Shown piece after piece: positions 1 to 64,000 of a stretch of DNA of 64,000 nucleotides. Made by a program: the position numbers and the translations under genes. Source of the stretch: Lachnoclostridium sp. UBA5890 (GTDB lineage: Bacteria; Bacillota; Clostridia; Lachnospirales; Lachnospiraceae). The notes below the pieces were generated by a model. It had not been told where the DNA came from and made no database searches. It saw nothing but the letters and a program-made list of their open reading frames with translations. How positions within the stretch are numbered: position 1 is the first letter of the stretch; every line of letters starts with the position of its first letter. The DNA lies in contig DJEU01000059.1 in NCBI GenBank assembly GCA_002431395.1, forward strand, positions 9,753-73,752, read 5' to 3'.

Positions 1-266
1 GGCTGGAAGAAGCCAAAGAACTGGCGAAAGAACTGGAGAAGAAAGAAGTTGTGCTCGCGATCAAAACCGGTTCCGACGGACGTGTATTTGGTTCTGTTTC
101 GACGAAAGAAATTGCAGAAGCTGCAAAAGAACAGCTTGGCTATGAATTGGACAAAAAGAAGATGCATTTGAAAGATGCGATCAAGAGCATTGGAACCTTT
201 CATGTACCGGTAAAACTGCATCCGAAAGTAACGGTAGAATTGAAAGTGGTAGTAAAGGAGAAATAA
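1..266 (+). CDS. rplI: 50S ribosomal protein L9, C-terminal part (5' end lies outside the window)
   Basis: Frame 3 is open from the window start. The translation ..LEEAKELAKELEKKEVVLAIKTGSDGRVFGSVSTKEIAEAAKEQLG..HPKVTVELKVVV looks like the L9 C-terminal domain. It is followed by dnaB, matching the Firmicutes rplI-dnaB synteny. Confidence 0.85.
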   Translation, partial: LEEAKELAKELEKKEVVLAIKTGSDGRVFGSVSTKEIAEAAKEQLGYELDKKKMHLKDAIKSIGTFHVPVKLHPKVTVELKVVVKEK

Positions 267-272
267 TACAGC

Positions 273-1613
273 ATGGAAGAACAGGTGATTAAAAAAATTC
301 TTCCCCACAGTGCAGAAGCAGAGCAGTCTGTGATCGGAGCGATGATCATGGATCAGGAGGCTATTCTGACAGCGTCGGAAATTCTGACATCGGATGATTT
401 TTACAATCCGCAGTTCCGAACCCTTTACGATGCTATGCTGGCGTTGTATCAGGAAGGAAAACCGGTGGATCTGGTTACCCTTCAAAATCGTCTGCAGGAG
501 ATGAATGTGCCGGCAGAACTTTGCAGTGTCGAATTTATCAGTAATATCATTGCGGCTGTTCCTACCTCGGCCAATGTAAAATATTATTCCGAAATTGTAC
601 GTCAGAAAGCGGTGCTGCGCCGGTTGATCCGGGTGACAGAGGGCATCGCCAATGAATGTTATCAGGACAATGAAAAACTGGAAGATATATTAGAACAGAC
701 AGAAAAACAAGTATTTGATGTTGTACAGAACCGCGCAAGCAGCGATTTTGTGCCGATCCGCCAAGTGGCATTGGAAACTCTTGACAGCATTCAGAGTGCT
801 GCGAAAAATGCCGGAGCGGTGACGGGAGTTTCGACCGGATTTTATGATCTGGATGCCCGCACAGCCGGATTGCAGAAGTCCGATCTGATTCTGATCGCGG
901 CACGTCCGTCTATGGGAAAAACGGCGTTTGTATTGAACATTGCGGAAAATGTGGCAATTAAAAACAACATAACAACTGTTATTTTCAGCCTGGAAATGTC
1001 GCGCGTGCAGCTGGCAAAACGTTTGATTTCCATGAACTCCCATGTGGATTCGCAGAAAATTCGTACGGGACAGCTGGAAGACCAGGAATGGCGGGATCTG
1101 ACGGAAAGTACCGTAATCCTGGGAGAATCGGCGTTGGTAATTGACGATACTCCGGGGATCAGTATTGCAGAACTTCGTTCCAAGTGCCGTAAATTGAAAC
1201 TTGAGAAAAATCTTGGACTTATCATAATCGACTACTTACAGTTGATGTCAGGTTCGGGCGGAAATAAAAATGAATCGAGACAGCAGGAGATCTCTGACAT
1301 TTCGCGTTCGCTGAAAGCACTTGCCCGTGAGGTCGACTGTCCGGTTATTGCACTGTCGCAGCTGAGCCGTGCGGTGGAAAAACGTGACGATAAGCGGCCG
1401 ATGCTTTCCGACCTTCGTGAATCCGGAGCCATTGAGCAGGATGCTGACGTGGTAATGTTTATATACCGTGATGAGTATTATAATAAAGATTCTGACAGCA
1501 AGGGAATTACCGAGATCATTATCGGAAAACAGAGAAATGGTCCGACGTGTACTGTGCAGTTGAAGTGGCTGGCGGAATTGACGAAATTTGCAAACTTAGA
1601 CCTGAGATCCTAG
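273..1613 (+). CDS. dnaB: Replicative DNA helicase DnaB
   Basis: 446 aa. Has the N-terminal 'LPHSAEAEQSVIGAMI' DnaB signature, Walker A 'ARPSMGKTAF', 'IIDYLQLM' and 'ALSQLSRAVEKR'. Confidence 0.97.
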   Translation: MEEQVIKKILPHSAEAEQSVIGAMIMDQEAILTASEILTSDDFYNPQFRTLYDAMLALYQEGKPVDLVTLQNRLQEMNVPAELCSVEFISNIIAAVPTSANVKYYSEIVRQKAVLRRLIRVTEGIANECYQDNEKLEDILEQTEKQVFDVVQNRASSDFVPIRQVALETLDSIQSAAKNAGAVTGVSTGFYDLDARTAGLQKSDLILIAARPSMGKTAFVLNIAENVAIKNNITTVIFSLEMSRVQLAKRLISMNSHVDSQKIRTGQLEDQEWRDLTESTVILGESALVIDDTPGISIAELRSKCRKLKLEKNLGLIIIDYLQLMSGSGGNKNESRQQEISDISRSLKALAREVDCPVIALSQLSRAVEKRDDKRPMLSDLRESGAIEQDADVVMFIYRDEYYNKDSDSKGITEIIIGKQRNGPTCTVQLKWLAELTKFANLDLRS

Positions 1614-1684
1614 AAAAAAGGAAAACGGTGTCGAAGGCGCAAAACTTTTGTCAAACGGTTTTTTAAAAGATAGAACGAAGAGAC

Positions 1685-1712
1685 TTGAAGTCCTTTCTCT
1701 TAATGTTATACT
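1685..1712 (+). promoter_or_regulatory. Putative sigma-A promoter of the MerR-family gene, with an overlapping short inverted repeat
   Basis: TTGAAG, a 16-nt spacer, then TGtTATACT (extended -10). An inverted repeat TACTTG..CAAGTA at 1709-1730 overlaps the -10 and start region. Confidence 0.4.
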
Positions 1713-1760
1713 TGAACTAAGGGACAAGTATTCATTAAAGGAAAGGACTGATTTTATTTT

Positions 1761-2318
1761 ATGAAGGAACCGGTACAATTATGTTATACGATTTCAGAAG
1801 CAGCAAAAGTAATGGAAGTAGAGCCGCATGTGCTGCGCTATTGGGAAGAAGAATTAGGGCTTGATATCTCACGAAATTCGATGGGGCACCGAATTTACAC
1901 GGACGATGATCTGAAGACATTCCGCTCGATCAAACAGTTAAAGGCGAATCATGTAGCATTAAAGGAAATACGCCAGCAGATTGTGGTATCCGGGGAAAAA
2001 ACTCCGTTAAAAAAAGATTGTGAAAAAGAATTTTGTGGCGATAAAATGACACAATTTAAGACTATACTTTCTAATATCATAAAGGACGCCATAAATGAGA
2101 ATACCGGCGAATTGAGTTCGCAGATCAGCTCTCAGGTTTCGGACGATGTGCGCAAGGAGATGGATTATCTCGCACGCATGCAGGAAGAAGAGCAGGAGGC
2201 GCGGTTTAAAAAATTGGATGAAACCATTCGTACATTACAAAAAGCAAGGCAGGAGGCAGCCATCGCTTCGATGGAAGAAAAAAATTCGAAAAAGAAAAAG
2301 CGGCTTTTTAAACGCTGA
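1761..2318 (+). CDS. MerR-family transcriptional regulator
   Basis: N-terminal HTH 'YTISEAAKVMEVEPHVLRYWEEELGL' is typical of MerR. The C-terminus is charged and coiled-coil-like. Confidence 0.8.
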   Translation: MKEPVQLCYTISEAAKVMEVEPHVLRYWEEELGLDISRNSMGHRIYTDDDLKTFRSIKQLKANHVALKEIRQQIVVSGEKTPLKKDCEKEFCGDKMTQFKTILSNIIKDAINENTGELSSQISSQVSDDVRKEMDYLARMQEEEQEARFKKLDETIRTLQKARQEAAIASMEEKNSKKKKRLFKR

Positions 2319-2323
2319 GTAAA

Positions 2324-2347
2324 ATTTACGAAAAATTTTTCGTAAAT
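2324..2347. terminator. Perfect 24-bp AT-rich palindrome just after the MerR gene stop (weak terminator or protein-binding site)
   Basis: ATTTACGAAAAA/TTTTTCGTAAAT is a perfect palindrome, followed by GAGAATTTTTTG. Confidence 0.35.
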
Positions 2348-2370
2348 CGAGAATTTTTTGTGATAAGTGC

Positions 2371-2399
2371 TTGCATTCTTATTGTTTAAATGTTATAAT
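2371..2399 (+). promoter_or_regulatory. Sigma-A promoter for the Big_2 secreted protein gene
   Basis: TTGCAT, a 17-nt spacer, then TGtTATAAT (extended -10). This lies inside the 5' extension of the ORF-track entry 2371..3405, arguing for the downstream start. Confidence 0.6.
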
Positions 2400-2469
2400 G
2401 TTTTCACAATATTGCCGTGCGTATTTGTCGGTTTTCACAAATATGGACGCTAAAATTAAAGGAGGAAGA

Positions 2470-3405
2470 ATGTTTATGTTCTCAAAAGTATCAAAGAAAA
2501 TTGTAGCAGCAACATTGGCAGTAGCAGTAACTGTTTCATGCGCTAGCATTGCTGATACAAAAGACGCATCTGCAGCAGCAAAATTGAGCAAAAAATCACT
2601 CAGCATGACTGTTGGCGGAAAAGATGTTAAATTGAAAGCAAGCGCAAAAGCAAAATGGTCTACAAGCAACAAACAGGTTGCAACCGTTAAAGGTAAAGGT
2701 AAGACCGGTACAGTTACAGCAGTAGGTAAAGGTTCTTGTACAATTACAGCAAAAGTTGGAAAGGAAAAACTTTCTTGCAAAGTTAAAGTAGCTGCAGCTA
2801 AAGCTGGTACAGTAATTTATGACCTTGCAAAAGAGACAGGATCTAATGCGGAGACTGGTGAGTCTTGGGCAGCACCTATAAAATGTCCTTACAGCTCATT
2901 CAAGTACAGCAGTTTCTCTATGTGGCTCTGCCGTGCAACATTCTATGATCCAGCAAATGGTGGTAAAGACTACAGAGGTAAAAAGATCAACTGTTCTGTA
3001 ACAGTTAAGAACTCCGGTAAAAACGACCTTGCTGAACTTGGTTTCTGCTTCAACTACACCAAAGGTGGAAGCGACGGATCTTATCCATTTGCATTCCATG
3101 TAATCGATTCTAAGTTGAGAGCTAAAATCGCTAAGAAAGCTGGTAAGAAATGGACTCTTGCTCAGGTTAAGAAAGACAAACAGCACAAACATGCAACAGT
3201 TAAAGAAGGAAAGATTAAGAAAGGTAAGACATATACTTACAACTTCTCTTTCACAATCCCAGCTGATGCTATGAACGGTGATAAAGATTCCGAGACAGGT
3301 TTGAACTACCCAATCATGTTCTTCATTCCTAACTTGAAAGATAACTCACCTTATCAGACAGGTGACCAGATTACAGTATTGAAAGCTAAATTTACTGTAG
3401 CATAA
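2470..3405 (+). CDS. Secreted protein with a bacterial Ig-like (Big_2) domain and an uncharacterised C-terminal domain
   Basis: GGAGGA RBS at 2461 precedes the ATG at 2470. Signal peptide 'MFMFSKVSKKIVAATLAVAVTVSCASIA'. The segment 'LSMTVGGKDVKLKA..WSTSNKQVATVKGKGKTGTVTAVGKGSCTITAKV' is Big_2-like. Confidence 0.7.
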   Translation: MFMFSKVSKKIVAATLAVAVTVSCASIADTKDASAAAKLSKKSLSMTVGGKDVKLKASAKAKWSTSNKQVATVKGKGKTGTVTAVGKGSCTITAKVGKEKLSCKVKVAAAKAGTVIYDLAKETGSNAETGESWAAPIKCPYSSFKYSSFSMWLCRATFYDPANGGKDYRGKKINCSVTVKNSGKNDLAELGFCFNYTKGGSDGSYPFAFHVIDSKLRAKIAKKAGKKWTLAQVKKDKQHKHATVKEGKIKKGKTYTYNFSFTIPADAMNGDKDSETGLNYPIMFFIPNLKDNSPYQTGDQITVLKAKFTVA

Positions 3406-3437
3406 TTTGGTTTACCGAATCTAATTTAAGAACATAA

Positions 3438-3473
3438 TCAAAGAGACTGTGCTTTATGCACAGTCTCTTTTTT
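3438..3473. terminator. Bidirectional intrinsic terminator between convergent genes
   Basis: Stem AAGAGACTGTGC / GCACAGTCTCTT with loop TTTAT. It is flanked by an A-run upstream and a T-run downstream. Confidence 0.8.
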
Positions 3474-3508
3474 GGGAAAAAATCTTTTTCAAGGGAATAA
3501 GTCCGCCT

Positions 3509-4858
3509 CTATTTCTCCGGAATCCAGATCTCGCCGGAGCAAGCCGGCAGTGTGATGTTCAGCATGCCATTTTCCGGTGTTACGGTTTTGCCGGACAGGG
3601 CGCCGGTGTAGGAAGCGGCGGAAGCGTTGCGGACGGAAAGAAAAGCTTCGTTTTCGTCATTGTTCACGGTTACGATCACGGAAGTGTCATCCTTGGTGCG
3701 GCTGAACGCATATTGACGGTTTGTCAGCAAAAGTTCCTGATAACTGCCGTGAGATAATGCTTTTGTTTCCTGTCGAGCTTTACCAAGTTTTGAAATAAGT
3801 TCCACACGTTTTTGTGCATCTGCATTTTCATCAAAATCGGAAAGCGTGAGATGCGGGCGAAGAGAATCGTCTGATCCATTTTCTTTTCGACCTTCGATTC
3901 CAAATTCGGAACCGTAGTACAGGGAAGGGATTCCCGGTAATGTGTATAAAAGAATATGAACCGGTGTAAAATGTTCTTTCGCATTCAGTTTCGTATAGAT
4001 ACGCTCGACATCATGGTTGTCCACAAAATTGTATAATTTCAGAGAGTCCGAATGGTTGGACAACATTTGATGCAGATAATTTACAGTATGTGCGATCTCG
4101 AAATAATTGTGGTCGTTGTGACCGGAGAACAGTGCTTTGTGAAGCTGGTAGTTTGTAACCGAATGCAACATGTCGCCACCGACCCAGCGGCCGTAATCTC
4201 CGTGAATCACTTCGCCCATAAGCCAGAATTCCGGTTTTACTTCATTGGCAGTTTGTCGGAGAGCTTTCATGAAATCAAAATCCAAAACGTCTGCAGCATC
4301 AAGGCGGATGCCATCAATATCAAACTCACTTACCCAGAAACGAATCACATCGCAGATATAATCTTTTACTGCCGGATTGCGCTGGTTCAATTTAACAAGC
4401 AGATTGTAACCCCCCCAGTTTTCGTAGGAAAACCCGTCGTTGTATTCATTGTTTCCGCTAAAGTTGACATTGCAGTACCAGTCAAGATAGGAGGAAGATT
4501 CACGGTTTTTCAAAATATCCCGGAAGGCGAAAAAGTCACGACCGGTGTGGTTAAATACACCATCAAATATAACGTGTACATTTTTCTCATGACAATAGGT
4601 TACAAAATTTTTTAAATCTTCATTGGTGCCAAGACGGCAGTCCAGTTTTTTATAATCCGTAGTCTCATATCCGTGACCGACCGATTCGAAGAGTGGACCG
4701 ATGTACAAGGCATTGCAGCCGAGGGATATCAGATGGTCAACCCAAGGGAGGCAGTCGTTCAGACGGTGAGAGATACCTTCGTACGTATTTTGCTTTTCAG
4801 CACCACAAAGTCCAAGTGGATAAATGTGGTAAAAAATTGCTTCATCATACCAAGCCAT
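3509..4858 (-). CDS. GH13 alpha-amylase-family glycoside hydrolase (intracellular, no signal peptide)
   Basis: Start chosen at 'MAWYDEAIFYHIYPLG', preceded by a GGAGA RBS. GH13 motifs are present: 'DGVFNHTG', 'GIRLDAADV', 'LMGEVIH', 'FVDNHDVERI'. Confidence 0.9.
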   Translation of the reverse strand: MAWYDEAIFYHIYPLGLCGAEKQNTYEGISHRLNDCLPWVDHLISLGCNALYIGPLFESVGHGYETTDYKKLDCRLGTNEDLKNFVTYCHEKNVHVIFDGVFNHTGRDFFAFRDILKNRESSSYLDWYCNVNFSGNNEYNDGFSYENWGGYNLLVKLNQRNPAVKDYICDVIRFWVSEFDIDGIRLDAADVLDFDFMKALRQTANEVKPEFWLMGEVIHGDYGRWVGGDMLHSVTNYQLHKALFSGHNDHNYFEIAHTVNYLHQMLSNHSDSLKLYNFVDNHDVERIYTKLNAKEHFTPVHILLYTLPGIPSLYYGSEFGIEGRKENGSDDSLRPHLTLSDFDENADAQKRVELISKLGKARQETKALSHGSYQELLLTNRQYAFSRTKDDTSVIVTVNNDENEAFLSVRNASAASYTGALSGKTVTPENGMLNITLPACSGEIWIPEK

Positions 4859-5059
4859 AATTTTGTCTCCTTTTCCAAAGTATTTCTGCCGGAATATTCT
4901 GGCAGACAATCTTATTATACTACATTTTTGATAAAAAAGTGATTTTAATTTCATTTTAATTAAATTTGTTATAATTCTTATATCATAATTTGTGTTTCGT
5001 GTTTCATTGTGTTATACTGAAAAAAGAGAATAACGTTATGATAGAATGGAGGAAGACGA

Positions 5060-6091
5060 GTGAAGAGAAGGTTATTGTTGGCGGCCGGCGTAGCATTTTC
5101 GATGTGTCTGACCGGATGTGGGATTCTGCCCACAGAGGAAGAATTTGATGCGGCACCGGTGGTAAAAGAATATGAGGGTGCCAGTTTCAATAAAGTAGCT
5201 GTCACACGGGGAACATTGGCAAAAACAGAGGAGATTTCCGGAAAATATAAAGGAACCGTCAAAGAAGATATTGAACCCGACGGCGCGAGCGTGATCAAGA
5301 AGATTTATGTTAAAAAAGGCGACCGCGTGAAAGCCGGGGATGTTATCATGCAGTATGAACTGCCGGGAAGTGAAAAAACTTTGAAGGAGTCCAATGAAAA
5401 AATTGCGAAAACGGAGCTGCAGATCAAGCAGGCGAAAGAACTTATGACTCTGGAAGTAGAAAAACAGAAAAAAACCGGTGGTGGAAAAAGCGAGATTGAA
5501 AATGCAAAAAATCAATACGAACAGCAGATCAAAGCCTTGGAATCCAGTCTGGAACTTTTGAAAATGGATGCGAAAATTGCAAAAGAAGAGATCAAAGATG
5601 AACAGATCACGGCATCGGTAAACGGCGTAGTGACGTATGTTGACAGCAAGGCCGAGGGTACATATGGAACCGAGGGTGAGGCAGCAGTCAAGATCGAAGG
5701 AAAGAAAAAGAACCGCTTTGAGGCAAACAGCAAATATGCTTCGCATTGTAAAGAGGGCGATATCGTTACGATTGAAGTGAAAGGCCAGGAATACAAGGTG
5801 ACGATAAAACGGGATAAAGAATCTACCGATTCGGTTTATTTTTATCCAAAGACAAAATTGAATTTGGAAGATGGAACGGTGTGCTCCTATCAGGTGGTAT
5901 TGAAAGAGCGCAAAGATATATTGTATCTGCCGTCGTCGATCGTGTATTCGATGGGTGACAAACATGTGGTGTACTATGAAGATGCCAATGGTTTGAAATC
6001 GACAAAAGAAGTTTCAGTGGGCGAGACAATTGATAACTTTATTGAGATTACGGGCGGTTTGGAAGAAAACGAGCAAGTGATAGCGAATTAG
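5060..6091 (+). CDS. HlyD/efflux-adaptor-family lipoprotein (adaptor 1 of 3)
   Basis: GTG start. Lipobox 'CLTGCG'. Biotinyl-lipoyl-like 'VKKGDRVKAGDVIMQYE', a long coiled-coil, and a beta-barrel C-terminus. Confidence 0.8.
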   Translation: MKRRLLLAAGVAFSMCLTGCGILPTEEEFDAAPVVKEYEGASFNKVAVTRGTLAKTEEISGKYKGTVKEDIEPDGASVIKKIYVKKGDRVKAGDVIMQYELPGSEKTLKESNEKIAKTELQIKQAKELMTLEVEKQKKTGGGKSEIENAKNQYEQQIKALESSLELLKMDAKIAKEEIKDEQITASVNGVVTYVDSKAEGTYGTEGEAAVKIEGKKKNRFEANSKYASHCKEGDIVTIEVKGQEYKVTIKRDKESTDSVYFYPKTKLNLEDGTVCSYQVVLKERKDILYLPSSIVYSMGDKHVVYYEDANGLKSTKEVSVGETIDNFIEITGGLEENEQVIAN

Positions 6092-6115
6092 GCGAAGGAT
6101 TGGAGGTTACATAAA

Positions 6116-7234
6116 GTGAAGAAAAAGATACAGATAGGTGTAGTCCTTTTGGCCGTTTCGATGATGAGCTGCGGCTGTGGAAAATCGGCTCAGAATGCCG
6201 GAGATGTACCGGAATTGATTGAAGCAGTCGGGGTTGATATGGATACGGCGGTAGTGAAAAAAATGGATCTGAGTGGTGTGACTTCTTTCTCCGCGCAGAT
6301 TGTTCCGAAAATTGAAAAGATGGCATTCCTTTCTTCGGGAAGCATCGATCAGATGAAAGTGTCGATCGGAGACAAAGTGAAGAAAGGCCAGCTTCTTGCC
6401 ACATTGGCAGGCGGAAGCGGAAAAGTGAAATCGCTCAAGGAAGAGATCGCCTCCCTCAAAGAGACCAATGAGGGGACAAATCAGCAGAGTGAGTACGATA
6501 TCGAGATGTTAGAAGAAAATCTTTCTGATCTGAAAAAGCAGGCAAAGGCTGTGAAAAACAGTAAGCAGAAAAAGGCACTGAAAAATCAGATCGTTGAGAA
6601 AGAGGAAGAGATAAAGATTGCAAAAGTGAAATTGGAGCAGCAGAAAGAATTGCAGCAGCTGGAGATCCGCCAGAAAGAGGCAGATATCAAAGAGGCACAG
6701 AAGAGCACGAAAAATTCAAAACTGTATTCGACTATAGATGGCGAGGTCATCAGTACAAGCGGCGGAAGCGGTTACATGGTACAGGGAGGAAGCGTGGCGA
6801 TCCAGGTTGCGAACATGAATGCTCCTCGCCTGAAGACGGCGTATGTTTCCGATAGCAAACTGGCGAAAGCGAGCAGTTATGTGGCGATTGTAGATGGAAA
6901 AAAATACAAAGTAGAAGTTGAAGAACAGGAAGTGTCAAGACAGGATATCGAGATGGGAAATTATCCGAAAAACAGTTGGTTTGACTTTGTGGCAGAGCAT
7001 GTGGACGCGAAAGTCGGCGGCTCGGCGACAATCGAATTGTACACCGATACAGTGAAAGATGCACTTGTCGTACCAGCCAATGCGGTATATCGTTCCAAAG
7101 AAGAATCCTACGTTTATCTGGTAGAAGGTGATGCGAAGACCAAAACCATCGTAAAGACCGGGACCGAAACGGATGCTTACATACAGATTGAAAGTGGAGT
7201 AAAGGAGGGAGATGTAGTCTATGTGGAAGGTTAA
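6116..7234 (+). CDS. HlyD/efflux-adaptor-family lipoprotein (adaptor 2 of 3)
   Basis: GTG start. Lipobox 'MMSCGCG'. Contains 'VSIGDKVKKGQLLATL', a coiled-coil and 'ALVVPANAVY'. Confidence 0.8.
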   Translation: MKKKIQIGVVLLAVSMMSCGCGKSAQNAGDVPELIEAVGVDMDTAVVKKMDLSGVTSFSAQIVPKIEKMAFLSSGSIDQMKVSIGDKVKKGQLLATLAGGSGKVKSLKEEIASLKETNEGTNQQSEYDIEMLEENLSDLKKQAKAVKNSKQKKALKNQIVEKEEEIKIAKVKLEQQKELQQLEIRQKEADIKEAQKSTKNSKLYSTIDGEVISTSGGSGYMVQGGSVAIQVANMNAPRLKTAYVSDSKLAKASSYVAIVDGKKYKVEVEEQEVSRQDIEMGNYPKNSWFDFVAEHVDAKVGGSATIELYTDTVKDALVVPANAVYRSKEESYVYLVEGDAKTKTIVKTGTETDAYIQIESGVKEGDVVYVEG

Positions 7235-8369
7235 ATGGATCGGAATCCTGTGCATGACAGCAGCGATTTTGTCAGCATGTGGTTCGGAAAAAAGCCAGGG
7301 GACAGGAGAAGTGCTCCTTTACGAAAACGGCGAAGCGGCATCCGGAAGTGCGGTTTCCCAGGAAGATTACGAGACGACAAAGGTCCGTCAGGAAACATAT
7401 AAAGAAGAATATTATGATACGGCAGACCTTGATTACACGGATACAGAGACCATTTACATTGATGATGAAGATGCGGTCTTAGATTCCATAAAAGTGAAAA
7501 AAGACCAAAAGGTCAACAAAGGTGATGTGCTTGCCGTGTATCATGTAGAGACGTCGAAGACAAAACTGCAGAAGGAAAAAATTTTAGTGCAGCAGGCACG
7601 TGCCAACTATGAATCCGGCCTCAGCAATCTTCAGAATGCGGTGTCACAGGCGGAAAAAGAACTGGCAACGATCAAAAATGCAGCAGAAAAGAAGATCAAA
7701 CAGTTGGAGATCAAGAAGCAGAAGGAAGAACTTGCCAATTACAAAAAGGGTGAGAAAGAAGTCATTGATCAGGAGAAAAGTTATGCACAGTTAGTACGCC
7801 GCCAGAATAAGACAAAACTTGTGGCAAAGAAAAGTGGTGTCGTGACTTCCACCGGACGAGAATATGTTGGAGAAGAGATTGATGCTTCGAAAAAAATCGT
7901 TGAGATGCGGAGCAATAACAAATGGGTTTTGAAAGTAAAAGATCCGGATTCGAAACTGCGTTACAATATGGATGTTTCTGTACGGCTTGGAAAAAATATG
8001 AAAGACTACCAGCATGAGGTAAAAGGAAAAGTTATCACAGCTACAGACATTACCGGAGTTGGAGAAACTGACGAGGCGGGCGATAATATTGTATACGTGG
8101 AAGTGTCAAAAACGGATAAACAAAAATACGATTTTGAAAAGACCAATATATACGTCTATGCGATTTCTTTCTCCGTGAAAAATGCACTTGTTGTCGATGC
8201 AGAAGCCATCAATCAGGAATCTGTGGAGTATACAAATAAACTGTATGTCAATGTGCTGGAAGATGGCAAGATCCACAAACGTTATATCGTAAGTAATTAC
8301 AATACCGAAACAGAGTATCTGGTGGAGCAGGGAGTAAGCGCCGGCCAGACACTTGCGATCATAAGATAG
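7221..8369 (+). CDS. HlyD/efflux-adaptor-family lipoprotein (adaptor 3 of 3)
   Basis: Lipobox 'ILSACGS'. Contains 'VKKDQKVNKGDVLAVY', a coiled-coil and 'ALVVDAEAI'. The start overlaps the previous gene by 14 nt. Confidence 0.75.
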   Translation: MWKVKWIGILCMTAAILSACGSEKSQGTGEVLLYENGEAASGSAVSQEDYETTKVRQETYKEEYYDTADLDYTDTETIYIDDEDAVLDSIKVKKDQKVNKGDVLAVYHVETSKTKLQKEKILVQQARANYESGLSNLQNAVSQAEKELATIKNAAEKKIKQLEIKKQKEELANYKKGEKEVIDQEKSYAQLVRRQNKTKLVAKKSGVVTSTGREYVGEEIDASKKIVEMRSNNKWVLKVKDPDSKLRYNMDVSVRLGKNMKDYQHEVKGKVITATDITGVGETDEAGDNIVYVEVSKTDKQKYDFEKTNIYVYAISFSVKNALVVDAEAINQESVEYTNKLYVNVLEDGKIHKRYIVSNYNTETEYLVEQGVSAGQTLAIIR

Positions 8370-8385
8370 GAGGCGTGGAGAGAAC

Positions 8386-11211
8386 ATGATACGATTTATA
8401 AAACAAAAATTGATACATAAAAAGTGGATGGTTGTCTGCCTCCTGATCGGTAATATTCTGCTGGCGGCGATTGCAAGCAGCAATCCGATGTACCAGGATG
8501 CGGCACTGGAAAAAACATTGAAGTCAAAATACTCGAATTACATCGAGGAGACGAACAAGGACCCAGGTGTAATCGGCTTTAGTTCCATGCTGAATTCCGG
8601 CAAAGCAAACGGCAATGAATTCAAGCAGATGCAGGATACGGCAACCGGGGCGGCGGAACGTCTCGGGGTCGACCAGAAATATCTGGTAAGTTTGTTTGAG
8701 ACATCCAAAGTCCGTGGAGAATTTGAGCAGTCCCGCGGAAATAAGACGACGACAAAATCCATGCGTATTGCGATGATGTCAGATATGAAGGACCATATTT
8801 CCGTACTTGCCGGCGAGTGTTATGGCGACGAGCGTTTGGAAGATGGAGCCCTTCCGGTTATTCTGAGTCAGCGGGCGATGAGCAAATTGGATGTCGTTCT
8901 CGGTGACGAGATGTCCTTTGAGAAACTGAAAAATGCCGATGGTTCGAATATTAAAGTAAAAATAGTCGGCGTATTTGATGCGAAAGATTATTCGGATAAT
9001 TACTGGGTGCAGAGCCCGAGTGAATATTATCTGGAAGTATTTACCAGCCCCAAATTGTTTGAGAGCATTTTTGTGAATTATGACAAACCGGCATTTAATA
9101 TCACCGGGCAGTGGAATCTGGTATACGATTATGAAAGTGTAAGACCGGGACAGGTTAACTCCCTTGTGAAAAACACGGAGACACTTTGCGATGAAGGCAC
9201 GACCGGAAGAAATTCGGCAGTAGAAGAGCCGGATTATCTGGCAGTTCTGCGTGATTACCAGACGACGGCGAAGAAGGTGTCGACGACACTTTTGATTTTG
9301 CAGATTCCGGTACTTGCACTTTTGCTTGCTTTTATCTTTATGATCTCACGGCAGATGCTTGATCTGGAGCAGAATGAGATCGCCCTTTTGAAGAGCCGTG
9401 GAAGCAGCCGCAATCAGATCCTTTTGATCTATACGCTGCAGTCGGCGATTCTTTCGATCGGCAGCAGTATCGTCGGCGTGCCGCTTGGTTTCTTTATGAC
9501 AAAGGCACTCGGCTCGACGAATGGTTTTTTGGAATTTATCCAGAGAAAGGCATTGCACGTCAGTTTAAGCCCAAGTGTATTTTTGTATACTTTGGGAGCG
9601 ATTTTAGTTTCCATCGCGGTGATGGTACTTCCGGTATTTAAAGATGCCAATGTCACGATTGTAAATGTAAAACACAGAAATAGTGAAAACAAACACAATA
9701 TATTCAGCAGAGTGTATCTGGATGTGATTTTCCTCGGAATCTCACTGTATGGATTGTACTCCTTTACCGCACGGAAATCCGAGCTGATGACAAGCATGCT
9801 CGAGGGTGATTCCCTGGATCCGTTTTTGTTCATCTGCTCGTCCGTATTTATCATAAGTGCAAGTCTTGTGGGGCTCCGGCTTCAGCCATTGCTCATAAAG
9901 ATTGTATATTATATTGGAAGAAAATTCTGGCGGCCGGCATTTTTTGCTTCCTTCCTGCAGATTCTCCGTACGCGGAAAAAACAGGGATTTATGATGGTAT
10001 TTCTGATGTTTACGGTGTCGCTCGGTATTTTCAATTCGACGGTGGCGCGTACGATATTGTCAAACTCCGAAAAGGGAATCGACTATAGCACCGGAGCGGA
10101 TCTCGTACTCCAGCAGCCGTGGGAGGATAATTCCCTTCTGATGCAGTATTATACCGACCTTGAACTGACGTATACCGAACCGGATTTCGGAGTATACGAG
10201 GGAATGAAGGGCGTTACAGCGGCGACGAAAGTATTTAAAGACGATGAAATAGAAACTTCCTATAAGAGTAAGGAAGGCGGAAATAGTGTTAAGACAACAC
10301 TGATGGGAATCGATACGAAAAGTTTCGGAGAGACGGTGTCGAAGTTCCAGACGGATCTGCTTCCCGTACATATCAACCGTTACCTCAATTCGATGGCGAC
10401 ACGCGCGGATGCGGTGCTTTTGAGTATGAACTATCATACAAACTACGGGGTGCGTCTTGGCGATACGATTACCTATACAAACGAGGAAGGTGTCGAAGCA
10501 CAGGGCGTGGTATTTGGCTTTGTGGACTATTTCCCGAGTTATATCGAGACAACGCATTCGCTCAATGAAGAAAATAAACTTGTTTCGACTGAGAACTACC
10601 TGATCGTAGCGAATCTGGCACAGGTTCAGCAGAACTTTGGTCTGCGACCATATCAGGTATGGCTGAAAACGGATGGAAGTTCACGTTTTATCTATGATTA
10701 CGCGAAGAAAAACAATATTACGTATACGACATTCGAAGATGCAAATGCCAAGAAAGTGGAAGTGAAAAATGATGCTTTGTTCCAGGGGACCAATGGTATC
10801 CTTACGATGAGCTTTATCATTATTTTGATCTTGTGCTGCACCGGATTTTTGATCTACTGGATCTTGTCAATCCGCCAGCGTGAATTGCTTTTTGGTGTAT
10901 TTCGTGCGATGGGTATGTCAAAACGTGAGATTATTCAAATGCTGATCAATGAGCAGATTTTCAGTTCCGGCATCTCGATCGTGATCGGTACCGTGATCGG
11001 ACTGCTGGCATCGAAGATGTTTGTACCGCTTGTGCAGATCTTCTATGCATCGACCGATCAGGCAATTCCGCTTGAAGTGGTCAATGAGACACTTGATATG
11101 GTGCGTCTGTTCAGTATCATTGGTATTGTTATTGTGGTATGTATGGTTGTGCTTGGAAAACTGATCTCGAAGATCAACATTTCACAGGCATTGAAACTTG
11201 GCGAAGATTAA
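8386..11211 (+). CDS. Large FtsX/MacB-type ABC transporter permease (two FtsX modules)
   Basis: 941 aa. There are two clusters of transmembrane helices, each after a large extracytoplasmic domain. The C-terminus 'LISKINISQALKLGED' is typical of the FtsX family. Confidence 0.85.
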   Translation: MIRFIKQKLIHKKWMVVCLLIGNILLAAIASSNPMYQDAALEKTLKSKYSNYIEETNKDPGVIGFSSMLNSGKANGNEFKQMQDTATGAAERLGVDQKYLVSLFETSKVRGEFEQSRGNKTTTKSMRIAMMSDMKDHISVLAGECYGDERLEDGALPVILSQRAMSKLDVVLGDEMSFEKLKNADGSNIKVKIVGVFDAKDYSDNYWVQSPSEYYLEVFTSPKLFESIFVNYDKPAFNITGQWNLVYDYESVRPGQVNSLVKNTETLCDEGTTGRNSAVEEPDYLAVLRDYQTTAKKVSTTLLILQIPVLALLLAFIFMISRQMLDLEQNEIALLKSRGSSRNQILLIYTLQSAILSIGSSIVGVPLGFFMTKALGSTNGFLEFIQRKALHVSLSPSVFLYTLGAILVSIAVMVLPVFKDANVTIVNVKHRNSENKHNIFSRVYLDVIFLGISLYGLYSFTARKSELMTSMLEGDSLDPFLFICSSVFIISASLVGLRLQPLLIKIVYYIGRKFWRPAFFASFLQILRTRKKQGFMMVFLMFTVSLGIFNSTVARTILSNSEKGIDYSTGADLVLQQPWEDNSLLMQYYTDLELTYTEPDFGVYEGMKGVTAATKVFKDDEIETSYKSKEGGNSVKTTLMGIDTKSFGETVSKFQTDLLPVHINRYLNSMATRADAVLLSMNYHTNYGVRLGDTITYTNEEGVEAQGVVFGFVDYFPSYIETTHSLNEENKLVSTENYLIVANLAQVQQNFGLRPYQVWLKTDGSSRFIYDYAKKNNITYTTFEDANAKKVEVKNDALFQGTNGILTMSFIIILILCCTGFLIYWILSIRQRELLFGVFRAMGMSKREIIQMLINEQIFSSGISIVIGTVIGLLASKMFVPLVQIFYASTDQAIPLEVVNETLDMVRLFSIIGIVIVVCMVVLGKLISKINISQALKLGED

Positions 11212-11223
11212 GGGAGGACAGCG

Positions 11224-11904
11224 ATGGAAAATATATTGACGACACAGGGAATCAAGCAGGCATTTCCAATCGGCTCCGGCCGCGAGTTTGTCGCACTGCA
11301 TGATATCAATATCCAGATCCCGAAGGGGAAACTTACGATGCTGCGTGGACGTTCCGGATCCGGAAAAACGACGCTGATGAACATTTTGAGTGCGTTGGAT
11401 TATCCGAAAGAAGGCACCGTCGTATTTGAGGGGGCGGCACTGGAACAGATGAATGACCACGAGAGAGAGGAATTCCGTAAAAATAATGTGGGATTCGTAT
11501 TTCAGTCGGTGGCATTGATCCCGATGATGACGGCGTATGAAAATGTGGAATTTCTACTCCGCCTGGCAAAATATCAGGGAAATAAGCGGGCAAGAGCGGA
11601 AGAATGTCTCCGGCTTGTGGGACTTGGCCAGCGTATGCATCATATGCCGCAGGAACTTTCCGGTGGGGAGCAGCAGCGTGTGGCGATCGCAAGAGCGATT
11701 GCACATAAACCGAAAATTATCTTTGCCGACGAGCCGACGGCCGAACTGGATACGGCGACCGGACTTCAGGTGATGAAGATATTTAAGGAATTGATTGAAA
11801 AAGAAGAAGTGACTATTGTCATGACTACACATGACATGGGATTGTTAGATATTGCAGACTGCATATATCATTTGGAGGATGGTGAGATTGTCGATGAAAA
11901 ATAA
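11224..11904 (+). CDS. ABC transporter ATP-binding protein (MacB/LolD-like)
   Basis: Walker A 'GRSGSGKTT', signature '[14 protein letters not shown]', Walker B 'IIFADEPT'. Confidence 0.93.
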
Positions 11905-12898
11905 AAAATGGGACACCGTAGTGGAAAAAATCAATGAATTTCGTCACATCAACCGCCAGACCGCCGGAGGAGGAACAGCAAATGAACCGGTGGACATTCC
12001 GGATGATGTGATGATCGAATGCGATGGATTGGTAAAAATATACAAGACAAAGGACATTGAAGTGCTGGCACTTCAGGGCTTGGACCTGACCGTAAAGCGC
12101 GGAGAACTGATGGCAATCATCGGAAACAGCGGAAGTGGTAAATCCACATTTCTCAATATGATCGGTGGACTTGACCGTCCGTCAGCCGGAAAACTTTATG
12201 TCGATGGAAAAAATCTGTTTCAGATGAGCGAAGAAGAATTGGTCGAGTACAAGCGAAGCACTGTCGGATTTGTGTGGCAGAACAATGCACGCAATCTGCT
12301 TCCGTATCTGACGGCGTGGGAAAATGTCATGACACCAATGCTCTTTATGAAAGACGGAAAGAGCGAGGCGCAGAAGAAAAAGCGCGCGGAAGAACTTCTT
12401 GAGCTGGTTGGCCTGGCAGAACGAAAAGACAATACGTTAAGCCAGCTTTCCGGTGGGGAGCAGCAGCGTGTCGCCATTGCGATCGCCCTTGCGAATGAGC
12501 CGAAACTTCTGCTTGCGGATGAGCCGACAGGAGCGGTAGACCGAAAGACGGCAGATGACATCCTGGATATGTTCCGCAAGTTAAATGAACAGCTTGGTAT
12601 TACGATCGTGATCGTAACACACGATAATGAGCTGGCGGCGAAAGTAAACCGCGTCATTTCGATTCGCGATGGAAAGACCAGCAGCGAGCGTATCATGAAG
12701 AACGAGTATAAAAACAGACTGGAAGATATTTCCATTGAATGGCAGCAGGAAGAGGCACAGGAGGAGTTTGTTGTGCTGGATCGTGCCGGAAGAATACAGA
12801 TTCCGTCGGAATTGCTCAAAGAAATGGGAATGAACGGAAATAAAGTAAAATTGGAATTTGTGGATGGCAAAATTGTTATTGAAAAACCCGAAGAATAA
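11894..12898 (+). CDS. ABC transporter ATP-binding protein with N-terminal extension and C-terminal AbrB/SpoVT-like extension
   Basis: Walker A 'GNSGSGKST', '[14 protein letters not shown]', 'LLLADEPT'. The C-terminal 'VVLDRAGRIQIPSELLKEMGMNGNKVKLEFVDGKIVI' resembles a swapped-hairpin AbrB motif. The start at 11894 overlaps the upstream stop. The ORF-track start at 11852 lies inside the previous gene. Confidence 0.85.
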   Translation: MKNKKWDTVVEKINEFRHINRQTAGGGTANEPVDIPDDVMIECDGLVKIYKTKDIEVLALQGLDLTVKRGELMAIIGNSGSGKSTFLNMIGGLDRPSAGKLYVDGKNLFQMSEEELVEYKRSTVGFVWQNNARNLLPYLTAWENVMTPMLFMKDGKSEAQKKKRAEELLELVGLAERKDNTLSQLSGGEQQRVAIAIALANEPKLLLADEPTGAVDRKTADDILDMFRKLNEQLGITIVIVTHDNELAAKVNRVISIRDGKTSSERIMKNEYKNRLEDISIEWQQEEAQEEFVVLDRAGRIQIPSELLKEMGMNGNKVKLEFVDGKIVIEKPEE

Positions 12899-12958
12899 TG
12901 CTACACTAGTACTGTTAAAAGAAGAACAGGAAAATGAAGTGAATGGAGACGGTTTTTT

Positions 12959-13822
12959 ATGAGTGGAAGACGAGAATATAGGAAGAGACAATGGAAACGG
13001 CGGCAGTCGCAGTCAGAAAAATTGACCATGTTATTGAAAGGATCAATTGCGGTGGCAGTCGTACTGGTTTTAGTATTAACCGGAGTAAAGATAGTATCCA
13101 CTGTGCAAAACCACAAACAACAAAAACAGGCAGAAGAAGCACTTTTGCAGAAGCAGAAAGCGGCGGCAGAATCGCCGGTGGTGGAAGAACCGACACCTGA
13201 ACCGACCCCGGTGCCAAAGGAAAAAGCTGTGGCATTGACGTTTGATGACGGACCATCGCGTGATAACGACGGAACGATTCTTGAGACACTGCAGGCGAAT
13301 GGAGCACATGCTACCTTTTTTGTGCTTGGAAACCGTGCACGGGTCGATGGCGACATCATGCAGATGATCCTTGGCGCCGGCTGCGAGATTGCCAGCCATT
13401 CGTGGGATCACCCACAGCTGAGCAAGATAAAATGGAAAAAGGCGAAAAGCCAGATTGACCGAACCGACCGGATCGTGTCAAAACTGTTAAACGGATATCA
13501 GATTTCGCTGCTGCGTCCGCCGTATGGTTCGATCAGCAAAACCATGCGGAAAAAGGTGAAAAAGCCGATGATATTGTGGAGTCTTGACACCGAAGACTGG
13601 AAGAGCCGCAATGCGAAAAAAGTCTTTAACCGGGTAAAAAAAGAGGTTAAAGATGGAGATATCATTTTGATGCATGACATTCATCCGGAGACGGCAGAAG
13701 CAGTCAAAAAGATTGTTCCGTGGCTTTCGGAGCAGGGATATGACATGCTGACAGTTTCCGAACTGATGGTTCGGAAAGGCAAAACTATGGAAGCCGGAAA
13801 AGCTTACCTGGATGCAAATTAA
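12959..13822 (+). CDS. Membrane-anchored polysaccharide deacetylase (NodB homology domain)
   Basis: N-terminal transmembrane segment 'IAVAVVLVLVLTGV'. NodB motifs 'LTFDDGP', 'ASHSWDH', 'LLRPPYG', 'IILMHD'. Confidence 0.9.
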   Translation: MSGRREYRKRQWKRRQSQSEKLTMLLKGSIAVAVVLVLVLTGVKIVSTVQNHKQQKQAEEALLQKQKAAAESPVVEEPTPEPTPVPKEKAVALTFDDGPSRDNDGTILETLQANGAHATFFVLGNRARVDGDIMQMILGAGCEIASHSWDHPQLSKIKWKKAKSQIDRTDRIVSKLLNGYQISLLRPPYGSISKTMRKKVKKPMILWSLDTEDWKSRNAKKVFNRVKKEVKDGDIILMHDIHPETAEAVKKIVPWLSEQGYDMLTVSELMVRKGKTMEAGKAYLDAN

Positions 13823-13925
13823 TATTGGTAAAATACGTGGAGTTCTCTGAATTTTTCGGGAACTCCGCTTGTGGTGAAACAAAAAATAAAAAATAGATAC
13901 AAACAACGAAGTGAGGTAAGAAAAA

Positions 13926-15332
13926 ATGAAACAATTTATGGATGAAGATTTTATTCTTTCAACAGACACAGCGAAAAAACTTTTTCACGACTATGCAGAA
14001 AAAACACCGATTTTGGACTATCATTGCCATTTGGAGCCAAAAGAGATTGCAGAAGACCGGAAATTTAAAAACATAACAGAATTGTGGCTCGGAGGCGATC
14101 ACTATAAATGGCGCATTATGCGTTCGAATGGAGTCCCGGAAAAATACATTACCGGGGATGCCAGCGATGAAGAAAAATTCCATGCCTTTGCGAAGGCACT
14201 GCCAAAAGCAATCGGAAATCCGATGTATCATTGGTGCCATCTGGAATTGCAGAGATATTTTGATATTCATGAGACACTCAGTGAGAAGAACTGGAAAGAG
14301 ATTTACGATGCCTGTAATGAAAAACTGCAGTCACCGGAAATGTCAGCAAAAAATCTGATCCGTATGTCCAATGTTACATTGGTTTGTACGACCGATGATC
14401 CGGTGGATGACCTTCATTATCATCAGCAGATCAAAGCGGACAAAGATTTTGAGGTGCAGGTTCTGCCGGCATGGCGTCCTGATATCATCATGAGCCCGGA
14501 AAAAGAGGGATTTCTTGCTTATGTACAGAAACTGGCAGAAGTAAGTGATATTGACATCACCGGCTTTGTTTCGCTGAAAGAAGCTCTTGTGAAACGACTG
14601 GATTATTTTGTGGAAAATGGCTGTCTGGTGACCGACCACGGTTTGGATTATCCGCAGTATCGCCCGACGACAGAGGAAGAAATGGATATCCTCGTACGCC
14701 GCGCATTGTCCGGAGAAACCTTGGAATTTGAAGAAATGCTTCAGTACAAAACGATGCTGATGCTCTTCTTAGGCCGTGAATATGCAAAGAGAAATCTGGC
14801 AATGCAGCTTCACTATGGTGCAAAGCGAGAAAATAACGAATTGGTATTCCGGAGTGCCGGAGCCAATGCCGGTATCGACTGTATCAATGAAAAAGGATTT
14901 AGTGCAGAAGTGGCAGATCTTTTGAATGCCCTTGCAAAAACCGGCGAGCTGCCAAAGACGATTTTGTATTCTTTGAATCCGGTAGACAATGCCGTAATCG
15001 GTACGATGATTGGCTGCTTCCAGAACGAAGATGCGGTAGGAAAGATTCAGCAGGGCTCTGCATGGTGGTTCAACGATCACAAATATGGCATGACCCAGCA
15101 GATCACATCTCTTGCAAGCCTTGGACTTTTGGGCAACTTTATCGGAATGCTGACCGATTCGAGAAGTTTTGTATCCTACCCTCGTCATGAGTATTTCCGC
15201 CGAATCCTGTGCGATTTCATCGGAAAACTGGTAGAAAACGGAGAATATCCACAGGACTACGAAGTTCTTGGCGAAATGGTGAAAAATATTTCTTATTACA
15301 ATGCAGTGAATTATTTTGGATTCGACTTATAA
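13926..15332 (+). CDS. uxaC: Glucuronate isomerase
   Basis: 468 aa. Contains 'FILSTDTAKKLFHDYAEKTPILDYHCHL', 'GDHYKWRIMR' and 'WWFNDH', which are typical of UxaC. Confidence 0.93.
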   Translation: MKQFMDEDFILSTDTAKKLFHDYAEKTPILDYHCHLEPKEIAEDRKFKNITELWLGGDHYKWRIMRSNGVPEKYITGDASDEEKFHAFAKALPKAIGNPMYHWCHLELQRYFDIHETLSEKNWKEIYDACNEKLQSPEMSAKNLIRMSNVTLVCTTDDPVDDLHYHQQIKADKDFEVQVLPAWRPDIIMSPEKEGFLAYVQKLAEVSDIDITGFVSLKEALVKRLDYFVENGCLVTDHGLDYPQYRPTTEEEMDILVRRALSGETLEFEEMLQYKTMLMLFLGREYAKRNLAMQLHYGAKRENNELVFRSAGANAGIDCINEKGFSAEVADLLNALAKTGELPKTILYSLNPVDNAVIGTMIGCFQNEDAVGKIQQGSAWWFNDHKYGMTQQITSLASLGLLGNFIGMLTDSRSFVSYPRHEYFRRILCDFIGKLVENGEYPQDYEVLGEMVKNISYYNAVNYFGFDL

Positions 15333-15359
15333 AAAATATACAATCGGAAGGAGATCATA

Positions 15360-18194
15360 ATGACATTTACGTTAGTAAAAGAAAACGCAGCACAAATTTG
15401 TATTGACAGCCATGCAGCAGATTATAAGGGACTGAAGCATGTGGCAAAAATTCTTGCCGGAGATATTTTGACGGTAACAGACAAAGAGCCGGAGATCGTA
15501 GAGCAGATTCAGAATGTTCCGCAGATCGTCGTAGCAACAAAAGGAACTTCGGATATTCTTGCAAAGTGGGAAGAAGAAAAGAAACTGGATCTTTCTGTTT
15601 TGGAAGGAAAACGAGAAGTCTTTACGGTACAGCTGATCGAAGAAGATGGTGCTGAGAAACTGGTGATCGCTGGTACAGAGACAATTGCTACCTTGTATGG
15701 CCTGTACTATATTTCTGAAAATATCGGAGTATCCCCATGGGTGTACTGGGCAGACGTGGTTCCTGCCAAAAAAGAGGAGATCGTATTTGATGAGAGCATT
15801 TGTACGGTATCCAAAGAGCCGTCTGTTCGTTACCGTGGGTTTTTCATGAACGACGAATGGCCGTCGTTGGGAAATTTTGTCATGAATACATTTGGAGACT
15901 TCAATGAATTCTTTTACGAAAAAGTATTTGATCTTCTGCTGCGCCTGAAAGGAAACTATTTCTGGCCGGCGATGTGGTCAGCTTCCCTTCCGTTAGACGG
16001 TTCGGAAGATCCGCTTGCAATCCTTAAACTGGGAACGGAACTTGGTATCACGATCGGTCAGTCCCATCATGAGCCATTGACCCGTGCCAGCGAAGAGTGG
16101 GATAAAGTCAAAACGGACACGAACAATGTCGGATATGGAAAAGACTGGAATTATTATACAAATAAAGAAGGTCTTTATCGTTACTGGGAAGATGGTATGA
16201 AACGCGATAAAGACTTCAAGCATATGATTACGATCGGTATGCGCGGTGAGCGTGACACCATGATGCTCGGAGAAAATTCAACGATTCAGGAAAATGTCGA
16301 ACTTCTCCGTGAGATCATTACCGATCAGAATAAGATCATCAAAGAGACCGGATGCGAGAACATGCCGAAAATGCTTGCTTTGTACAAAGAAGTGGAAGGC
16401 TTTTATTATGGTGGAAACGGCGTCAAGGGACTTCGTTCCTGGGATGGATTGGACGATACGATCCTTTTGCTATCCGACGATAACTTCGGAAATGTGAGAA
16501 CCCTTCCGACCAAGGATCTGAAAGACCGCAAACCGGGCTGGGGATTGTACTATCACTTTGATTATCATGGTTCTCCGATTTCTTACGAGTGGGTCAATTC
16601 CACACCGCTTCCGAAAGTGTGGGAGCAGGTTACAATGGCCTATGAATACGGCATCCGCGACCTCTGGATCGTAAATGTCGGAGATATTCGTCCGGATGAG
16701 CTGCCATTGTCCTACTTTATGGCACTTGCCTATGATTTCGAGAGTATGGGAACCGGCCATGCCAATGAAACGGACCGCTTCCTGGCATCCTGGGTAGAGC
16801 AGCAGTTTGGAGCACATATCAAAGACGACGCGACAAAAAAAGAAATTGCGGATGTATTGCGTGAGTACACACGGATCCACGGCATGAGACGACCGGAGGC
16901 GATGAATCCGGAAGTATATCATAAATCCCATTTTAATGAAACGAAACGCATGATCGAGCGCTGTACAAAATTGATGCAGCAGACCGAAAATCTGCAGATC
17001 AAGATTCCGGAGGCATCCAAGGATGCATTTTACGGATTGGTATATTATCCGGCTGTTGCCGGAATGAATCTGCAGCTGATGAGTCTTCATGCAGCATTGG
17101 CAAACTGGTATGCAGAATATGAACTTTCTGCGGCAAATACGTACGATGCCCTTGTAAAAGAAGAGATTGAACGCGATCAGAAATTGACGGAGTATTACAA
17201 TAAAGAGATGGCTGGCGGCAAATGGGACGGCATGATGCTCTCACCACATGCATGTTTCGTTACATGGAATGACGAGGGATGGCATTATCCGGAGACCAAG
17301 ACCATCTGTATCAATACGATGAGCCGTATGATGGTTCATGCAGAAAATGACGAAAGTTTTGTCTCAGAAGGAATGGTCAATCTGCCTGAGTTTACAGAAA
17401 TCGGAAAAGAAACGTATGAGATCGAACTGGCAAATGCCGGTGCTGTTGCTTATGATTTTAAAGTGCAGGCGGAACAGGGAATCTGCGTAAGCCAGCCGGA
17501 AGGAACGGTGGCAAATGACATCGTGACACTGCAGGTAACGATTGCCAAAAAGGAGAGCGAATCGTTTGAGCGTACCCTTACGATCAAAGCAGGAAACCAG
17601 AAAGTCGATGTGAAAGTGCGTTTTAAGGCAGCCGTCAATGTTCCGGAAGGAACTTTTATCGAGCGCGACGGTATCGTATCGATCGAAGCAGCTCATTTTG
17701 CTGAAAAAGAAGTTTTTGAAGGATATGAGTTTAAAGAATTGGAAGAATACGGAAAAACATTATCTTCCATGAAAATATATCCATGTGACCGCAATTTTGA
17801 TGAAATCGGAAAAGCACCTTGCCTGACGTACCGCGTGTATGTTGAGGAAGCGGGTGTTTACATGCTTAAGACAATCACGGCACCGACGAACAACCTGGAA
17901 GACGGACGCACGATGCGTTATGCAGCGCAGGTTGGTGATGGCGAGATCAAAGTCGGTGACACGATTCCAAAAGAAAACTACAATATCGGTGGCGGTCCAT
18001 GGGAAAAGAAATCCTGGTCCATGGGTGTGCTCAATAACTGTCATTATGGAATTACCGGACACGATCTGGAAGCCGGATACAATGAGATACATATTTATGG
18101 TGTCGAGGCAGGTTTAGTATTACAAAAACTGGTATTGTACCGAGGCGGATTGGAAGAGTCTTATCTGGGACCACAGGAAAGTCCGCAGGCATAA
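15360..18194 (+). CDS. GH115-family xylan alpha-glucuronidase
   Basis: 944 aa with no signal peptide. 'YRGFFMNDEWPSLGNF', 'HHEPL' and 'GLYYHFDYHG' match my memory of GH115. The context (uxaC upstream, GH10 downstream) agrees. Confidence 0.8.
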   Translation: MTFTLVKENAAQICIDSHAADYKGLKHVAKILAGDILTVTDKEPEIVEQIQNVPQIVVATKGTSDILAKWEEEKKLDLSVLEGKREVFTVQLIEEDGAEKLVIAGTETIATLYGLYYISENIGVSPWVYWADVVPAKKEEIVFDESICTVSKEPSVRYRGFFMNDEWPSLGNFVMNTFGDFNEFFYEKVFDLLLRLKGNYFWPAMWSASLPLDGSEDPLAILKLGTELGITIGQSHHEPLTRASEEWDKVKTDTNNVGYGKDWNYYTNKEGLYRYWEDGMKRDKDFKHMITIGMRGERDTMMLGENSTIQENVELLREIITDQNKIIKETGCENMPKMLALYKEVEGFYYGGNGVKGLRSWDGLDDTILLLSDDNFGNVRTLPTKDLKDRKPGWGLYYHFDYHGSPISYEWVNSTPLPKVWEQVTMAYEYGIRDLWIVNVGDIRPDELPLSYFMALAYDFESMGTGHANETDRFLASWVEQQFGAHIKDDATKKEIADVLREYTRIHGMRRPEAMNPEVYHKSHFNETKRMIERCTKLMQQTENLQIKIPEASKDAFYGLVYYPAVAGMNLQLMSLHAALANWYAEYELSAANTYDALVKEEIERDQKLTEYYNKEMAGGKWDGMMLSPHACFVTWNDEGWHYPETKTICINTMSRMMVHAENDESFVSEGMVNLPEFTEIGKETYEIELANAGAVAYDFKVQAEQGICVSQPEGTVANDIVTLQVTIAKKESESFERTLTIKAGNQKVDVKVRFKAAVNVPEGTFIERDGIVSIEAAHFAEKEVFEGYEFKELEEYGKTLSSMKIYPCDRNFDEIGKAPCLTYRVYVEEAGVYMLKTITAPTNNLEDGRTMRYAAQVGDGEIKVGDTIPKENYNIGGGPWEKKSWSMGVLNNCHYGITGHDLEAGYNEIHIYGVEAGLVLQKLVLYRGGLEESYLGPQESPQA

Positions 18195-18211
18195 AACGAA
18201 AGGAGAAGAAG

Positions 18212-19936
18212 ATGAGACAAAGAGTAGCAAAATGTACGGCTATGGTGCTTGCTGCCACGGTCGTGTGCAGTGGAGTACTGCCGGCCGATATGCAGGCGGC
18301 AAAAAAACCGAGGCTTGCCACAAAGCAATGTCAGGTGACAGTCGGAAAGACAACAAAGTTAAGCACAAAAAATGTGGCAAAAAATACAAAAGTTACGTTC
18401 CGCTACAACAAAAAGGTGAAAAAAATCGTAACTTTGAAATGGAATAAAAAGAAAAAACAAATTTTTGTCCGGGGAAAACGTGCCGGAAAAGCGACCGTTC
18501 AGGTGCGCTTTAAAAAGGGCAGCCGGACATGGAAATACAACTGTAAAATACAGGTGATTAAGAAAAAGACTGTAGTGACACCGAGTGAAGCAACGAAAAA
18601 GCCTTCGCAGGCGCCAACAAGCACAGCGATTACGACAACACCTGCGGCTTCCTCGTCCGCTTCGATACAGCCGACGGGAACTCCTGCACCGACACCGGTC
18701 CCTACGCCGGTTCCGGTCTGCAGTCCATTGGCGGACTATGAAGCAGAATACGAAGATGATAATATGCCGGTAAAAGACATTTATCAGGATTATTTTATGG
18801 TCGGTGCGGCGTTGAACGGTACAAGCCTTTCGACGATGGCATTGAACCACAAAGGAATGGCAGGAATTTTAAAGAAACATTTTAATTCCACCGTTCTTTC
18901 CAATCTGATGAAACCGGAGCATCTTCTGGATGAGCAGGCGACAAAAAACAGCGCCGACGGAATGCCGGTCTGTAAATTTGATACGTGCGACTCCGCGTTG
19001 AAGTTCTGTCAGGAAAATGGAATCAAAATGCGTGGACATACGCTGCTTTGGCACAATCAGACACCCGAATGGTTTTTCCATGTGGATTATGATGTGAACA
19101 AAGATCTGGTGGATGCGGCGACGATGGAAGCGCGTATGGAGAGTTATATCCGTCAGGTCATCACGCACTGTCAGGCAGGATTTCCGGGTGTCATCTACAC
19201 GTGGGATGTTGTCAACGAATGCATCTGCACAGATGATAACAGTTACGTGGTGACAAGCGGCGGCTGGAAACTGCGCTCTCAGACAAAGAGCGATAATGAC
19301 TTTGCACACGATGGTTACGTACCAAATTACTGGTATGCGACGATGGGCGAAAGTTATGTGGAAAAAGCTTTTATGTATGCGAGAAAATACGCAGATCCGG
19401 GCGTGACACTTGTTTACAATGACTATAATGTATTCCAGACGGACAAAATGGAAAATATTTACAAGATGGTTGAAGAACTGAAAAGCAAAGGATTGATCGA
19501 CGGCATCGGATTGCAGCCGACGGTCGGAATGCGCTCTCCGGAGCTAAATTCGGATCATGCGGGAAGTTTTAAAACCTGTCTTGAAACGTATGCAAAACTG
19601 GGTCTTGAACTGCAGGTAACGGAGCTTTCCTTTAAATTGACGATAAAACCGGAATTTATTGATGAAGAGGCATTGCAGGAGCAGGCAGACCGATATGAGG
19701 AATTTATGCAGCTTTTGGTAGACGAAGATTCGGACAATGGCGGTCCTTGTAATATCACAAGCGTAACTGTATTTGGTATCTGCGACGATTATCCATTGTA
19801 TACTGACAATCATCAGAATTTGTATCTGTGGGATAAAAACTGCGTGCCAAAACCTTGTTTTTATTCGTATATTAAGCCGGGCTTAGATCTGCTGGCTTTG
19901 AAAGAAGAGCAGGCAGACGACGGTGGACAGAAATAG
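18212..19936 (+). CDS. Secreted GH10 endo-1,4-beta-xylanase with N-terminal Big_2-like domain and Pro/Thr linker
   Basis: Signal peptide 'AMVLAATVVCSGV', a Big_2-like segment, and the linker 'PTGTPAPTPVPTPVP'. GH10 motifs 'GHTLLWHNQTPEWFF', 'WDVVNE', 'LQVTELS'. Confidence 0.9.
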   Translation: MRQRVAKCTAMVLAATVVCSGVLPADMQAAKKPRLATKQCQVTVGKTTKLSTKNVAKNTKVTFRYNKKVKKIVTLKWNKKKKQIFVRGKRAGKATVQVRFKKGSRTWKYNCKIQVIKKKTVVTPSEATKKPSQAPTSTAITTTPAASSSASIQPTGTPAPTPVPTPVPVCSPLADYEAEYEDDNMPVKDIYQDYFMVGAALNGTSLSTMALNHKGMAGILKKHFNSTVLSNLMKPEHLLDEQATKNSADGMPVCKFDTCDSALKFCQENGIKMRGHTLLWHNQTPEWFFHVDYDVNKDLVDAATMEARMESYIRQVITHCQAGFPGVIYTWDVVNECICTDDNSYVVTSGGWKLRSQTKSDNDFAHDGYVPNYWYATMGESYVEKAFMYARKYADPGVTLVYNDYNVFQTDKMENIYKMVEELKSKGLIDGIGLQPTVGMRSPELNSDHAGSFKTCLETYAKLGLELQVTELSFKLTIKPEFIDEEALQEQADRYEEFMQLLVDEDSDNGGPCNITSVTVFGICDDYPLYTDNHQNLYLWDKNCVPKPCFYSYIKPGLDLLALKEEQADDGGQK

Positions 19937-19952
19937 AAAGGCAGAAGAAGCG

Positions 19953-21290
19953 ATGAAAGAAAAGAAAGGTATTATCATAACGATTGTAGTAGTCGTTATC
20001 GTGCTCGGGGTGCTGGCATATGCTCTGGTATCACGACAGAAGACAAACGAACCAAAGACTGCGGGAAACCGGGAAACGGTAAAAACGACAGAAACAGCTG
20101 TATCGGAGAGTGCAGTCAGCCCGGCAGCGGTTGTCACGGAAGAGACACCGGCAAAGGACATTTATAAGGATTATTTCCTTGTCGGAGCTGCAATCAACGG
20201 AAGCGATATCGATACGATGGCGATCAAGCACAAAGGAATGGCAAAGATTCTGAAAGAAAACTTCAATTCCACGACATTGTCCAATCTGATGAAACCGGAT
20301 TACTTGCTGGATGAAAAGGCGACAAAAAAGAGTAAAGATGGGATGCCTGTCTGCAAATTTGATACCTGTGACCCGGCACTCAAATTCTGTCAGGAAAACG
20401 GAATCAAGATGCGTGGCCACACGTTGATCTGGCACAATCAGACACCGAGCTGGCTTTTTTACAAAAATTATGATGTAAAATCCGGAAAACTTGCCGATGC
20501 GAAGACCATGGCAAAACGTATGGAAAGCTATATCAAGCAGGTGATCACACACTGCCAGAAGAAATATCCGGGTGTGGTGTATGCCTGGGATGTCGTGAAT
20601 GAATGCGTCTGCACCGATGAGGGAAGCTATATCGAGACGAAGGGCGGCTGGAAACTCCGCGCAGATACGAAAAAAGACAACGACTTCACGCACGAGCAGG
20701 CAGTGCAGAACTACTGGTATACGACGATGGGCGAAAATTATGTGGAAAAAGCATTTTCTTTTGCCCGCAAGTATGCCGATGATGGTGTAAAATTGTTCTA
20801 TAATGACTACAATGTCTTTATGGAAGAAAAAATGGATAATATTTACAAAATGGTCGAGCAGTTAAAGGAAAAAGGACTGATTGATGGAATTGGTCTCCAG
20901 CCGACAGTAGGCATCGACTGGCCGGAACTTGACAGCGAAAATGACGGAAGTTTCCGTAAATGTCTGGAAACGTATGCAAAACTCGGTCTGGAACTGCAGG
21001 TCACGGAATTGAATTTCCGCATCGAAGATGGTACGACCGACGAAGAACTGCTGCAGAGACAGTCCGATCGTTACGAGGAAATGATGCGCCTTCTTGTCGA
21101 AGAAGATACGCAGAGCGGCGGACCATGTAATATAACGAGTGTAACCGTATTTGGTATCTGCGATGATTATCCATTGTATGGAGATGATTTCCAGCAGAAC
21201 TTGTATCTGTATGACAAAAACTGCCAGCCGAAACCTTGCTATTATGGATTTATCAAGCCGGGAATCGAGGCAGTCAACAATAAAAAATAA
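19953..21290 (+). CDS. Membrane-anchored GH10 endo-1,4-beta-xylanase (tandem paralogue)
   Basis: Start chosen at 'MKEKKGIIITIVVVVIVLGVLAYALV' (N-terminal transmembrane anchor). The GH10 motifs 'GHTLIWHNQTPSWLF', 'WDVVNE' and 'LQVTELN' are colinear with the upstream paralogue. Confidence 0.9.
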   Translation: MKEKKGIIITIVVVVIVLGVLAYALVSRQKTNEPKTAGNRETVKTTETAVSESAVSPAAVVTEETPAKDIYKDYFLVGAAINGSDIDTMAIKHKGMAKILKENFNSTTLSNLMKPDYLLDEKATKKSKDGMPVCKFDTCDPALKFCQENGIKMRGHTLIWHNQTPSWLFYKNYDVKSGKLADAKTMAKRMESYIKQVITHCQKKYPGVVYAWDVVNECVCTDEGSYIETKGGWKLRADTKKDNDFTHEQAVQNYWYTTMGENYVEKAFSFARKYADDGVKLFYNDYNVFMEEKMDNIYKMVEQLKEKGLIDGIGLQPTVGIDWPELDSENDGSFRKCLETYAKLGLELQVTELNFRIEDGTTDEELLQRQSDRYEEMMRLLVEEDTQSGGPCNITSVTVFGICDDYPLYGDDFQQNLYLYDKNCQPKPCYYGFIKPGIEAVNNKK

Positions 21291-21311
21291 CGAGAACCAG
21301 GAGGATTTGTT

Positions 21312-22382
21312 ATGGCTGAAAAATGTATTGAACTCAAAGGGATCACAAAAGCATTTGACGGACAAATCGTTCTAGATCATATGAATCTTGATATTCATGA
21401 GAATGAATTTGTAACATTGCTTGGGCCGAGTGGTTGCGGAAAAACCACGACATTGCGAATAATGGGAGGATTTGAAACGGCGGATGAAGGACAGGTTCTG
21501 CTCAATGGAACCGATATCGCCCGCGTGCCGGCGAACAAACGCCCGATCAATACCGTGTTTCAAAAGTATGCCTTGTTTTCACACATGAATATCGAGGAAA
21601 ATATTGCGTTTGGGTTAAAAATCAAGAAAAAATCAAAAGACTATATCCGCGACAAGATCAAATATGCGCTGAAACTGGTAAATCTTGACGGCTACGAGAA
21701 GCGTATGCCGGATTCCCTCAGTGGAGGCCAGCAGCAGCGTATCGCGATTGCGCGTGCCATCGTAAATGAACCGAAGATCCTTCTTTTGGACGAACCACTG
21801 GGTGCCCTTGATTTGAAGATGCGCCAGGGGATGCAGTATGAGCTTATCCGTCTGAAGGAAGAACTCGGAATTACGTTTGTTTATGTTACCCACGATCAGG
21901 AAGAGGCACTTACGATGTCCGATACGATCGTTGTTATGAATCAGGGGTACATCCAGCAGATCGGTACGCCGGAAGACATTTACAATGAGCCACAGAATGC
22001 GTTTGTGGCAGACTTTATCGGCGAGAGCAATATTCTTTCGGCGACAATGGTCCGCGATCGTCTTGTCAATATTCAAGGGCAGGATTTTGAATGCGTCGAT
22101 GTCGGATTCGGTGAAAATAAACCGGTGGATGTCGTGATAAGACCAGAAGATATGATCCTTGTACCACCGGAAAAAGGCACGATCCGTGCAAAAGTGAAAT
22201 CCTTGGTATTCAAAGGGGTACACTATGAAATGGAGATGGAAGCACTTGGATTTACGTGGCTGGTACACAGTACAAGCCTTGCGGAAGTCGGAAGTGAAGT
22301 CGGATTGTATATCGATCCGTTTAATATCCAGATCATGCACAAGCCCGAAAATGAGGCAGAGGAGGCGTTTGCCGGTGAATGA
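21312..22382 (+). CDS. potA: Spermidine/putrescine ABC transporter ATP-binding protein
   Basis: Walker A 'GPSGCGKTT', '[14 protein letters not shown]', '[11 protein letters not shown]', and a TOBE-like C-terminus. It is followed by potBCD. Confidence 0.93.
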
Positions 22383-22389
22383 GAAAAAG

Positions 22390-23202
22390 ATGACGAGACG
22401 CCTTTCGTATCCGTACATTGTGTGGATGGCAATATTTGTTATTGTGCCGCTTATCATTGTATGTGTTTACGGACTGACAGATAAAACCGGTGCCTTTACC
22501 CTTGAAAATGTCAAGAGTATCGCTTCACCGGTACATTTAAAAGCCTTATTTTTGTCACTTAAATTATCTATTATAAGTACAGTGTTATGTTTTATCCTCG
22601 CTTTGCCGCTGGCACTGGTGATCCGGGGGATGCATTTAAAAAGCAGCGGATTTATCATCTTTGTATTCATCCTTCCGATGTGGATGAACTTTTTGCTGCG
22701 TACGATCGCGTGGCAGTCTTTGCTGGAAAAGACGGGTGTGATCAATATGATACTGCAGTCACTCGGACTGCCAAAGCAGAATCTGATCAATACCGAAGGG
22801 GCGATCATTCTCGGTATGATCTACAATTTTCTACCATTTATGGTACTGCCGATCTACAATTCGCTCATCAAGATTCCACAGGATACCTTTGATGCGGCAA
22901 AAGATCTTGGGGCAAACTGGATTCAGACATTGTGGCGGATCACATTGCCACAGATCCTTCCGGGAATTGTCAGCGGCATTACGATGGTCTTTGTGCCGGC
23001 GATGACAACGTTTGTTATTTCAAACCTGTTAGGAGGAGCAAAGATCAATCTGATCGGAAATGTGATCGAGCAGGAATTTACAACGGCCAATAACTGGTAC
23101 GGCGGAGCCGGATTGTCCATTGTATTGATGATATTGATCTTGGGAAGTATGGCGGTTATGTCACACTTTGATAAAGATGGAGAGGGGGCAGCGATATGGT
23201 AG
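22390..23202 (+). CDS. potB: Spermidine/putrescine ABC transporter permease
   Basis: Start chosen at 'MTRRLSYPYIVWMAIF'; the ORF-track 5' extension overlaps potA. Contains the EAA-like motif 'DAAKDLGANWIQTLWRITLP'. Confidence 0.9.
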   Translation: MTRRLSYPYIVWMAIFVIVPLIIVCVYGLTDKTGAFTLENVKSIASPVHLKALFLSLKLSIISTVLCFILALPLALVIRGMHLKSSGFIIFVFILPMWMNFLLRTIAWQSLLEKTGVINMILQSLGLPKQNLINTEGAIILGMIYNFLPFMVLPIYNSLIKIPQDTFDAAKDLGANWIQTLWRITLPQILPGIVSGITMVFVPAMTTFVISNLLGGAKINLIGNVIEQEFTTANNWYGGAGLSIVLMILILGSMAVMSHFDKDGEGAAIW

Positions 23203-23984
23203 GAAAAGCCCTGGCAAAAATCAGCGGAAAGATTTATCTTGCCTTGATTTTTATCTTTTTGTATGCCCCGATCGCGACACTTATTGTGTTGTCATTTAAT
23301 GAGTCGAGATTCCGTGGAAAATGGGGCGGTTTCAGTCTCAAATGGTACGAGAGCCTGTTCTCTTCACGGGAGATTATGGATGCACTGTGGACGACGCTTT
23401 TACTGGCATTTTTGTCCGCTTTGATCGCGACGATCCTCGGAACGATGGTCTCTTTTGCCATGAATCATATGAAAAAACTGCCGCGTATGATCTTGATGAC
23501 GGTGACCAATATTCCGATGCTCAATGCCGATATTGTAACCGGAATCTCATTGATGCTTTTATTTATTGCACTGCGTTACCAGATGGGATTTGGCAGTGTG
23601 CTGATCGCGCATATTACATTCAATCTGCCGTATGTGGTGCTGAGTGTACTTCCGAAATTAAAGCAGATGAATAAAAGTGTATTTGAGGCGGCGCTGGACC
23701 TTGGTGCAAGCCGGCAGTATGCGTTTGTCAAAGTTGTATTTCCGGATATTCTGCCGGGAATTTTAACCGGATTTTTGTTGTCCTTTACGATGTCACTGGA
23801 TGACTTCATCATTACCCATTTTACAAAAGGTGTGGGGATGGATACGTTGTCAACAAAAATCTATGCGGAGGTGCGAAAAGGCATAAAACCAGAGATTTAC
23901 GCACTTTCCACCATTTTATTTGCAGCCATATTTATCGTGTTGATCGTTGTCAACCGCAGACAGAAAGCAGAGGAAAATAAATGA
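23196..23984 (+). CDS. potC: Spermidine/putrescine ABC transporter permease
   Basis: 262 aa with six predicted transmembrane segments. Contains 'EAALDLGASRQYAFVKVVFP'. Confidence 0.9.
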   Translation: MVGKALAKISGKIYLALIFIFLYAPIATLIVLSFNESRFRGKWGGFSLKWYESLFSSREIMDALWTTLLLAFLSALIATILGTMVSFAMNHMKKLPRMILMTVTNIPMLNADIVTGISLMLLFIALRYQMGFGSVLIAHITFNLPYVVLSVLPKLKQMNKSVFEAALDLGASRQYAFVKVVFPDILPGILTGFLLSFTMSLDDFIITHFTKGVGMDTLSTKIYAEVRKGIKPEIYALSTILFAAIFIVLIVVNRRQKAEENK

Positions 23985-25060
23985 AAAAAAGCATAAAAAA
24001 GATTTTGGCACTGACACTTGCGACCGCATTATTTACGACCGGACTTACGGCTTGTTCCGGCGGAAGCAAGACCGGAGATGCCGGTGAATTGTATGTTTAT
24101 AACTGGGGCGAATATTTTGACCCGGATGCGTTAGCGATGTTTGAAGATGAGACAGGCATCAAAGTGACATATGACGAATACGAGACAAATGAAGTAATGT
24201 ATCCGATTATATCCAACGGTGCAGCTTCGTATGACCTTGTCTGCCCTTCGGATTATATGGTGCAGCGCATGATCTCCGAGGATCTTGTTGAAGAGATTAA
24301 TTTTGACAATGTGCCAAACATTAAATATGTAGACAGTAAATATATGGATGCCAGCAAAGAATTTGATCCGGAAAATAAATACAGTGTTCCGTATCTTTGG
24401 GGAACGGTCGGCATATTATATAATAAAACGATGGTAAAAGAACCGGTGGACAGCTGGGGAATCCTGTGGGATACCAAATACAAAGATAACATTTTGATGC
24501 AGAAAAGTGTCCGCGATGCATTTGGTATCACGTTGAAGTACCTTGGTTATTCGCTCAACAGCACAGATGAAAAGCAGTTAGAGGAAGCCAAACAGAAACT
24601 GATCGAGCAGAAGAAATCCGGCGTCGTACAGGCATATGTCGTCGATGAAGTGCGTGATAAGATGATCGGAAACGAGGCGGCGATCGGTGTGATCTATTCC
24701 GGCGAGGCATTGACCTGCCAGAAGGAAAATCCGGATCTTGAGTATGTCATTCCGAAAGAAGGAAGTAACTTGTGGATCGATTCCTGGGTCATTCCGAAGG
24801 GCGCAAAGAACAAAGAAAATGCGGAGAAGTTTTTGAACTTCCTCTGTAAACCGGAAATCGCAAAGATGAATTTTGATTATATCACGTATTCGATTCCAAA
24901 CGAAGAAGGACGCAAATTGATCGAAGACGCGTCAGAACGTGACAGCAAGATCGCATTCCCGGATTGGGATTCTTTGACAAATTGCGAGACGTTTAAATAT
25001 CTCGGTGATGATGTCGACAAGATTTATAATGAGAAATGGAAGGAGATCATGGCACAATGA
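23981..25060 (+). CDS. potD: Spermidine/putrescine-binding lipoprotein
   Basis: Lipobox 'GLTACSGG'. The PotD-like segments 'LYVYNWGEYFDP' and 'DSWVIPKGAKNKENAEKFLNF' are present. Confidence 0.9.
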   Translation: MKKSIKKILALTLATALFTTGLTACSGGSKTGDAGELYVYNWGEYFDPDALAMFEDETGIKVTYDEYETNEVMYPIISNGAASYDLVCPSDYMVQRMISEDLVEEINFDNVPNIKYVDSKYMDASKEFDPENKYSVPYLWGTVGILYNKTMVKEPVDSWGILWDTKYKDNILMQKSVRDAFGITLKYLGYSLNSTDEKQLEEAKQKLIEQKKSGVVQAYVVDEVRDKMIGNEAAIGVIYSGEALTCQKENPDLEYVIPKEGSNLWIDSWVIPKGAKNKENAEKFLNFLCKPEIAKMNFDYITYSIPNEEGRKLIEDASERDSKIAFPDWDSLTNCETFKYLGDDVDKIYNEKWKEIMAQ

Positions 25061-25662
25061 AAGTATTACTGATCAATGGAAGTGCAAAGGAAAAAGGCTG
25101 TACATTTACGGCACTCAGTGAGGTGGCACGCGGACTCAATGAAAGCGGCGTGGAAACCGAGATCCTTTCTCTTGGTACGAAGCCAATCGCAGATTGCATG
25201 GGCTGCGGAAAATGCCGAGAAACCGGTGCTTGTGTGTTTGGAGATATCGTAAATGAAATCGTCGAAAAGGCAAAGACCGCCGATGGTTTCGTCTTTGGTT
25301 CCCCGGTTTATTATGCTCATGCGAGCGGACGGCTTTTGTCTGTCCTTGACCGCGCCTTTTACTCCGGAGGAAAAGAATTTGCCTTTAAGCCGGGAGCAGC
25401 AGTGGTAAGTGCCAGACGTGGTGGTACGACGGCATCTTTGGAAGTGATCAATAAGCATTTCTCCATCAATCAGATGCCGATCGTGACTTCCAATTATTGG
25501 AATATGGTGCATGGAAATACACCGGATGAAGTACGTCAGGACAAAGAAGGTATGCGTACGATGTACAATCTCGGCCGCAATATGGCGTGGATGATACAAT
25601 GCATTCAGGCAGGACCGGAACATCCGCAAAACGAAAAAGAAAGTACGAATTTTATTCGTTAA
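25057..25662 (+). CDS. Flavodoxin-fold NAD(P)H-dependent FMN reductase / iron-sulfur flavoprotein family protein
   Basis: 'MKVLLINGSAKEKGCT', a Cys cluster 'CMGCGKCRETGAC', and 'FGSPVYYAHASG'. Confidence 0.8.
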   Translation: MKVLLINGSAKEKGCTFTALSEVARGLNESGVETEILSLGTKPIADCMGCGKCRETGACVFGDIVNEIVEKAKTADGFVFGSPVYYAHASGRLLSVLDRAFYSGGKEFAFKPGAAVVSARRGGTTASLEVINKHFSINQMPIVTSNYWNMVHGNTPDEVRQDKEGMRTMYNLGRNMAWMIQCIQAGPEHPQNEKESTNFIR

Positions 25663-25731
25663 GCATGCGTTGACGAACCCGGAAAGAATCGTTATAATAA
25701 AACGTAGAAACGTGAAGAAGGAGGAAATGTA

Positions 25732-26652
25732 ATGTATACTGTAGATTTACAGGACTGCATTGACAAGATGGAACTTGAATGTCTTACACCGGATGTGGAT
25801 ATTTCAAGTATCAAGATCACGCAGTCGGATATCAACCGCCCGGCACTTCAGCTGGCAGGATTTTTTGATTATTTTGACCACCACCGTGTACAGATTATCG
25901 GTCACGTGGAAAATACGTATATGGAAAAGCAGGGGCTTGAGTACAGCGTAGAGATGATGGGACGTATCATGTCCTACAAAGTACCATGTATCGTGTACTG
26001 TCGTGATATGGCGGTGCCGGATGCCATCCTGGAGGTGGCGGACAAAGCCGGTGTGCCGATTTTACGTACGAAGCAGACGACTTCCTCATTTTCTTCCGAA
26101 TTGAACCGATGGCTGAAAGTCGAATTGGCGCCGCGTATCAGTATTCACGGTGTTTTGGTCGACATTTACGGCGAAGGTGTGCTGATCACCGGAGAGAGTG
26201 GAATCGGTAAAAGTGAGGTTGCTTTGGAACTGATCCACCGCGGACACCGTCTCGTATCGGACGATGTCGTAGAGATTAAGAAAGTCAGCGATGCGACATT
26301 GATCGGTACCGCTCCCGATATCACGAGACATTTTATCGAACTTCGCGGAATCGGAATTATCGATGCCAAAGCATTGTTTGGTGTGGAAAGTGTAAAAAAC
26401 ACTCAGTCGATCGATCTTGTCATTAAACTCGAAGAGTGGAATAAAGAGCAGGATTACGACCGCATGGGACTGGAAGAAAAATACATCGAATATCTCGGAA
26501 ATAAAGTGGTCTGCCATTCGATCCCGATTCGTCCGGGCCGAAATCTCGCGATTATCTGTGAGTCGGCAGCCGTCAACTTCCGTCAGAAAAAGATGGGATA
26601 TAACGCAGCAAAAGAATTGTACAATCGTGTAACCGCAAGATTGCCGGAATAA
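25732..26652 (+). CDS. hprK: HPr kinase/phosphorylase
   Basis: 306 aa. 'HGVLVDIYGEGVLITGESGIGKSEVALELI.RGHRLVSDD' is the HprK P-loop signature. Confidence 0.95.
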   Translation: MYTVDLQDCIDKMELECLTPDVDISSIKITQSDINRPALQLAGFFDYFDHHRVQIIGHVENTYMEKQGLEYSVEMMGRIMSYKVPCIVYCRDMAVPDAILEVADKAGVPILRTKQTTSSFSSELNRWLKVELAPRISIHGVLVDIYGEGVLITGESGIGKSEVALELIHRGHRLVSDDVVEIKKVSDATLIGTAPDITRHFIELRGIGIIDAKALFGVESVKNTQSIDLVIKLEEWNKEQDYDRMGLEEKYIEYLGNKVVCHSIPIRPGRNLAIICESAAVNFRQKKMGYNAAKELYNRVTARLPE

Positions 26653-26679
26653 AGATACGCAGTCAGAAGGAGGAAAGTC

Positions 26680-27606
26680 ATGGAAAAGTTTTACGTAGGT
26701 GTCGATGTCGGAGGCACATCGATCAAGATGGGAATGTTTTCACATACCGGGGAATTGCTCGAAAAATGGGAAATTCCGACGCGTGTGGATGAAGATGAAG
26801 AAACGGATCGTATCCTTCCGGATATCGCCGCAAGTATCGAAGAAAAACGTGCGGAAAAAAATGGAAATATTGTCGGCATCGGACTCGGCATCCCGGGACC
26901 GGTGACAGACGACGGAACCGTGTTAAAATGTGCCAATATTCATTGGCCGGTCTTTAATGTCAAAGAAAAATTGTTTGATCTGACCGGCGTAGCTAATATT
27001 CGTGTCGGAAATGATGCGAATGTCGCAGCTCTTGGAGAGATGTGGAAAGGCGGCGGACGCGGCTTTGACAGCATCGTCATGGTAACACTCGGAACCGGTG
27101 TCGGAGGCGGAGTTATCCTCGGCGGCAAGATTTTGACCGGAGCCAAAGGAGCAGCCGGAGAAATCGGTCATATGACCGTAGAATATGACGAAGAAGAGAT
27201 GTGTAACTGCGGTACAAAAGGCTGTCTGGAACAGTATGCTTCCGCGACGGGAATCGTTCGTCTGGCGAAAAAACAGATGACCGCGACGTCTTCTTTGGCA
27301 AAAATTGACAACCTCACAGCGAAAGACGTATTTGATGAAGCAAAAGCCGGAGATGCGTATGCGCTTCAGATCGTAGACCAGTTTGCCCATTATCTCGGTG
27401 TGGCACTTGGCAATGTGGCCCAGATCATTGATCCGGAAGCCTTTGTGATCGGCGGCGGAGTGGCGAGAGCCGGCAGCATCATTACGGAAAGCATTGAAAA
27501 ATATTATAATGACAGTGTAATGTTTGCCCTGCGCGGCAAACAGTTCAATCTGGCAGAACTTGGAAATGACGCAGGCATCTACGGTGCTGTGCGTATGGTC
27601 CTGTAA
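26680..27606 (+). CDS. glcK: ROK-family glucokinase
   Basis: 'VGVDVGGTSIKMG', 'GNDANVAALGE', and the ROK zinc motif 'GHMTV...CNCGTKGCLEQYAS'. Confidence 0.9.
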   Translation: MEKFYVGVDVGGTSIKMGMFSHTGELLEKWEIPTRVDEDEETDRILPDIAASIEEKRAEKNGNIVGIGLGIPGPVTDDGTVLKCANIHWPVFNVKEKLFDLTGVANIRVGNDANVAALGEMWKGGGRGFDSIVMVTLGTGVGGGVILGGKILTGAKGAAGEIGHMTVEYDEEEMCNCGTKGCLEQYASATGIVRLAKKQMTATSSLAKIDNLTAKDVFDEAKAGDAYALQIVDQFAHYLGVALGNVAQIIDPEAFVIGGGVARAGSIITESIEKYYNDSVMFALRGKQFNLAELGNDAGIYGAVRMVL

Positions 27607-27623
27607 GAAAGGAATCAGAGAGC

Positions 27624-28490
27624 GTGATACAATTAAAAGAAGGAGAACTTCTGAGAAATCATACAACATTTCGTATCGGCGGAGCGGCAAAATATTTTGC
27701 TGTGCCAAAGAACGAAGAGGAGATTATGGAAGCGGTGGATTTTGCCATCGTGAAGGATCTGCCATATTACATCCTTGGCAAGGGAAGCAATGTGCTGTTC
27801 CCGGATGAGGGATATTCCGGTGTAGTCATCGAGATTGGAGCCGGCATGGAAAAGGTGGAACGCATTGGCGATACCGGAATCCGTGCACAGGCAGGTATGT
27901 CATTGAGTTCCCTGGCGGCGTTTGCAGCGAGAGAGGGGCTGGCAGGATTGGAATTTGCCGGCGGCATCCCGGGAACACTTGGAGGCGCCGTGACGATGAA
28001 TGCGGGTGCCTATGGCGGTGAGATCAAGGATGTCGTTGTAAGTGCGAAAGTGATGGATGAAGACGGCGGTGTAAAAGTGCTGTCCCGCGATGAATTGGAG
28101 CTTGGATATCGTACAAGCATCGTCCAAAAGAAACAACTGATCGTGTTAGAAGCCGAATTTTCACTGCAACCGGGAGAAACTGAGGGGATTCAGAACACGA
28201 TGAAAGAACTGAATGCAAAACGAAGAGAAAAACAGCCGTTGGAATATCCGAGTGCCGGAAGTACGTTTAAGCGTCCGGAAGGATATTTTGCCGGAAAACT
28301 GATCGAAGATGCCGGACTCCGCGGCTACCGTGTCGGGGATGCCCAGGTGTCGGAAAAACATTGTGGATTTGTAGTAAACCGCGGAAAGGCGACATGTGCC
28401 GAGGTGCTTCAGTTGATCGAAGAGGTACAGAAAAAGGTCAAAGAGCAGTTTGGGGTACAGCTTGAGCCGGAAGTGCGGATCATACGATAG
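27624..28490 (+). CDS. murB: UDP-N-acetylenolpyruvoylglucosamine reductase
   Basis: GTG start. Contains 'HTTFRIGGAAKYF', 'LGKGSNVLF', 'AGSTFKRP' and 'GDAQVSEKHCGFVVN'. Confidence 0.95.
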   Translation: MIQLKEGELLRNHTTFRIGGAAKYFAVPKNEEEIMEAVDFAIVKDLPYYILGKGSNVLFPDEGYSGVVIEIGAGMEKVERIGDTGIRAQAGMSLSSLAAFAAREGLAGLEFAGGIPGTLGGAVTMNAGAYGGEIKDVVVSAKVMDEDGGVKVLSRDELELGYRTSIVQKKQLIVLEAEFSLQPGETEGIQNTMKELNAKRREKQPLEYPSAGSTFKRPEGYFAGKLIEDAGLRGYRVGDAQVSEKHCGFVVNRGKATCAEVLQLIEEVQKKVKEQFGVQLEPEVRIIR

Positions 28491-28529
28491 AAGAGCAGTT
28501 CTCGAAAACTGCAGAAAAGGAGGGCAAAG

Positions 28530-29420
28530 ATGAGATTTGTTATAGTGACAGGTATGAGTGGCGCAGGACGTTCTTCTGCCATGCGGATTTTGGAAGATGA
28601 TGGGTACTTCTGTGTAGATAATCTGCCGGTGTCTCTTTTGCCAACCTTTATGGAATTGACAAAAAATTCCAGTAAACAGATTGAAAAAGTGGCGCTTGGA
28701 CTGGACATCCGTGTCGGAGCAGAAGCATTGCGGGAGACGGCGAGTGTACTCCGGTCGCTGAAAGCCAAAGGTTATGAGTTTGAAATTTTGTTTTTTGAGG
28801 CGAGTACGCCGGTTTTGGTAAAGCGGTACAAGGAGACGAGACGACTTCATCCGCTTGCCAAAGGAGGACGGATCGACTCCGGTATCGAGGCCGAACGGGA
28901 ACTTCTGATCGAATTAAAGAGCAGTGCGGATTACATCATTGATACGAGCACACTGTTGATACGGGATCTGAAGCAGGAGATTGAGCGGATTTTTGAAGAA
29001 GACCAAAGCTGCAATTTTTATCTGACTTTTGTTTCCTTTGGATTCAAATACGGCATTCCGACCGATGCCGATCTTGTCTTTGATGTGCGGTTCCTGCCGA
29101 ATCCGTTTTACATCGACGATCTAAAACCGCTCACCGGCAATGATAAGCCTGTTTTTGATTATGTGATGAACAGTGACACGGCGAAGACATTTTTAGGTAA
29201 ATTAAAAGATATGCTTGATTTTTTAATTCCGAATTATATTACGGAGGGAAAGAATCAGCTTGTGATCGCCATCGGCTGTACGGGCGGAAAGCACCGCTCC
29301 GTTACACTGACCAATGCGATTTACAGTGAATTTGAAAATTCGAATTATGGATGCAAGAAAGAACACCGAGACATCGAGAAGGACAGGTTAAGAAATTTAT
29401 GTCGTTTTCCAGAAAAGTAA
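28530..29420 (+). CDS. rapZ: RNase adapter protein RapZ (YvcJ family, P-loop)
   Basis: 'MRFVIVTGMSGAGRSSA', 'FDVRFLPNPFY', 'IAIGCTGGKHRSV'. Confidence 0.93.
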   Translation: MRFVIVTGMSGAGRSSAMRILEDDGYFCVDNLPVSLLPTFMELTKNSSKQIEKVALGLDIRVGAEALRETASVLRSLKAKGYEFEILFFEASTPVLVKRYKETRRLHPLAKGGRIDSGIEAERELLIELKSSADYIIDTSTLLIRDLKQEIERIFEEDQSCNFYLTFVSFGFKYGIPTDADLVFDVRFLPNPFYIDDLKPLTGNDKPVFDYVMNSDTAKTFLGKLKDMLDFLIPNYITEGKNQLVIAIGCTGGKHRSVTLTNAIYSEFENSNYGCKKEHRDIEKDRLRNLCRFPEK

Positions 29421-30307
29421 AAGAAGAACTTGGCGGACAGATAAGCCGGGCGAGACATTGCCAGATTGCAGAGCTGGCGGCACTTTTTTCCTGCTGTGGA
29501 CGTGTGGTTCCGCAAGATGAACGAAACTTTTTCGTAAAATTTACCACAGAAAACTTGACAGTTGCGAAAAAATATTCTATCTTAATTAAGAAGGCATTTC
29601 ATTTTGATATCGAGATGTCGGTGAGGGGTCACCAATATCTGATCTACATATTAAATCCGGAGGATGCATTAATTTTTCTACAGGCACTTAAAATCCTGGA
29701 GGGGAAGGCATTGGTTCACGAATTGGTTATTCAGCGAAATTGCTGCAAACGGGCATTTATCCGCGGCATTTTTCTGGCGTGCGGTTCGGTGACCGATCCG
29801 GAGAGAGGCTATCATCTTGAAATGGCGGTCGGAACGATGGGAAAAGCAGAAGAACTGGTACAGATTTTAGCAGATTTTCAAATTCCGGCGAAAGTAGTGG
29901 AACGTAAAAAAAACTATATTGTGTATATCAAAGAGGGAGCACTGATCGTAGATCTTCTGAATGTTATGGAAGCTCACGTGGCATTGATGGAGTTTGAAAA
30001 TGTCAGGATTTTGAAAGAAATGCGGAATTCCGTCAACCGACAGGTAAACTGTGAGACGGCGAACATTAAAAAGACTGTGACGGCAGCGACCAGACAGATT
30101 GAAGACATACGTTATATAAAGGAAACAATTGGTTTTGGAACCCTTCCGAAGGGGCTGGCAGAAATTGCCAAACTTCGGCTGGAGTATGCCGAAGTACCGC
30201 TAAAGGAACTCGGAGAAATGTTAGATCCGCCGATCGGGAAATCCGGTGTCAACCATCGGCTCCGTAAATTGAGTGGGATCGCAGAAGATTTAAGACAACG
30301 TCAATAA
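29399..30307 (+). CDS. whiA: DNA-binding protein WhiA
   Basis: Start chosen at 'MSFSRKVKEEL'. Contains LAGLIDADG-like repeats and a C-terminal HTH '..GKSGVNHRLRKL'. The start overlaps the rapZ 3' end by 22 nt. Confidence 0.9.
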   Translation: MSFSRKVKEELGGQISRARHCQIAELAALFSCCGRVVPQDERNFFVKFTTENLTVAKKYSILIKKAFHFDIEMSVRGHQYLIYILNPEDALIFLQALKILEGKALVHELVIQRNCCKRAFIRGIFLACGSVTDPERGYHLEMAVGTMGKAEELVQILADFQIPAKVVERKKNYIVYIKEGALIVDLLNVMEAHVALMEFENVRILKEMRNSVNRQVNCETANIKKTVTAATRQIEDIRYIKETIGFGTLPKGLAEIAKLRLEYAEVPLKELGEMLDPPIGKSGVNHRLRKLSGIAEDLRQRQ

Positions 30308-30331
30308 GACAGCCAGGAGGATAAAATTAAA

Positions 30332-30586
30332 ATGATAGTGAAAGACATCGAAGTTCAGGTATCGGATAATGGGGCGCATTTGATCGCTATGTTGGTGCAG
30401 TTAGCCAGTCAGTTTAAGAGTAAGATCAATATCAAGAAAGAGGATAAGATGGTAAATGCCAAAAGCATCATGGGAATGATGGCGATCGGCTTGACCCCGG
30501 GCCAGAGCATCGAGGTAAATATCGAAGGTGAAGATGAGACGGCAGCAGCCGAAAGCATAGAAAATTATCTTCATGGAAGCAAATAG
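30332..30586 (+). CDS. HPr-family phosphocarrier-like protein (Crh-like)
   Basis: 84 aa. The Ser46 region 'VNAKSIMGMM' is conserved. The His15 region reads 'NGAHLIAM' rather than 'GIHARPA'. Its position after whiA matches B. subtilis crh. Confidence 0.8.
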   Translation: MIVKDIEVQVSDNGAHLIAMLVQLASQFKSKINIKKEDKMVNAKSIMGMMAIGLTPGQSIEVNIEGEDETAAAESIENYLHGSK

Positions 30587-30597
30587 CGACAAAAACA

Positions 30598-30640
30598 GCC
30601 TCTTCTTCAATCGGAGAAGGGGCTATTACTATTATTGAGG
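30598..30640 (+). terminator. Putative intrinsic terminator after the crh-like gene
   Basis: Stem AGCCTCTTC / GAAGGGGCT (one G-U pair), followed by a weak, T-rich tail. Confidence 0.45.
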
Positions 30641-30656
30641 AGAATGGAGGGAAAGC

Positions 30657-33600
30657 ATGTCAAAGGTTCCGTTTACACATTTACATGTTCATACAGAATA
30701 CAGTCTGCTTGACGGTGCCAGTAAGATCGACGAGCTTGTGGCGCGGACAAAAGAATTAGGGATGGACAGCATCGCCATTACGGACCACGGTGTCATGTAT
30801 GGTGTGGTGGATTTTTATCGTGCTGCCCTGAAAGCCGGGATCAAACCAATCATCGGCTGTGAAGTATATGTAGCACCGGGTTCCCGTTTTGACCGAGAGA
30901 TCGGACAGGGAGAGGACCGCTATAACCATTTGGTGCTTCTTGCCGAAAATGATAAGGGGTATCATAATCTGATGAAAATTGTCTCCCGCGGTTTTACCGA
31001 AGGATTTTACTATAAACCCCGCGTGGATTACGAAGTGCTGGAACGTTATCACGAGGGAATTATTGCGCTCAGCGCGTGTCTTGCCGGTGCGGTAGCGACG
31101 CGGCTCGTAAAGGGATTGTATGAAGAGGCAAAAGAAGAGGCACTTCGATTGCAGGAAATATTTGGAAAAGGAAATTTCTTTCTGGAATTACAGGATCATG
31201 GATTGCAGCCACAGCAGATCGTCAATCAGGGACTTTTGCGTATGCACGATGAGACGGGCATTGAACTCGTGGCGACCAATGACCTTCATTATATTTATGA
31301 CACCGACCAGGAAGCACACGATATCCTTTTGTGCATTCAGACCGGGAAAAAGGTAACGGACGAAAACCGTATGCGGTATGACGGCGGACAGTATTATCTG
31401 AAATCGCCGGAAGAAATGGCCGAATTGTTCCCGTATGCGCCGGAAGCCATCACGAATACCCATAAGATCGCAGAACGCTGCAATGTGACGATTGAATTTG
31501 GACATTACAAACTGCCTCATTTTCAGGTGCCGGAAGGCTATACGTCGGAGAGTTACCTGCGGAAATTGTGCCAGGAAGGGCTCGAACGCAAATACCATGA
31601 CAGTAAGTACGATAAACAGATGCTTCAAGACCGCCTGGATTATGAACTGGATACGATTTCCAGTATGGGATTTGTCGATTATTTCCTGATTGTATGGGAT
31701 TTTATCAAATATGCCAAAGACCACGGCATTCCGGTTGGACCAGGGCGTGGCTCGGCAGCCGGAAGTATCGTGGCATATACGCTTCAGATCACGGATATTG
31801 TCGATCCGATCAAGTATAACCTGATCTTTGAGCGTTTTTTGAATAAAGAGCGTGTCACGATGCCGGATATCGATATTGACTTTTGTGTCGAACGCCGGCA
31901 GGAAGTCATTGATTATGTAACGGAAAAATACGGAAAAGAAAAAGTGGTTCAGATCGTTACGTTTGGTACGATGGCAGCGCGCATGGTTATCCGTGATGTC
32001 GGACGTGTGCTGGATCTTCCGTATGCGCTGGTGGATTCCGTGGCAAAAGCGGTGCCGATGGAACTTGGCATCACGATTCAAAAAGGTCTGGAGATGAATC
32101 CGGAGCTGAAGAAAATGTATGAAATGGACGAGGACATCAAGAAACTCATTGATATGTCGATGCGTCTCGAAGGACTTCCTCGCCATACGTCAATTCATGC
32201 CGCGGGCGTCGTCATCAGTCCCGAGGAAGTGGACGAATTTGTACCACTTTCCCGTGCGGCGGACGGTACGATCACGACGCAGTACACGATGGTAACGCTC
32301 GAAGAACTCGGCCTTTTGAAAATGGACTTTCTGGGCTTGCGAAACCTTACGGTCATCAAAAATGCGACCGAGGGCAAATTGTCGCTGCAGGACATCAATT
32401 ACGACGATCCGAACGTTTACGAGATGATCTCTGCCGGAAAGACGGAGGGCGTTTTCCAGCTGGAGAGTGAGGGAATGAAAAACTTCATGAAGGAGTTAAA
32501 GCCGGAATGTCTCGAGGATATCATCGCCGGTATCTCCCTCTACCGTCCGGGCCCGATGGATTTTATCCCCAAATACATCGCCGGAAAAAATGACAGACAC
32601 AATATCGTCTACGACTGCCCGCAGTTAGAGCCAATCTTGAAAAATACCTACGGCTGTATCGTATACCAGGAGCAGGTTATGCAGATCGTGCGTGATCTCG
32701 CCGGTTACAGCTATGGGCAAAGTGACAATGTGCGGCGTGCCATGTCAAAGAAAAAAGCTAAAGAAATGGAACGCAACCGAAATATCTTTATTTATGGCGA
32801 CGAAAGCGAAAATATTGAAGGATGTATCAAACGCGGTATCCCGGAAGAGACGGCAAGTAAGATTTATGCAGACATGACAGATTTTGCCAAATACGCCTTT
32901 AACAAATCGCATGCGGCCGCGTATGCCGTTGTGTCCTATCAGACGGCATATCTGAAATATTACTATCCGAAGGAATTTATGGCAGCACTCCTTACTTCGG
33001 TAATGGATAATACCGGAAAAATTACGGAGTACACGATGAGCTGCCGCCAGATGGGCATCGAGATCCTGCCGCCGGATATCAATGAAGGAGAGGCGAATTT
33101 TACGCCAACCGAAAAGGGAATCCGCTATGGTCTGGCTGCGATCAAGAGTGTCGGTCGGCCGGTCATTGAGGAAATTGTGACAGAACGCCGTGCCGCTGGT
33201 CCGTACGCTTCGCTGAAGGATCTGTGTAGCCGCTTGTCCGGAAAATCGATGAATAAGCGTACGCTGGAAAGTTTTATTAAGGCGGGGGCACTGGACTGCC
33301 TTGAGGGAACGCGCAAGCAGAAAATGAGTGCCTATGCTTCAATCCTGGAAGGCATCAGCCACGAGAAAAAGGCAACGATGACAGGACAACTGTCGCTGTT
33401 TGATTTTGCCAGCGATGAGGATAAAGAAGAACTGGAAACCAAGTTCCCAGATGTCGGCGAATATGATAAAGAGATGATTCTTGCCTTTGAAAAAGAGGTG
33501 CTTGGCCTGTATATCAGTGGTCATCCGCTCGAGGATTATGTCGATGTGATGAAGCGGAATATCACGTGTCAGACGATTGATTTTGCGGTAGCCGACGGAG

Positions 33601-34130
33601 AACGTGTACCTCGGGTCAAAGACAATGAGACGGCAGTAATCGGCGGAATTATTGAAAATAAAGTTGTTAAAACAACGAAAACCAATAATATGATGGCGTT
33701 TATCACGATTGAGGATCTTCTCGGAACGGTGGAAGTGATCGTTTTTCCGCGTGATTACGAGAATTACCGCCCACTTTTGGAAAATGACCGGAAGGTGTTT
33801 ATCAAGGGCCGCGTTACGGTGGAAGAGGACAAACCGGCGAAAATGATCTGCCAGAAGATCGTACCATTTGATGAAGTGCCAAAACAGCTCTGGATCCAGT
33901 TTGCGGACAAGCAGAGTTATCTTGCGGCAGAGCAGTCATTGTTTGATTCTCTGGCAAAATACGACGGTCAGGATAAAGTCATTGTCTATCTGTCTACGGA
34001 GCGTGCAAAAAAGCAGCTTCCCAATAGCCGTATGACAAAAGTCTGTCCGGAATTGCTGGATGAACTTTATAAAAAATTTACAAAAGAAAATGTCAAAGTA
34101 GTACAAATGAGTATTGAAAAAATCCTGTAA
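30657..34130 (+). CDS. dnaE: DNA polymerase III alpha subunit, DnaE type
   Basis: 1157 aa. PHP domain 'FTHLHVHTEYSLLDG', 'PDIDIDF', 'HAAGVVIS', and an OB fold near the C-terminus. Confidence 0.97.
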   Translation: MSKVPFTHLHVHTEYSLLDGASKIDELVARTKELGMDSIAITDHGVMYGVVDFYRAALKAGIKPIIGCEVYVAPGSRFDREIGQGEDRYNHLVLLAENDKGYHNLMKIVSRGFTEGFYYKPRVDYEVLERYHEGIIALSACLAGAVATRLVKGLYEEAKEEALRLQEIFGKGNFFLELQDHGLQPQQIVNQGLLRMHDETGIELVATNDLHYIYDTDQEAHDILLCIQTGKKVTDENRMRYDGGQYYLKSPEEMAELFPYAPEAITNTHKIAERCNVTIEFGHYKLPHFQVPEGYTSESYLRKLCQEGLERKYHDSKYDKQMLQDRLDYELDTISSMGFVDYFLIVWDFIKYAKDHGIPVGPGRGSAAGSIVAYTLQITDIVDPIKYNLIFERFLNKERVTMPDIDIDFCVERRQEVIDYVTEKYGKEKVVQIVTFGTMAARMVIRDVGRVLDLPYALVDSVAKAVPMELGITIQKGLEMNPELKKMYEMDEDIKKLIDMSMRLEGLPRHTSIHAAGVVISPEEVDEFVPLSRAADGTITTQYTMVTLEELGLLKMDFLGLRNLTVIKNATEGKLSLQDINYDDPNVYEMISAGKTEGVFQLESEGMKNFMKELKPECLEDIIAGISLYRPGPMDFIPKYIAGKNDRHNIVYDCPQLEPILKNTYGCIVYQEQVMQIVRDLAGYSYGQSDNVRRAMSKKKAKEMERNRNIFIYGDESENIEGCIKRGIPEETASKIYADMTDFAKYAFNKSHAAAYAVVSYQTAYLKYYYPKEFMAALLTSVMDNTGKITEYTMSCRQMGIEILPPDINEGEANFTPTEKGIRYGLAAIKSVGRPVIEEIVTERRAAGPYASLKDLCSRLSGKSMNKRTLESFIKAGALDCLEGTRKQKMSAYASILEGISHEKKATMTGQLSLFDFASDEDKEELETKFPDVGEYDKEMILAFEKEVLGLYISGHPLEDYVDVMKRNITCQTIDFAVADGERVPRVKDNETAVIGGIIENKVVKTTKTNNMMAFITIEDLLGTVEVIVFPRDYENYRPLLENDRKVFIKGRVTVEEDKPAKMICQKIVPFDEVPKQLWIQFADKQSYLAAEQSLFDSLAKYDGQDKVIVYLSTERAKKQLPNSRMTKVCPELLDELYKKFTKENVKVVQMSIEKIL

Positions 34131-34167
34131 ATATCGTACAATGGAAGAGGATTGGAGGTAAACAGTA

Positions 34168-35145
34168 ATGTCAGAAAAAGCAGTGAAAACGATAGGAGTA
34201 TTGACAAGTGGTGGGGACGCACCAGGTATGAATGCAGCCATCCGTGCTGTAGTTAGATCGGGGTTATCAAGTGGACTGAAAGTAAAAGGTATTCGCCGCG
34301 GATATGCAGGCTTATTAGAAGAAGATATTGTAGATATGGATACAATGAGTGTATCCGATATTGTACAAAAAGGAGGAACTATCCTTTACACTTCCCGTTG
34401 CCCGGAGATGGTAACACCGGAAGGTCAGAAAAAGGCAGCAGATATCTGCCGTAAACACGGCATCGATGGTATCGTTGTTATCGGAGGAGACGGTTCTTTC
34501 CGTGGAGCGCAGAAACTTTCTGCAAACGGAATCAATACGATCGGTGTTCCGGGAACAATCGATCTTGACATCTCTTGTACAGAATATACGATCGGTTTTG
34601 ACACCGCCTGCAACACGGCGATGGAAGCAATCGACAAAGTACGTGATACATCCGCATCCCACGAGCGATGCAGTATCATCGAAGTAATGGGACGTACTGC
34701 CGGCCACATCGCATTGTGGTGTGGTATCAGTAATGGTTCCGAATACATCACGATTCCGGAGCGCTATGACAATGATGAGCAGAAGATTATCGAGAAGATT
34801 CGTGCAAAACGTCGTATCGGTAAAAAGCATCATATCATTGTAAATGCCGAAGGAGTTGGAAATTCTTACCAGATGGCAAAAGACATCGAAGAGGCAACTG
34901 GTATCGAAACACGTGCAACCGTTATCGGTCATATCCAGCGTGGTGGTAACCCATCCTGCCGTGACCGTGTCTATGCATCTTCTATGGGGGCAATGGCTGT
35001 GGATCTTTTGATCGCAGGCAAGACAAATCGTGTCGTAGCTTACCGTTCCGGTAAATTCTGCGATTTCGATATCGATGAAGCGCTGGCGATGACAAAGGAC
35101 ATTGATGAGCATCTTTACAGTTTGACGATGCGCTTGTCTCGATAG
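34168..35145 (+). CDS. pfkA: ATP-dependent 6-phosphofructokinase
   Basis: 'IGVLTSGGDAPGMNAAIRAVV', 'GGDGSFRGA', 'PGTIDLD', 'MGRTAGHIA', 'GHIQRGG'. Confidence 0.96.
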   Translation: MSEKAVKTIGVLTSGGDAPGMNAAIRAVVRSGLSSGLKVKGIRRGYAGLLEEDIVDMDTMSVSDIVQKGGTILYTSRCPEMVTPEGQKKAADICRKHGIDGIVVIGGDGSFRGAQKLSANGINTIGVPGTIDLDISCTEYTIGFDTACNTAMEAIDKVRDTSASHERCSIIEVMGRTAGHIALWCGISNGSEYITIPERYDNDEQKIIEKIRAKRRIGKKHHIIVNAEGVGNSYQMAKDIEEATGIETRATVIGHIQRGGNPSCRDRVYASSMGAMAVDLLIAGKTNRVVAYRSGKFCDFDIDEALAMTKDIDEHLYSLTMRLSR

Positions 35146-35177
35146 TTAATACATTTAAGTTTAGGATTGTATTGTTT

Positions 35178-35206
35178 ACAGGGTTCTTTTCGGAGAGCCC
35201 TGTTTT
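35178..35206 (+). terminator. Intrinsic terminator of pfkA
   Basis: Stem ACAGGGTTCT / AGAGCCCTGT (one G-U pair), followed by TTTT. Confidence 0.7.
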
Positions 35207-35211
35207 GGCAT

Positions 35212-35238
35212 AAAAATAGCATCCCCAGGGATGCTATT
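35212..35238 (-). terminator. Intrinsic terminator of the minus-strand small membrane protein gene
   Basis: Stem TAGCATCC / GGATGCTA. The minus-strand T-run corresponds to AAAAA at 35212-35216 on the + strand. Confidence 0.65.
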
Positions 35239-35259
35239 TGCTTTGCGTTGTTTTAAATA

Positions 35260-35535
35260 TTACTCTTCAGCAGTTTCCTCTGCAGCTGCGTCTTCGTCGT
35301 CGCTTTTTTCCGGCATATTTATGGTGACATAATCTCTTTCGTCATTTGGTGTCTCCGGGAAGTCGTCAGAATCCTCAGACTCTTCGTCCTCCTCGTAAAG
35401 ATCATTATCGAAATCATCGTCATCATAATCATCTACGTAGTCCTTCATCAGGATGTTTTTCAGAAAATACAAAGCGGCTCCGATGGTAGCAAGCGTCGCT
35501 GCTACTCCAAGGAGAAATTTAAAAAACTTTTTCAT
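35260..35535 (-). CDS. Small N-terminally anchored membrane protein with a highly acidic tail
   Basis: Start chosen at 'MKKFFKFLLGVAATLATIGAALYF', preceded by an AAGGA RBS. The remainder is Asp/Glu-rich ('DDYDDDDFDNDLYEEDEESEDSDD'). Confidence 0.6.
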   Translation of the reverse strand: MKKFFKFLLGVAATLATIGAALYFLKNILMKDYVDDYDDDDFDNDLYEEDEESEDSDDFPETPNDERDYVTINMPEKSDDEDAAAEETAEE

Positions 35536-35811
35536 AATCACATCGTCCTTTCTGTCCGTATGCTTAGTGTGGCATTTACGGAAATATATATACATATTTT
35601 ACGGGAAAATAAAGAAAAAGTAAAGGGGTTTTTATACAAAAGTGTGAAGCAAAATAAAAAAAATATATATTTTTTGTGAAAAATAATTGTTGTAATATGA
35701 AGGCAGATGTTGTATTATAATAGGTATGTAGGGGGATTTGGTGATGTAAATACAAAATTTATCATCACAGAAAATTTCTAAATATATACAAATTGAATGG
35801 AGGATTCTGTT

Positions 35812-36291
35812 ATGGCAGCAAAAGCAAATTACTCTAAAAAACCAGCAAATAAAAAAGCGGTTACAGAGAAAAAGGATGTTGTAAAGACTGAGGTTAACCC
35901 AGTAGAGACAAAAAAGGAAACAAAACCGGAGGCAGCAAAGGAAGCTGCACCTGCAGTGACAACAGAGACACCAGCAGCCAAGACAACAACAAAGAAGACG
36001 ACTACAAAGAAAGCAGCAAAATCGGGTGCAAAACGTGGACCGAAACCAGGCGCGAAGCGTGGACCGAAACCGGCATCTGAGCGCACCATCGAAATGACAG
36101 TGCAGTTTGGTGAAAAAGAAGTTACATATACAGATATGGTAAACCGCATTAAAGCAATGTGGAAAGAGCAGGGCAAACGTGAAGTTTCCATGAAGAGCCT
36201 TGAACTGTATGTAAAACCGGAAGAATCCAAAGTATATTATGTAATTAATTCACAGGATAAAAAACCGGTTACCGGAGATATTGATTATTAA
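35812..36291 (+). CDS. Hypothetical protein with a Lys/Thr/Ala-rich N-terminal half and a globular C-terminal domain
   Basis: GGAGGA RBS at 35799 precedes the ATG at 35812. Contains the internal direct repeat 'GAKRGPKPGAKRGPKP'. The C-terminal ~70 aa are not low-complexity. Confidence 0.6.
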   Translation: MAAKANYSKKPANKKAVTEKKDVVKTEVNPVETKKETKPEAAKEAAPAVTTETPAAKTTTKKTTTKKAAKSGAKRGPKPGAKRGPKPASERTIEMTVQFGEKEVTYTDMVNRIKAMWKEQGKREVSMKSLELYVKPEESKVYYVINSQDKKPVTGDIDY

Positions 36292-36305
36292 TTTGCAATG
36301 CAGAG

Positions 36306-36337
36306 CAGCCCATCGCAGTCAGCGGTGGGCTGTTTTT
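36306..36337 (+). terminator. Intrinsic terminator
   Basis: Stem CAGCCCATCGC / GCGGTGGGCTG, followed by TTTTT. Confidence 0.75.
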
Positions 36338-36366
36338 GGGTTTATCGGCTTTATTGATAAATTTTA

Positions 36367-36395
36367 TTGATAATCACCCAAAAACGTGCTATACT
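36367..36395 (+). promoter_or_regulatory. Sigma-A promoter of the hydrogenase-maturation operon
   Basis: TTGATA, a 17-nt spacer, then TGcTATACT (extended -10). Confidence 0.6.
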
Positions 36396-36483
36396 ATAGA
36401 AAAGTCGTACTGACATACGAAGGAAATCCTGAGTAGGAAGGCGGTATAGTTCGAAATACATATTCGTGGCACGAAGTGTTGAC

Positions 36484-36507
36484 GGTCGGCTTTTGCCGAT
36501 CTTTTTT
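36484..36507 (+). terminator. Leader (attenuator-type) terminator between the promoter and the first gene
   Basis: Stem GGTCGGC / GCCGATC (one G-U pair) with loop TTTT, followed by TTTTTT. It lies about 55 nt upstream of the ATG at 36561. Confidence 0.45.
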
Positions 36508-36560
36508 ATTGCTTTAAGGGACATTGCCAGCAAAGCGAAAACACGGAAAGGAGAATTTGC

Positions 36561-36806
36561 ATGGAGAAACGTGTTGCCGTGATCGGAATCGTAGTGGAAA
36601 AAGAAGAATCCGCAGAAACCGTGAATGCGATATTGCATGAATACCGCGACGTGATCGTCGGAAGAATGGGAATCCCCTACCGGGAACGTGGGCTGTCTGT
36701 GATCAGTGTGATTGTTGATGCGCCCAATGCAACGATCAGTGCCATTTCCGGAAAACTTGGGATGACAGACGGAGTAACAAGCAAAGCAATTTATGCAACA
36801 AAATGA
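36561..36806 (+). CDS. TM1266-family iron-only hydrogenase system regulator (ACT-like small protein)
   Basis: 81 aa. 'RVAVIGIVVE..ESAETVNAILHEYRDVIVGRMGIPYRERGLSVISVIVDAP' matches my memory of this family. It lies immediately upstream of hydG. Confidence 0.7.
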   Translation: MEKRVAVIGIVVEKEESAETVNAILHEYRDVIVGRMGIPYRERGLSVISVIVDAPNATISAISGKLGMTDGVTSKAIYATK

Positions 36807-36825
36807 AGTGGAGGAAAGCAAAAAT

Positions 36826-38244
36826 ATGTACAATCCAAAGTCGGGAAAAGCAACCGAATTTATCGATGACCAGGAGATATTAGACTCCCTGGAATATGCA
36901 CAAAAAAACAAAAATAATAAAGAAGTAATAGATGCGATATTAGAAAAGGCATCTGCCATGAAAGGCATCAGCCACAGGGAGGCTGCCGTTTTATTAGAGT
37001 GTGAATTAGAAGAAGAAAACAAAAAAATAGAAAAATTGGCGAAAGAAATTAAGCAGCGTTTTTATGGCAATCGAATCGTAATGTTTGCCCCATTGTATCT
37101 GTCAAATTACTGCGTCAATGGCTGCACTTATTGTCCATATCATCATTGCAATGAGCATATCCGCAGAAAAAAACTGACGCAGGATGAAATCCGTGACGAA
37201 GTCATTGCTCTGCAGGATATGGGTCACAAGAGACTTGCCATCGAGGCAGGAGAAGATCCGGTCAATAATCCGATCGAATACATTTTGGACAGCATTAAGA
37301 CCATTTACAGCATCAAACATAAAAATGGTGCGATCCGCCGTGTCAATGTAAATATTGCGGCTACAACTGTAGAAAACTATCAGAAATTACACGATGCCGG
37401 CATTGGAACGTACATTTTGTTCCAGGAGACCTATAACAAAGAAAGTTATGAAAAACTTCACCCAACCGGACCAAAACACAATTATGATTATCATACCGAA
37501 GCAATGGACCGCGCGATGGAAGGCGGCATCGATGATGTCGGACTTGGGGTATTGTTTGGCTTGGAAATGTACCGCTATGAACTTGTCGGAATCATTATGC
37601 ACGCAGAGCATTTGGAAGCGAAATTTGGAGTCGGACCGCATACGATCAGTGTACCGCGAATCTGCCCGGCAGATGATATTGATCCGGGAGAATTTACGAA
37701 CGCAATTTCCGATGAAATATTTGAGAAAATTGTTGCGGTTATCCGTATTGCCGTTCCATACACAGGTATGATCGTATCGACAAGAGAATCTCAGAAGACA
37801 CGTGAAAAAGTGCTTGGACTCGGTATTTCACAAATTAGTGGAGGCTCTCGTACAAGTGTCGGTGGATATGTCGAAGAAGAAAAAGAAGAGGACAATTCCG
37901 CACAGTTTGATGTCAGCGACCGCAGAACCCTTGATGAAGTTGTCAACTGGCTTCTCGAACTGGGATATATCCCAAGTTTCTGTACAGCATGCTATCGCGA
38001 AGGAAGAACCGGTGACCGCTTTATGAAACTGCTGAAATCCGGTCAGATCGTCAACTGCTGCCAGCCAAATGCGCTGATGACATTAAAAGAGTATTTGGAA
38101 GATTATGCCAGCGATGACACCAAGCAAAAAGGTGAAAAAGTCATCCAGAGAGAATTGGAAGTTATTACCAATCCCACAGTGAAAGAAAAGGCAAGAGAAT
38201 ATATCGAAAATATCCACGAAGGCCAGAGAGATTTCCGGTTTTAA
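36826..38244 (+). CDS. hydG: [FeFe]-hydrogenase H-cluster maturase HydG (radical SAM)
   Basis: GGAGGA RBS precedes the ATG at 36826. Radical SAM motif 'CVNGCTYCPY', and the C-terminal Cys motif 'CTACYREGRTGDRF..CCQPNA' typical of HydG. Confidence 0.9.
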   Translation: MYNPKSGKATEFIDDQEILDSLEYAQKNKNNKEVIDAILEKASAMKGISHREAAVLLECELEEENKKIEKLAKEIKQRFYGNRIVMFAPLYLSNYCVNGCTYCPYHHCNEHIRRKKLTQDEIRDEVIALQDMGHKRLAIEAGEDPVNNPIEYILDSIKTIYSIKHKNGAIRRVNVNIAATTVENYQKLHDAGIGTYILFQETYNKESYEKLHPTGPKHNYDYHTEAMDRAMEGGIDDVGLGVLFGLEMYRYELVGIIMHAEHLEAKFGVGPHTISVPRICPADDIDPGEFTNAISDEIFEKIVAVIRIAVPYTGMIVSTRESQKTREKVLGLGISQISGGSRTSVGGYVEEEKEEDNSAQFDVSDRRTLDEVVNWLLELGYIPSFCTACYREGRTGDRFMKLLKSGQIVNCCQPNALMTLKEYLEDYASDDTKQKGEKVIQRELEVITNPTVKEKAREYIENIHEGQRDFRF

Positions 38245-38249
38245 AAGGA

Positions 38250-38284
38250 AGAGACAGCATAGAAAACTATGCTGTCTCTTTTAT
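38250..38284 (+). terminator. Intrinsic terminator of hydG
   Basis: Stem AGAGACAGCATAG / CTATGCTGTCTCT with loop AAAA, followed by TTTTAT. Confidence 0.85.
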
Positions 38285-38345
38285 CATTGATTATGTGTGA
38301 AAGTCAAGCACTATTTGAAAAAGGAGACGAAAGAAAATAATAAAT

Positions 38346-38638
38346 GCTTATGGTCTAACAATTGACGAAACTTGTTATCGAACGTTATAAATCGATATTT
38401 TTAAGAGAAGAATAAGTCGTAATTGCATAATTGTTTGAAGATATTTATAAATCATTTCAGCTGACAAAACCTCGAATTACATGCTTGCATGATAATCGAG
38501 GTTTTGTTTGCGTGCACTGCGAAGCAGTGTGATTTATAAATATCAAGTTTTATGCAATTACGACTGTTCTATTCTTCGATAAAAATGAAGATTTATCGTG
38601 AGATAACTCCCGTTTCTGTCGATTGTTAGACCATAAGC
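38346..38638. repeat. 293-bp imperfect long palindrome (MITE-like element or structured RNA) between convergent hydG and eda
   Basis: The terminal arms are GCTTATGGTCTAACAATTGACGAAAC (38346-38371) and the reverse complement of 38612-38638; they differ by one mismatch and one 1-nt indel. Nested arm pairs are 38407-38430/38550-38577 and 38441-38454/38530-38543. The central hairpin is 38465-38475/38496-38506. Confidence 0.8.
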
Positions 38639-39604
38639 TTAGGCATTCAACGTCAAATGAACGGCAAATCCGCCGAATTCCCCTTTGATATAAACAAAAG
38701 TCATAAAACCGTCTTTGTCATATTTCGCAGTAGACATATCAAATTCGATGCCGCGCAGACCAAGGTGGTATACGGCACGTTCTACGGAATTACATCCGAC
38801 AGCGATATGTCCGTGAGTTCCTGCTCCCGGTGCTTTCATTACTTCGATTTTTTTGCCGCAGAAATACGATACGTCGATATTTTTCTGAGGAAAACCAAAC
38901 ATGGTAGTGAAAGCGTCTGCGGTATCTGCAGCCTCAGCATCATCGGCACAATTGATACCGATGTGTTTGACTTTAAAGCCAAGCATATGGTTGACAGCTT
39001 CGCGTGTAAGGGCAGCGATATTGGTGAATTTATCGGCTGCAAGAAGCGATGTGTCTACCATCCAACTTCCGCCACATGCGATAATGCGGTCAAAGGCAAG
39101 GTATTCATTTAGGTTGGAAGAATTGATACCGCCGGTTGGCATAAATTTCATCTCCGTGTAAGGAGCTGCCATTGCTTTGATCAATTTCAATCCGCCAATT
39201 GCCTCAGCCGGAAATACTTTAACGACATCCAGGCCAAGAGTAGCAGCTTTCTGCACGTCGCTTGGTGTCGCACAACCCGGCATCACCGGGATTTTCTTAT
39301 TGATACAATATTTTACTAATTTTTCATCCATTCCGGGGCTTACGATAAATTTGGCACCGGCAGCTACAGCACGGTCGACCTGCTCGGTTGTGATGACAGT
39401 GCCGGCTCCGATCACCATATCCGGATATTCTTCTGACATGATCGTGATTGCTTCCTCTGCGCAATCGGTTCGAAATGTCACTTCCGCACAAGGAAGTCCG
39501 CCGGTACAAAGAGCTTTGCCAAGCGGTCTGGCATCCTCGGCATGCTTCAATGCAACTACGGGAACAATCCCGATCTTCGAAAGTGTAACTAATACATCGT
39601 TCAT
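38639..39604 (-). CDS. eda: KDPG/KHG aldolase (Eda) fused to a C-terminal VOC/glyoxalase-like domain
   Basis: The N-terminal ~205 aa contain 'IVPVVAL', 'GLPCAEVTFRT', 'GAGTV', 'VKVFPA' and 'MPTGGI', as in Eda. The C-terminal ~110 aa ('KVKHIGINC...GHIAVGC...GGFAVHL') are VOC-like. Confidence 0.85.
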   Translation of the reverse strand: MNDVLVTLSKIGIVPVVALKHAEDARPLGKALCTGGLPCAEVTFRTDCAEEAITIMSEEYPDMVIGAGTVITTEQVDRAVAAGAKFIVSPGMDEKLVKYCINKKIPVMPGCATPSDVQKAATLGLDVVKVFPAEAIGGLKLIKAMAAPYTEMKFMPTGGINSSNLNEYLAFDRIIACGGSWMVDTSLLAADKFTNIAALTREAVNHMLGFKVKHIGINCADDAEAADTADAFTTMFGFPQKNIDVSYFCGKKIEVMKAPGAGTHGHIAVGCNSVERAVYHLGLRGIEFDMSTAKYDKDGFMTFVYIKGEFGGFAVHLTLNA

Positions 39605-39723
39605 TGAAAAAACCTCCTTTTCCCTCTAGTATAACCGATTTTGTAAACAGATGTCAATGGAGAAAAATTCGTTGCTATTTTCCCACCAAAAGAGTATACT
39701 AATAAAAGAGGTTGGTGGTAAAA

Positions 39724-40155
39724 ATGTTTTCGGAAATTTTTTATTCTAAAAAAACAGGAGAACCGGTGCAGGTCATTGCAAAGTGCAGTATATTGCCGGA
39801 TGAAATCCCGGGGATCTGTTTTCAGCAAATGAGTGGAGAGTTTGCTTGTTATGTCTGGGATGTGGAACATTTCAAAGCAAATTATCAAAAAGAAAAAATA
39901 CAGATAAAAGAAGAGACAGAGCCGAAGCCAAAGGAAGAAATTTCGGATCTGGTTCGCTTTCTCGATGCGGATACATACCGCGAAAAAATGAAAATATTGG
40001 AAAGTATGAAAGACGACTTAAATGAGCATATTTTAAATAATATGGCAGTGAGTCTGGATCTTTCCCTGGAAGATGGTGTGGACGGATATTCCTTCCTGAT
40101 GTCCGAACTTAAGATACGAAGCCGTTTTGAGGGCAAGCGAGGAGAACGTCTATGA
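39724..40155 (+). CDS. Hypothetical protein
   Basis: ATG at 39724 follows a purine-rich stretch. The stop overlaps the truA start (ATGA). I recognise no family with confidence. Confidence 0.55.
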   Translation: MFSEIFYSKKTGEPVQVIAKCSILPDEIPGICFQQMSGEFACYVWDVEHFKANYQKEKIQIKEETEPKPKEEISDLVRFLDADTYREKMKILESMKDDLNEHILNNMAVSLDLSLEDGVDGYSFLMSELKIRSRFEGKRGERL

Positions 40156-40895
40156 ATTATCGAATGCAGATACAATACGATGGTGCGCGGTACCGTGGCT
40201 GGCAGAGACAGGCCGCGACCGGCGACACGATTCAAGGGAAACTGGAAGCCATACTTACCAGACGGTTCGGAAGAAATATTGAAATTGACGGTGCAAGCCG
40301 TACGGATGCCGGGGTTCACGCATTGGCACAAATTGCCAATTTTCACGTGACAGACGATGAGGCAGAGGAGCCGGAGAAACTTCAAAAATATATCAATCAA
40401 TATTTGCCGGAAGATATCGCCGTTACCGATGTAGTGGCGGCGGGCGAGCGGTTTCACAGCAGGCTCAATGCGACGGGGAAAACCTACGAGTATCATTTGA
40501 TCCCATATGGCACATACGATGTCTTTGCGCGAAAATACGCGTGGCAGATGACAGCACCGCTTGACATTGAAGCCATGCGGGAAGCAGCAGGACATATACT
40601 CGGAAGCCATGATTTCCGCAGTTTTTGTACCAAGGCAGCAAAGAAAAAATCGACTATCCGCACGATTCGGCTTTTGGAAATTTTTGAGACCAAAAATGAA
40701 ATTGTGATAGAGATCACCGGCAATGGATTTTTGTACAATATGGTGCGTATTCTCGTCGGAACGCTTGTGGAAGTCGGCATGGGATTGCGAAAACCGGACG
40801 AGATTCCGGCGATTTTGGAGAAAAAAGAACGCCGGTATGCAGGAGAGACAGCGCCGGCATGCGGACTATTTTTAAAACAAATTTACTATGAATAA
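40152..40895 (+). CDS. truA: tRNA pseudouridine(38-40) synthase TruA
   Basis: '[12 protein letters not shown]', '[11 protein letters not shown]', '[14 protein letters not shown]'. Confidence 0.95.
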
Positions 40896-40909
40896 AAGGA
40901 AGCGGTCGT

Positions 40910-41140
40910 ATGAGAGAAATGGAATTTAAAATGGAGCGGGAAGGCCTTGTCAAACCGGGTGAAAAAATCCGGGTGACAGAAGGTGTACTGCCGAGTGCCT
41001 ATTATTATACTATCATACCGGCGGTCGCCATGTCGGGGAATATCGCATTTTCCGACCGGCTGAAAAACCGCGAAGGTGTAGTAAAAGATGTAATTGAAAA
41101 TGAAAAAGGCTATTATGTAATAGTCGAATTTGATGAATAA
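40910..41140 (+). CDS. Small hypothetical protein
   Basis: 76-aa ORF in a tight same-strand array between truA and the aminopeptidase gene. The start is uncertain (M1, M4 or M8). Confidence 0.45.
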
Positions 41141-41154
41141 ATGGAGGAATGAAC

Positions 41155-42546
41155 ATGGAACGCAAAAATGCATGGAATGGATATGAAACAGAAGAATTGA
41201 AAAAAGTGGATGCGTTAAATCAGGAATACCGCACATTTTTGAATGAGGGAAAAACGGAGCGCGAATGCGTGAAACTGGCTGTGAAAATGGCAGAAGAGGC
41301 AGGATACCGCGACTTAAAAGAGGTTATTGCCAAAAAAGAGACATTGAAGGCAGGAGACAAAGTGTACGCTGTCGGCATGAAAAAAATGATCTCTCTTTTC
41401 CAGATCGGTAAGAAACCATTGGAAGAAGGAATGGCAATCCTTGGCGCGCACATTGACTCTCCGCGTCTGGATATTAAACAGAATCCCTTGTACGAAGAGG
41501 GCGGTTTTGCTTATCTTGACACTCATTATTATGGTGGGATCAAAAAATATCAATGGGTGACACTGCCGCTTGCCATCCACGGTGTGATTGCGAAAAAAGA
41601 CGGAACGGTTGTCGATGTCAAAATCGGAGAGGATAAAGAGGATCCGGTATTTTGTGTGACGGACCTTTTGATTCATCTTTCTGCGGACCGCATGGAAAAG
41701 AAGGCCAACAAAGTGATCGAGGGAGAAGAACTTGATCTGTTATTTGGAAGCAAGCCGCTCAAAGGCAAAGAAAAAGAAGCGGTAAAAGAAAGTGTTCTTG
41801 CACTTTTAAAAGAAAAATATGACATGGAAGAAGAAGACTTTTTGTCGGCCGAATTGGAAATCGTGCCAGCCGGGGAAGCGCGTGAAGCTGGTATTGACAC
41901 CAGCATGATCATGGGTTACGGACAGGACGACCGTGTCTGCGCATTTACGTCTCTGAAAGCTATGCTCGAGGTCGAAGGTACAGAATATACGACATGTTGT
42001 CTCCTTGTAGATAAGGAAGAAATTGGAAGTGTCGGTGCGACCGGAATGCAGTCGAAAACATTTGAAAATACGGTGGCTGAGATTCTTGCCTGCATGGGCG
42101 AATACAGTGATCTCGCTGTGCGCCGCTGTCTTGCCAATTCGAAAATGCTCTCTTCGGATGTAAGTGCTGCCTTTGATCCGACATTTAAGTCAGCTTACGA
42201 GCCGAAAAATGCTGCTTATTTTGGAAAAGGAATGGTATTTAACAAATTTACCGGTTCCCGCGGGAAATCCGGAAGCAATGATGCGAATGCCGAATATATC
42301 GCAGGTATCCGCCGTATCCTGGATGAGAGAAATGTTGCATACCAGACGGCAGAACTTGGAAAAGTAGATGTCGGTGGAGGCGGAACAATTGCCTATATTA
42401 TGGCACTTTATGGCATGGAAGTGATTGATTGCGGTGTCGCCGTTCTCAATATGCATGCTCCGTGGGAAATCGTCAGCAAGGCCGATGTCTATGAGACGAA
42501 AAAAGGATATATTGTATTTTTGGAAGATGCATTTTCAGTAAAATAA
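41155..42546 (+). CDS. M18-family aminopeptidase
   Basis: GGAGGA RBS precedes the ATG at 41155. Contains 'GAHIDSPRLD', 'YGQDDRVC', 'DKEEIGS' and 'LNMHAPWE'. Confidence 0.85.
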   Translation: MERKNAWNGYETEELKKVDALNQEYRTFLNEGKTERECVKLAVKMAEEAGYRDLKEVIAKKETLKAGDKVYAVGMKKMISLFQIGKKPLEEGMAILGAHIDSPRLDIKQNPLYEEGGFAYLDTHYYGGIKKYQWVTLPLAIHGVIAKKDGTVVDVKIGEDKEDPVFCVTDLLIHLSADRMEKKANKVIEGEELDLLFGSKPLKGKEKEAVKESVLALLKEKYDMEEEDFLSAELEIVPAGEAREAGIDTSMIMGYGQDDRVCAFTSLKAMLEVEGTEYTTCCLLVDKEEIGSVGATGMQSKTFENTVAEILACMGEYSDLAVRRCLANSKMLSSDVSAAFDPTFKSAYEPKNAAYFGKGMVFNKFTGSRGKSGSNDANAEYIAGIRRILDERNVAYQTAELGKVDVGGGGTIAYIMALYGMEVIDCGVAVLNMHAPWEIVSKADVYETKKGYIVFLEDAFSVK

Positions 42547-42570
42547 GATCTATTGAAAATGGTTTTGCTT

Positions 42571-42609
42571 CGAGGCATGGATCATCGTGGTCCGTGTCTC
42601 GATTTTTTT
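42571..42609 (+). terminator. Intrinsic terminator of the aminopeptidase gene
   Basis: Stem CGAGGCATGGA / TCCGTGTCTCG (two G-U pairs), followed by ATTTTTTT. It lies inside the 5' extension of ORF 42587, so that extension is rejected. Confidence 0.7.
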
Positions 42610-42682
42610 GTCCGAAAAACGATATCTTGACAATAGCGGACTTCCCTCATATGATAGGCTTACAATCATAAAAGAAGGGGAA

Positions 42683-43888
42683 ATGCACATGATGATTCAA
42701 AGGGATAGTCTGCCGGAAAACGTGATATTACAGGGACGATATGAAGTAAGAAAAGCCACACATACGACACAAGTAGAACGGGATTATGATGTATACGACC
42801 GAGAGGAAAAGAAAGAATACTGGGGCAAGGAATTTTATCCGTCAAATTACTGCAGCAGGGGAGCAGACGGGCAAATGGTCATCGTGCGTGGTACACGGAA
42901 CCAGTCTGTCTTTGAACAGTCCAAAAAATGGTTTGCTCAGGTATACCGACAGATTGCTGCCAGACCGAAAACAAAGGGGTTCCCGGAGGCAGTGCGCCTG
43001 TTTTCGGAAAATAATACGATTTATGTCATTTTAGAAAAATCAGATGGCGGGCGGCTTTCTGAGCAGATTCGGCATGCCGGCGGAAAACTGTCTTATGCCG
43101 AAAGTGTGTCCATTATGCGCGCAATTGTGGAAACATTACTGCAAATGCAGCCGCCGAAGGGGTACTTTCCGAAAATTTCCAAAGAAAGTATATTGCTCTT
43201 GAAAAAGCAGAATAAAATAGAGGTCATATTTACGGACATTGTACAGAAAGAAGATGTTGTCTATTCTGTGGGGAGTCTCTGGGTTGAGATGCTGACAGGA
43301 TTATCCACTCAGACATCGTCTCTGCGTGCCCCGTCAGACTTGGGGGTGGAACTGCCGGCCGAAGCAGAGCAGATGATATTGCGATGCTTGGAAAAGAATA
43401 CAGGAAACAGGGTGTCTTTGGAGGAACTTCTTTCGATCCTCCCACGGGAAAGAAAAACAGTAGGTGCGCTTCCTAAAAAACAGATTTTATTAGCTGTCGC
43501 TGCGCTGGTCTTTGCGATAGCGGCATGGAAAAGTCTGCTGCCGAAAGAGAAAGAGGTTTTGGTCGCGGAAAAGCAGTCCTTTTTGACAGAAACAGCAGAC
43601 GTGGAAAGGATTGTGTCGGCACCTGCCGTATCACTGGGAGCGATTCAGGTAAGTGTGGCAAGTGCACCGGCGATAACGGAGGAGACGGTAAGCGAGGTGG
43701 CTTTAGAAGAAGAAATTCCGACAAGCACATCGGAGCAAACACCCGAAAAGGTGAAAAAGGAAAAACAGAAACAGAAAAAGAAGAACAAAAAGAAGAGTAG
43801 GGAAGAAAGGCAAAATAAGGTGGAGCAATCCGTAGTGGCGACGAGTAAACCGAATAAGCCAAAGTCGAATTTGTTTGATTTATGGTAA
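42683..43888 (+). CDS. Membrane-anchored protein with a degenerate Hanks-kinase-like (pseudokinase) N-terminal domain and a Lys-rich C-terminal tail
   Basis: Start chosen at 'MHMMIQRD'. 'VYSVGSLWVEMLTG' and 'RCLEKNTGNRVSLEELL' resemble kinase subdomains IX-XI, but I see no HRD or DFG motif. Transmembrane segment 'ILLAVAALVFAIAAW'; tail 'KVKKEKQKQKKKNKKK'. Confidence 0.5.
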   Translation: MHMMIQRDSLPENVILQGRYEVRKATHTTQVERDYDVYDREEKKEYWGKEFYPSNYCSRGADGQMVIVRGTRNQSVFEQSKKWFAQVYRQIAARPKTKGFPEAVRLFSENNTIYVILEKSDGGRLSEQIRHAGGKLSYAESVSIMRAIVETLLQMQPPKGYFPKISKESILLLKKQNKIEVIFTDIVQKEDVVYSVGSLWVEMLTGLSTQTSSLRAPSDLGVELPAEAEQMILRCLEKNTGNRVSLEELLSILPRERKTVGALPKKQILLAVAALVFAIAAWKSLLPKEKEVLVAEKQSFLTETADVERIVSAPAVSLGAIQVSVASAPAITEETVSEVALEEEIPTSTSEQTPEKVKKEKQKQKKKNKKKSREERQNKVEQSVVATSKPNKPKSNLFDLW

Positions 43889-44014
43889 AATAGAGACGGT
43901 ATAATGCAAAAATTATAGGGTGTATAACGAAAAAGTTATTGAGAAAGTAAAAATAATACCTATACTTTATGACAAAAATGTGTTATTCTGAACATGGAGA
44001 AAGGAGGTTGCTGG

Positions 44015-45130
44015 ATGCAACACAAAAAACTTATGGGGATTGTAGCTTTGCTGATGTGTCTTTCGTTGGTGGCGCCGACAGTAACGATTGAGGCAGCGAC
44101 AACAATCTACAACAACCAGACTGGTACGCAGGATGGGTACAATTATGAATTGTGGAAAGATTATGGGACCACAAGCATGACCCTGAATGGAGGGGGAACC
44201 TTCAGCTGCCAGTGGAGCAACATTGGAAATGCGTTATTCCGTAAAGGAAAGAAATTTGACGCGACCAAGACGTATTCGCAGCTTGGCAATATCACGATTG
44301 ACTATGGCTGCAACTACCAGCCAAACGGAAACTCTTACCTCTGTGTATATGGCTGGTCAAAGAGTCCGCTTGTGGAATTCTACATCGTGGACAGCTGGGG
44401 AACCTGGCGTCCACCGGGAGGAACTTCCAAAGGACAGATTTATGTAGATGGCGGCACTTACGATGTGTACGAGACAACTCGTGTCAATCAGCCATCCATC
44501 GAAGGAAACACGACCTTCAAACAGTATTGGAGTGTACGTACAAGCAAACGTACGAGCGGAACGATTTCCGTGACAGAACATTTTAAAGCTTGGGCGAACA
44601 AAGGTATGAGCCTCGGAAAGATCTATGAAGCGGCTTTGAATATCGAAGGATATCAGAGTAGCGGAAGTGCCAATGTTTATAAGAATAATATGACCATCGG
44701 CGGAAGTTCAAGTGGATCAAGCAGTTCCGGAAGTTCTGGTTCAGGCAGCTCGGGAAGCACAAGTACAAGCACGAATAAAAAAGAGTGTGAAAGCATGACA
44801 CTTGGGGGCAATTATGCAGGAAAGATTAATTCTCCATTCAGCGGAGTAGGTCTTTATGCAAATGGGGATAATTGCAAATTTACCCAGTATTTTGCTTATG
44901 GCACACACAGCTTTTCGCTTCGTGGCTGTTCGAACAACGATAAGATGGCAAAAGTAGATTTGTACATCGGCGGTACAAAGAAAGGTACTTTTTACTATGG
45001 CGGAAGTTATCCTGCCGTATACACGATCAATAATGTAAGTCATGGAACAGGAAACCAGGAAATTGCGTTGGTATGCTCTGATGACAATGGTACATGGGAT
45101 GCTTATGTAGACTATCTTACATGGCAATAA
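44015..45130 (+). CDS. Secreted GH11 endo-1,4-beta-xylanase with Ser/Gly linker and C-terminal carbohydrate-binding-like module
   Basis: AAAGGAGG RBS precedes the ATG at 44015, and a signal peptide is present. GH11 core 'GYNYELWKD', '[22 protein letters not shown]', 'TFKQYWSVR'. Linker '[20 protein letters not shown]'. Confidence 0.92.
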
Positions 45131-45179
45131 AGGAAATCGATGGATGTCCTGTTATCGGACGTTCAGAATAGAATAATAA

Positions 45180-45224
45180 CTCTGCCTGCGGCAAATAATC
45201 TACCGGCTGCGGGCAGAGTTTTTT
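45180..45224 (+). terminator. Intrinsic terminator of the GH11 gene
   Basis: Stem CTCTGCCTGCGG / CTGCGGGCAGAG (imperfect), followed by TTTTTT. Confidence 0.7.
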
Positions 45225-45272
45225 GTATTACTGCTTTTGTATCCGAAAGCACCTGAACATAGCTTTTCCAGT

Positions 45273-45301
45273 AGACAAAGTGTGTGAAAAATGTTATAAT
45301 T
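45273..45301 (+). promoter_or_regulatory. Putative sigma-A promoter of guaA
   Basis: TAGACA, a 17-nt spacer, then TGtTATAAT (extended -10), about 45 nt upstream of the guaA start. Confidence 0.5.
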
Positions 45302-45345
45302 TTTAAATATATGAAACATGCAATGATCAGAAGGAGGAAATAACG

Positions 45346-46884
45346 TTGAATAAAGAACTCGTTATTGTGCTTGATTTTGGCGGCCAGTACAATCAGCTGA
45401 TTGCCAGACGTGTCCGAGAGTGTCATGTATACTGCGAAGTGCATCCGTACACCCTTGGGATAGATAAGATCAAGGAAATGAACCCGAAAGGGATTATATT
45501 TACCGGTGGACCAAATAGTGTATATGCGGAAGAATCCCCACGTTATCAGAAAGAAATTTTTGAACTTGGTATTCCGATTCTCGGAATTTGCTATGGTTCC
45601 CAGTTGATGGCATATACGCTCGGTGGAACAGTGGAGACAGCACCTGTCAGTGAATATGGAAAGACAGAAGTCAAAGTAGACAAGTCGTCTCTTTTGTTTG
45701 GCGATGTCGAAGAAAAGACAATCTGCTGGATGAGCCACACCGATTATATCGCAAAGGCACCGGAAGGCTTTATCATCAGTGCGACGACACCTGTCTGCCC
45801 GGTAGCAGCGATGGAAATGCCTGAGAAAAAACTTTATGCAACGCAATTTCATCCGGAAGTTCTTCATACTCAGGAAGGTGTGAAGATGCTTTCCAATTTT
45901 GTATACAAAGTCTGTGGATGCAGTGGCGACTGGAAAATGTCTTCTTTCGTAGAAGATACCATCCGCTCCATCCGTGAAAAGGTCGGTGACGGCAAAGTGC
46001 TCTGTGCTCTTTCCGGTGGTGTCGACTCTTCCGTGGCAGCAGTCCTTCTCTCGAAGGCAATCGGCAAACAGTTGACTTGCGTCTTTGTTGATCAGGGACT
46101 TCTCCGCAAAAATGAAGGCGACGAAGTCGAAGCTGTATTCGGTCCAGACGGACCATACGATCTGAACTTTATCCGCGTCAACTGCCAGGAGCGTTTCTAT
46201 GAAAAACTTGCCGGTGTCAGTGAACCGGAAGCAAAACGTAAAATCATCGGCGAAGAATTTATCCGAGTTTTCGAAGAGGAAGCAAAGAAAATCGGAGCTG
46301 TCGATTTCTTGGTACAGGGAACGATTTACCCAGACGTGATCGAATCCGGTCTCGGTAAATCTGCAGTCATCAAGTCCCACCACAATGTCGGTGGTCTCCC
46401 GGACTGCGTTGATTTCAAAGAAATCATCGAACCTCTCCGTCTCCTTTTCAAGGACGAAGTTCGTAAAGCAGGCCGCGAACTCGGCATCCCAGAATATCTG
46501 GTAAACCGCCAGCCATTCCCGGGCCCGGGTCTTGGAATCCGTATCGTCGGCGAAGTAACGGCAGAAAAAGTCCGCATCGTTCAAGACGCCGACTACATCT
46601 ACCGCGACGAGATCGCCAAAGCCGGCATCGAAGGTCTCGGCCAGTACTTCGCAGCCCTCACCAACATGCGCAGTGTCGGTGTCATGGGTGACGAACGTAC
46701 CTACGACTACGCCGTAGCTCTCCGCGCCGTAAACACAACCGACTTCATGACCGCCGAGTGCTCCGAAATTCCATTCGAGGTGCTCCAAAAGGTAATGAAC
46801 CGAATCATAAACGAAGTGAAAGGGGTCAACCGCGTAATGTACGATCTGACCAGTAAGCCACCTGGAACGATAGAGTTTGAGTGA
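45346..46884 (+). CDS. guaA: GMP synthase (glutamine-hydrolysing)
   Basis: TTG start after an AAGGAGG RBS. GATase 'GICYGSQLM', PP-loop '[10 protein letters not shown]', and the C-terminus 'KPPGTIEFE' appears full-length. Confidence 0.97.
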
Positions 46885-46930
46885 CCTTAGAGTGGTTTAG
46901 AGGTTAGCTCCACAAATCCAGTATTTTCAA

Positions 46931-46973
46931 GGCCTGAGGCCGTGTGAAATTGCACGGTTTCAGGTCTTTTTTT
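46931..46973 (+). terminator. Intrinsic terminator after guaA
   Basis: Stem CCTGAGGCCGTG / CACGGTTTCAGG (two G-U pairs), followed by TCTTTTTTT. Confidence 0.75.
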
Positions 46974-47173
46974 GGCTGTTGCTTCTAAAATGATTCTAAT
47001 TTTCTAAAAGAAACCGAAGCGAAATAACTCCAAAACAAAGTTCAATTCTGTTTCTTATCTTTTATCTTCCTCAGATTTCAAAAAAATTAAATATTTTTGC
47101 TGTGATTAGTAATGAGCTTTTTTTCAACCCAAATGTATTACGTAAGAAAAACACGTAATTGGAGGTGAATGAA

Positions 47174-47395
47174 ATGTTTGAATGCAGAACCTTTATCACA
47201 GTAAAAGAAATCGGCGAAGTACTCGGTGTTTCGGAATCTAAGTCATATGGTATAGTTCGCGATTTGAATAAAGAACTTGCTGACAAGGGTTACATGGTTA
47301 TCCCCGGAAGAGTCAGCAGGAAATATTTCGAAGAGCGTTTCTATGGAGTAGTAAACGAAACAGAGGAAAAGGAGGAAAAGTATGCCGGCGAATAG
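47174..47395 (+). CDS. Excisionase-like / HTH DNA-binding protein
   Basis: GGAGG RBS precedes the ATG at 47174. 'FITVKEIGEVLGVSESKSYGIVRDLNKEL' is an HTH segment. The stop overlaps the integrase start. Confidence 0.65.
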   Translation: MFECRTFITVKEIGEVLGVSESKSYGIVRDLNKELADKGYMVIPGRVSRKYFEERFYGVVNETEEKEEKYAGE

Positions 47396-48479
47396 GGATA
47401 AAAAGACAGGCAAGTGGAACTCCCAGTTCTATTATACGGACTGGACAGGCAAAAAAATCAAAAAGATGAAACGTGGCTTTGAGACAAAAAAGGAAGCACA
47501 GGACTGGGAGCGACATTTTAAATTGGAAAAGGCGAGTAGCCTTGACATGACGTTCGGGGATTTTTACAGACGCTATGAAGAAGATGTTAAACCAAAGGTC
47601 AGAGAGAATACGTGGAATTCAAAAGTTTGGGTTATCGAAAAAAAGATTCTTCCATACTTTAAGGATCTTGTAATGAGAGATATTACTCCACGCGATGTCC
47701 TTGCTTGGCAGAACGAAATGAGAAAGTTGGAGTCAAAGGACGGAGAAAAATTTAAGGGAACGTATCTTAGAAAAATGCAGGCGGAACTTTCAGCCATATT
47801 TAACCATGCGGTGAAGTATTATGAATTGCCAAAGAATCCTGCAGTAATAGCTGGTCCACTTGGACAGTACCATGCAGATGAAATGCTTTTTTGGACAAAG
47901 GAAGAGTATATGCGCTTTATTCCTGAGGTTGCAAATAAAACTTATTCCTATATGGCATTTGAACTTTTGTATTGGTGTGGAATTCGAATTGGCGAGTTGA
48001 TGGCATTAACTCCTGCGGATTTTGATTTCAATAAGAATAAGCTTTCTATAACCAAATCTTATCAGAGAATCAGCGGAAGGGATGTTATTACAAAACCTAA
48101 GACTCCCAAAAGTGTGCGTATGATTTCTATGCCAGAGAATGTTGCATTAGAAATGAGAGATTTCCTTAATAGCATTTATGGCATTGAGCCGGGGGACAGG
48201 ATTTTTGTGATATCAAAGTCCTATCTGCATCATGAGATGGACAGGGGCGTAAAGGCGAGCGGTGTAAAACGTATTCGTCTTCATGATTTAAGACACAGTC
48301 ATGTATCTCTTCTTATCGACATGGGGTTCTCAGCTGTGGCTATCGGCAATCGTGTAGGGCATGAAAGTACGGAGATTACTTATCGATACGCACACATGAT
48401 GCCGTCAATTCAGGACGATATGGCAGAGGCGCTTGATGAAGAATGGAAGGAGGGATTTGATGTCAGCAAAGAATCTTGA
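47382..48479 (+). CDS. int: Tyrosine-type site-specific recombinase / integrase
   Basis: 365 aa. Contains an N-terminal SAM-like domain. The catalytic-region motifs are 'GIRIGELMAL', 'HDLRHSHVSLL', 'GHESTEITYRYAH'. Confidence 0.93.
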   Translation: MPANRDKKTGKWNSQFYYTDWTGKKIKKMKRGFETKKEAQDWERHFKLEKASSLDMTFGDFYRRYEEDVKPKVRENTWNSKVWVIEKKILPYFKDLVMRDITPRDVLAWQNEMRKLESKDGEKFKGTYLRKMQAELSAIFNHAVKYYELPKNPAVIAGPLGQYHADEMLFWTKEEYMRFIPEVANKTYSYMAFELLYWCGIRIGELMALTPADFDFNKNKLSITKSYQRISGRDVITKPKTPKSVRMISMPENVALEMRDFLNSIYGIEPGDRIFVISKSYLHHEMDRGVKASGVKRIRLHDLRHSHVSLLIDMGFSAVAIGNRVGHESTEITYRYAHMMPSIQDDMAEALDEEWKEGFDVSKES

Positions 48480-48855
48480 TCCAAAAGGAAGGCTGCGGAG
48501 CGAGACTATCGCTTATCGTTGTTCTCCTGCTGAAAGGAGGGAATTGGATAAGCGATGGAAACTGCTTGGATATGCGACAAAACAGGATTATGTTCTTGAC
48601 TCCGTATTGCATAACAAGGTTACGGCAAAGGGAAATCCTATGATGCTGGTGAATTTCCGAAAGGAACTGTATGGCATTCTTGGAGAATTGGAACGACGGG
48701 AAGAAGCCTCTGAGATAGACGAGGAACTTTTCACACCGATCCGCACTATGCTTGAAATCTTGGAAGCTTTTAAGGAAAACGAAGAGAAGAACAAAAAGAA
48801 TAAAACCAGAAGGAATGATAAGTTTTTGGAAAGGAGAGTTTATCGCGATGTGTAA
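48460..48855 (+). CDS. MobC-like / ribbon-helix-helix relaxosome accessory protein (putative)
   Basis: GGAGGG RBS precedes the ATG at 48460. 'RSETIAYRCSPAERRELDKRWKLLGYATKQDYVLDSVL' fits the MobC-type pattern. Confidence 0.5.
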   Translation: MSAKNLDPKGRLRSETIAYRCSPAERRELDKRWKLLGYATKQDYVLDSVLHNKVTAKGNPMMLVNFRKELYGILGELERREEASEIDEELFTPIRTMLEILEAFKENEEKNKKNKTRRNDKFLERRVYRDV

Positions 48856-49633
48856 AGTAATTATTTGTGCAAATCAAAAGGGAGGTGTCGCCAAGAGTAC
48901 ATCTGTTGTAAATCTTGGTATCGGACTCGCAAACAAAGGAAAGAGGGTTCTTGTTATCGATAACGATCCTCAGGGATCTCTTACAGAGGCTTTAGGATAT
49001 CCGGAGCCGGATAAGTTGGAAGTGACCCTTGCAAATGTTATGGACTGGGTATTGAACGAGGATGAATATGATTTGAAAGCTGGTATCCTGCATCATGAGG
49101 AAGGAATAGATCTTATGCCTGCCAATATCGAATTATCCGGTGTAGAGACATCGCTTGTAGGAATTATGAGTTCGGAGACAACGCTTCGTGAGTATGTCGA
49201 GACCATTAGGGATGATTATGATTACATCCTCGTGGATTGCTCACCAAACTTAGGACAGCTTACCTTAAATGCTCTTGTGGCGGCGGATGAGGTTATTATC
49301 CCGGTACAGGCCGCATACCTGCCTATAAAGGGTTTAGAACAGTTGTTAAAGACAATCAGTCGTGTAAAGCGTAAGATGAACCCGAAACTTCATATTATGG
49401 GCATTCTGATCACGATGGTGGATTACAGAACCATTTATGCTAAGGAGATTACGGAAGTGCTGTATGAGCATTATGGAAGTAGTATCCATATATTTAATGA
49501 TGTGATTCCGCTTTCCGTTAGAGCTGCGGAGGCATCTGCCGAAGGAGTCAGCATCTATAAATATGATGGCAAGGGTAAAGTAGCAGCGGCGTATGAAAAG
49601 ATTGTAGAGGAGGTTTTAGCCAATGAGCAGTAA
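48848..49633 (+). CDS. parA: ParA/Soj-family partition ATPase
   Basis: Deviant Walker A 'NQKGGVAKST', 'VLVIDNDPQGS', 'YDYILVDCSP'. The start ATGTGTAA overlaps the upstream stop. Confidence 0.92.
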   Translation: MCKVIICANQKGGVAKSTSVVNLGIGLANKGKRVLVIDNDPQGSLTEALGYPEPDKLEVTLANVMDWVLNEDEYDLKAGILHHEEGIDLMPANIELSGVETSLVGIMSSETTLREYVETIRDDYDYILVDCSPNLGQLTLNALVAADEVIIPVQAAYLPIKGLEQLLKTISRVKRKMNPKLHIMGILITMVDYRTIYAKEITEVLYEHYGSSIHIFNDVIPLSVRAAEASAEGVSIYKYDGKGKVAAAYEKIVEEVLANEQ

Positions 49634-50528
49634 GGGATTATCAAATAGAATCAAGCTTTCCAGCTATGATGATATGTTTTCGGCGGAGAATGATGGTAGT
49701 ACTACGACAGAAGCAAAACCTGTTGAGGGACAGATAGTAGAGATCCCTTTATCGGAACTGCATACCTTTGAAAACCATCCTTTTCGTGTTGTAGATGATG
49801 AAAACATGGAAGAAATGGTAGAGAGTGTTAAAGAGTATGGCGTGTTGGTTCCGGCTATCGCAAGACCTAGAGAAGAAGGCGGATATGAACTTATATCCGG
49901 TCACAGAAGAAAGCATGCATCCGAACTTGCAGGTAAAGATACCATGCCGGTTATTGTTCGTGATTGTGATAATGATGAAGCCGTAGTAATTATGGTGGAT
50001 GCCAATATCCAGCGTGAGGATATTCTTGTCAGCGAGAGAGCGAAGGCTTATCAGATGAAATATGAAGCTATGAAGCATCAGGGCAAGGCACAGGGGAACT
50101 CTTTGCAGGAAATGAGTGAGCAGGCAGGAGAAAGCATGAAGACCATTCAACGTCTGATCTGCATCGCCAGTTTGGACGAAAAGTTGCTTGCTATGGTGGA
50201 TGAAAAGAAGCTGGGACTTCGTCAGGGCGTGGATCTTTCTTTTATTCCGCAGGAACAGCAGAGAATCGTATATGAAGTTATTTCGGAGATGGGAGTGTCA
50301 CTTAGCCAGGAGCAGAGTGCAAGGATAAAGGAATCATCTCGTAAAGGTTATCTGAACGCAGATTTCCTAAAGGATTATCTGTCGGAGAAGAAGCCAAAAC
50401 CACGTAAGGTAGTATTTAACCAGAAAAAGTTGGACAACTATTTTACCCCGGATATGAGCAATGAGGATATCGAGGAGCTTATCGTAAAGCTTCTTGATGA
50501 ATGGAAGGAGAAAGGGGAACCGCGTTAA
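49623..50528 (+). CDS. parB: ParB/Spo0J-like nuclease-domain partition protein
   Basis: 'HPFRVVDDENMEEMVESVKEYGVLVPAIARP..GGYELISGHRRKHA' is a ParB N-terminal domain. Confidence 0.9.
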   Translation: MSSKGLSNRIKLSSYDDMFSAENDGSTTTEAKPVEGQIVEIPLSELHTFENHPFRVVDDENMEEMVESVKEYGVLVPAIARPREEGGYELISGHRRKHASELAGKDTMPVIVRDCDNDEAVVIMVDANIQREDILVSERAKAYQMKYEAMKHQGKAQGNSLQEMSEQAGESMKTIQRLICIASLDEKLLAMVDEKKLGLRQGVDLSFIPQEQQRIVYEVISEMGVSLSQEQSARIKESSRKGYLNADFLKDYLSEKKPKPRKVVFNQKKLDNYFTPDMSNEDIEELIVKLLDEWKEKGEPR

Positions 50529-51550
50529 TGGAGAGGCTGAAGCTGGAGTTTTATTATGGGCAAGAGGCAGAGCAGTTTACGTTCTACCGCCTGCCGAAGG
50601 CTTTGATAACAGACAACAGGTTTAAGGATATATCGAATAATTCCAAGCTTTTGTATGGACTGATGCTTGATCGTATGTCACTTTCCGTCAGAAGCGGATG
50701 GTTTGATGATCAGAACAGGGTTTATATCAAGTATTCAATAAAAAGTATTATGGAAGATCTTAACTGTAGCAAGATGACGGCGGTGGGGCTTTTGAAGGAG
50801 TTGCAGGCTATTGGATTAGTAGATATTGAGCAGAGAAACGGATTTGCAAATATCATCTACGTTAAGAACTTCGTATCCGGAGGAGAAGAAGAGTCATTAG
50901 ACCGGTCAGAAAATTGTACAGGTAAGGAAAATGAACCGGTGGTAGAACACCAGTCTAAAAATTCTACTGGTACAGGTATTAGGCCGGTAAATATGGAAGA
51001 CCAGTCAGATGTTAATACTGGTACCTGTCAGGAATCTATACCGGGGGTAGTACAGAAATCAGACCCGAATAATAATGATTTTAACAATATTGAATCTAGT
51101 GATACCGATCATATCATTCAATCTGGCAAGCGCATGGACATGTCTATCCGAGTTACGGGGATGGATCAGATGGATGAAACTACCGTATATATGGAGCTTA
51201 TTCGAGAAAACATTGATTATGACATCATGATGAGCAACAAGAAATGGTCTGACAGAGAAATGTATGACGAGCTTTATCAGTTAATCTGCGATGTTGTTTG
51301 TGTTCCGAGGAAGACTATCCGTATTGCAGGGGAAGACTATCCGTATAACTTGGTGAAGAGTAAGTTCCTGAAGCTCAATTCAACGCATTTGGAATATGTC
51401 ATCAGCTGCATGAAGAATAACACAACAAAGGTATCCAATATCAAAGCCTATTTGACAACAGCACTCTATAACGCACCGAATACCATCAGCCACTACTATA
51501 CGGCTGAGGTAAATCATGATATGTATGGTACAATATATCCGGAGGAATGA
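50528..51550 (+). CDS. RepA_N-type replication initiator-like protein
   Basis: Start at 'MERLKLEF' (TAATG overlap with parB). 'FTFYRLPKALITDNRFKDISNNSKLLYGLMLDRMSLS' is a RepA_N-like signature. The C-terminal domain is the type seen on Firmicutes ICEs. Confidence 0.75.
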   Translation: MERLKLEFYYGQEAEQFTFYRLPKALITDNRFKDISNNSKLLYGLMLDRMSLSVRSGWFDDQNRVYIKYSIKSIMEDLNCSKMTAVGLLKELQAIGLVDIEQRNGFANIIYVKNFVSGGEEESLDRSENCTGKENEPVVEHQSKNSTGTGIRPVNMEDQSDVNTGTCQESIPGVVQKSDPNNNDFNNIESSDTDHIIQSGKRMDMSIRVTGMDQMDETTVYMELIRENIDYDIMMSNKKWSDREMYDELYQLICDVVCVPRKTIRIAGEDYPYNLVKSKFLKLNSTHLEYVISCMKNNTTKVSNIKAYLTTALYNAPNTISHYYTAEVNHDMYGTIYPEE

Positions 51551-51552
51551 TT

Positions 51553-51972
51553 ATGGCAAAATATATCGTCGAAGACACAAAGGCAAGTAAATACGAGAAG
51601 AACTTTAAGTTCCCGTTGATAAATATGATTCCTGCAATCGTTTGGTGCATTCCGGTTCACCAGAAGTTATCACCGCTGGCAGGGATGATGGGGGCATTCA
51701 TCGCAGTAGCAGCTTTCTTTATATTGTATGTTCTCTTATCATATGTTCCGATAGCAGCACTGGCTCCGGGTGTGGCAAGCGTTATCATGATGACTGCGAT
51801 GCTTTGGGCACCGGCAGACAATATTGGAAATAATATGGCAAGAATCATAGTGAAGGGGATCATTCTTGTAATTATGGTTATGATTGAGTTTTGCGTGCTG
51901 ATAAATGCGACATTACCATGGCTGGAGAGAAAGACAGCTACGCCTCCGAGGGTACGTAGAATAGAGAACTAA
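51553..51972 (+). CDS. Small integral membrane protein (hypothetical)
   Basis: About 139 aa with 3-4 hydrophobic helices. Either ATG (51547 or 51553) could be the start. Confidence 0.55.
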   Translation: MAKYIVEDTKASKYEKNFKFPLINMIPAIVWCIPVHQKLSPLAGMMGAFIAVAAFFILYVLLSYVPIAALAPGVASVIMMTAMLWAPADNIGNNMARIIVKGIILVIMVMIEFCVLINATLPWLERKTATPPRVRRIEN

Positions 51973-52026
51973 AACTGATCATAAAAAAATATATCAAAAT
52001 CATTTGTGATATTTTGAAAAATGTTA

Positions 52027-52055
52027 TTGACATGCATGGAACATTATGATAATAT
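52027..52055 (+). promoter_or_regulatory. Strong sigma-A promoter in front of the defence cargo
   Basis: TTGACA, a 17-nt spacer, then TGaTAATAT (extended -10). Confidence 0.6.
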
Positions 52056-52153
52056 GAGACCATCAAAAGGAAGAGGCACTGGTACCGTGTCATTTCTTTT
52101 ACAAACCGGTTTTGAACATTTAAAAATATATCAATGCTATGGAGGATATAAAA

Positions 52154-52741
52154 ATGAACAAACAAGTAAAATTAAGTGATATTAAGGGACTATCCTTTAT
52201 CGGAGGTCAGATTACATCAAGAATAGAAGCAGATGAAAAGAAAAATGAAAGAGCAATTGGTACAGTAAAGGTCATTCCGCCGAAAGCCATTAAGGCTGGG
52301 AAGATCGAGCACGAAGAGTTATACGATGTCGATTATAAAACAGAGTTCGATGAAAAGAAGCTCACAAGAGCAGGAGATATCGTAGTAAAACTTTCCTCAC
52401 CATATGATGCGGCCTATGTAAGCGAGGAAGATGAAGGGCTTTTGATTACTTCCTTCTGCATCATCATCCGCAACACTGGAAAGAATGCATCATCGGAATT
52501 TATCACAGCATTTTGTAATTCAGGTGTTTACATGAGACAGGTCATGAATATGGTAAGTGGAGCAAAGGTTCCAATGCTAACCATAGGAAAGGTTAAGGAA
52601 GCAAAGGTAAATCTTCTGCCGATGGAAGAACAGGAGCAGGTGGCTCAGTTTTACAGAAACCTTTGTGAAAAGGAAGTTGTGATGGAGCAGATTATCTCTC
52701 TTGAAAAAGAGAAGCTGGATACAGTTTTAGGAGGTAATTAA
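52154..52741 (+). CDS. Half-size (single TRD) type I restriction-modification S-subunit-like protein
   Basis: GGAGGA RBS precedes the ATG at 52154, giving about 195 aa. It has one target-recognition-like domain plus a conserved C-terminal helix 'PMEEQEQVAQFYRNLCEKEVVMEQIISLEKEKL', as in HsdS conserved regions. Confidence 0.7.
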   Translation: MNKQVKLSDIKGLSFIGGQITSRIEADEKKNERAIGTVKVIPPKAIKAGKIEHEELYDVDYKTEFDEKKLTRAGDIVVKLSSPYDAAYVSEEDEGLLITSFCIIIRNTGKNASSEFITAFCNSGVYMRQVMNMVSGAKVPMLTIGKVKEAKVNLLPMEEQEQVAQFYRNLCEKEVVMEQIISLEKEKLDTVLGGN

Positions 52742-52742
52742 G

Positions 52743-54086
52743 ATGGCTGATATTAAGAACGTTGAAAAATATATTTGGGATATAGCCAACATTTGGCATA
52801 ACGCCGGAATGGATGGAACACAGTATGTAGGAAGTACCTTATATGTTATGTGTTTGAAGAAGATGGTTGAAGAAAATGCTTGTACAAATCCGAACTATAT
52901 GCCTTCAATCATAGAACTAACCAAAGTCCTTTACCGCCCGGTATCAACTGAAGACATAGAGGTTATCAGAAGAGCATCTGATATTCTGGAAGAAACATAC
53001 CAAGTTAAGAGAGGTTTACTCTCCGACGTGTTATCTTCTTTCAGATCAGAAGAGGAAGCATGGAAGAAAGCTTTTCTTGGTGTGGTTTCAGCAACAGCGG
53101 ATATTGTAGTAGACGAAGAAGGATATTATCCATACGCAACACAGCTAATTAATATGGCATCTAAAGATGCAAGAAGAAATACTGCGGAAAAGGTATCAAG
53201 TAATGCGGTGGCGGATTTGCTTAGTATCGCAGCGAATGTCCAGGATGGAGAAACCGTGCTTGATGGAACGATAGGATACGGATATTCAGCAATAAACGCT
53301 GTTAGAGGTAAAAAGGATGTAACTCTTTATGGTGTGGATATCAACACAGACTCCATTCAGGTAGCTACTTTATATATGATATTAAGCGGAATCCGCTTCG
53401 ATGTCATTCAAGAGGATTTTACTGCGATGGATTCTGCGTATGTAGCAGACAAAGTTGTAATGGATATTCCGTTTGGTATGCGACCTATGAATGAATTGGC
53501 AGGATATCAGCTTCACAGGGTAAAGAAATGGATGGATGCAGACTCATGTAAAGAAATGGAATGTCTCTTTATGGCAAGTGCATTAGATGCTATGGAAGAT
53601 AACGGAAGAGTGGCTTTGATTGTTCCGCAGGGTATCCTGTTCAAACAGACGAAAGCATTAAGTGCATTTCGCAAGAATCTGGTCAAGGAAGGTTTGCTCA
53701 AAGCAGTAGTTTCGTTACCTCCGGTATATAACAGTACGATGATTAATACGGCAATGCTTATCCTTGAACATAACAACAAGGATGTACTGTTTGTAGATGG
53801 CACATCTTTGGTTCAAAGAGAACGCAGAAATGATGCTTATATCACAGATGAGAATAAAAAGAAACTCAGCGAGATTCTTGAAGGCAAAAAGGTGGTTGAA
53901 GGTATTTCCTTTACAGTGCCTAACGCTGAAGTGATCGAGACTGGAGATTGGTCAATTTCAAAGTATATTGATGTTGATGAAGTGATTGAATTAAGGCCGA
54001 TTTCGGAAATAAATAAGGAATTGAAGCAGCTGTATAAGAGATTAGATGAATTAAATGCTGAAAGTTTTAATGAAAAACTAGAATGA
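52743..54086 (+). CDS. HsdM-like N6-adenine DNA methyltransferase with divergent catalytic motif
   Basis: Motif I-like 'VLDGTIGYG'. The motif IV position reads 'MDIPFG' instead of NPPY/F. The HsdM-like segment 'GRVALIVPQGILF...LRKNLVKEGLLKAVVSLP' is present. Confidence 0.75.
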   Translation: MADIKNVEKYIWDIANIWHNAGMDGTQYVGSTLYVMCLKKMVEENACTNPNYMPSIIELTKVLYRPVSTEDIEVIRRASDILEETYQVKRGLLSDVLSSFRSEEEAWKKAFLGVVSATADIVVDEEGYYPYATQLINMASKDARRNTAEKVSSNAVADLLSIAANVQDGETVLDGTIGYGYSAINAVRGKKDVTLYGVDINTDSIQVATLYMILSGIRFDVIQEDFTAMDSAYVADKVVMDIPFGMRPMNELAGYQLHRVKKWMDADSCKEMECLFMASALDAMEDNGRVALIVPQGILFKQTKALSAFRKNLVKEGLLKAVVSLPPVYNSTMINTAMLILEHNNKDVLFVDGTSLVQRERRNDAYITDENKKKLSEILEGKKVVEGISFTVPNAEVIETGDWSISKYIDVDEVIELRPISEINKELKQLYKRLDELNAESFNEKLE

Positions 54087-54179
54087 AAAACTATTTTCAT
54101 AGTCCGTATTATAGGACAGTATAAGAGTTAAAATTTGAAGTAAAGTGGAAAAAGCATACCCAGTAAAGGAGAAAATAAA

Positions 54180-55742
54180 ATGATTGATACAAAGAAAGAG
54201 CAGGAAAGAGACGAATTACATCGCGCTATTTGGGCGATTGCAGATGAATTAAGAGGAGCTGTAGATGGATGGGATTTCAAGAACTATGTCCTTGGCACAA
54301 TGTTCTACAGATACGTTTCAGAGAACCTTACAAACTATGTGAACGAAGGTGAAGAAAAGGCCGGAAATACAGGATTTGATTACGCTAAAATGTCAGATGA
54401 TGAGGCAGAGACTGCAAGAAAGGATCTTGTACAGGAAAAAGGCTTCTTTATCCTTCCAAGCGAGCTGTTTTGCAATGTAAAGGCAAAGGCGGACGATGAT
54501 GAAAACCTTAATGAGACATTGGAGACAGTATTCCGTCATATTGAGGAATCCGCAAAGGGCAGTGAATCTGAAAGCGATTTTGAAGGCCTGTTTGATGACT
54601 TTGATGTAAACAGTAATAAGCTCGGTGCAACTGTGGCAAAGAGAAATGAAAAGCTTGCAAAGCTGCTCAAGGGTGTAGCTGAAATGAATCTCGGTGATGT
54701 TAAGAACCATGATATTGACGCATTTGGTGATGCATACGAGTATCTGATGACTATGTACGCATCCAACGCTGGTAAGAGCGGTGGAGAATTTTTTACCCCG
54801 GCAGATGTCTCTGAACTTCTTACCAGACTTGGAACTGTAGGCAAGACAGAAGTTAATAAGGTATATGATCCTGCGTGTGGATCTGGATCATTACTTTTGA
54901 AAGCGGAAAAGGTTCTTGGAAAAGACAAGGTGCGTAATGGATTCTTTGGACAGGAAATCAATATTACTACATATAACCTTTGTAGAATTAACATGTTCCT
55001 TCATGATGTAGGATTTGATAAGTTCAATATCGCATGTGAAGACACACTTACGGCTCCACAGCATTGGGATGATGAACCGTTTGAACTTATCGTGTCAAAT
55101 CCTCCGTACTCAATCAAATGGGAAGGTGACGAGAATCCGTTGCTTATCAATGACCCTCGTTTTGCACCGGCAGGAGTATTGGCACCTAAGAGCAAGGCAG
55201 ATATGGCATTTATCATGCATGCGCTTAGCTGGCTTGCAAATAACGGAACAGCAGCTATCGTATGTTTCCCGGGTATTATGTACAGAGGCGGCGCAGAACA
55301 GAAGATACGTAAGTACTTAGTTGACAATAACTATGTGGATTGTGTAATCCAACTCCCTGCGAATCTGTTTTTCGGAACTCCTATAGCTACATGCATAATG
55401 GTTTTAAAGAAGGGAAAGAAAAACAGTAATGTATTATTTATTGATGCCACAGAGGAATGCATTAAAGTTACGAACAATAATAAACTGACTGAAGAAAATA
55501 TAGATAGTATAGTAGAGTGGTTTGAAAAAAGAGAAAATGTTGAGCATAAGTCATTTTTGGCTTCTTATGAAGAGGTTGTGAAGAATAGCTACAATTTAAC
55601 TGTTAGTGTATATGTTGAAGCTGAAGATACACGAGAAATAATAGATATTAATCGTCTAAATGCAGAGATTAAAGAGATTGTACGTAGAGAAGAGTCCCTG
55701 CGTAAAGAAATAGATAAGATTATAGCGGAAATCGAGGTGTAA
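54180..55742 (+). CDS. hsdM: Type I restriction-modification system methyltransferase subunit
   Basis: HsdM N-terminal domain '[33 protein letters not shown]', motif I '[12 protein letters not shown]', motif IV 'SNPPYS'. Confidence 0.95.
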
Positions 55743-55743
55743 T

Positions 55744-56997
55744 ATGAGTAAAGTTGAAGAACTGATAAAAAAATATTGCCCAGAGGGAGTGCCATTTAAG
55801 CCTTTAGGTGAATGTGTTATTAAAGCAGAAAATATTAAATGGAAAAATGATGACAGAGATTTCCAGTATATTGATCTTACTTCAGTAGATAGAGAAACCC
55901 ATAGAATTATTGCGTGTTCTACAATTAACCGAGACAATGCTCCAAGCAGAGCTCAGCAGATTGTTCTTGAGGGGGATATCTTGTTTGGTGGTACAAGACC
56001 AATGCTGAAAAGGTATTGTATGGTACCTAAGGAATATGATGGACAAATATGCAGTACTGGTTTTTGTGTATTAAGAGCAAATGAAAGCATTATTTTGAAT
56101 AGTTGGATTTACCATATTATTTCATCAACTGAGTTTTATGCTCATGTAGAAAAATATCAGAAGGGTGCAAGTTATCCAGCTATAACGGATAATGAAGTTA
56201 AGCAGTTTGAAATTCCTGTACCCCCACTGGAAATACAACGTGAAATAGTCCAGATCCTGGACAAGTTCACGCTCCTTTCAGCGGAGCTTTCAGCGGAGCT
56301 TTCAGCGGAGCTTTCAGCTCGCAAAAAGCAATATGATTATTATGGAAATCAGTTGTTTGAGAGTATATCGGATGATGTTAATGTATCTACTGTGGGAGAA
56401 ATAATCACATCGCTGAAAACAGGACTTAATCCAAGGAAGAACTTTACTTTAAATGAGGCGGGGGCATGCTATCCGTATATCACAGGAAAAGATATATTCG
56501 ATAATCAGATAAATGTTACAGAAAGAACAGATAGAATCACACCGGAAGCACTTGAACTTATTAACAAAAGGGCACATCTGGAAAAAGGATTGCTATTATT
56601 TGCTAGTACAGGAACAGGCACGGTTGGACGAATGGCAATTATAGAGGAATACAATGATGATTGGGGAATGAGTGAAACATTATACGGTATAAAAGTAGAT
56701 GAAAAAGTTATCCTTCCACATTATTTAATGTTTTTCTTGTATTCCGTTGCGGCAAGAAAACAATTTGAACAAAAGATTACAAAAGGGTCTGTTCCACATT
56801 TAAAAGTTAAAGATCTTTTAGATGTAAAGATTCCAGTACCTTCTATTGAGGTTCAAACAAAAATAGTGGATGTACTAAGTCGGTTCGATAAATTATGTAA
56901 CGGAATGATGGAAGGACTACCTGCAGAAATAGAGGCCCGTCAAAAACAATATGAATATTACCGGGACAAGTTGTTGACATTTAAAGAAGCAGTTTAA
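55744..56997 (+). CDS. hsdS: Type I restriction-modification system specificity subunit (two TRDs)
   Basis: 417 aa with two TRDs. The central conserved region is 'PPLEIQREIVQILDKFTLLSAELSAELSAELSARKKQYDYY'. The C-terminal conserved region is 'PSIEVQTKIVDVLSRFDKL...EARQKQYEYYRDKLL'. Confidence 0.93.
   Translation: MSKVEELIKKYCPEGVPFKPLGECVIKAENIKWKNDDRDFQYIDLTSVDRETHRIIACSTINRDNAPSRAQQIVLEGDILFGGTRPMLKRYCMVPKEYDGQICSTGFCVLRANESIILNSWIYHIISSTEFYAHVEKYQKGASYPAITDNEVKQFEIPVPPLEIQREIVQILDKFTLLSAELSAELSAELSARKKQYDYYGNQLFESISDDVNVSTVGEIITSLKTGLNPRKNFTLNEAGACYPYITGKDIFDNQINVTERTDRITPEALELINKRAHLEKGLLLFASTGTGTVGRMAIIEEYNDDWGMSETLYGIKVDEKVILPHYLMFFLYSVAARKQFEQKITKGSVPHLKVKDLLDVKIPVPSIEVQTKIVDVLSRFDKLCNGMMEGLPAEIEARQKQYEYYRDKLLTFKEAV
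56284..56327 (+). repeat. In-frame 12-bp tandem repeat (CTTTCAGCGGAG, about 3.7 copies) encoding (L)SAE repeats in the hsdS central conserved region
   Basis: Three perfect copies at 56284-56295, 56296-56307 and 56308-56319, plus a partial copy to 56327. Confidence 0.9.
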
Positions 56998-57004
56998 GGA
57001 GGAG

Positions 57005-60000
57005 GTGTTAGCTGTGCCATATTTTAACATTGTTGCACAGACAAATGAAAATACAGTAGTTACAGAGTACGAGCCATCAAAGGCTCGCTCTGAAAGCTAC
57101 CAGTCGGAAGCTGCGCTGGAAGCAGAGTTTATAAAGCTACTGTCTGGGGAAAATGGCCAAGGCGGATTGGGGTATGAGTATCTTAAGATTCATCAGGAAT
57201 CTGATTTAATTGCAAACTTGCGTAAGCGCCTTGAAATGCTCAATGATTATCAGTTCTCTGATGGCGAGTGGGAAAGATTCTTCAGTGAATCCTTGGCAAA
57301 TCAGAATGAGGGTATTGTTGAGAAGACGAGAAAAATCCAGGAGGATAACATTCAGGTTCTTAAGCGTGATGATGGCAGTACAAAGAACATTGCCATTATT
57401 GATAAGAAGAACATTCACAACAACTTCCTTCAGGTTATCAATCAGTATGTTATCGGAACAGCAGATGGAGCTAAGCATGATAACCGCTATGATGTAACGA
57501 TTCTTGTTAATGGTTTGCCTTTGGTTCATGTCGAGCTTAAGAGACGTGGCGTTGCTATCAGAGAAGCATTTAATCAGATTAACAGATACCAGAGAGACAG
57601 CTTTTGGGCTGGATCTGGACTTTTTGAGTATGTTCAGTTATTTGTAATCTCTAACGGTACAAATACAAAGTATTACTCGAACAGCACGAGATTTAATGCT
57701 ATCAAGGATGCAAATGCATCAAAGACTAAGAAGGGCAAAACCAGTAATAGCTTTGAGTTTACATCATACTGGGCAGATTCAAAGAACAGAGTAATTGCGG
57801 ATCTTGTTGATTTTACAAAGACGTTCTTTGCAAGACATACAATCCTTAATATTCTTACGAAGTATTGTATCTTTACTTCAGAGAATATGCTTATGGTTAT
57901 GCGCCCTTATCAGATTACTGCGACGGAGCGTATTCTTAATCGTCTCGAGATTGCAAATAACTATAAAAAGTACGGCGACATTTCCGGAGGTGGCTACATT
58001 TGGCATACTACTGGTTCCGGAAAGACCCTCACTTCATTTAAGACTGCAAGGCTGGCATCCAATTTACCATACATTGATAAGGTACTTTTTGTCGTAGACC
58101 GTAAGGATCTGGATTATCAGACCATGAAGGAGTATGACAGATTCGAGAAGGGTGCTGCAAACAGTAATACCAAGACATCTATCCTTCAGAGACAGTTGGA
58201 GGATAAGGATAAGAATGGTGTATATCACGAGTATAAGATTATTATTACAACCATTCAGAAGCTTGCTACATTCATTAAGAAGAATAAAGAACATGAGATC
58301 TATAACAAGCATGTTGTTATTATTTTTGATGAATGTCACCGCAGTCAGTTCGGCGATATGCATGCTGCGATTGTAAAGCACTTTAAGAAGTATCATTTAT
58401 TCGGATTTACAGGTACGCCTATCTTCGCGACCAATATCGGTAGTACAAAAAAAACTACTTTCTTTACAACAGAGCAAACTTTTGGAGATCAGCTTCATTC
58501 ATATACCATCGTTGATGCTATCAATGATAAGAACGTTCTTCCGTTCCGTGTTGATTACATAAAGACAATGGACATTGATGATAATATCGAAGATGAAGAG
58601 GTGTGGGATATTGCCAGAGAAAAGGCTATGATGGCACCGCAAAGAATCTCTATGGTTACAAAGTATATTCTTGATAACTTTGATAGAAAGACCTATAGAG
58701 GCGATAAGTCATACGTTTATAATTCTTTGATTAACATTGAAGAGGTTGCATCTGCAAAGCAAGGAACCGTAGAAGAGATTAAACAGCAGCAAAGACTCAG
58801 CGGATTTAACTCAATATTTGCGGTAGCTTCCGTTCCGATGGCAAAGCTTTACTACGAAGAATTTAAGAAGCAGATGCAGGCGGATCCTTCTAAGAAGCTT
58901 CGCGTGGCTACAATCTTTAGTTTTGCTGCAAATGAAGAGGAGGCAGAAGAGGATAATGGTTTATTAGGCGAAGAAAATTCTGAGGATACATCAGCACTTG
59001 ATCAGTCAAGCAGAGACTTTTTGGAAGCTGCTATTGATGACTACAATAAGATGTTCAATACGAATTATGATACATCCAGCGATAAGTTCCAGAATTATTA
59101 CAAGGACGTATCTCTTAGAATGAAGAATAAGGAGATTGATCTTCTTATCGTAGTTAATATGTTCCTTACAGGCTTTGATGCTACAACGTTGAATACTCTT
59201 TGGGTTGATAAGAACCTGAAGATGCACGGACTGATTCAGGCCTTTTCAAGAACGAATAGAATCCTCAATTCTATTAAGACTTTCGGTAACATTGTATGCT
59301 TCCGTAATCTTCAGAAGAGAGTGGATTCAGCTATCTCTTTATTTGGAGATAAGGATGCAGGCGGCATTGTTTTGATGCAGAGCTTTAAGGACTACTATTA
59401 CGGTTATACCGGAGTAGATGACACACCGCATCCGGGCTATGTTGATATGATTGAAGAACTTACAACAAAGTTCCCTGTGGAAGAGGCTCGTATTGAAGGT
59501 GAAACCAATCAGAAAGCATTCATCTCATTATTTGGTGCAATCCTTAGAATGAGAAACCTGCTTAGCTCTTTTGATGAGTTTGCAGGAAAAGAGATTCTTT
59601 CTGACCGTGATATGCAAGACTACCTTGGAAAGTATCAGGATCTTCGCGATGAGTGGAAGCGTAAGAGAGAAGAACATGCAGCAGTAAATATTGATGATGA
59701 TATTGTATTTGAAATCGAGCTTATTAAGCAGATTGAGATCAATATTGATTACATTCTCATGCTGGTGAAGAAGTATCATGACAGCCACTGCGAGGATAAA
59801 GAGGTTCTTGTTACCATCAAGAAAGCGATTGCAGCAAGTCCTGAACTTAGAAGTAAGAAAGCTCTTATCGAAAACTTCATTGCCGGAATCAATGATGTTG
59901 ATGACATTATGACTGAATGGAACAACTATGTTGCAGCTCAGCGTGATCAGCAGCTTATTATTATCATTGATGAGGAAAAGTTACAGGAAGAAGCAACAAG

Positions 60001-60247
60001 AAGGTTCATAGAGTATGCTTTCCGTATCGGAGAAATCAAGACCACTGGTACAGACATTGATAAGATTCTTCCTCCAGTATCACGATTTGGTGGCAGTAAC
60101 AGATCAGAGAAGAAGGAGCGAGTTATCGAAAGACTGAAGGCATATTTTGAGAAGTTTCATAATATTGGGGAATCATTTAATGCTGATAATAGTTTGGATT
60201 ATAAAACAGATATCGATATAGGGGGCATAGATGCAGATGAAGAATAG
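57005..60247 (+). CDS. hsdR: Type I restriction enzyme R subunit (SF2 helicase-nuclease)
   Basis: About 1080 aa. Nuclease region 'RYDVTILVNGLPLVHVELKR', helicase motif I 'HTTGSGKTLT', motif II 'IIFDECHRS', and 'TGFDATTLN'. A GTG start at 57005 or 57014 follows the AAGGAGGAGG RBS. Confidence 0.95.
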   Translation: MLAVPYFNIVAQTNENTVVTEYEPSKARSESYQSEAALEAEFIKLLSGENGQGGLGYEYLKIHQESDLIANLRKRLEMLNDYQFSDGEWERFFSESLANQNEGIVEKTRKIQEDNIQVLKRDDGSTKNIAIIDKKNIHNNFLQVINQYVIGTADGAKHDNRYDVTILVNGLPLVHVELKRRGVAIREAFNQINRYQRDSFWAGSGLFEYVQLFVISNGTNTKYYSNSTRFNAIKDANASKTKKGKTSNSFEFTSYWADSKNRVIADLVDFTKTFFARHTILNILTKYCIFTSENMLMVMRPYQITATERILNRLEIANNYKKYGDISGGGYIWHTTGSGKTLTSFKTARLASNLPYIDKVLFVVDRKDLDYQTMKEYDRFEKGAANSNTKTSILQRQLEDKDKNGVYHEYKIIITTIQKLATFIKKNKEHEIYNKHVVIIFDECHRSQFGDMHAAIVKHFKKYHLFGFTGTPIFATNIGSTKKTTFFTTEQTFGDQLHSYTIVDAINDKNVLPFRVDYIKTMDIDDNIEDEEVWDIAREKAMMAPQRISMVTKYILDNFDRKTYRGDKSYVYNSLINIEEVASAKQGTVEEIKQQQRLSGFNSIFAVASVPMAKLYYEEFKKQMQADPSKKLRVATIFSFAANEEEAEEDNGLLGEENSEDTSALDQSSRDFLEAAIDDYNKMFNTNYDTSSDKFQNYYKDVSLRMKNKEIDLLIVVNMFLTGFDATTLNTLWVDKNLKMHGLIQAFSRTNRILNSIKTFGNIVCFRNLQKRVDSAISLFGDKDAGGIVLMQSFKDYYYGYTGVDDTPHPGYVDMIEELTTKFPVEEARIEGETNQKAFISLFGAILRMRNLLSSFDEFAGKEILSDRDMQDYLGKYQDLRDEWKRKREEHAAVNIDDDIVFEIELIKQIEINIDYILMLVKKYHDSHCEDKEVLVTIKKAIAASPELRSKKALIENFIAGINDVDDIMTEWNNYVAAQRDQQLIIIIDEEKLQEEATRRFIEYAFRIGEIKTTGTDIDKILPPVSRFGGSNRSEKKERVIERLKAYFEKFHNIGESFNADNSLDYKTDIDIGGIDADEE

Positions 60248-61661
60248 GATAAAACACCCTAAGGTTTTCATTTCTTATGCATGGGGATCACAAGAACATG
60301 ATGAGAAGGTTATTGCTTTGGCTACAAATCTTAAGGGAGATGGAGTGGATGTTGTTTTTGATAAATGGCAGTTAAAAGAGGGTAATGATACCTTTAAATT
60401 TATGGAAAAAAGTGTTTTAGATGAGAGCATTACTAATGTACTGATTCTGATAGATCCTATTTATGCAAAGAAGGCAAATGAAAGGGCTGGTGGCGTAGGT
60501 ACAGAAACACAGATTATTTCAACAGAGGTTTATAATAAGGTTGAACAGAGAAAGTTTATACCGGTTGTATTTGAAAGAGATGCCGAAGGAAATGTATGTA
60601 AACCGCAGTATTTAAAGGGACTTTTGCACTTCGATTTATCAATGCCTGACACATATGATACTGAGTATCAGAGAATGGTACGTACATTATATGGGATAGA
60701 TACATATAAGGAGCCAGAGCTGGGAAAACCTCCAGTGTGGCTAGAGGAGATTCCCAAGGTGTCATATAAGTCGAGGGTGACGAGCGATTTTTTTCGAGGA
60801 ACGGCAGGTGATGCCGTAAAAAAGAGTAAGTTTGCTGAAAATCTTGAGGAATTAAAAAAACAGATTTTGGGATATGAGTACACCGAAAAAGAAGTTATTC
60901 CGTGCTACCTTGAATTAATGCCTTTTAGAGATGAATTCCTTCTGCTTGTTAAAAGTACTGAGTACGTTCAGGAAGGGTATAAGCAGATAGCTAAATTTTT
61001 AGAAGAACTAATGTATGAAATACGCAGACAACAGACAAATTATGCTAATTTAAAGGTGACTTTTGTGCACGAGTGTTTTATATATGTGGTAGCGTATTAT
61101 CTAAAAAAGTGTGCAAATGAAGCTTTGAGATATGTTTTAAATAAGACATATTTTGCTGGTACTTCACATTTTAATCAGGACGCTGATAGTTATAACTGTT
61201 TTTACTGCTATAACGATGTCTTGGATAGTGCTATTTGTAAAAGAGATGGTAAGAATTATTATTGCGGAACCGCAGCACTGTGGATTGAGAACCTTAATGT
61301 AGAAGTATGTAATAAAGATGAGTTTGTTTCAGGAGATTTATTTTGCCATAGCGCGTCGCTTTTGATTTCCAACTATGAGAAAGATTGGGCATGGTTCCCT
61401 TTGACTTATGTTTATAATAGCGATGAGTATAGAGGTTTATTTGCAACGTATTCAAAAAGATTGATATCAAAGGAACATTTGGAAAACATGATGTATGTTC
61501 TTAATTTTGAATCAGTTGATGAGTTTAAACAACAATACAAAAATATCGAAGAAAAGTTTCATAAAGGAGATTTAAAAGAGTATCGTTATAGTAGTTGTTT
61601 TGAAACAGCCAAGAATTTCTGGAATTATATAAAGACTGAAGAATTAGGAACAAGAAATTAG
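60231..61661 (+). CDS. TIR/SEFIR-like domain protein with an uncharacterised alpha-helical, Cys-rich C-terminal domain
   Basis: The N-terminus 'PKVFISYAWGSQEHDEKVIALATNLKGDGVDVVFDKWQLKEG...ILIDP' follows the TIR/SEFIR beta-alpha pattern. The start overlaps the hsdR stop by 17 nt. I do not recognise the C-terminal ~300 aa. Confidence 0.65.
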   Translation: MQMKNRIKHPKVFISYAWGSQEHDEKVIALATNLKGDGVDVVFDKWQLKEGNDTFKFMEKSVLDESITNVLILIDPIYAKKANERAGGVGTETQIISTEVYNKVEQRKFIPVVFERDAEGNVCKPQYLKGLLHFDLSMPDTYDTEYQRMVRTLYGIDTYKEPELGKPPVWLEEIPKVSYKSRVTSDFFRGTAGDAVKKSKFAENLEELKKQILGYEYTEKEVIPCYLELMPFRDEFLLLVKSTEYVQEGYKQIAKFLEELMYEIRRQQTNYANLKVTFVHECFIYVVAYYLKKCANEALRYVLNKTYFAGTSHFNQDADSYNCFYCYNDVLDSAICKRDGKNYYCGTAALWIENLNVEVCNKDEFVSGDLFCHSASLLISNYEKDWAWFPLTYVYNSDEYRGLFATYSKRLISKEHLENMMYVLNFESVDEFKQQYKNIEEKFHKGDLKEYRYSSCFETAKNFWNYIKTEELGTRN

Positions 61662-61687
61662 CGTTAAGTGAGAGGGTGGTGTTTTGA

Positions 61688-62518
61688 ATGTATGGAAAAG
61701 CTATTGAACTCTTTCTTGTAAATGGATCCGCAGATAGTTTGACTACAGCGGAATTATCAAACTGGAATGGTAAAGCCATTAAGATCCCAAGAACAGAGAT
61801 TGCAGGATGTGACCGGGATGATATTAAAGGTGTCGGTGTGTACTTCTTAATGTGTCAGGAGGATGACGGAACGGATTCCGTGTATATCGGCGAAGCAGAA
61901 AACGTGTTGGATAGGCTTTCTCAACATCTTAGGGATTATCAGTCCGGCAAGGAGAAATATTACTGGAATACTGCGGTAATTTTTGTAGGTAGAGACTTGA
62001 ATAAAGCCTTAATTAGATATTTAGAGAATCGCTTTGTTGAGATTGCTAAGGAATGTGGCAGATATTCTGTCCTGACGAAGAACACGTATAAGAACACTGT
62101 ACTGAAAGAAGCACAGATTGCTACTATGGAAGAGTTTATAGATAATGTGAAGATCCTCATCAATACTCTTGGATATAAGGTTCTTGTGCCGGTTCCGAAG
62201 GCTGCAGATGATACGGTTTATCTGTATTGCAAGGGAATAGAGGCAAGTGCAAAAGGCTTTGTAAGTACAGGTGGATTCACAGTACTTTCAGGTTCAAAAA
62301 TATCAGACCATACAGTGCCGTCATTGGAGACCCAGGGTAAAGGTTATTATAATCTGCGAAATACACTTATCAAAGATGAAGTGATAAAAGATGGAGTATT
62401 CCAAAAGGATTATGAGTTTAGTGCACCGTCCGCTGCGTCAGCTGTAATACTTGGGCATACATCCAATGGTAATGTCGATTGGAAGACAGAGGACGGAACA
62501 AGATTAAAAGATTTATAA
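61688..62518 (+). CDS. GIY-YIG nuclease-domain protein with C-terminal DUF4357-like domain
   Basis: 'GVYFLM...SVYIGEAENVLDRLSQH', 'RYLENRF' and 'N' fit the GIY-YIG layout. The C-terminus 'FSAPSAASAVILGHTSNGNVDWKTEDGTRL' fits the DUF4357 pattern as I remember it. Confidence 0.7.
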   Translation: MYGKAIELFLVNGSADSLTTAELSNWNGKAIKIPRTEIAGCDRDDIKGVGVYFLMCQEDDGTDSVYIGEAENVLDRLSQHLRDYQSGKEKYYWNTAVIFVGRDLNKALIRYLENRFVEIAKECGRYSVLTKNTYKNTVLKEAQIATMEEFIDNVKILINTLGYKVLVPVPKAADDTVYLYCKGIEASAKGFVSTGGFTVLSGSKISDHTVPSLETQGKGYYNLRNTLIKDEVIKDGVFQKDYEFSAPSAASAVILGHTSNGNVDWKTEDGTRLKDL

Positions 62519-62585
62519 AGAACTGTAGATTTTGGTCCGCTGGATCAGAAGCTGAAATTGCTTTAGCAATAGGAGGTAAACATCT

Positions 62586-63119
62586 GTGGATAATAGTTTT
62601 ATAGAGGAATTGCTTAATCATCCATTTGAAAAGAAGAGGATTAAGTCATTAAGAGGAGAATTCTGGATAGAGGAAGTTTTTACAAATAAGGATAATCATA
62701 TAGATGGTGAAATACGTTGTGGTATTCAGGGCGATGATTTTTGGAATGGTAGTGTGGAGGTTTACATAGAAATCGAAAAATTTAAAAATGAACATCATGC
62801 TGGATTTGGTCATTTGGAAGTACCCTCAAGGATTAGTAATCATGGAATAGGCACAACACTTATGCTTTCCGTTATTGATACAATAAAGGCTTTTAAGGAA
62901 TTTTATTCGGTAGGAGAAACAGTGAGTGTAAGTGGCTGGTTATCTACGTCGGATAAACAAAACGGGAATTGGAACAAGTCGGTTCCTCTTTACGAAAAGA
63001 TAGGGCACTTAGCAAATGTAGAAAGCTATTTTACCATCAAGAATGATGAAAATCATTATACAGCAGAAGATTTTTTGCGTATATCAAATGACGATGGAAG
63101 TATTATTTATTTGATTTAA
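62586..63119 (+). CDS. Hypothetical protein, possibly GNAT-fold acetyltransferase-like
   Basis: GTG start lies 9 nt after an AGGAGG RBS. 'ISNHGIGTTLMLSVIDTIKAF' resembles GNAT motif A (x-x-G-x-G). The assignment is weak. Confidence 0.4.
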   Translation: MDNSFIEELLNHPFEKKRIKSLRGEFWIEEVFTNKDNHIDGEIRCGIQGDDFWNGSVEVYIEIEKFKNEHHAGFGHLEVPSRISNHGIGTTLMLSVIDTIKAFKEFYSVGETVSVSGWLSTSDKQNGNWNKSVPLYEKIGHLANVESYFTIKNDENHYTAEDFLRISNDDGSIIYLI

Positions 63120-63135
63120 GTAGGGAGGTGAGGAT

Positions 63136-64000
63136 TTGCCTTTTCAGATTATTAGAAATGACATAACAAAGGTAAAAGCAGATGCCATAGTAAATACGGC
63201 AAATCCGAACGTTGCCGTTGGCGATGGTGTAGATTCTGCTATATATAAAGTAGCCGGTAAGGAAAAACTTCTTGAAGCCCGTAAGAAGATCGGGCTTCTG
63301 ATGCCTGGAGAAGTAGCAATTACAGATGCCTTTGATCTTGATGCAAAGTATATCATTCATGCAAGTGGTCCATGGTGGACGGATGGAAGCAAAGGCGAGG
63401 AAGCGTGTCTTCGTTCTTGTTATGAAAAAGCTTTGCAGTTGGCAAAAGACCACGGATGTAATTCCATTGCATTTCCGCTTCTTGCCACGGGCACATATGG
63501 TTTTCCGAAGGAGCTTGGAATACAGATTGCCGTTGATACTTTTACAGCTTTCTTGGAAGACAATGACATAGAGATTACGCTTGCTGTATTTGGTAGCGAG
63601 GATGTTACTATTTCCGGTAAGCTTGTAGAAGATGTAGCCAGCTTTGTTGATGACGGCTACGTAGCAACAGCTCTTGCTGAGGAATACCGAAATGACAATT
63701 ATCCGCGTGAAATAGGAAAACGTCCGGAGAGCAGAGTAGGTTCTACAGTGCAATCTTTCCATATACCATCATTCCTGCGAAGAGAAAACAAGGATGAAGA
63801 GGAAGATAGTTTTGATGCGCTTCCTTTAGAGGAAGAGGCTAAAGAAGATGAAGCACCTTCGGTTATGATGCCGGAGTATCTTAAACCGGTTTCCTTTGAA
63901 AAGAAGACAGAGTCTTTAGAGGATGCGTTAAAGGAAATCTATACGGATTCTTTTGAAAAGCATTTACAGCAGCTTATCAATAAAAAGGGGCTTAAAAACT
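63136..64000 (+). CDS. Macro-domain (ADP-ribose binding/hydrolase) protein, 3' end outside the window
   Basis: Not in the ORF track because it is open at the window end. TTG at 63136 follows a GGGAGGTGAGG RBS. My translation is 'LPFQIIRNDITKVKADAIVNTANPNVAVGDGVDSAIYKVAGKEKLLEARKKIG..GEVAITDAFDLDAKYIIHASGPWW...NSIAFPLLATGTYGFPKE', a classic macro-domain pattern. The frame stays open through 64000 with an acidic linker. Confidence 0.8.
   Translation, partial: MPFQIIRNDITKVKADAIVNTANPNVAVGDGVDSAIYKVAGKEKLLEARKKIGLLMPGEVAITDAFDLDAKYIIHASGPWWTDGSKGEEACLRSCYEKALQLAKDHGCNSIAFPLLATGTYGFPKELGIQIAVDTFTAFLEDNDIEITLAVFGSEDVTISGKLVEDVASFVDDGYVATALAEEYRNDNYPREIGKRPESRVGSTVQSFHIPSFLRRENKDEEEDSFDALPLEEEAKEDEAPSVMMPEYLKPVSFEKKTESLEDALKEIYTDSFEKHLQQLINKKGLKN

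Follow-up and report, generated by a model that had tools for sequence, protein, structure and literature searches.

The closest described system to the gene analysed here is bSEFIR, in which a single gene provides defence against phages. A SEFIR gene of Bacillus sp. NIO-1130, cloned with its native promoter, shields B. subtilis from phi29 on its own, and a D40A mutant loses the defence; D40 is the aspartate needed for SEFIR–SEFIR interaction in this validated protein (Millman et al. 2022 preprint). The preprint selected its proteins by a rule, namely an N-terminal SEFIR domain whose profile match is stronger than that of TIR. [quoted passage not shown] They also describe the phage NAD+-rebuilding pathway NARP1, which overcomes SEFIR defence, and a SEFIR homologue of S. 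thermophilus is active against a narrow range of phages. Two further groups of effectors are useful for comparison: (i) TIR NADase effectors (Thoeris ThsB/TIR, SPARTA TIR-APAZ, and TIR-STING), which share the flavodoxin-like TIR/SEFIR fold and lead to NAD+ depletion and abortive infection, an outcome that on the bSEFIR side comes from other family members; and (ii) PrrC, an abortive-infection effector that lies within or beside the EcoprrI type Ic restriction-modification (R-M) locus and thus has the logic of a second layer. PrrC differs from bSEFIR in being an ABC-ATPase and tRNase that is reported to be always R-M linked and physically silenced by EcoprrI (PMC1484252, PMC3458546).

In the window, by which we mean the whole 64,000-nucleotide stretch of DNA under analysis, we recovered the open reading frame that the first-pass annotation had placed at 60231-61661 on the + strand (476 aa), with hsdR intact upstream. 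PADLOC matched the protein to its bSEFIR model PDLC03957 (292 bits, 2.4e-87) in a single stretch covering aa 2-475 and profile positions 33-385 of 412, and there are at least 784 homologues, mostly full length. At the N-terminus, the Pfam SEFIR profile (aa 10-135; 66.6 bits, 4e-18) outscores TIR_2 (56.8 bits, 4e-15), which is the order that the selection rule of Millman et al. calls for. Table S6 of the same preprint holds two contigs from our own survey of homologous loci, those of Gemella cuniculi (H612DRAFT_scaffold00018.18; locus L002, 89% identical to the window protein) and AB4001 (scaffold00027.27; L056, 41% identical). It also holds, by genome, Murdochiella massiliensis SIT12 (L003, 88% identical), as well as the genomes of L043 and L069. 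Because the PADLOC match is full length and homologues of 88-89% identity are already in Table S6, the open reading frame is, judged by its sequence, a member of the known single-gene bSEFIR anti-phage system, already described, and no new effector. The protein had been taken as unrecognised, a description that has to be given up, since it belongs over its full length to a published family; the proposal that it is an abortive-infection effector is plausible for a bSEFIR member.

The window copy is no different in kind from the described bSEFIR proteins. It has the same N-terminal SEFIR domain of ~160 aa and helical C-terminal domain of ~300 aa within a total of 470-490 aa, and it likewise lies in a defence island. 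Where it differs is in its setting: it is fused to a type I R-M operon at the 3' end, where the stop and start codons overlap, and it is carried by an integrative element, the genome being of a gut Clostridia type. Compared with the TIR NADase effectors, to which it is related in fold (SPARTA TIR, E ~3e-3), the window protein matches SEFIR better than TIR and scores weakly against the TIR-type models of PADLOC (2e-3). Moreover, bSEFIR is a single protein without a partner sensor, an Argonaute, or a cyclic-nucleotide signal.

We assigned the SEFIR domain, the presumed NADase effector, to 60258-60713 on the + strand (aa 10-161) on the basis of Pfam, PDB 5Y8E, Foldseek, and invariant alignment columns. 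The crystal structure of BcSEFIR from Bacillus cereus (5Y8E/5Y8F; Yang et al. 2018) matched this domain with E=1.6e-27; the two share ~50% identity in the N-terminal domain and a GGVGTET motif, and they differ in that the solved structure comprises the SEFIR domain only. Foldseek gave TM scores of 0.78-0.80, normalised to the target, against 5y8e/5y8f, and further matches of the SEFIR part were to Act1/IL-17R SEFIR and SPARTA TIR domains. The TIR/SEFIR pattern that the first-pass annotation had read in the N-terminus, and whose absence from profiles or fold would have spoken against it, was thus obtained at both levels. D44, E92, and the motif GGVGTETQIIS, which holds E92, are invariant across 39 homologues. 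D44 (in VVFDKW) aligns with the aspartate of VILDRW in BcSEFIR, and we infer that it is the counterpart of D40 in the validated NIO-1130 protein. E92 occupies what we take, from TIR topology, to be the position at which TIR NADases carry their catalytic glutamate. The NADase activity and the catalytic residue of the window protein are putative.

The remainder of the protein, at 60756-61658 on the + strand (aa 176-476), forms an all-alpha C-terminal domain that is specific to the family and presumably acts as a sensor or regulatory module; we delimited it from an AF2 model and from fold and profile searches. An AF2 model of this domain alone has ~14 helices (pLDDT 80.6, pTM 0.85). It had been described as rich in Cys, Tyr, and aromatic residues, and the composition bears this out (10 Cys, or 3.3%; 28 Tyr, or 9.3%; and 20 Phe, or 6.6%, in 301 aa), though the cysteines are not a conserved feature. 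Only C360 (39/39 sequences) and C372 (38/39) are kept, two of the ten, and homologues have V, S, D, or N in place of those in the 'CFYCYND..' stretch quoted in the first-pass annotation. Hence the Cys-richness is a lineage trait with no metal-binding motif, and we rejected a Cys-rich metal-binding domain. About 30 residues of the domain are invariant in the 39-homologue alignment, including R233, E258, H280, E281, K305, D339, D369, a WFP..Y.Y motif, and E415.

The same annotation had found no relatives for this domain, and outside the bSEFIR family this stands. Pfam and NCBIfam yielded no matching families, and Foldseek with the C-domain-only model matched nothing but non-specific helical repeats (TM of 0.33 or less), so that neither PDB, where the best E was 0.14, nor BFVD, where it was 0.29, offers a fold neighbour. 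With the full-length model, the SEFIR/TIR part alone was matched. In the PDB copy that we searched, no structure extends over the C-terminal domain, and our literature search turned up no work on the structure or mechanism of full-length bSEFIR. Within the family, the C-domain alone is homologous to the Bacillaceae member L078 (6e-16), and a phmmer search run exhaustively over 1.84 billion representatives placed it in 177 representative clusters. Ten of these clusters were checked by Pfam and by sequence, with P0263 left unassigned. Of the seven complete ones, six begin with a SEFIR domain, and the seventh is a real fusion in which a Ser/Thr kinase replaces SEFIR on the same C-domain; three others, which lack a Pfam match, are SEFIR proteins truncated at the N-terminus. 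This fusion suggests that effectors can be exchanged at the N-terminal position, with the C-domain as the unchanging sensing part. That the C-domain is a sensor is our assumption; its invariant polar and aromatic residues could just as well build the active site of an enzyme or a pocket for a ligand.

The SEFIR gene is the fourth gene of an operon that opens with a complete type I R-M set, whose three genes are intact by Pfam and lie on the + strand: hsdM, the methyltransferase (54180-55742; HsdM_N 5e-22, N6_Mtase 4e-113); hsdS, the specificity subunit (55744-56997; Methylase_S 8e-34, in two stretches); and hsdR, the restriction subunit with an EcoR124-like C-terminus (57005-60247; HSDR_N 4e-45, ResIII 1e-40, T1R_D3-like 4e-62, EcoR124_C 4e-69, with ResIII/SWI2_SNF2 among its domains). 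It is followed after a gap of 26 nt by a candidate defence gene of the PDC-S14 type, encoding a GIY-YIG nuclease with DUF4357 (61688-62518, + strand; PADLOC PDC-S14 5.4e-95, DUF4357 2.7e-16, GIY-YIG 8e-5), so that hsdMSR upstream and PDC-S14 downstream make up a defence-island setting. The host element is an integrase/ParAB/RepA mobile element adjoining guaA. An identical protein is found on ten metagenome contigs, with hsdR directly upstream and PDC-S14 directly downstream in 6/6 places shown. As a separate observation, the operon runs on into Macro-domain and ADP-ribosylglycohydrolase genes. PADLOC gave no match to known defence components for Macro, orf230, or ADP-ribosylglycohydrolase, and we rejected a general Macro-SEFIR linkage, as a Macro homologue is present in 2/80 loci, both on similar elements. 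The presence of these genes beside a putative ADP-ribose-producing enzyme is worth a look.

The junction of hsdR and the SEFIR gene spans 60220-60247 on the + strand and consists of AGGGGG (60220-60225), ATG 60231, a second in-frame ATG at 60237 (MKNRI...), and the hsdR stop TAG (60245-60247). The first ATG therefore falls 17 nt within hsdR, behind a GGGGG run, as the first-pass annotation had reported. From the open reading frame list, PADLOC, and a comparison of starts, the protein has 476 aa from ATG 60231 and 474 aa from the conserved ATG 60237. The latter is the start common to most homologues. Two sister loci, L001 and L005, do not have the former, although they keep the junction GGGGGCATAGA..CAGATGAAGAATAG; the junction is also conserved in L007. 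Since most homologues share ATG 60237 and ATG 60231 is absent from these sister loci, the true overlap is probably 11 nt. A consensus scan found no terminator-like site on the + strand between 59500 and 62800, and promoter-like matches were at chance level (15, versus a shuffled expectation of 10.5 +/- 3.6). On an independent promoter or terminator, which had been named as evidence against a shared transcript, the scan is thus uninformative; the overlap and lack of a terminator-like site fit the proposed co-transcription with hsdR.

We surveyed the neighbourhoods of 66 species-level loci, taken from 392 loci found overall. The gene directly upstream is type I HsdR in 11/66 (~17%) and HsdS in 2/66, together 13/66 (~20%), and in most HsdR-linked cases the two genes share an orientation and lie no more than 35 nt apart (9/11 have gaps between -16 and +35 nt). 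The HsdR partners come from at least five unrelated lineages (the EcoR124-like window clade, the EcoEI-like L010/L011 pair, L042/L080, L032, and L062). Placement is asymmetric: in 13 loci SEFIR comes 3' of the genes of a type I operon, against only 2 or 3 in which SEFIR is itself followed by an N6 methylase or a type I gene. Elsewhere, the upstream gene encodes type III Res, AlwI, BrxC, methylases, recombinases, or unrelated proteins (~80% of loci are without a type I neighbour), and overall R-M or BREX genes are upstream in about one third of the 66 loci. Within the clade of at least 76% identity, HsdR is upstream in 5 loci and not in 4. The HsdR-free relatives that are 82-89% identical to the window protein are L004, which adjoins an AlwI nuclease, L002 and L003, which adjoin small ORFs, and L006, which adjoins an opposite-strand ORF. 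The association of SEFIR with hsdR is real and recurrent but not obligate. The first-pass annotation had stated that it would fall if homologues were never tied to R-M or defence loci; 13/66 loci lie 3' of hsdR or hsdS. On all three points that it had set against itself, the results back its description of the gene, not its novelty.

Taking these results together, we consider it very probable that the window gene is an autonomous bSEFIR abortive-infection gene riding on the transcript of an R-M operon. The helical C-domain would keep the protein switched off until it senses a cue from the phage; the SEFIR domains would then associate via SEFIR–SEFIR contacts and split NAD+ by hydrolysis into ADP-ribose and nicotinamide, and the loss of NAD+ would arrest the infected cell and abort the phage, as the literature on other family members has it. 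Because the SEFIR start overlaps the hsdR stop, transcription from the R-M promoter and translation by ribosomes finishing hsdR are the most likely modes of expression. The coupling would then be one of expression and defence-island packaging with no physical dependence on HsdR, and restriction and abortive infection would be inherited and expressed together as two layers. The alternative closest to the original proposal of a backup wired to R-M is a PrrC-like guard, in which SEFIR is latent under, or monitors, the type I R-M complex and the NADase fires once an Ocr, ArdA, or Stp-like anti-restriction protein disables HsdR, as PrrC does with EcoprrI. The PrrC precedent, the HsdR and HsdS genes directly upstream, the number of HsdR lineages involved, the tight spacing, and the asymmetric placement all favour such a guard. 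We nevertheless regard it as unlikely. The upstream neighbour in ~80% of loci is no type I gene, and the 5 versus 4 split within the clade of at least 76% identity indicates no co-variation of the C-domain with HsdR. That the linked HsdR proteins come from different families speaks against any one specific protein-protein interface, and the validated homologue functions by itself when placed in a heterologous host. Obligate R-M linkage, reported for prrC (PMC3458546), is absent for bSEFIR, which is R-M linked at ~20% of loci, works alone, and is an NADase (putatively so in the window). A wired backup is accordingly doubtful: the arrangement recurs, but relatives of 82-89% identity are HsdR-free and the Bacillus homologue works alone in B. 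subtilis.

The repeated tight docking 3' of restriction genes leaves room for a functional link. Read in this way, bSEFIR genes were taken up repeatedly and independently as the final gene, with coupled translation, of operons for type I hsdR (at least five lineages), type III res, AlwI, and BREX brxC, and this might reflect a functional partnership. In such a partnership, the C-domain would sense restriction failure or a product of restriction, making SEFIR a general 'restriction-failure alarm' and not a free-standing sensor of a phage protein, and the cues might be anti-restriction proteins, stalled HsdR, or DNA-end or nucleotide signals; to this we give the same low probability as to the guard. 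Least probable is that SEFIR serves only for oligomerisation or as an adaptor, the role it has in IL-17R/Act1 signalling, and that the C-domain is the true effector, whether an unrecognised enzyme or a toxic module. Yang et al. (2018) are quoted as proposing bacterial SEFIR as a general protein-protein interaction module, D40A, the sole mutant described in the Millman et al. 2022 preprint, hits the SEFIR–SEFIR contact and no catalytic site, and the invariant C-domain residues include the H280-E281 pair and several Asp, Glu, Lys, and Arg. Against this, later papers from the discovering laboratory and others attribute NAD+ depletion to the N-terminal SEFIR domain and report that NARP1 cancels the defence. 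The kinase/C-domain fusion likewise points to the N-terminus as the swappable effector slot. E92, too, lies in an invariant motif at what is presumably the place of the catalytic glutamate of TIR NADases.

We conclude that the bSEFIR gene of the window is one further catalogued copy of a known defence gene. Part of its residual value lies in the C-domain, the presumed infection sensor, which is without solved or predicted structural relatives. The survey figures, in turn, could guide a test of co-expression or synergy between R-M and abortive infection.

The gene next to hsdR (60231-61661, + strand; 476 aa by ORF call) was described in the first-pass annotation as TIR/SEFIR-like at its N-terminus. 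This domain call is right, but the defence family is already known and the gene one of its catalogued members. Pfam SEFIR matches aa 10-135 (4e-18, 66.6 bits), more strongly than TIR_2 (4e-15, 56.8 bits), and aa 10-161 match 5Y8E, the crystal structure of a Bacillus cereus SEFIR domain, at E=1.6e-27, with the motif GGVGTET in common. The AlphaFold model superposes on 5y8e/5y8f (TM 0.78-0.80), followed by the Act1/IL-17R SEFIR assembly and SPARTA TIR domains. The PADLOC model bSEFIR (PDLC03957) matches in a single stretch, aa 2-475 (2.4e-87, 292 bits), a score far above what the SEFIR domain alone could yield, and this family model therefore takes in the C-terminal 300 aa as well. Millman et al. 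(preprint 10.1101/2022.05.11.491447) reported bSEFIR as a single-gene defence system; they found SEFIR homologues in 460 genomes and counted as instances those whose SEFIR match lies at the N-terminus and outscores the TIR match, as it does in our protein. Their Table S6 includes Gemella cuniculi H612DRAFT_scaffold00018.18 and Ruminococcaceae AB4001 scaffold00027.27, the contigs of our survey loci L002 and L056, and the genomes of L003 (Murdochiella massiliensis SIT12), L043 (Fusibacter sp. 3D3), and L069 (Bacteroidales Bact_20); the L002 and L003 proteins are 89% and 88% identical to ours. [quoted passage not shown] Based on the bSEFIR match, the Table S6 relatives, and this literature on NAD+ depletion, the protein is a member of a known family with experimental support.

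The C-terminal ~300 aa (aa 176-476, hereafter the C-domain) had been noted as Cys-rich and as matching nothing recognisable. The latter holds outside the family: Pfam and NCBIfam gave no match, and a C-domain-only model (pLDDT 80.6, pTM 0.85, ~14 helices) had no meaningful neighbour in the PDB (best E=0.14, TM ≤0.33, designed helical repeats) or BFVD (best E=0.29). It does not hold within the family, whose model covers the region. A literature search for a full-length SEFIR structure found no paper. Among 39 homologues of 48-96% identity, the C-domain is well conserved, with R233, E258, H280-E281, K305, D339, D369, W388-F389-P390, Y393, Y395, and E415 invariant. The cysteines are mostly not conserved (of ten, only C360 in 39/39 and C372 in 38/39), so a metal cluster is unlikely. 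An exhaustive search over 1.84 billion representatives returned only 177 clusters with the C-domain, and most complete proteins among the matches listed are 445-493 aa long. All six complete proteins checked carry an N-terminal SEFIR domain, and three seeming exceptions are SEFIR proteins truncated N-terminally. The one genuine exception, P0162 (a library protein of 646 aa), has a Ser/Thr kinase (Pfam Pkinase 5e-28, aa 54-264) ahead of a C-domain that matches that of bSEFIR by BLASTP at 2e-36 over ~295 aa, and this kinase is the only alternative effector we found. A kinase in place of SEFIR on the same C-domain is compatible with a model of exchangeable N-terminal effectors on a constant C-domain that would serve in sensing or regulation.

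The defence genes are carried as cargo on an ICE/IME-like integrative element that is inserted next to guaA (GMP synthase, 45346-46884), because guaA is followed by a tyrosine integrase (47382-48479) and by genes for ParA, ParB, and a RepA_N/DUF6017 protein (guaA-to-RepA stretch, 45346-51550). The stretch 52139-54086 encodes a half-size S subunit of 200 aa together with an N6 adenine methylase of 447 aa, which match type I MTase and Specificity models as well as mad2 and mad5 (MADS); no second restriction subunit was found near this pair. Just 3' of it lie hsdM (54180-55742, +), hsdS (55744-56997, +), and an intact hsdR (57005-60247, +; Pfam HSDR_N, ResIII/SWI2_SNF2, T1R_D3-like, and EcoR124_C). 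On contigs encoding an identical SEFIR protein, hsdS differs (window 55744-56997, L081 5526-6767, L082 5514-6767; 413 versus 417 aa), which suggests that the specificity subunit was swapped within an otherwise conserved island.

Sequence and ORF call bear out the reported overlap with hsdR and the G-rich run: AGGGGG (60220-60225) precedes two in-frame ATGs, at 60231 and 60237, both 5' of the hsdR stop codon TAG (60245-60247). The first ATG is absent from the sister loci L001 and L005, where the junction ...GGGGGCATAGA..CAGATGAAGAATAG is kept, and most SEFIR homologues start with MKNRI; the true start is therefore probably 60237, with an 11-nt overlap. An independent terminator at the junction would have conflicted with the proposed co-transcription, and our scan of the + strand from 59500 to 62800 found no terminator-like site; the 15 promoter-like matches in the junction region scan were not above shuffled expectation (10.5 ± 3.6).

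The first-pass annotation had asked how frequently members of this family are found 3' of hsdR. In a survey taking one genome per species we obtained 392 encoding loci and examined the best 80 of these, taking the nearest non-overlapping called ORFs, annotated with Pfam and PADLOC, as neighbours; counts are raw loci of the SEFIR family alone, shared ancestry included. The upstream neighbour could be evaluated at 66 loci: it is type I HsdR at 11 and HsdS at two (L045, L056), and the rest include type III Res (2), AlwI nuclease (3), BrxC (2), and DNA methylases. The HsdR-SEFIR gap is -16 to +35 nt in 9/11 HsdR loci, and tight junctions also occur outside the window clade (L042, 5-nt gap; L080, 14-nt overlap). 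In 58/72 cases the upstream neighbour and the SEFIR gene share an orientation, and in 28 of these 58 the two lie ≤50 nt apart. Since 3' docking recurs while the reverse arrangement is rare (2 or 3 of these best 80 loci have a type I or N6-methylase gene as the next gene 3'), bSEFIR is often the terminal, probably promoter-less gene of a restriction operon. Full-length homologues 33-44% identical occur in MAGs of Methanomassiliicoccus (L022, an archaeon) and of the distant bacterial phyla of Myxococcales (L045) and Mycoplasmataceae (L070), a distribution that fits the two-domain gene having spread widely as a whole by horizontal transfer.

The first-pass annotation went further, suggesting that SEFIR would be wired to the type I system, for example as an abortive backup when restriction fails. 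Such a guard has a precedent in the anticodon nuclease PrrC: EcoprrI keeps it silent, and the phage Stp peptide triggers it (PMC1484252, PMC3458546). Its gene, prrC, is found only in linkage with an R-M locus (PMC3458546), whereas bSEFIR is not always R-M linked: ~80% of the 66 evaluable loci have no type I upstream neighbour. The linked HsdR proteins come from unrelated families, EcoR124-type in the window clade (L001, L005, L007, L008, L009) and EcoEI-type in L010 and L011; HsdR also precedes SEFIR in L042 and L080, L032, and L062, a Bacteroidetes locus whose SEFIR protein is just 33% identical to ours. Within the clade of at least 76% identity, five loci follow HsdR and four do not, namely L002 and L003 (small ORFs), L004 (AlwI nuclease), and L006 (opposite-strand neighbour), although their SEFIR proteins are 82-89% identical to ours. 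SEFIR proteins thus do not co-vary with the HsdR partner, which suggests no dedicated HsdR-binding surface, and the validated SEFIR protein works as a single gene. Strong wiring to restriction is probably not the case, and we regard the guard arrangement as improbable; very likely, SEFIR is autonomous and co-expressed with the R-M genes.

After a 26-nt gap, SEFIR is followed by PDC-S14 (61688-62518, +; PADLOC 5.4e-95), a PADLOC candidate defence gene (GIY-YIG nuclease and DUF4357) with its own ribosome-binding-like site, GAGAGGGTGG. The identical SEFIR protein occurs on ten metagenome contigs, and in all six places shown of the ten hsdR lies directly 5' and PDC-S14 directly 3'; among the best 80 of 392 survey loci, PDC-S14 is beside SEFIR only in sister locus L005. 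Next come orf177 (62586-63119, +; 177 aa) and a Macro-domain gene (381 aa; from 63136 off the window end at 64000, +; Pfam Macro 2.9e-33). For orf177, searches of Pfam, NCBIfam, and PADLOC gave nothing significant (only a sub-threshold Pfam Acetyltransf_CG match, E=0.046); L005 has a conserved copy (6.5e-109), as do those identical-protein contigs that reach that far. Past the window end, contig L081 (12906-15647) continues from Macro to a 230-aa protein without matches and an ADP-ribosylglycohydrolase (261 aa); none of the three is present in PADLOC. Enzymes that bind or remove ADP-ribose thus lie 1.5-4 kb 3' of a presumed ADP-ribose-producing NADase. We rejected a general link between Macro and SEFIR, because Macro homologues occur in only 2/80 loci (L005, L010; best 80 of 392) and so track the element backbone. 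Three points remain of interest: (i) the sensor-like C-domain; (ii) the repeated placement of SEFIR 3' of restriction genes; and (iii) the ADP-ribose-processing genes further downstream.
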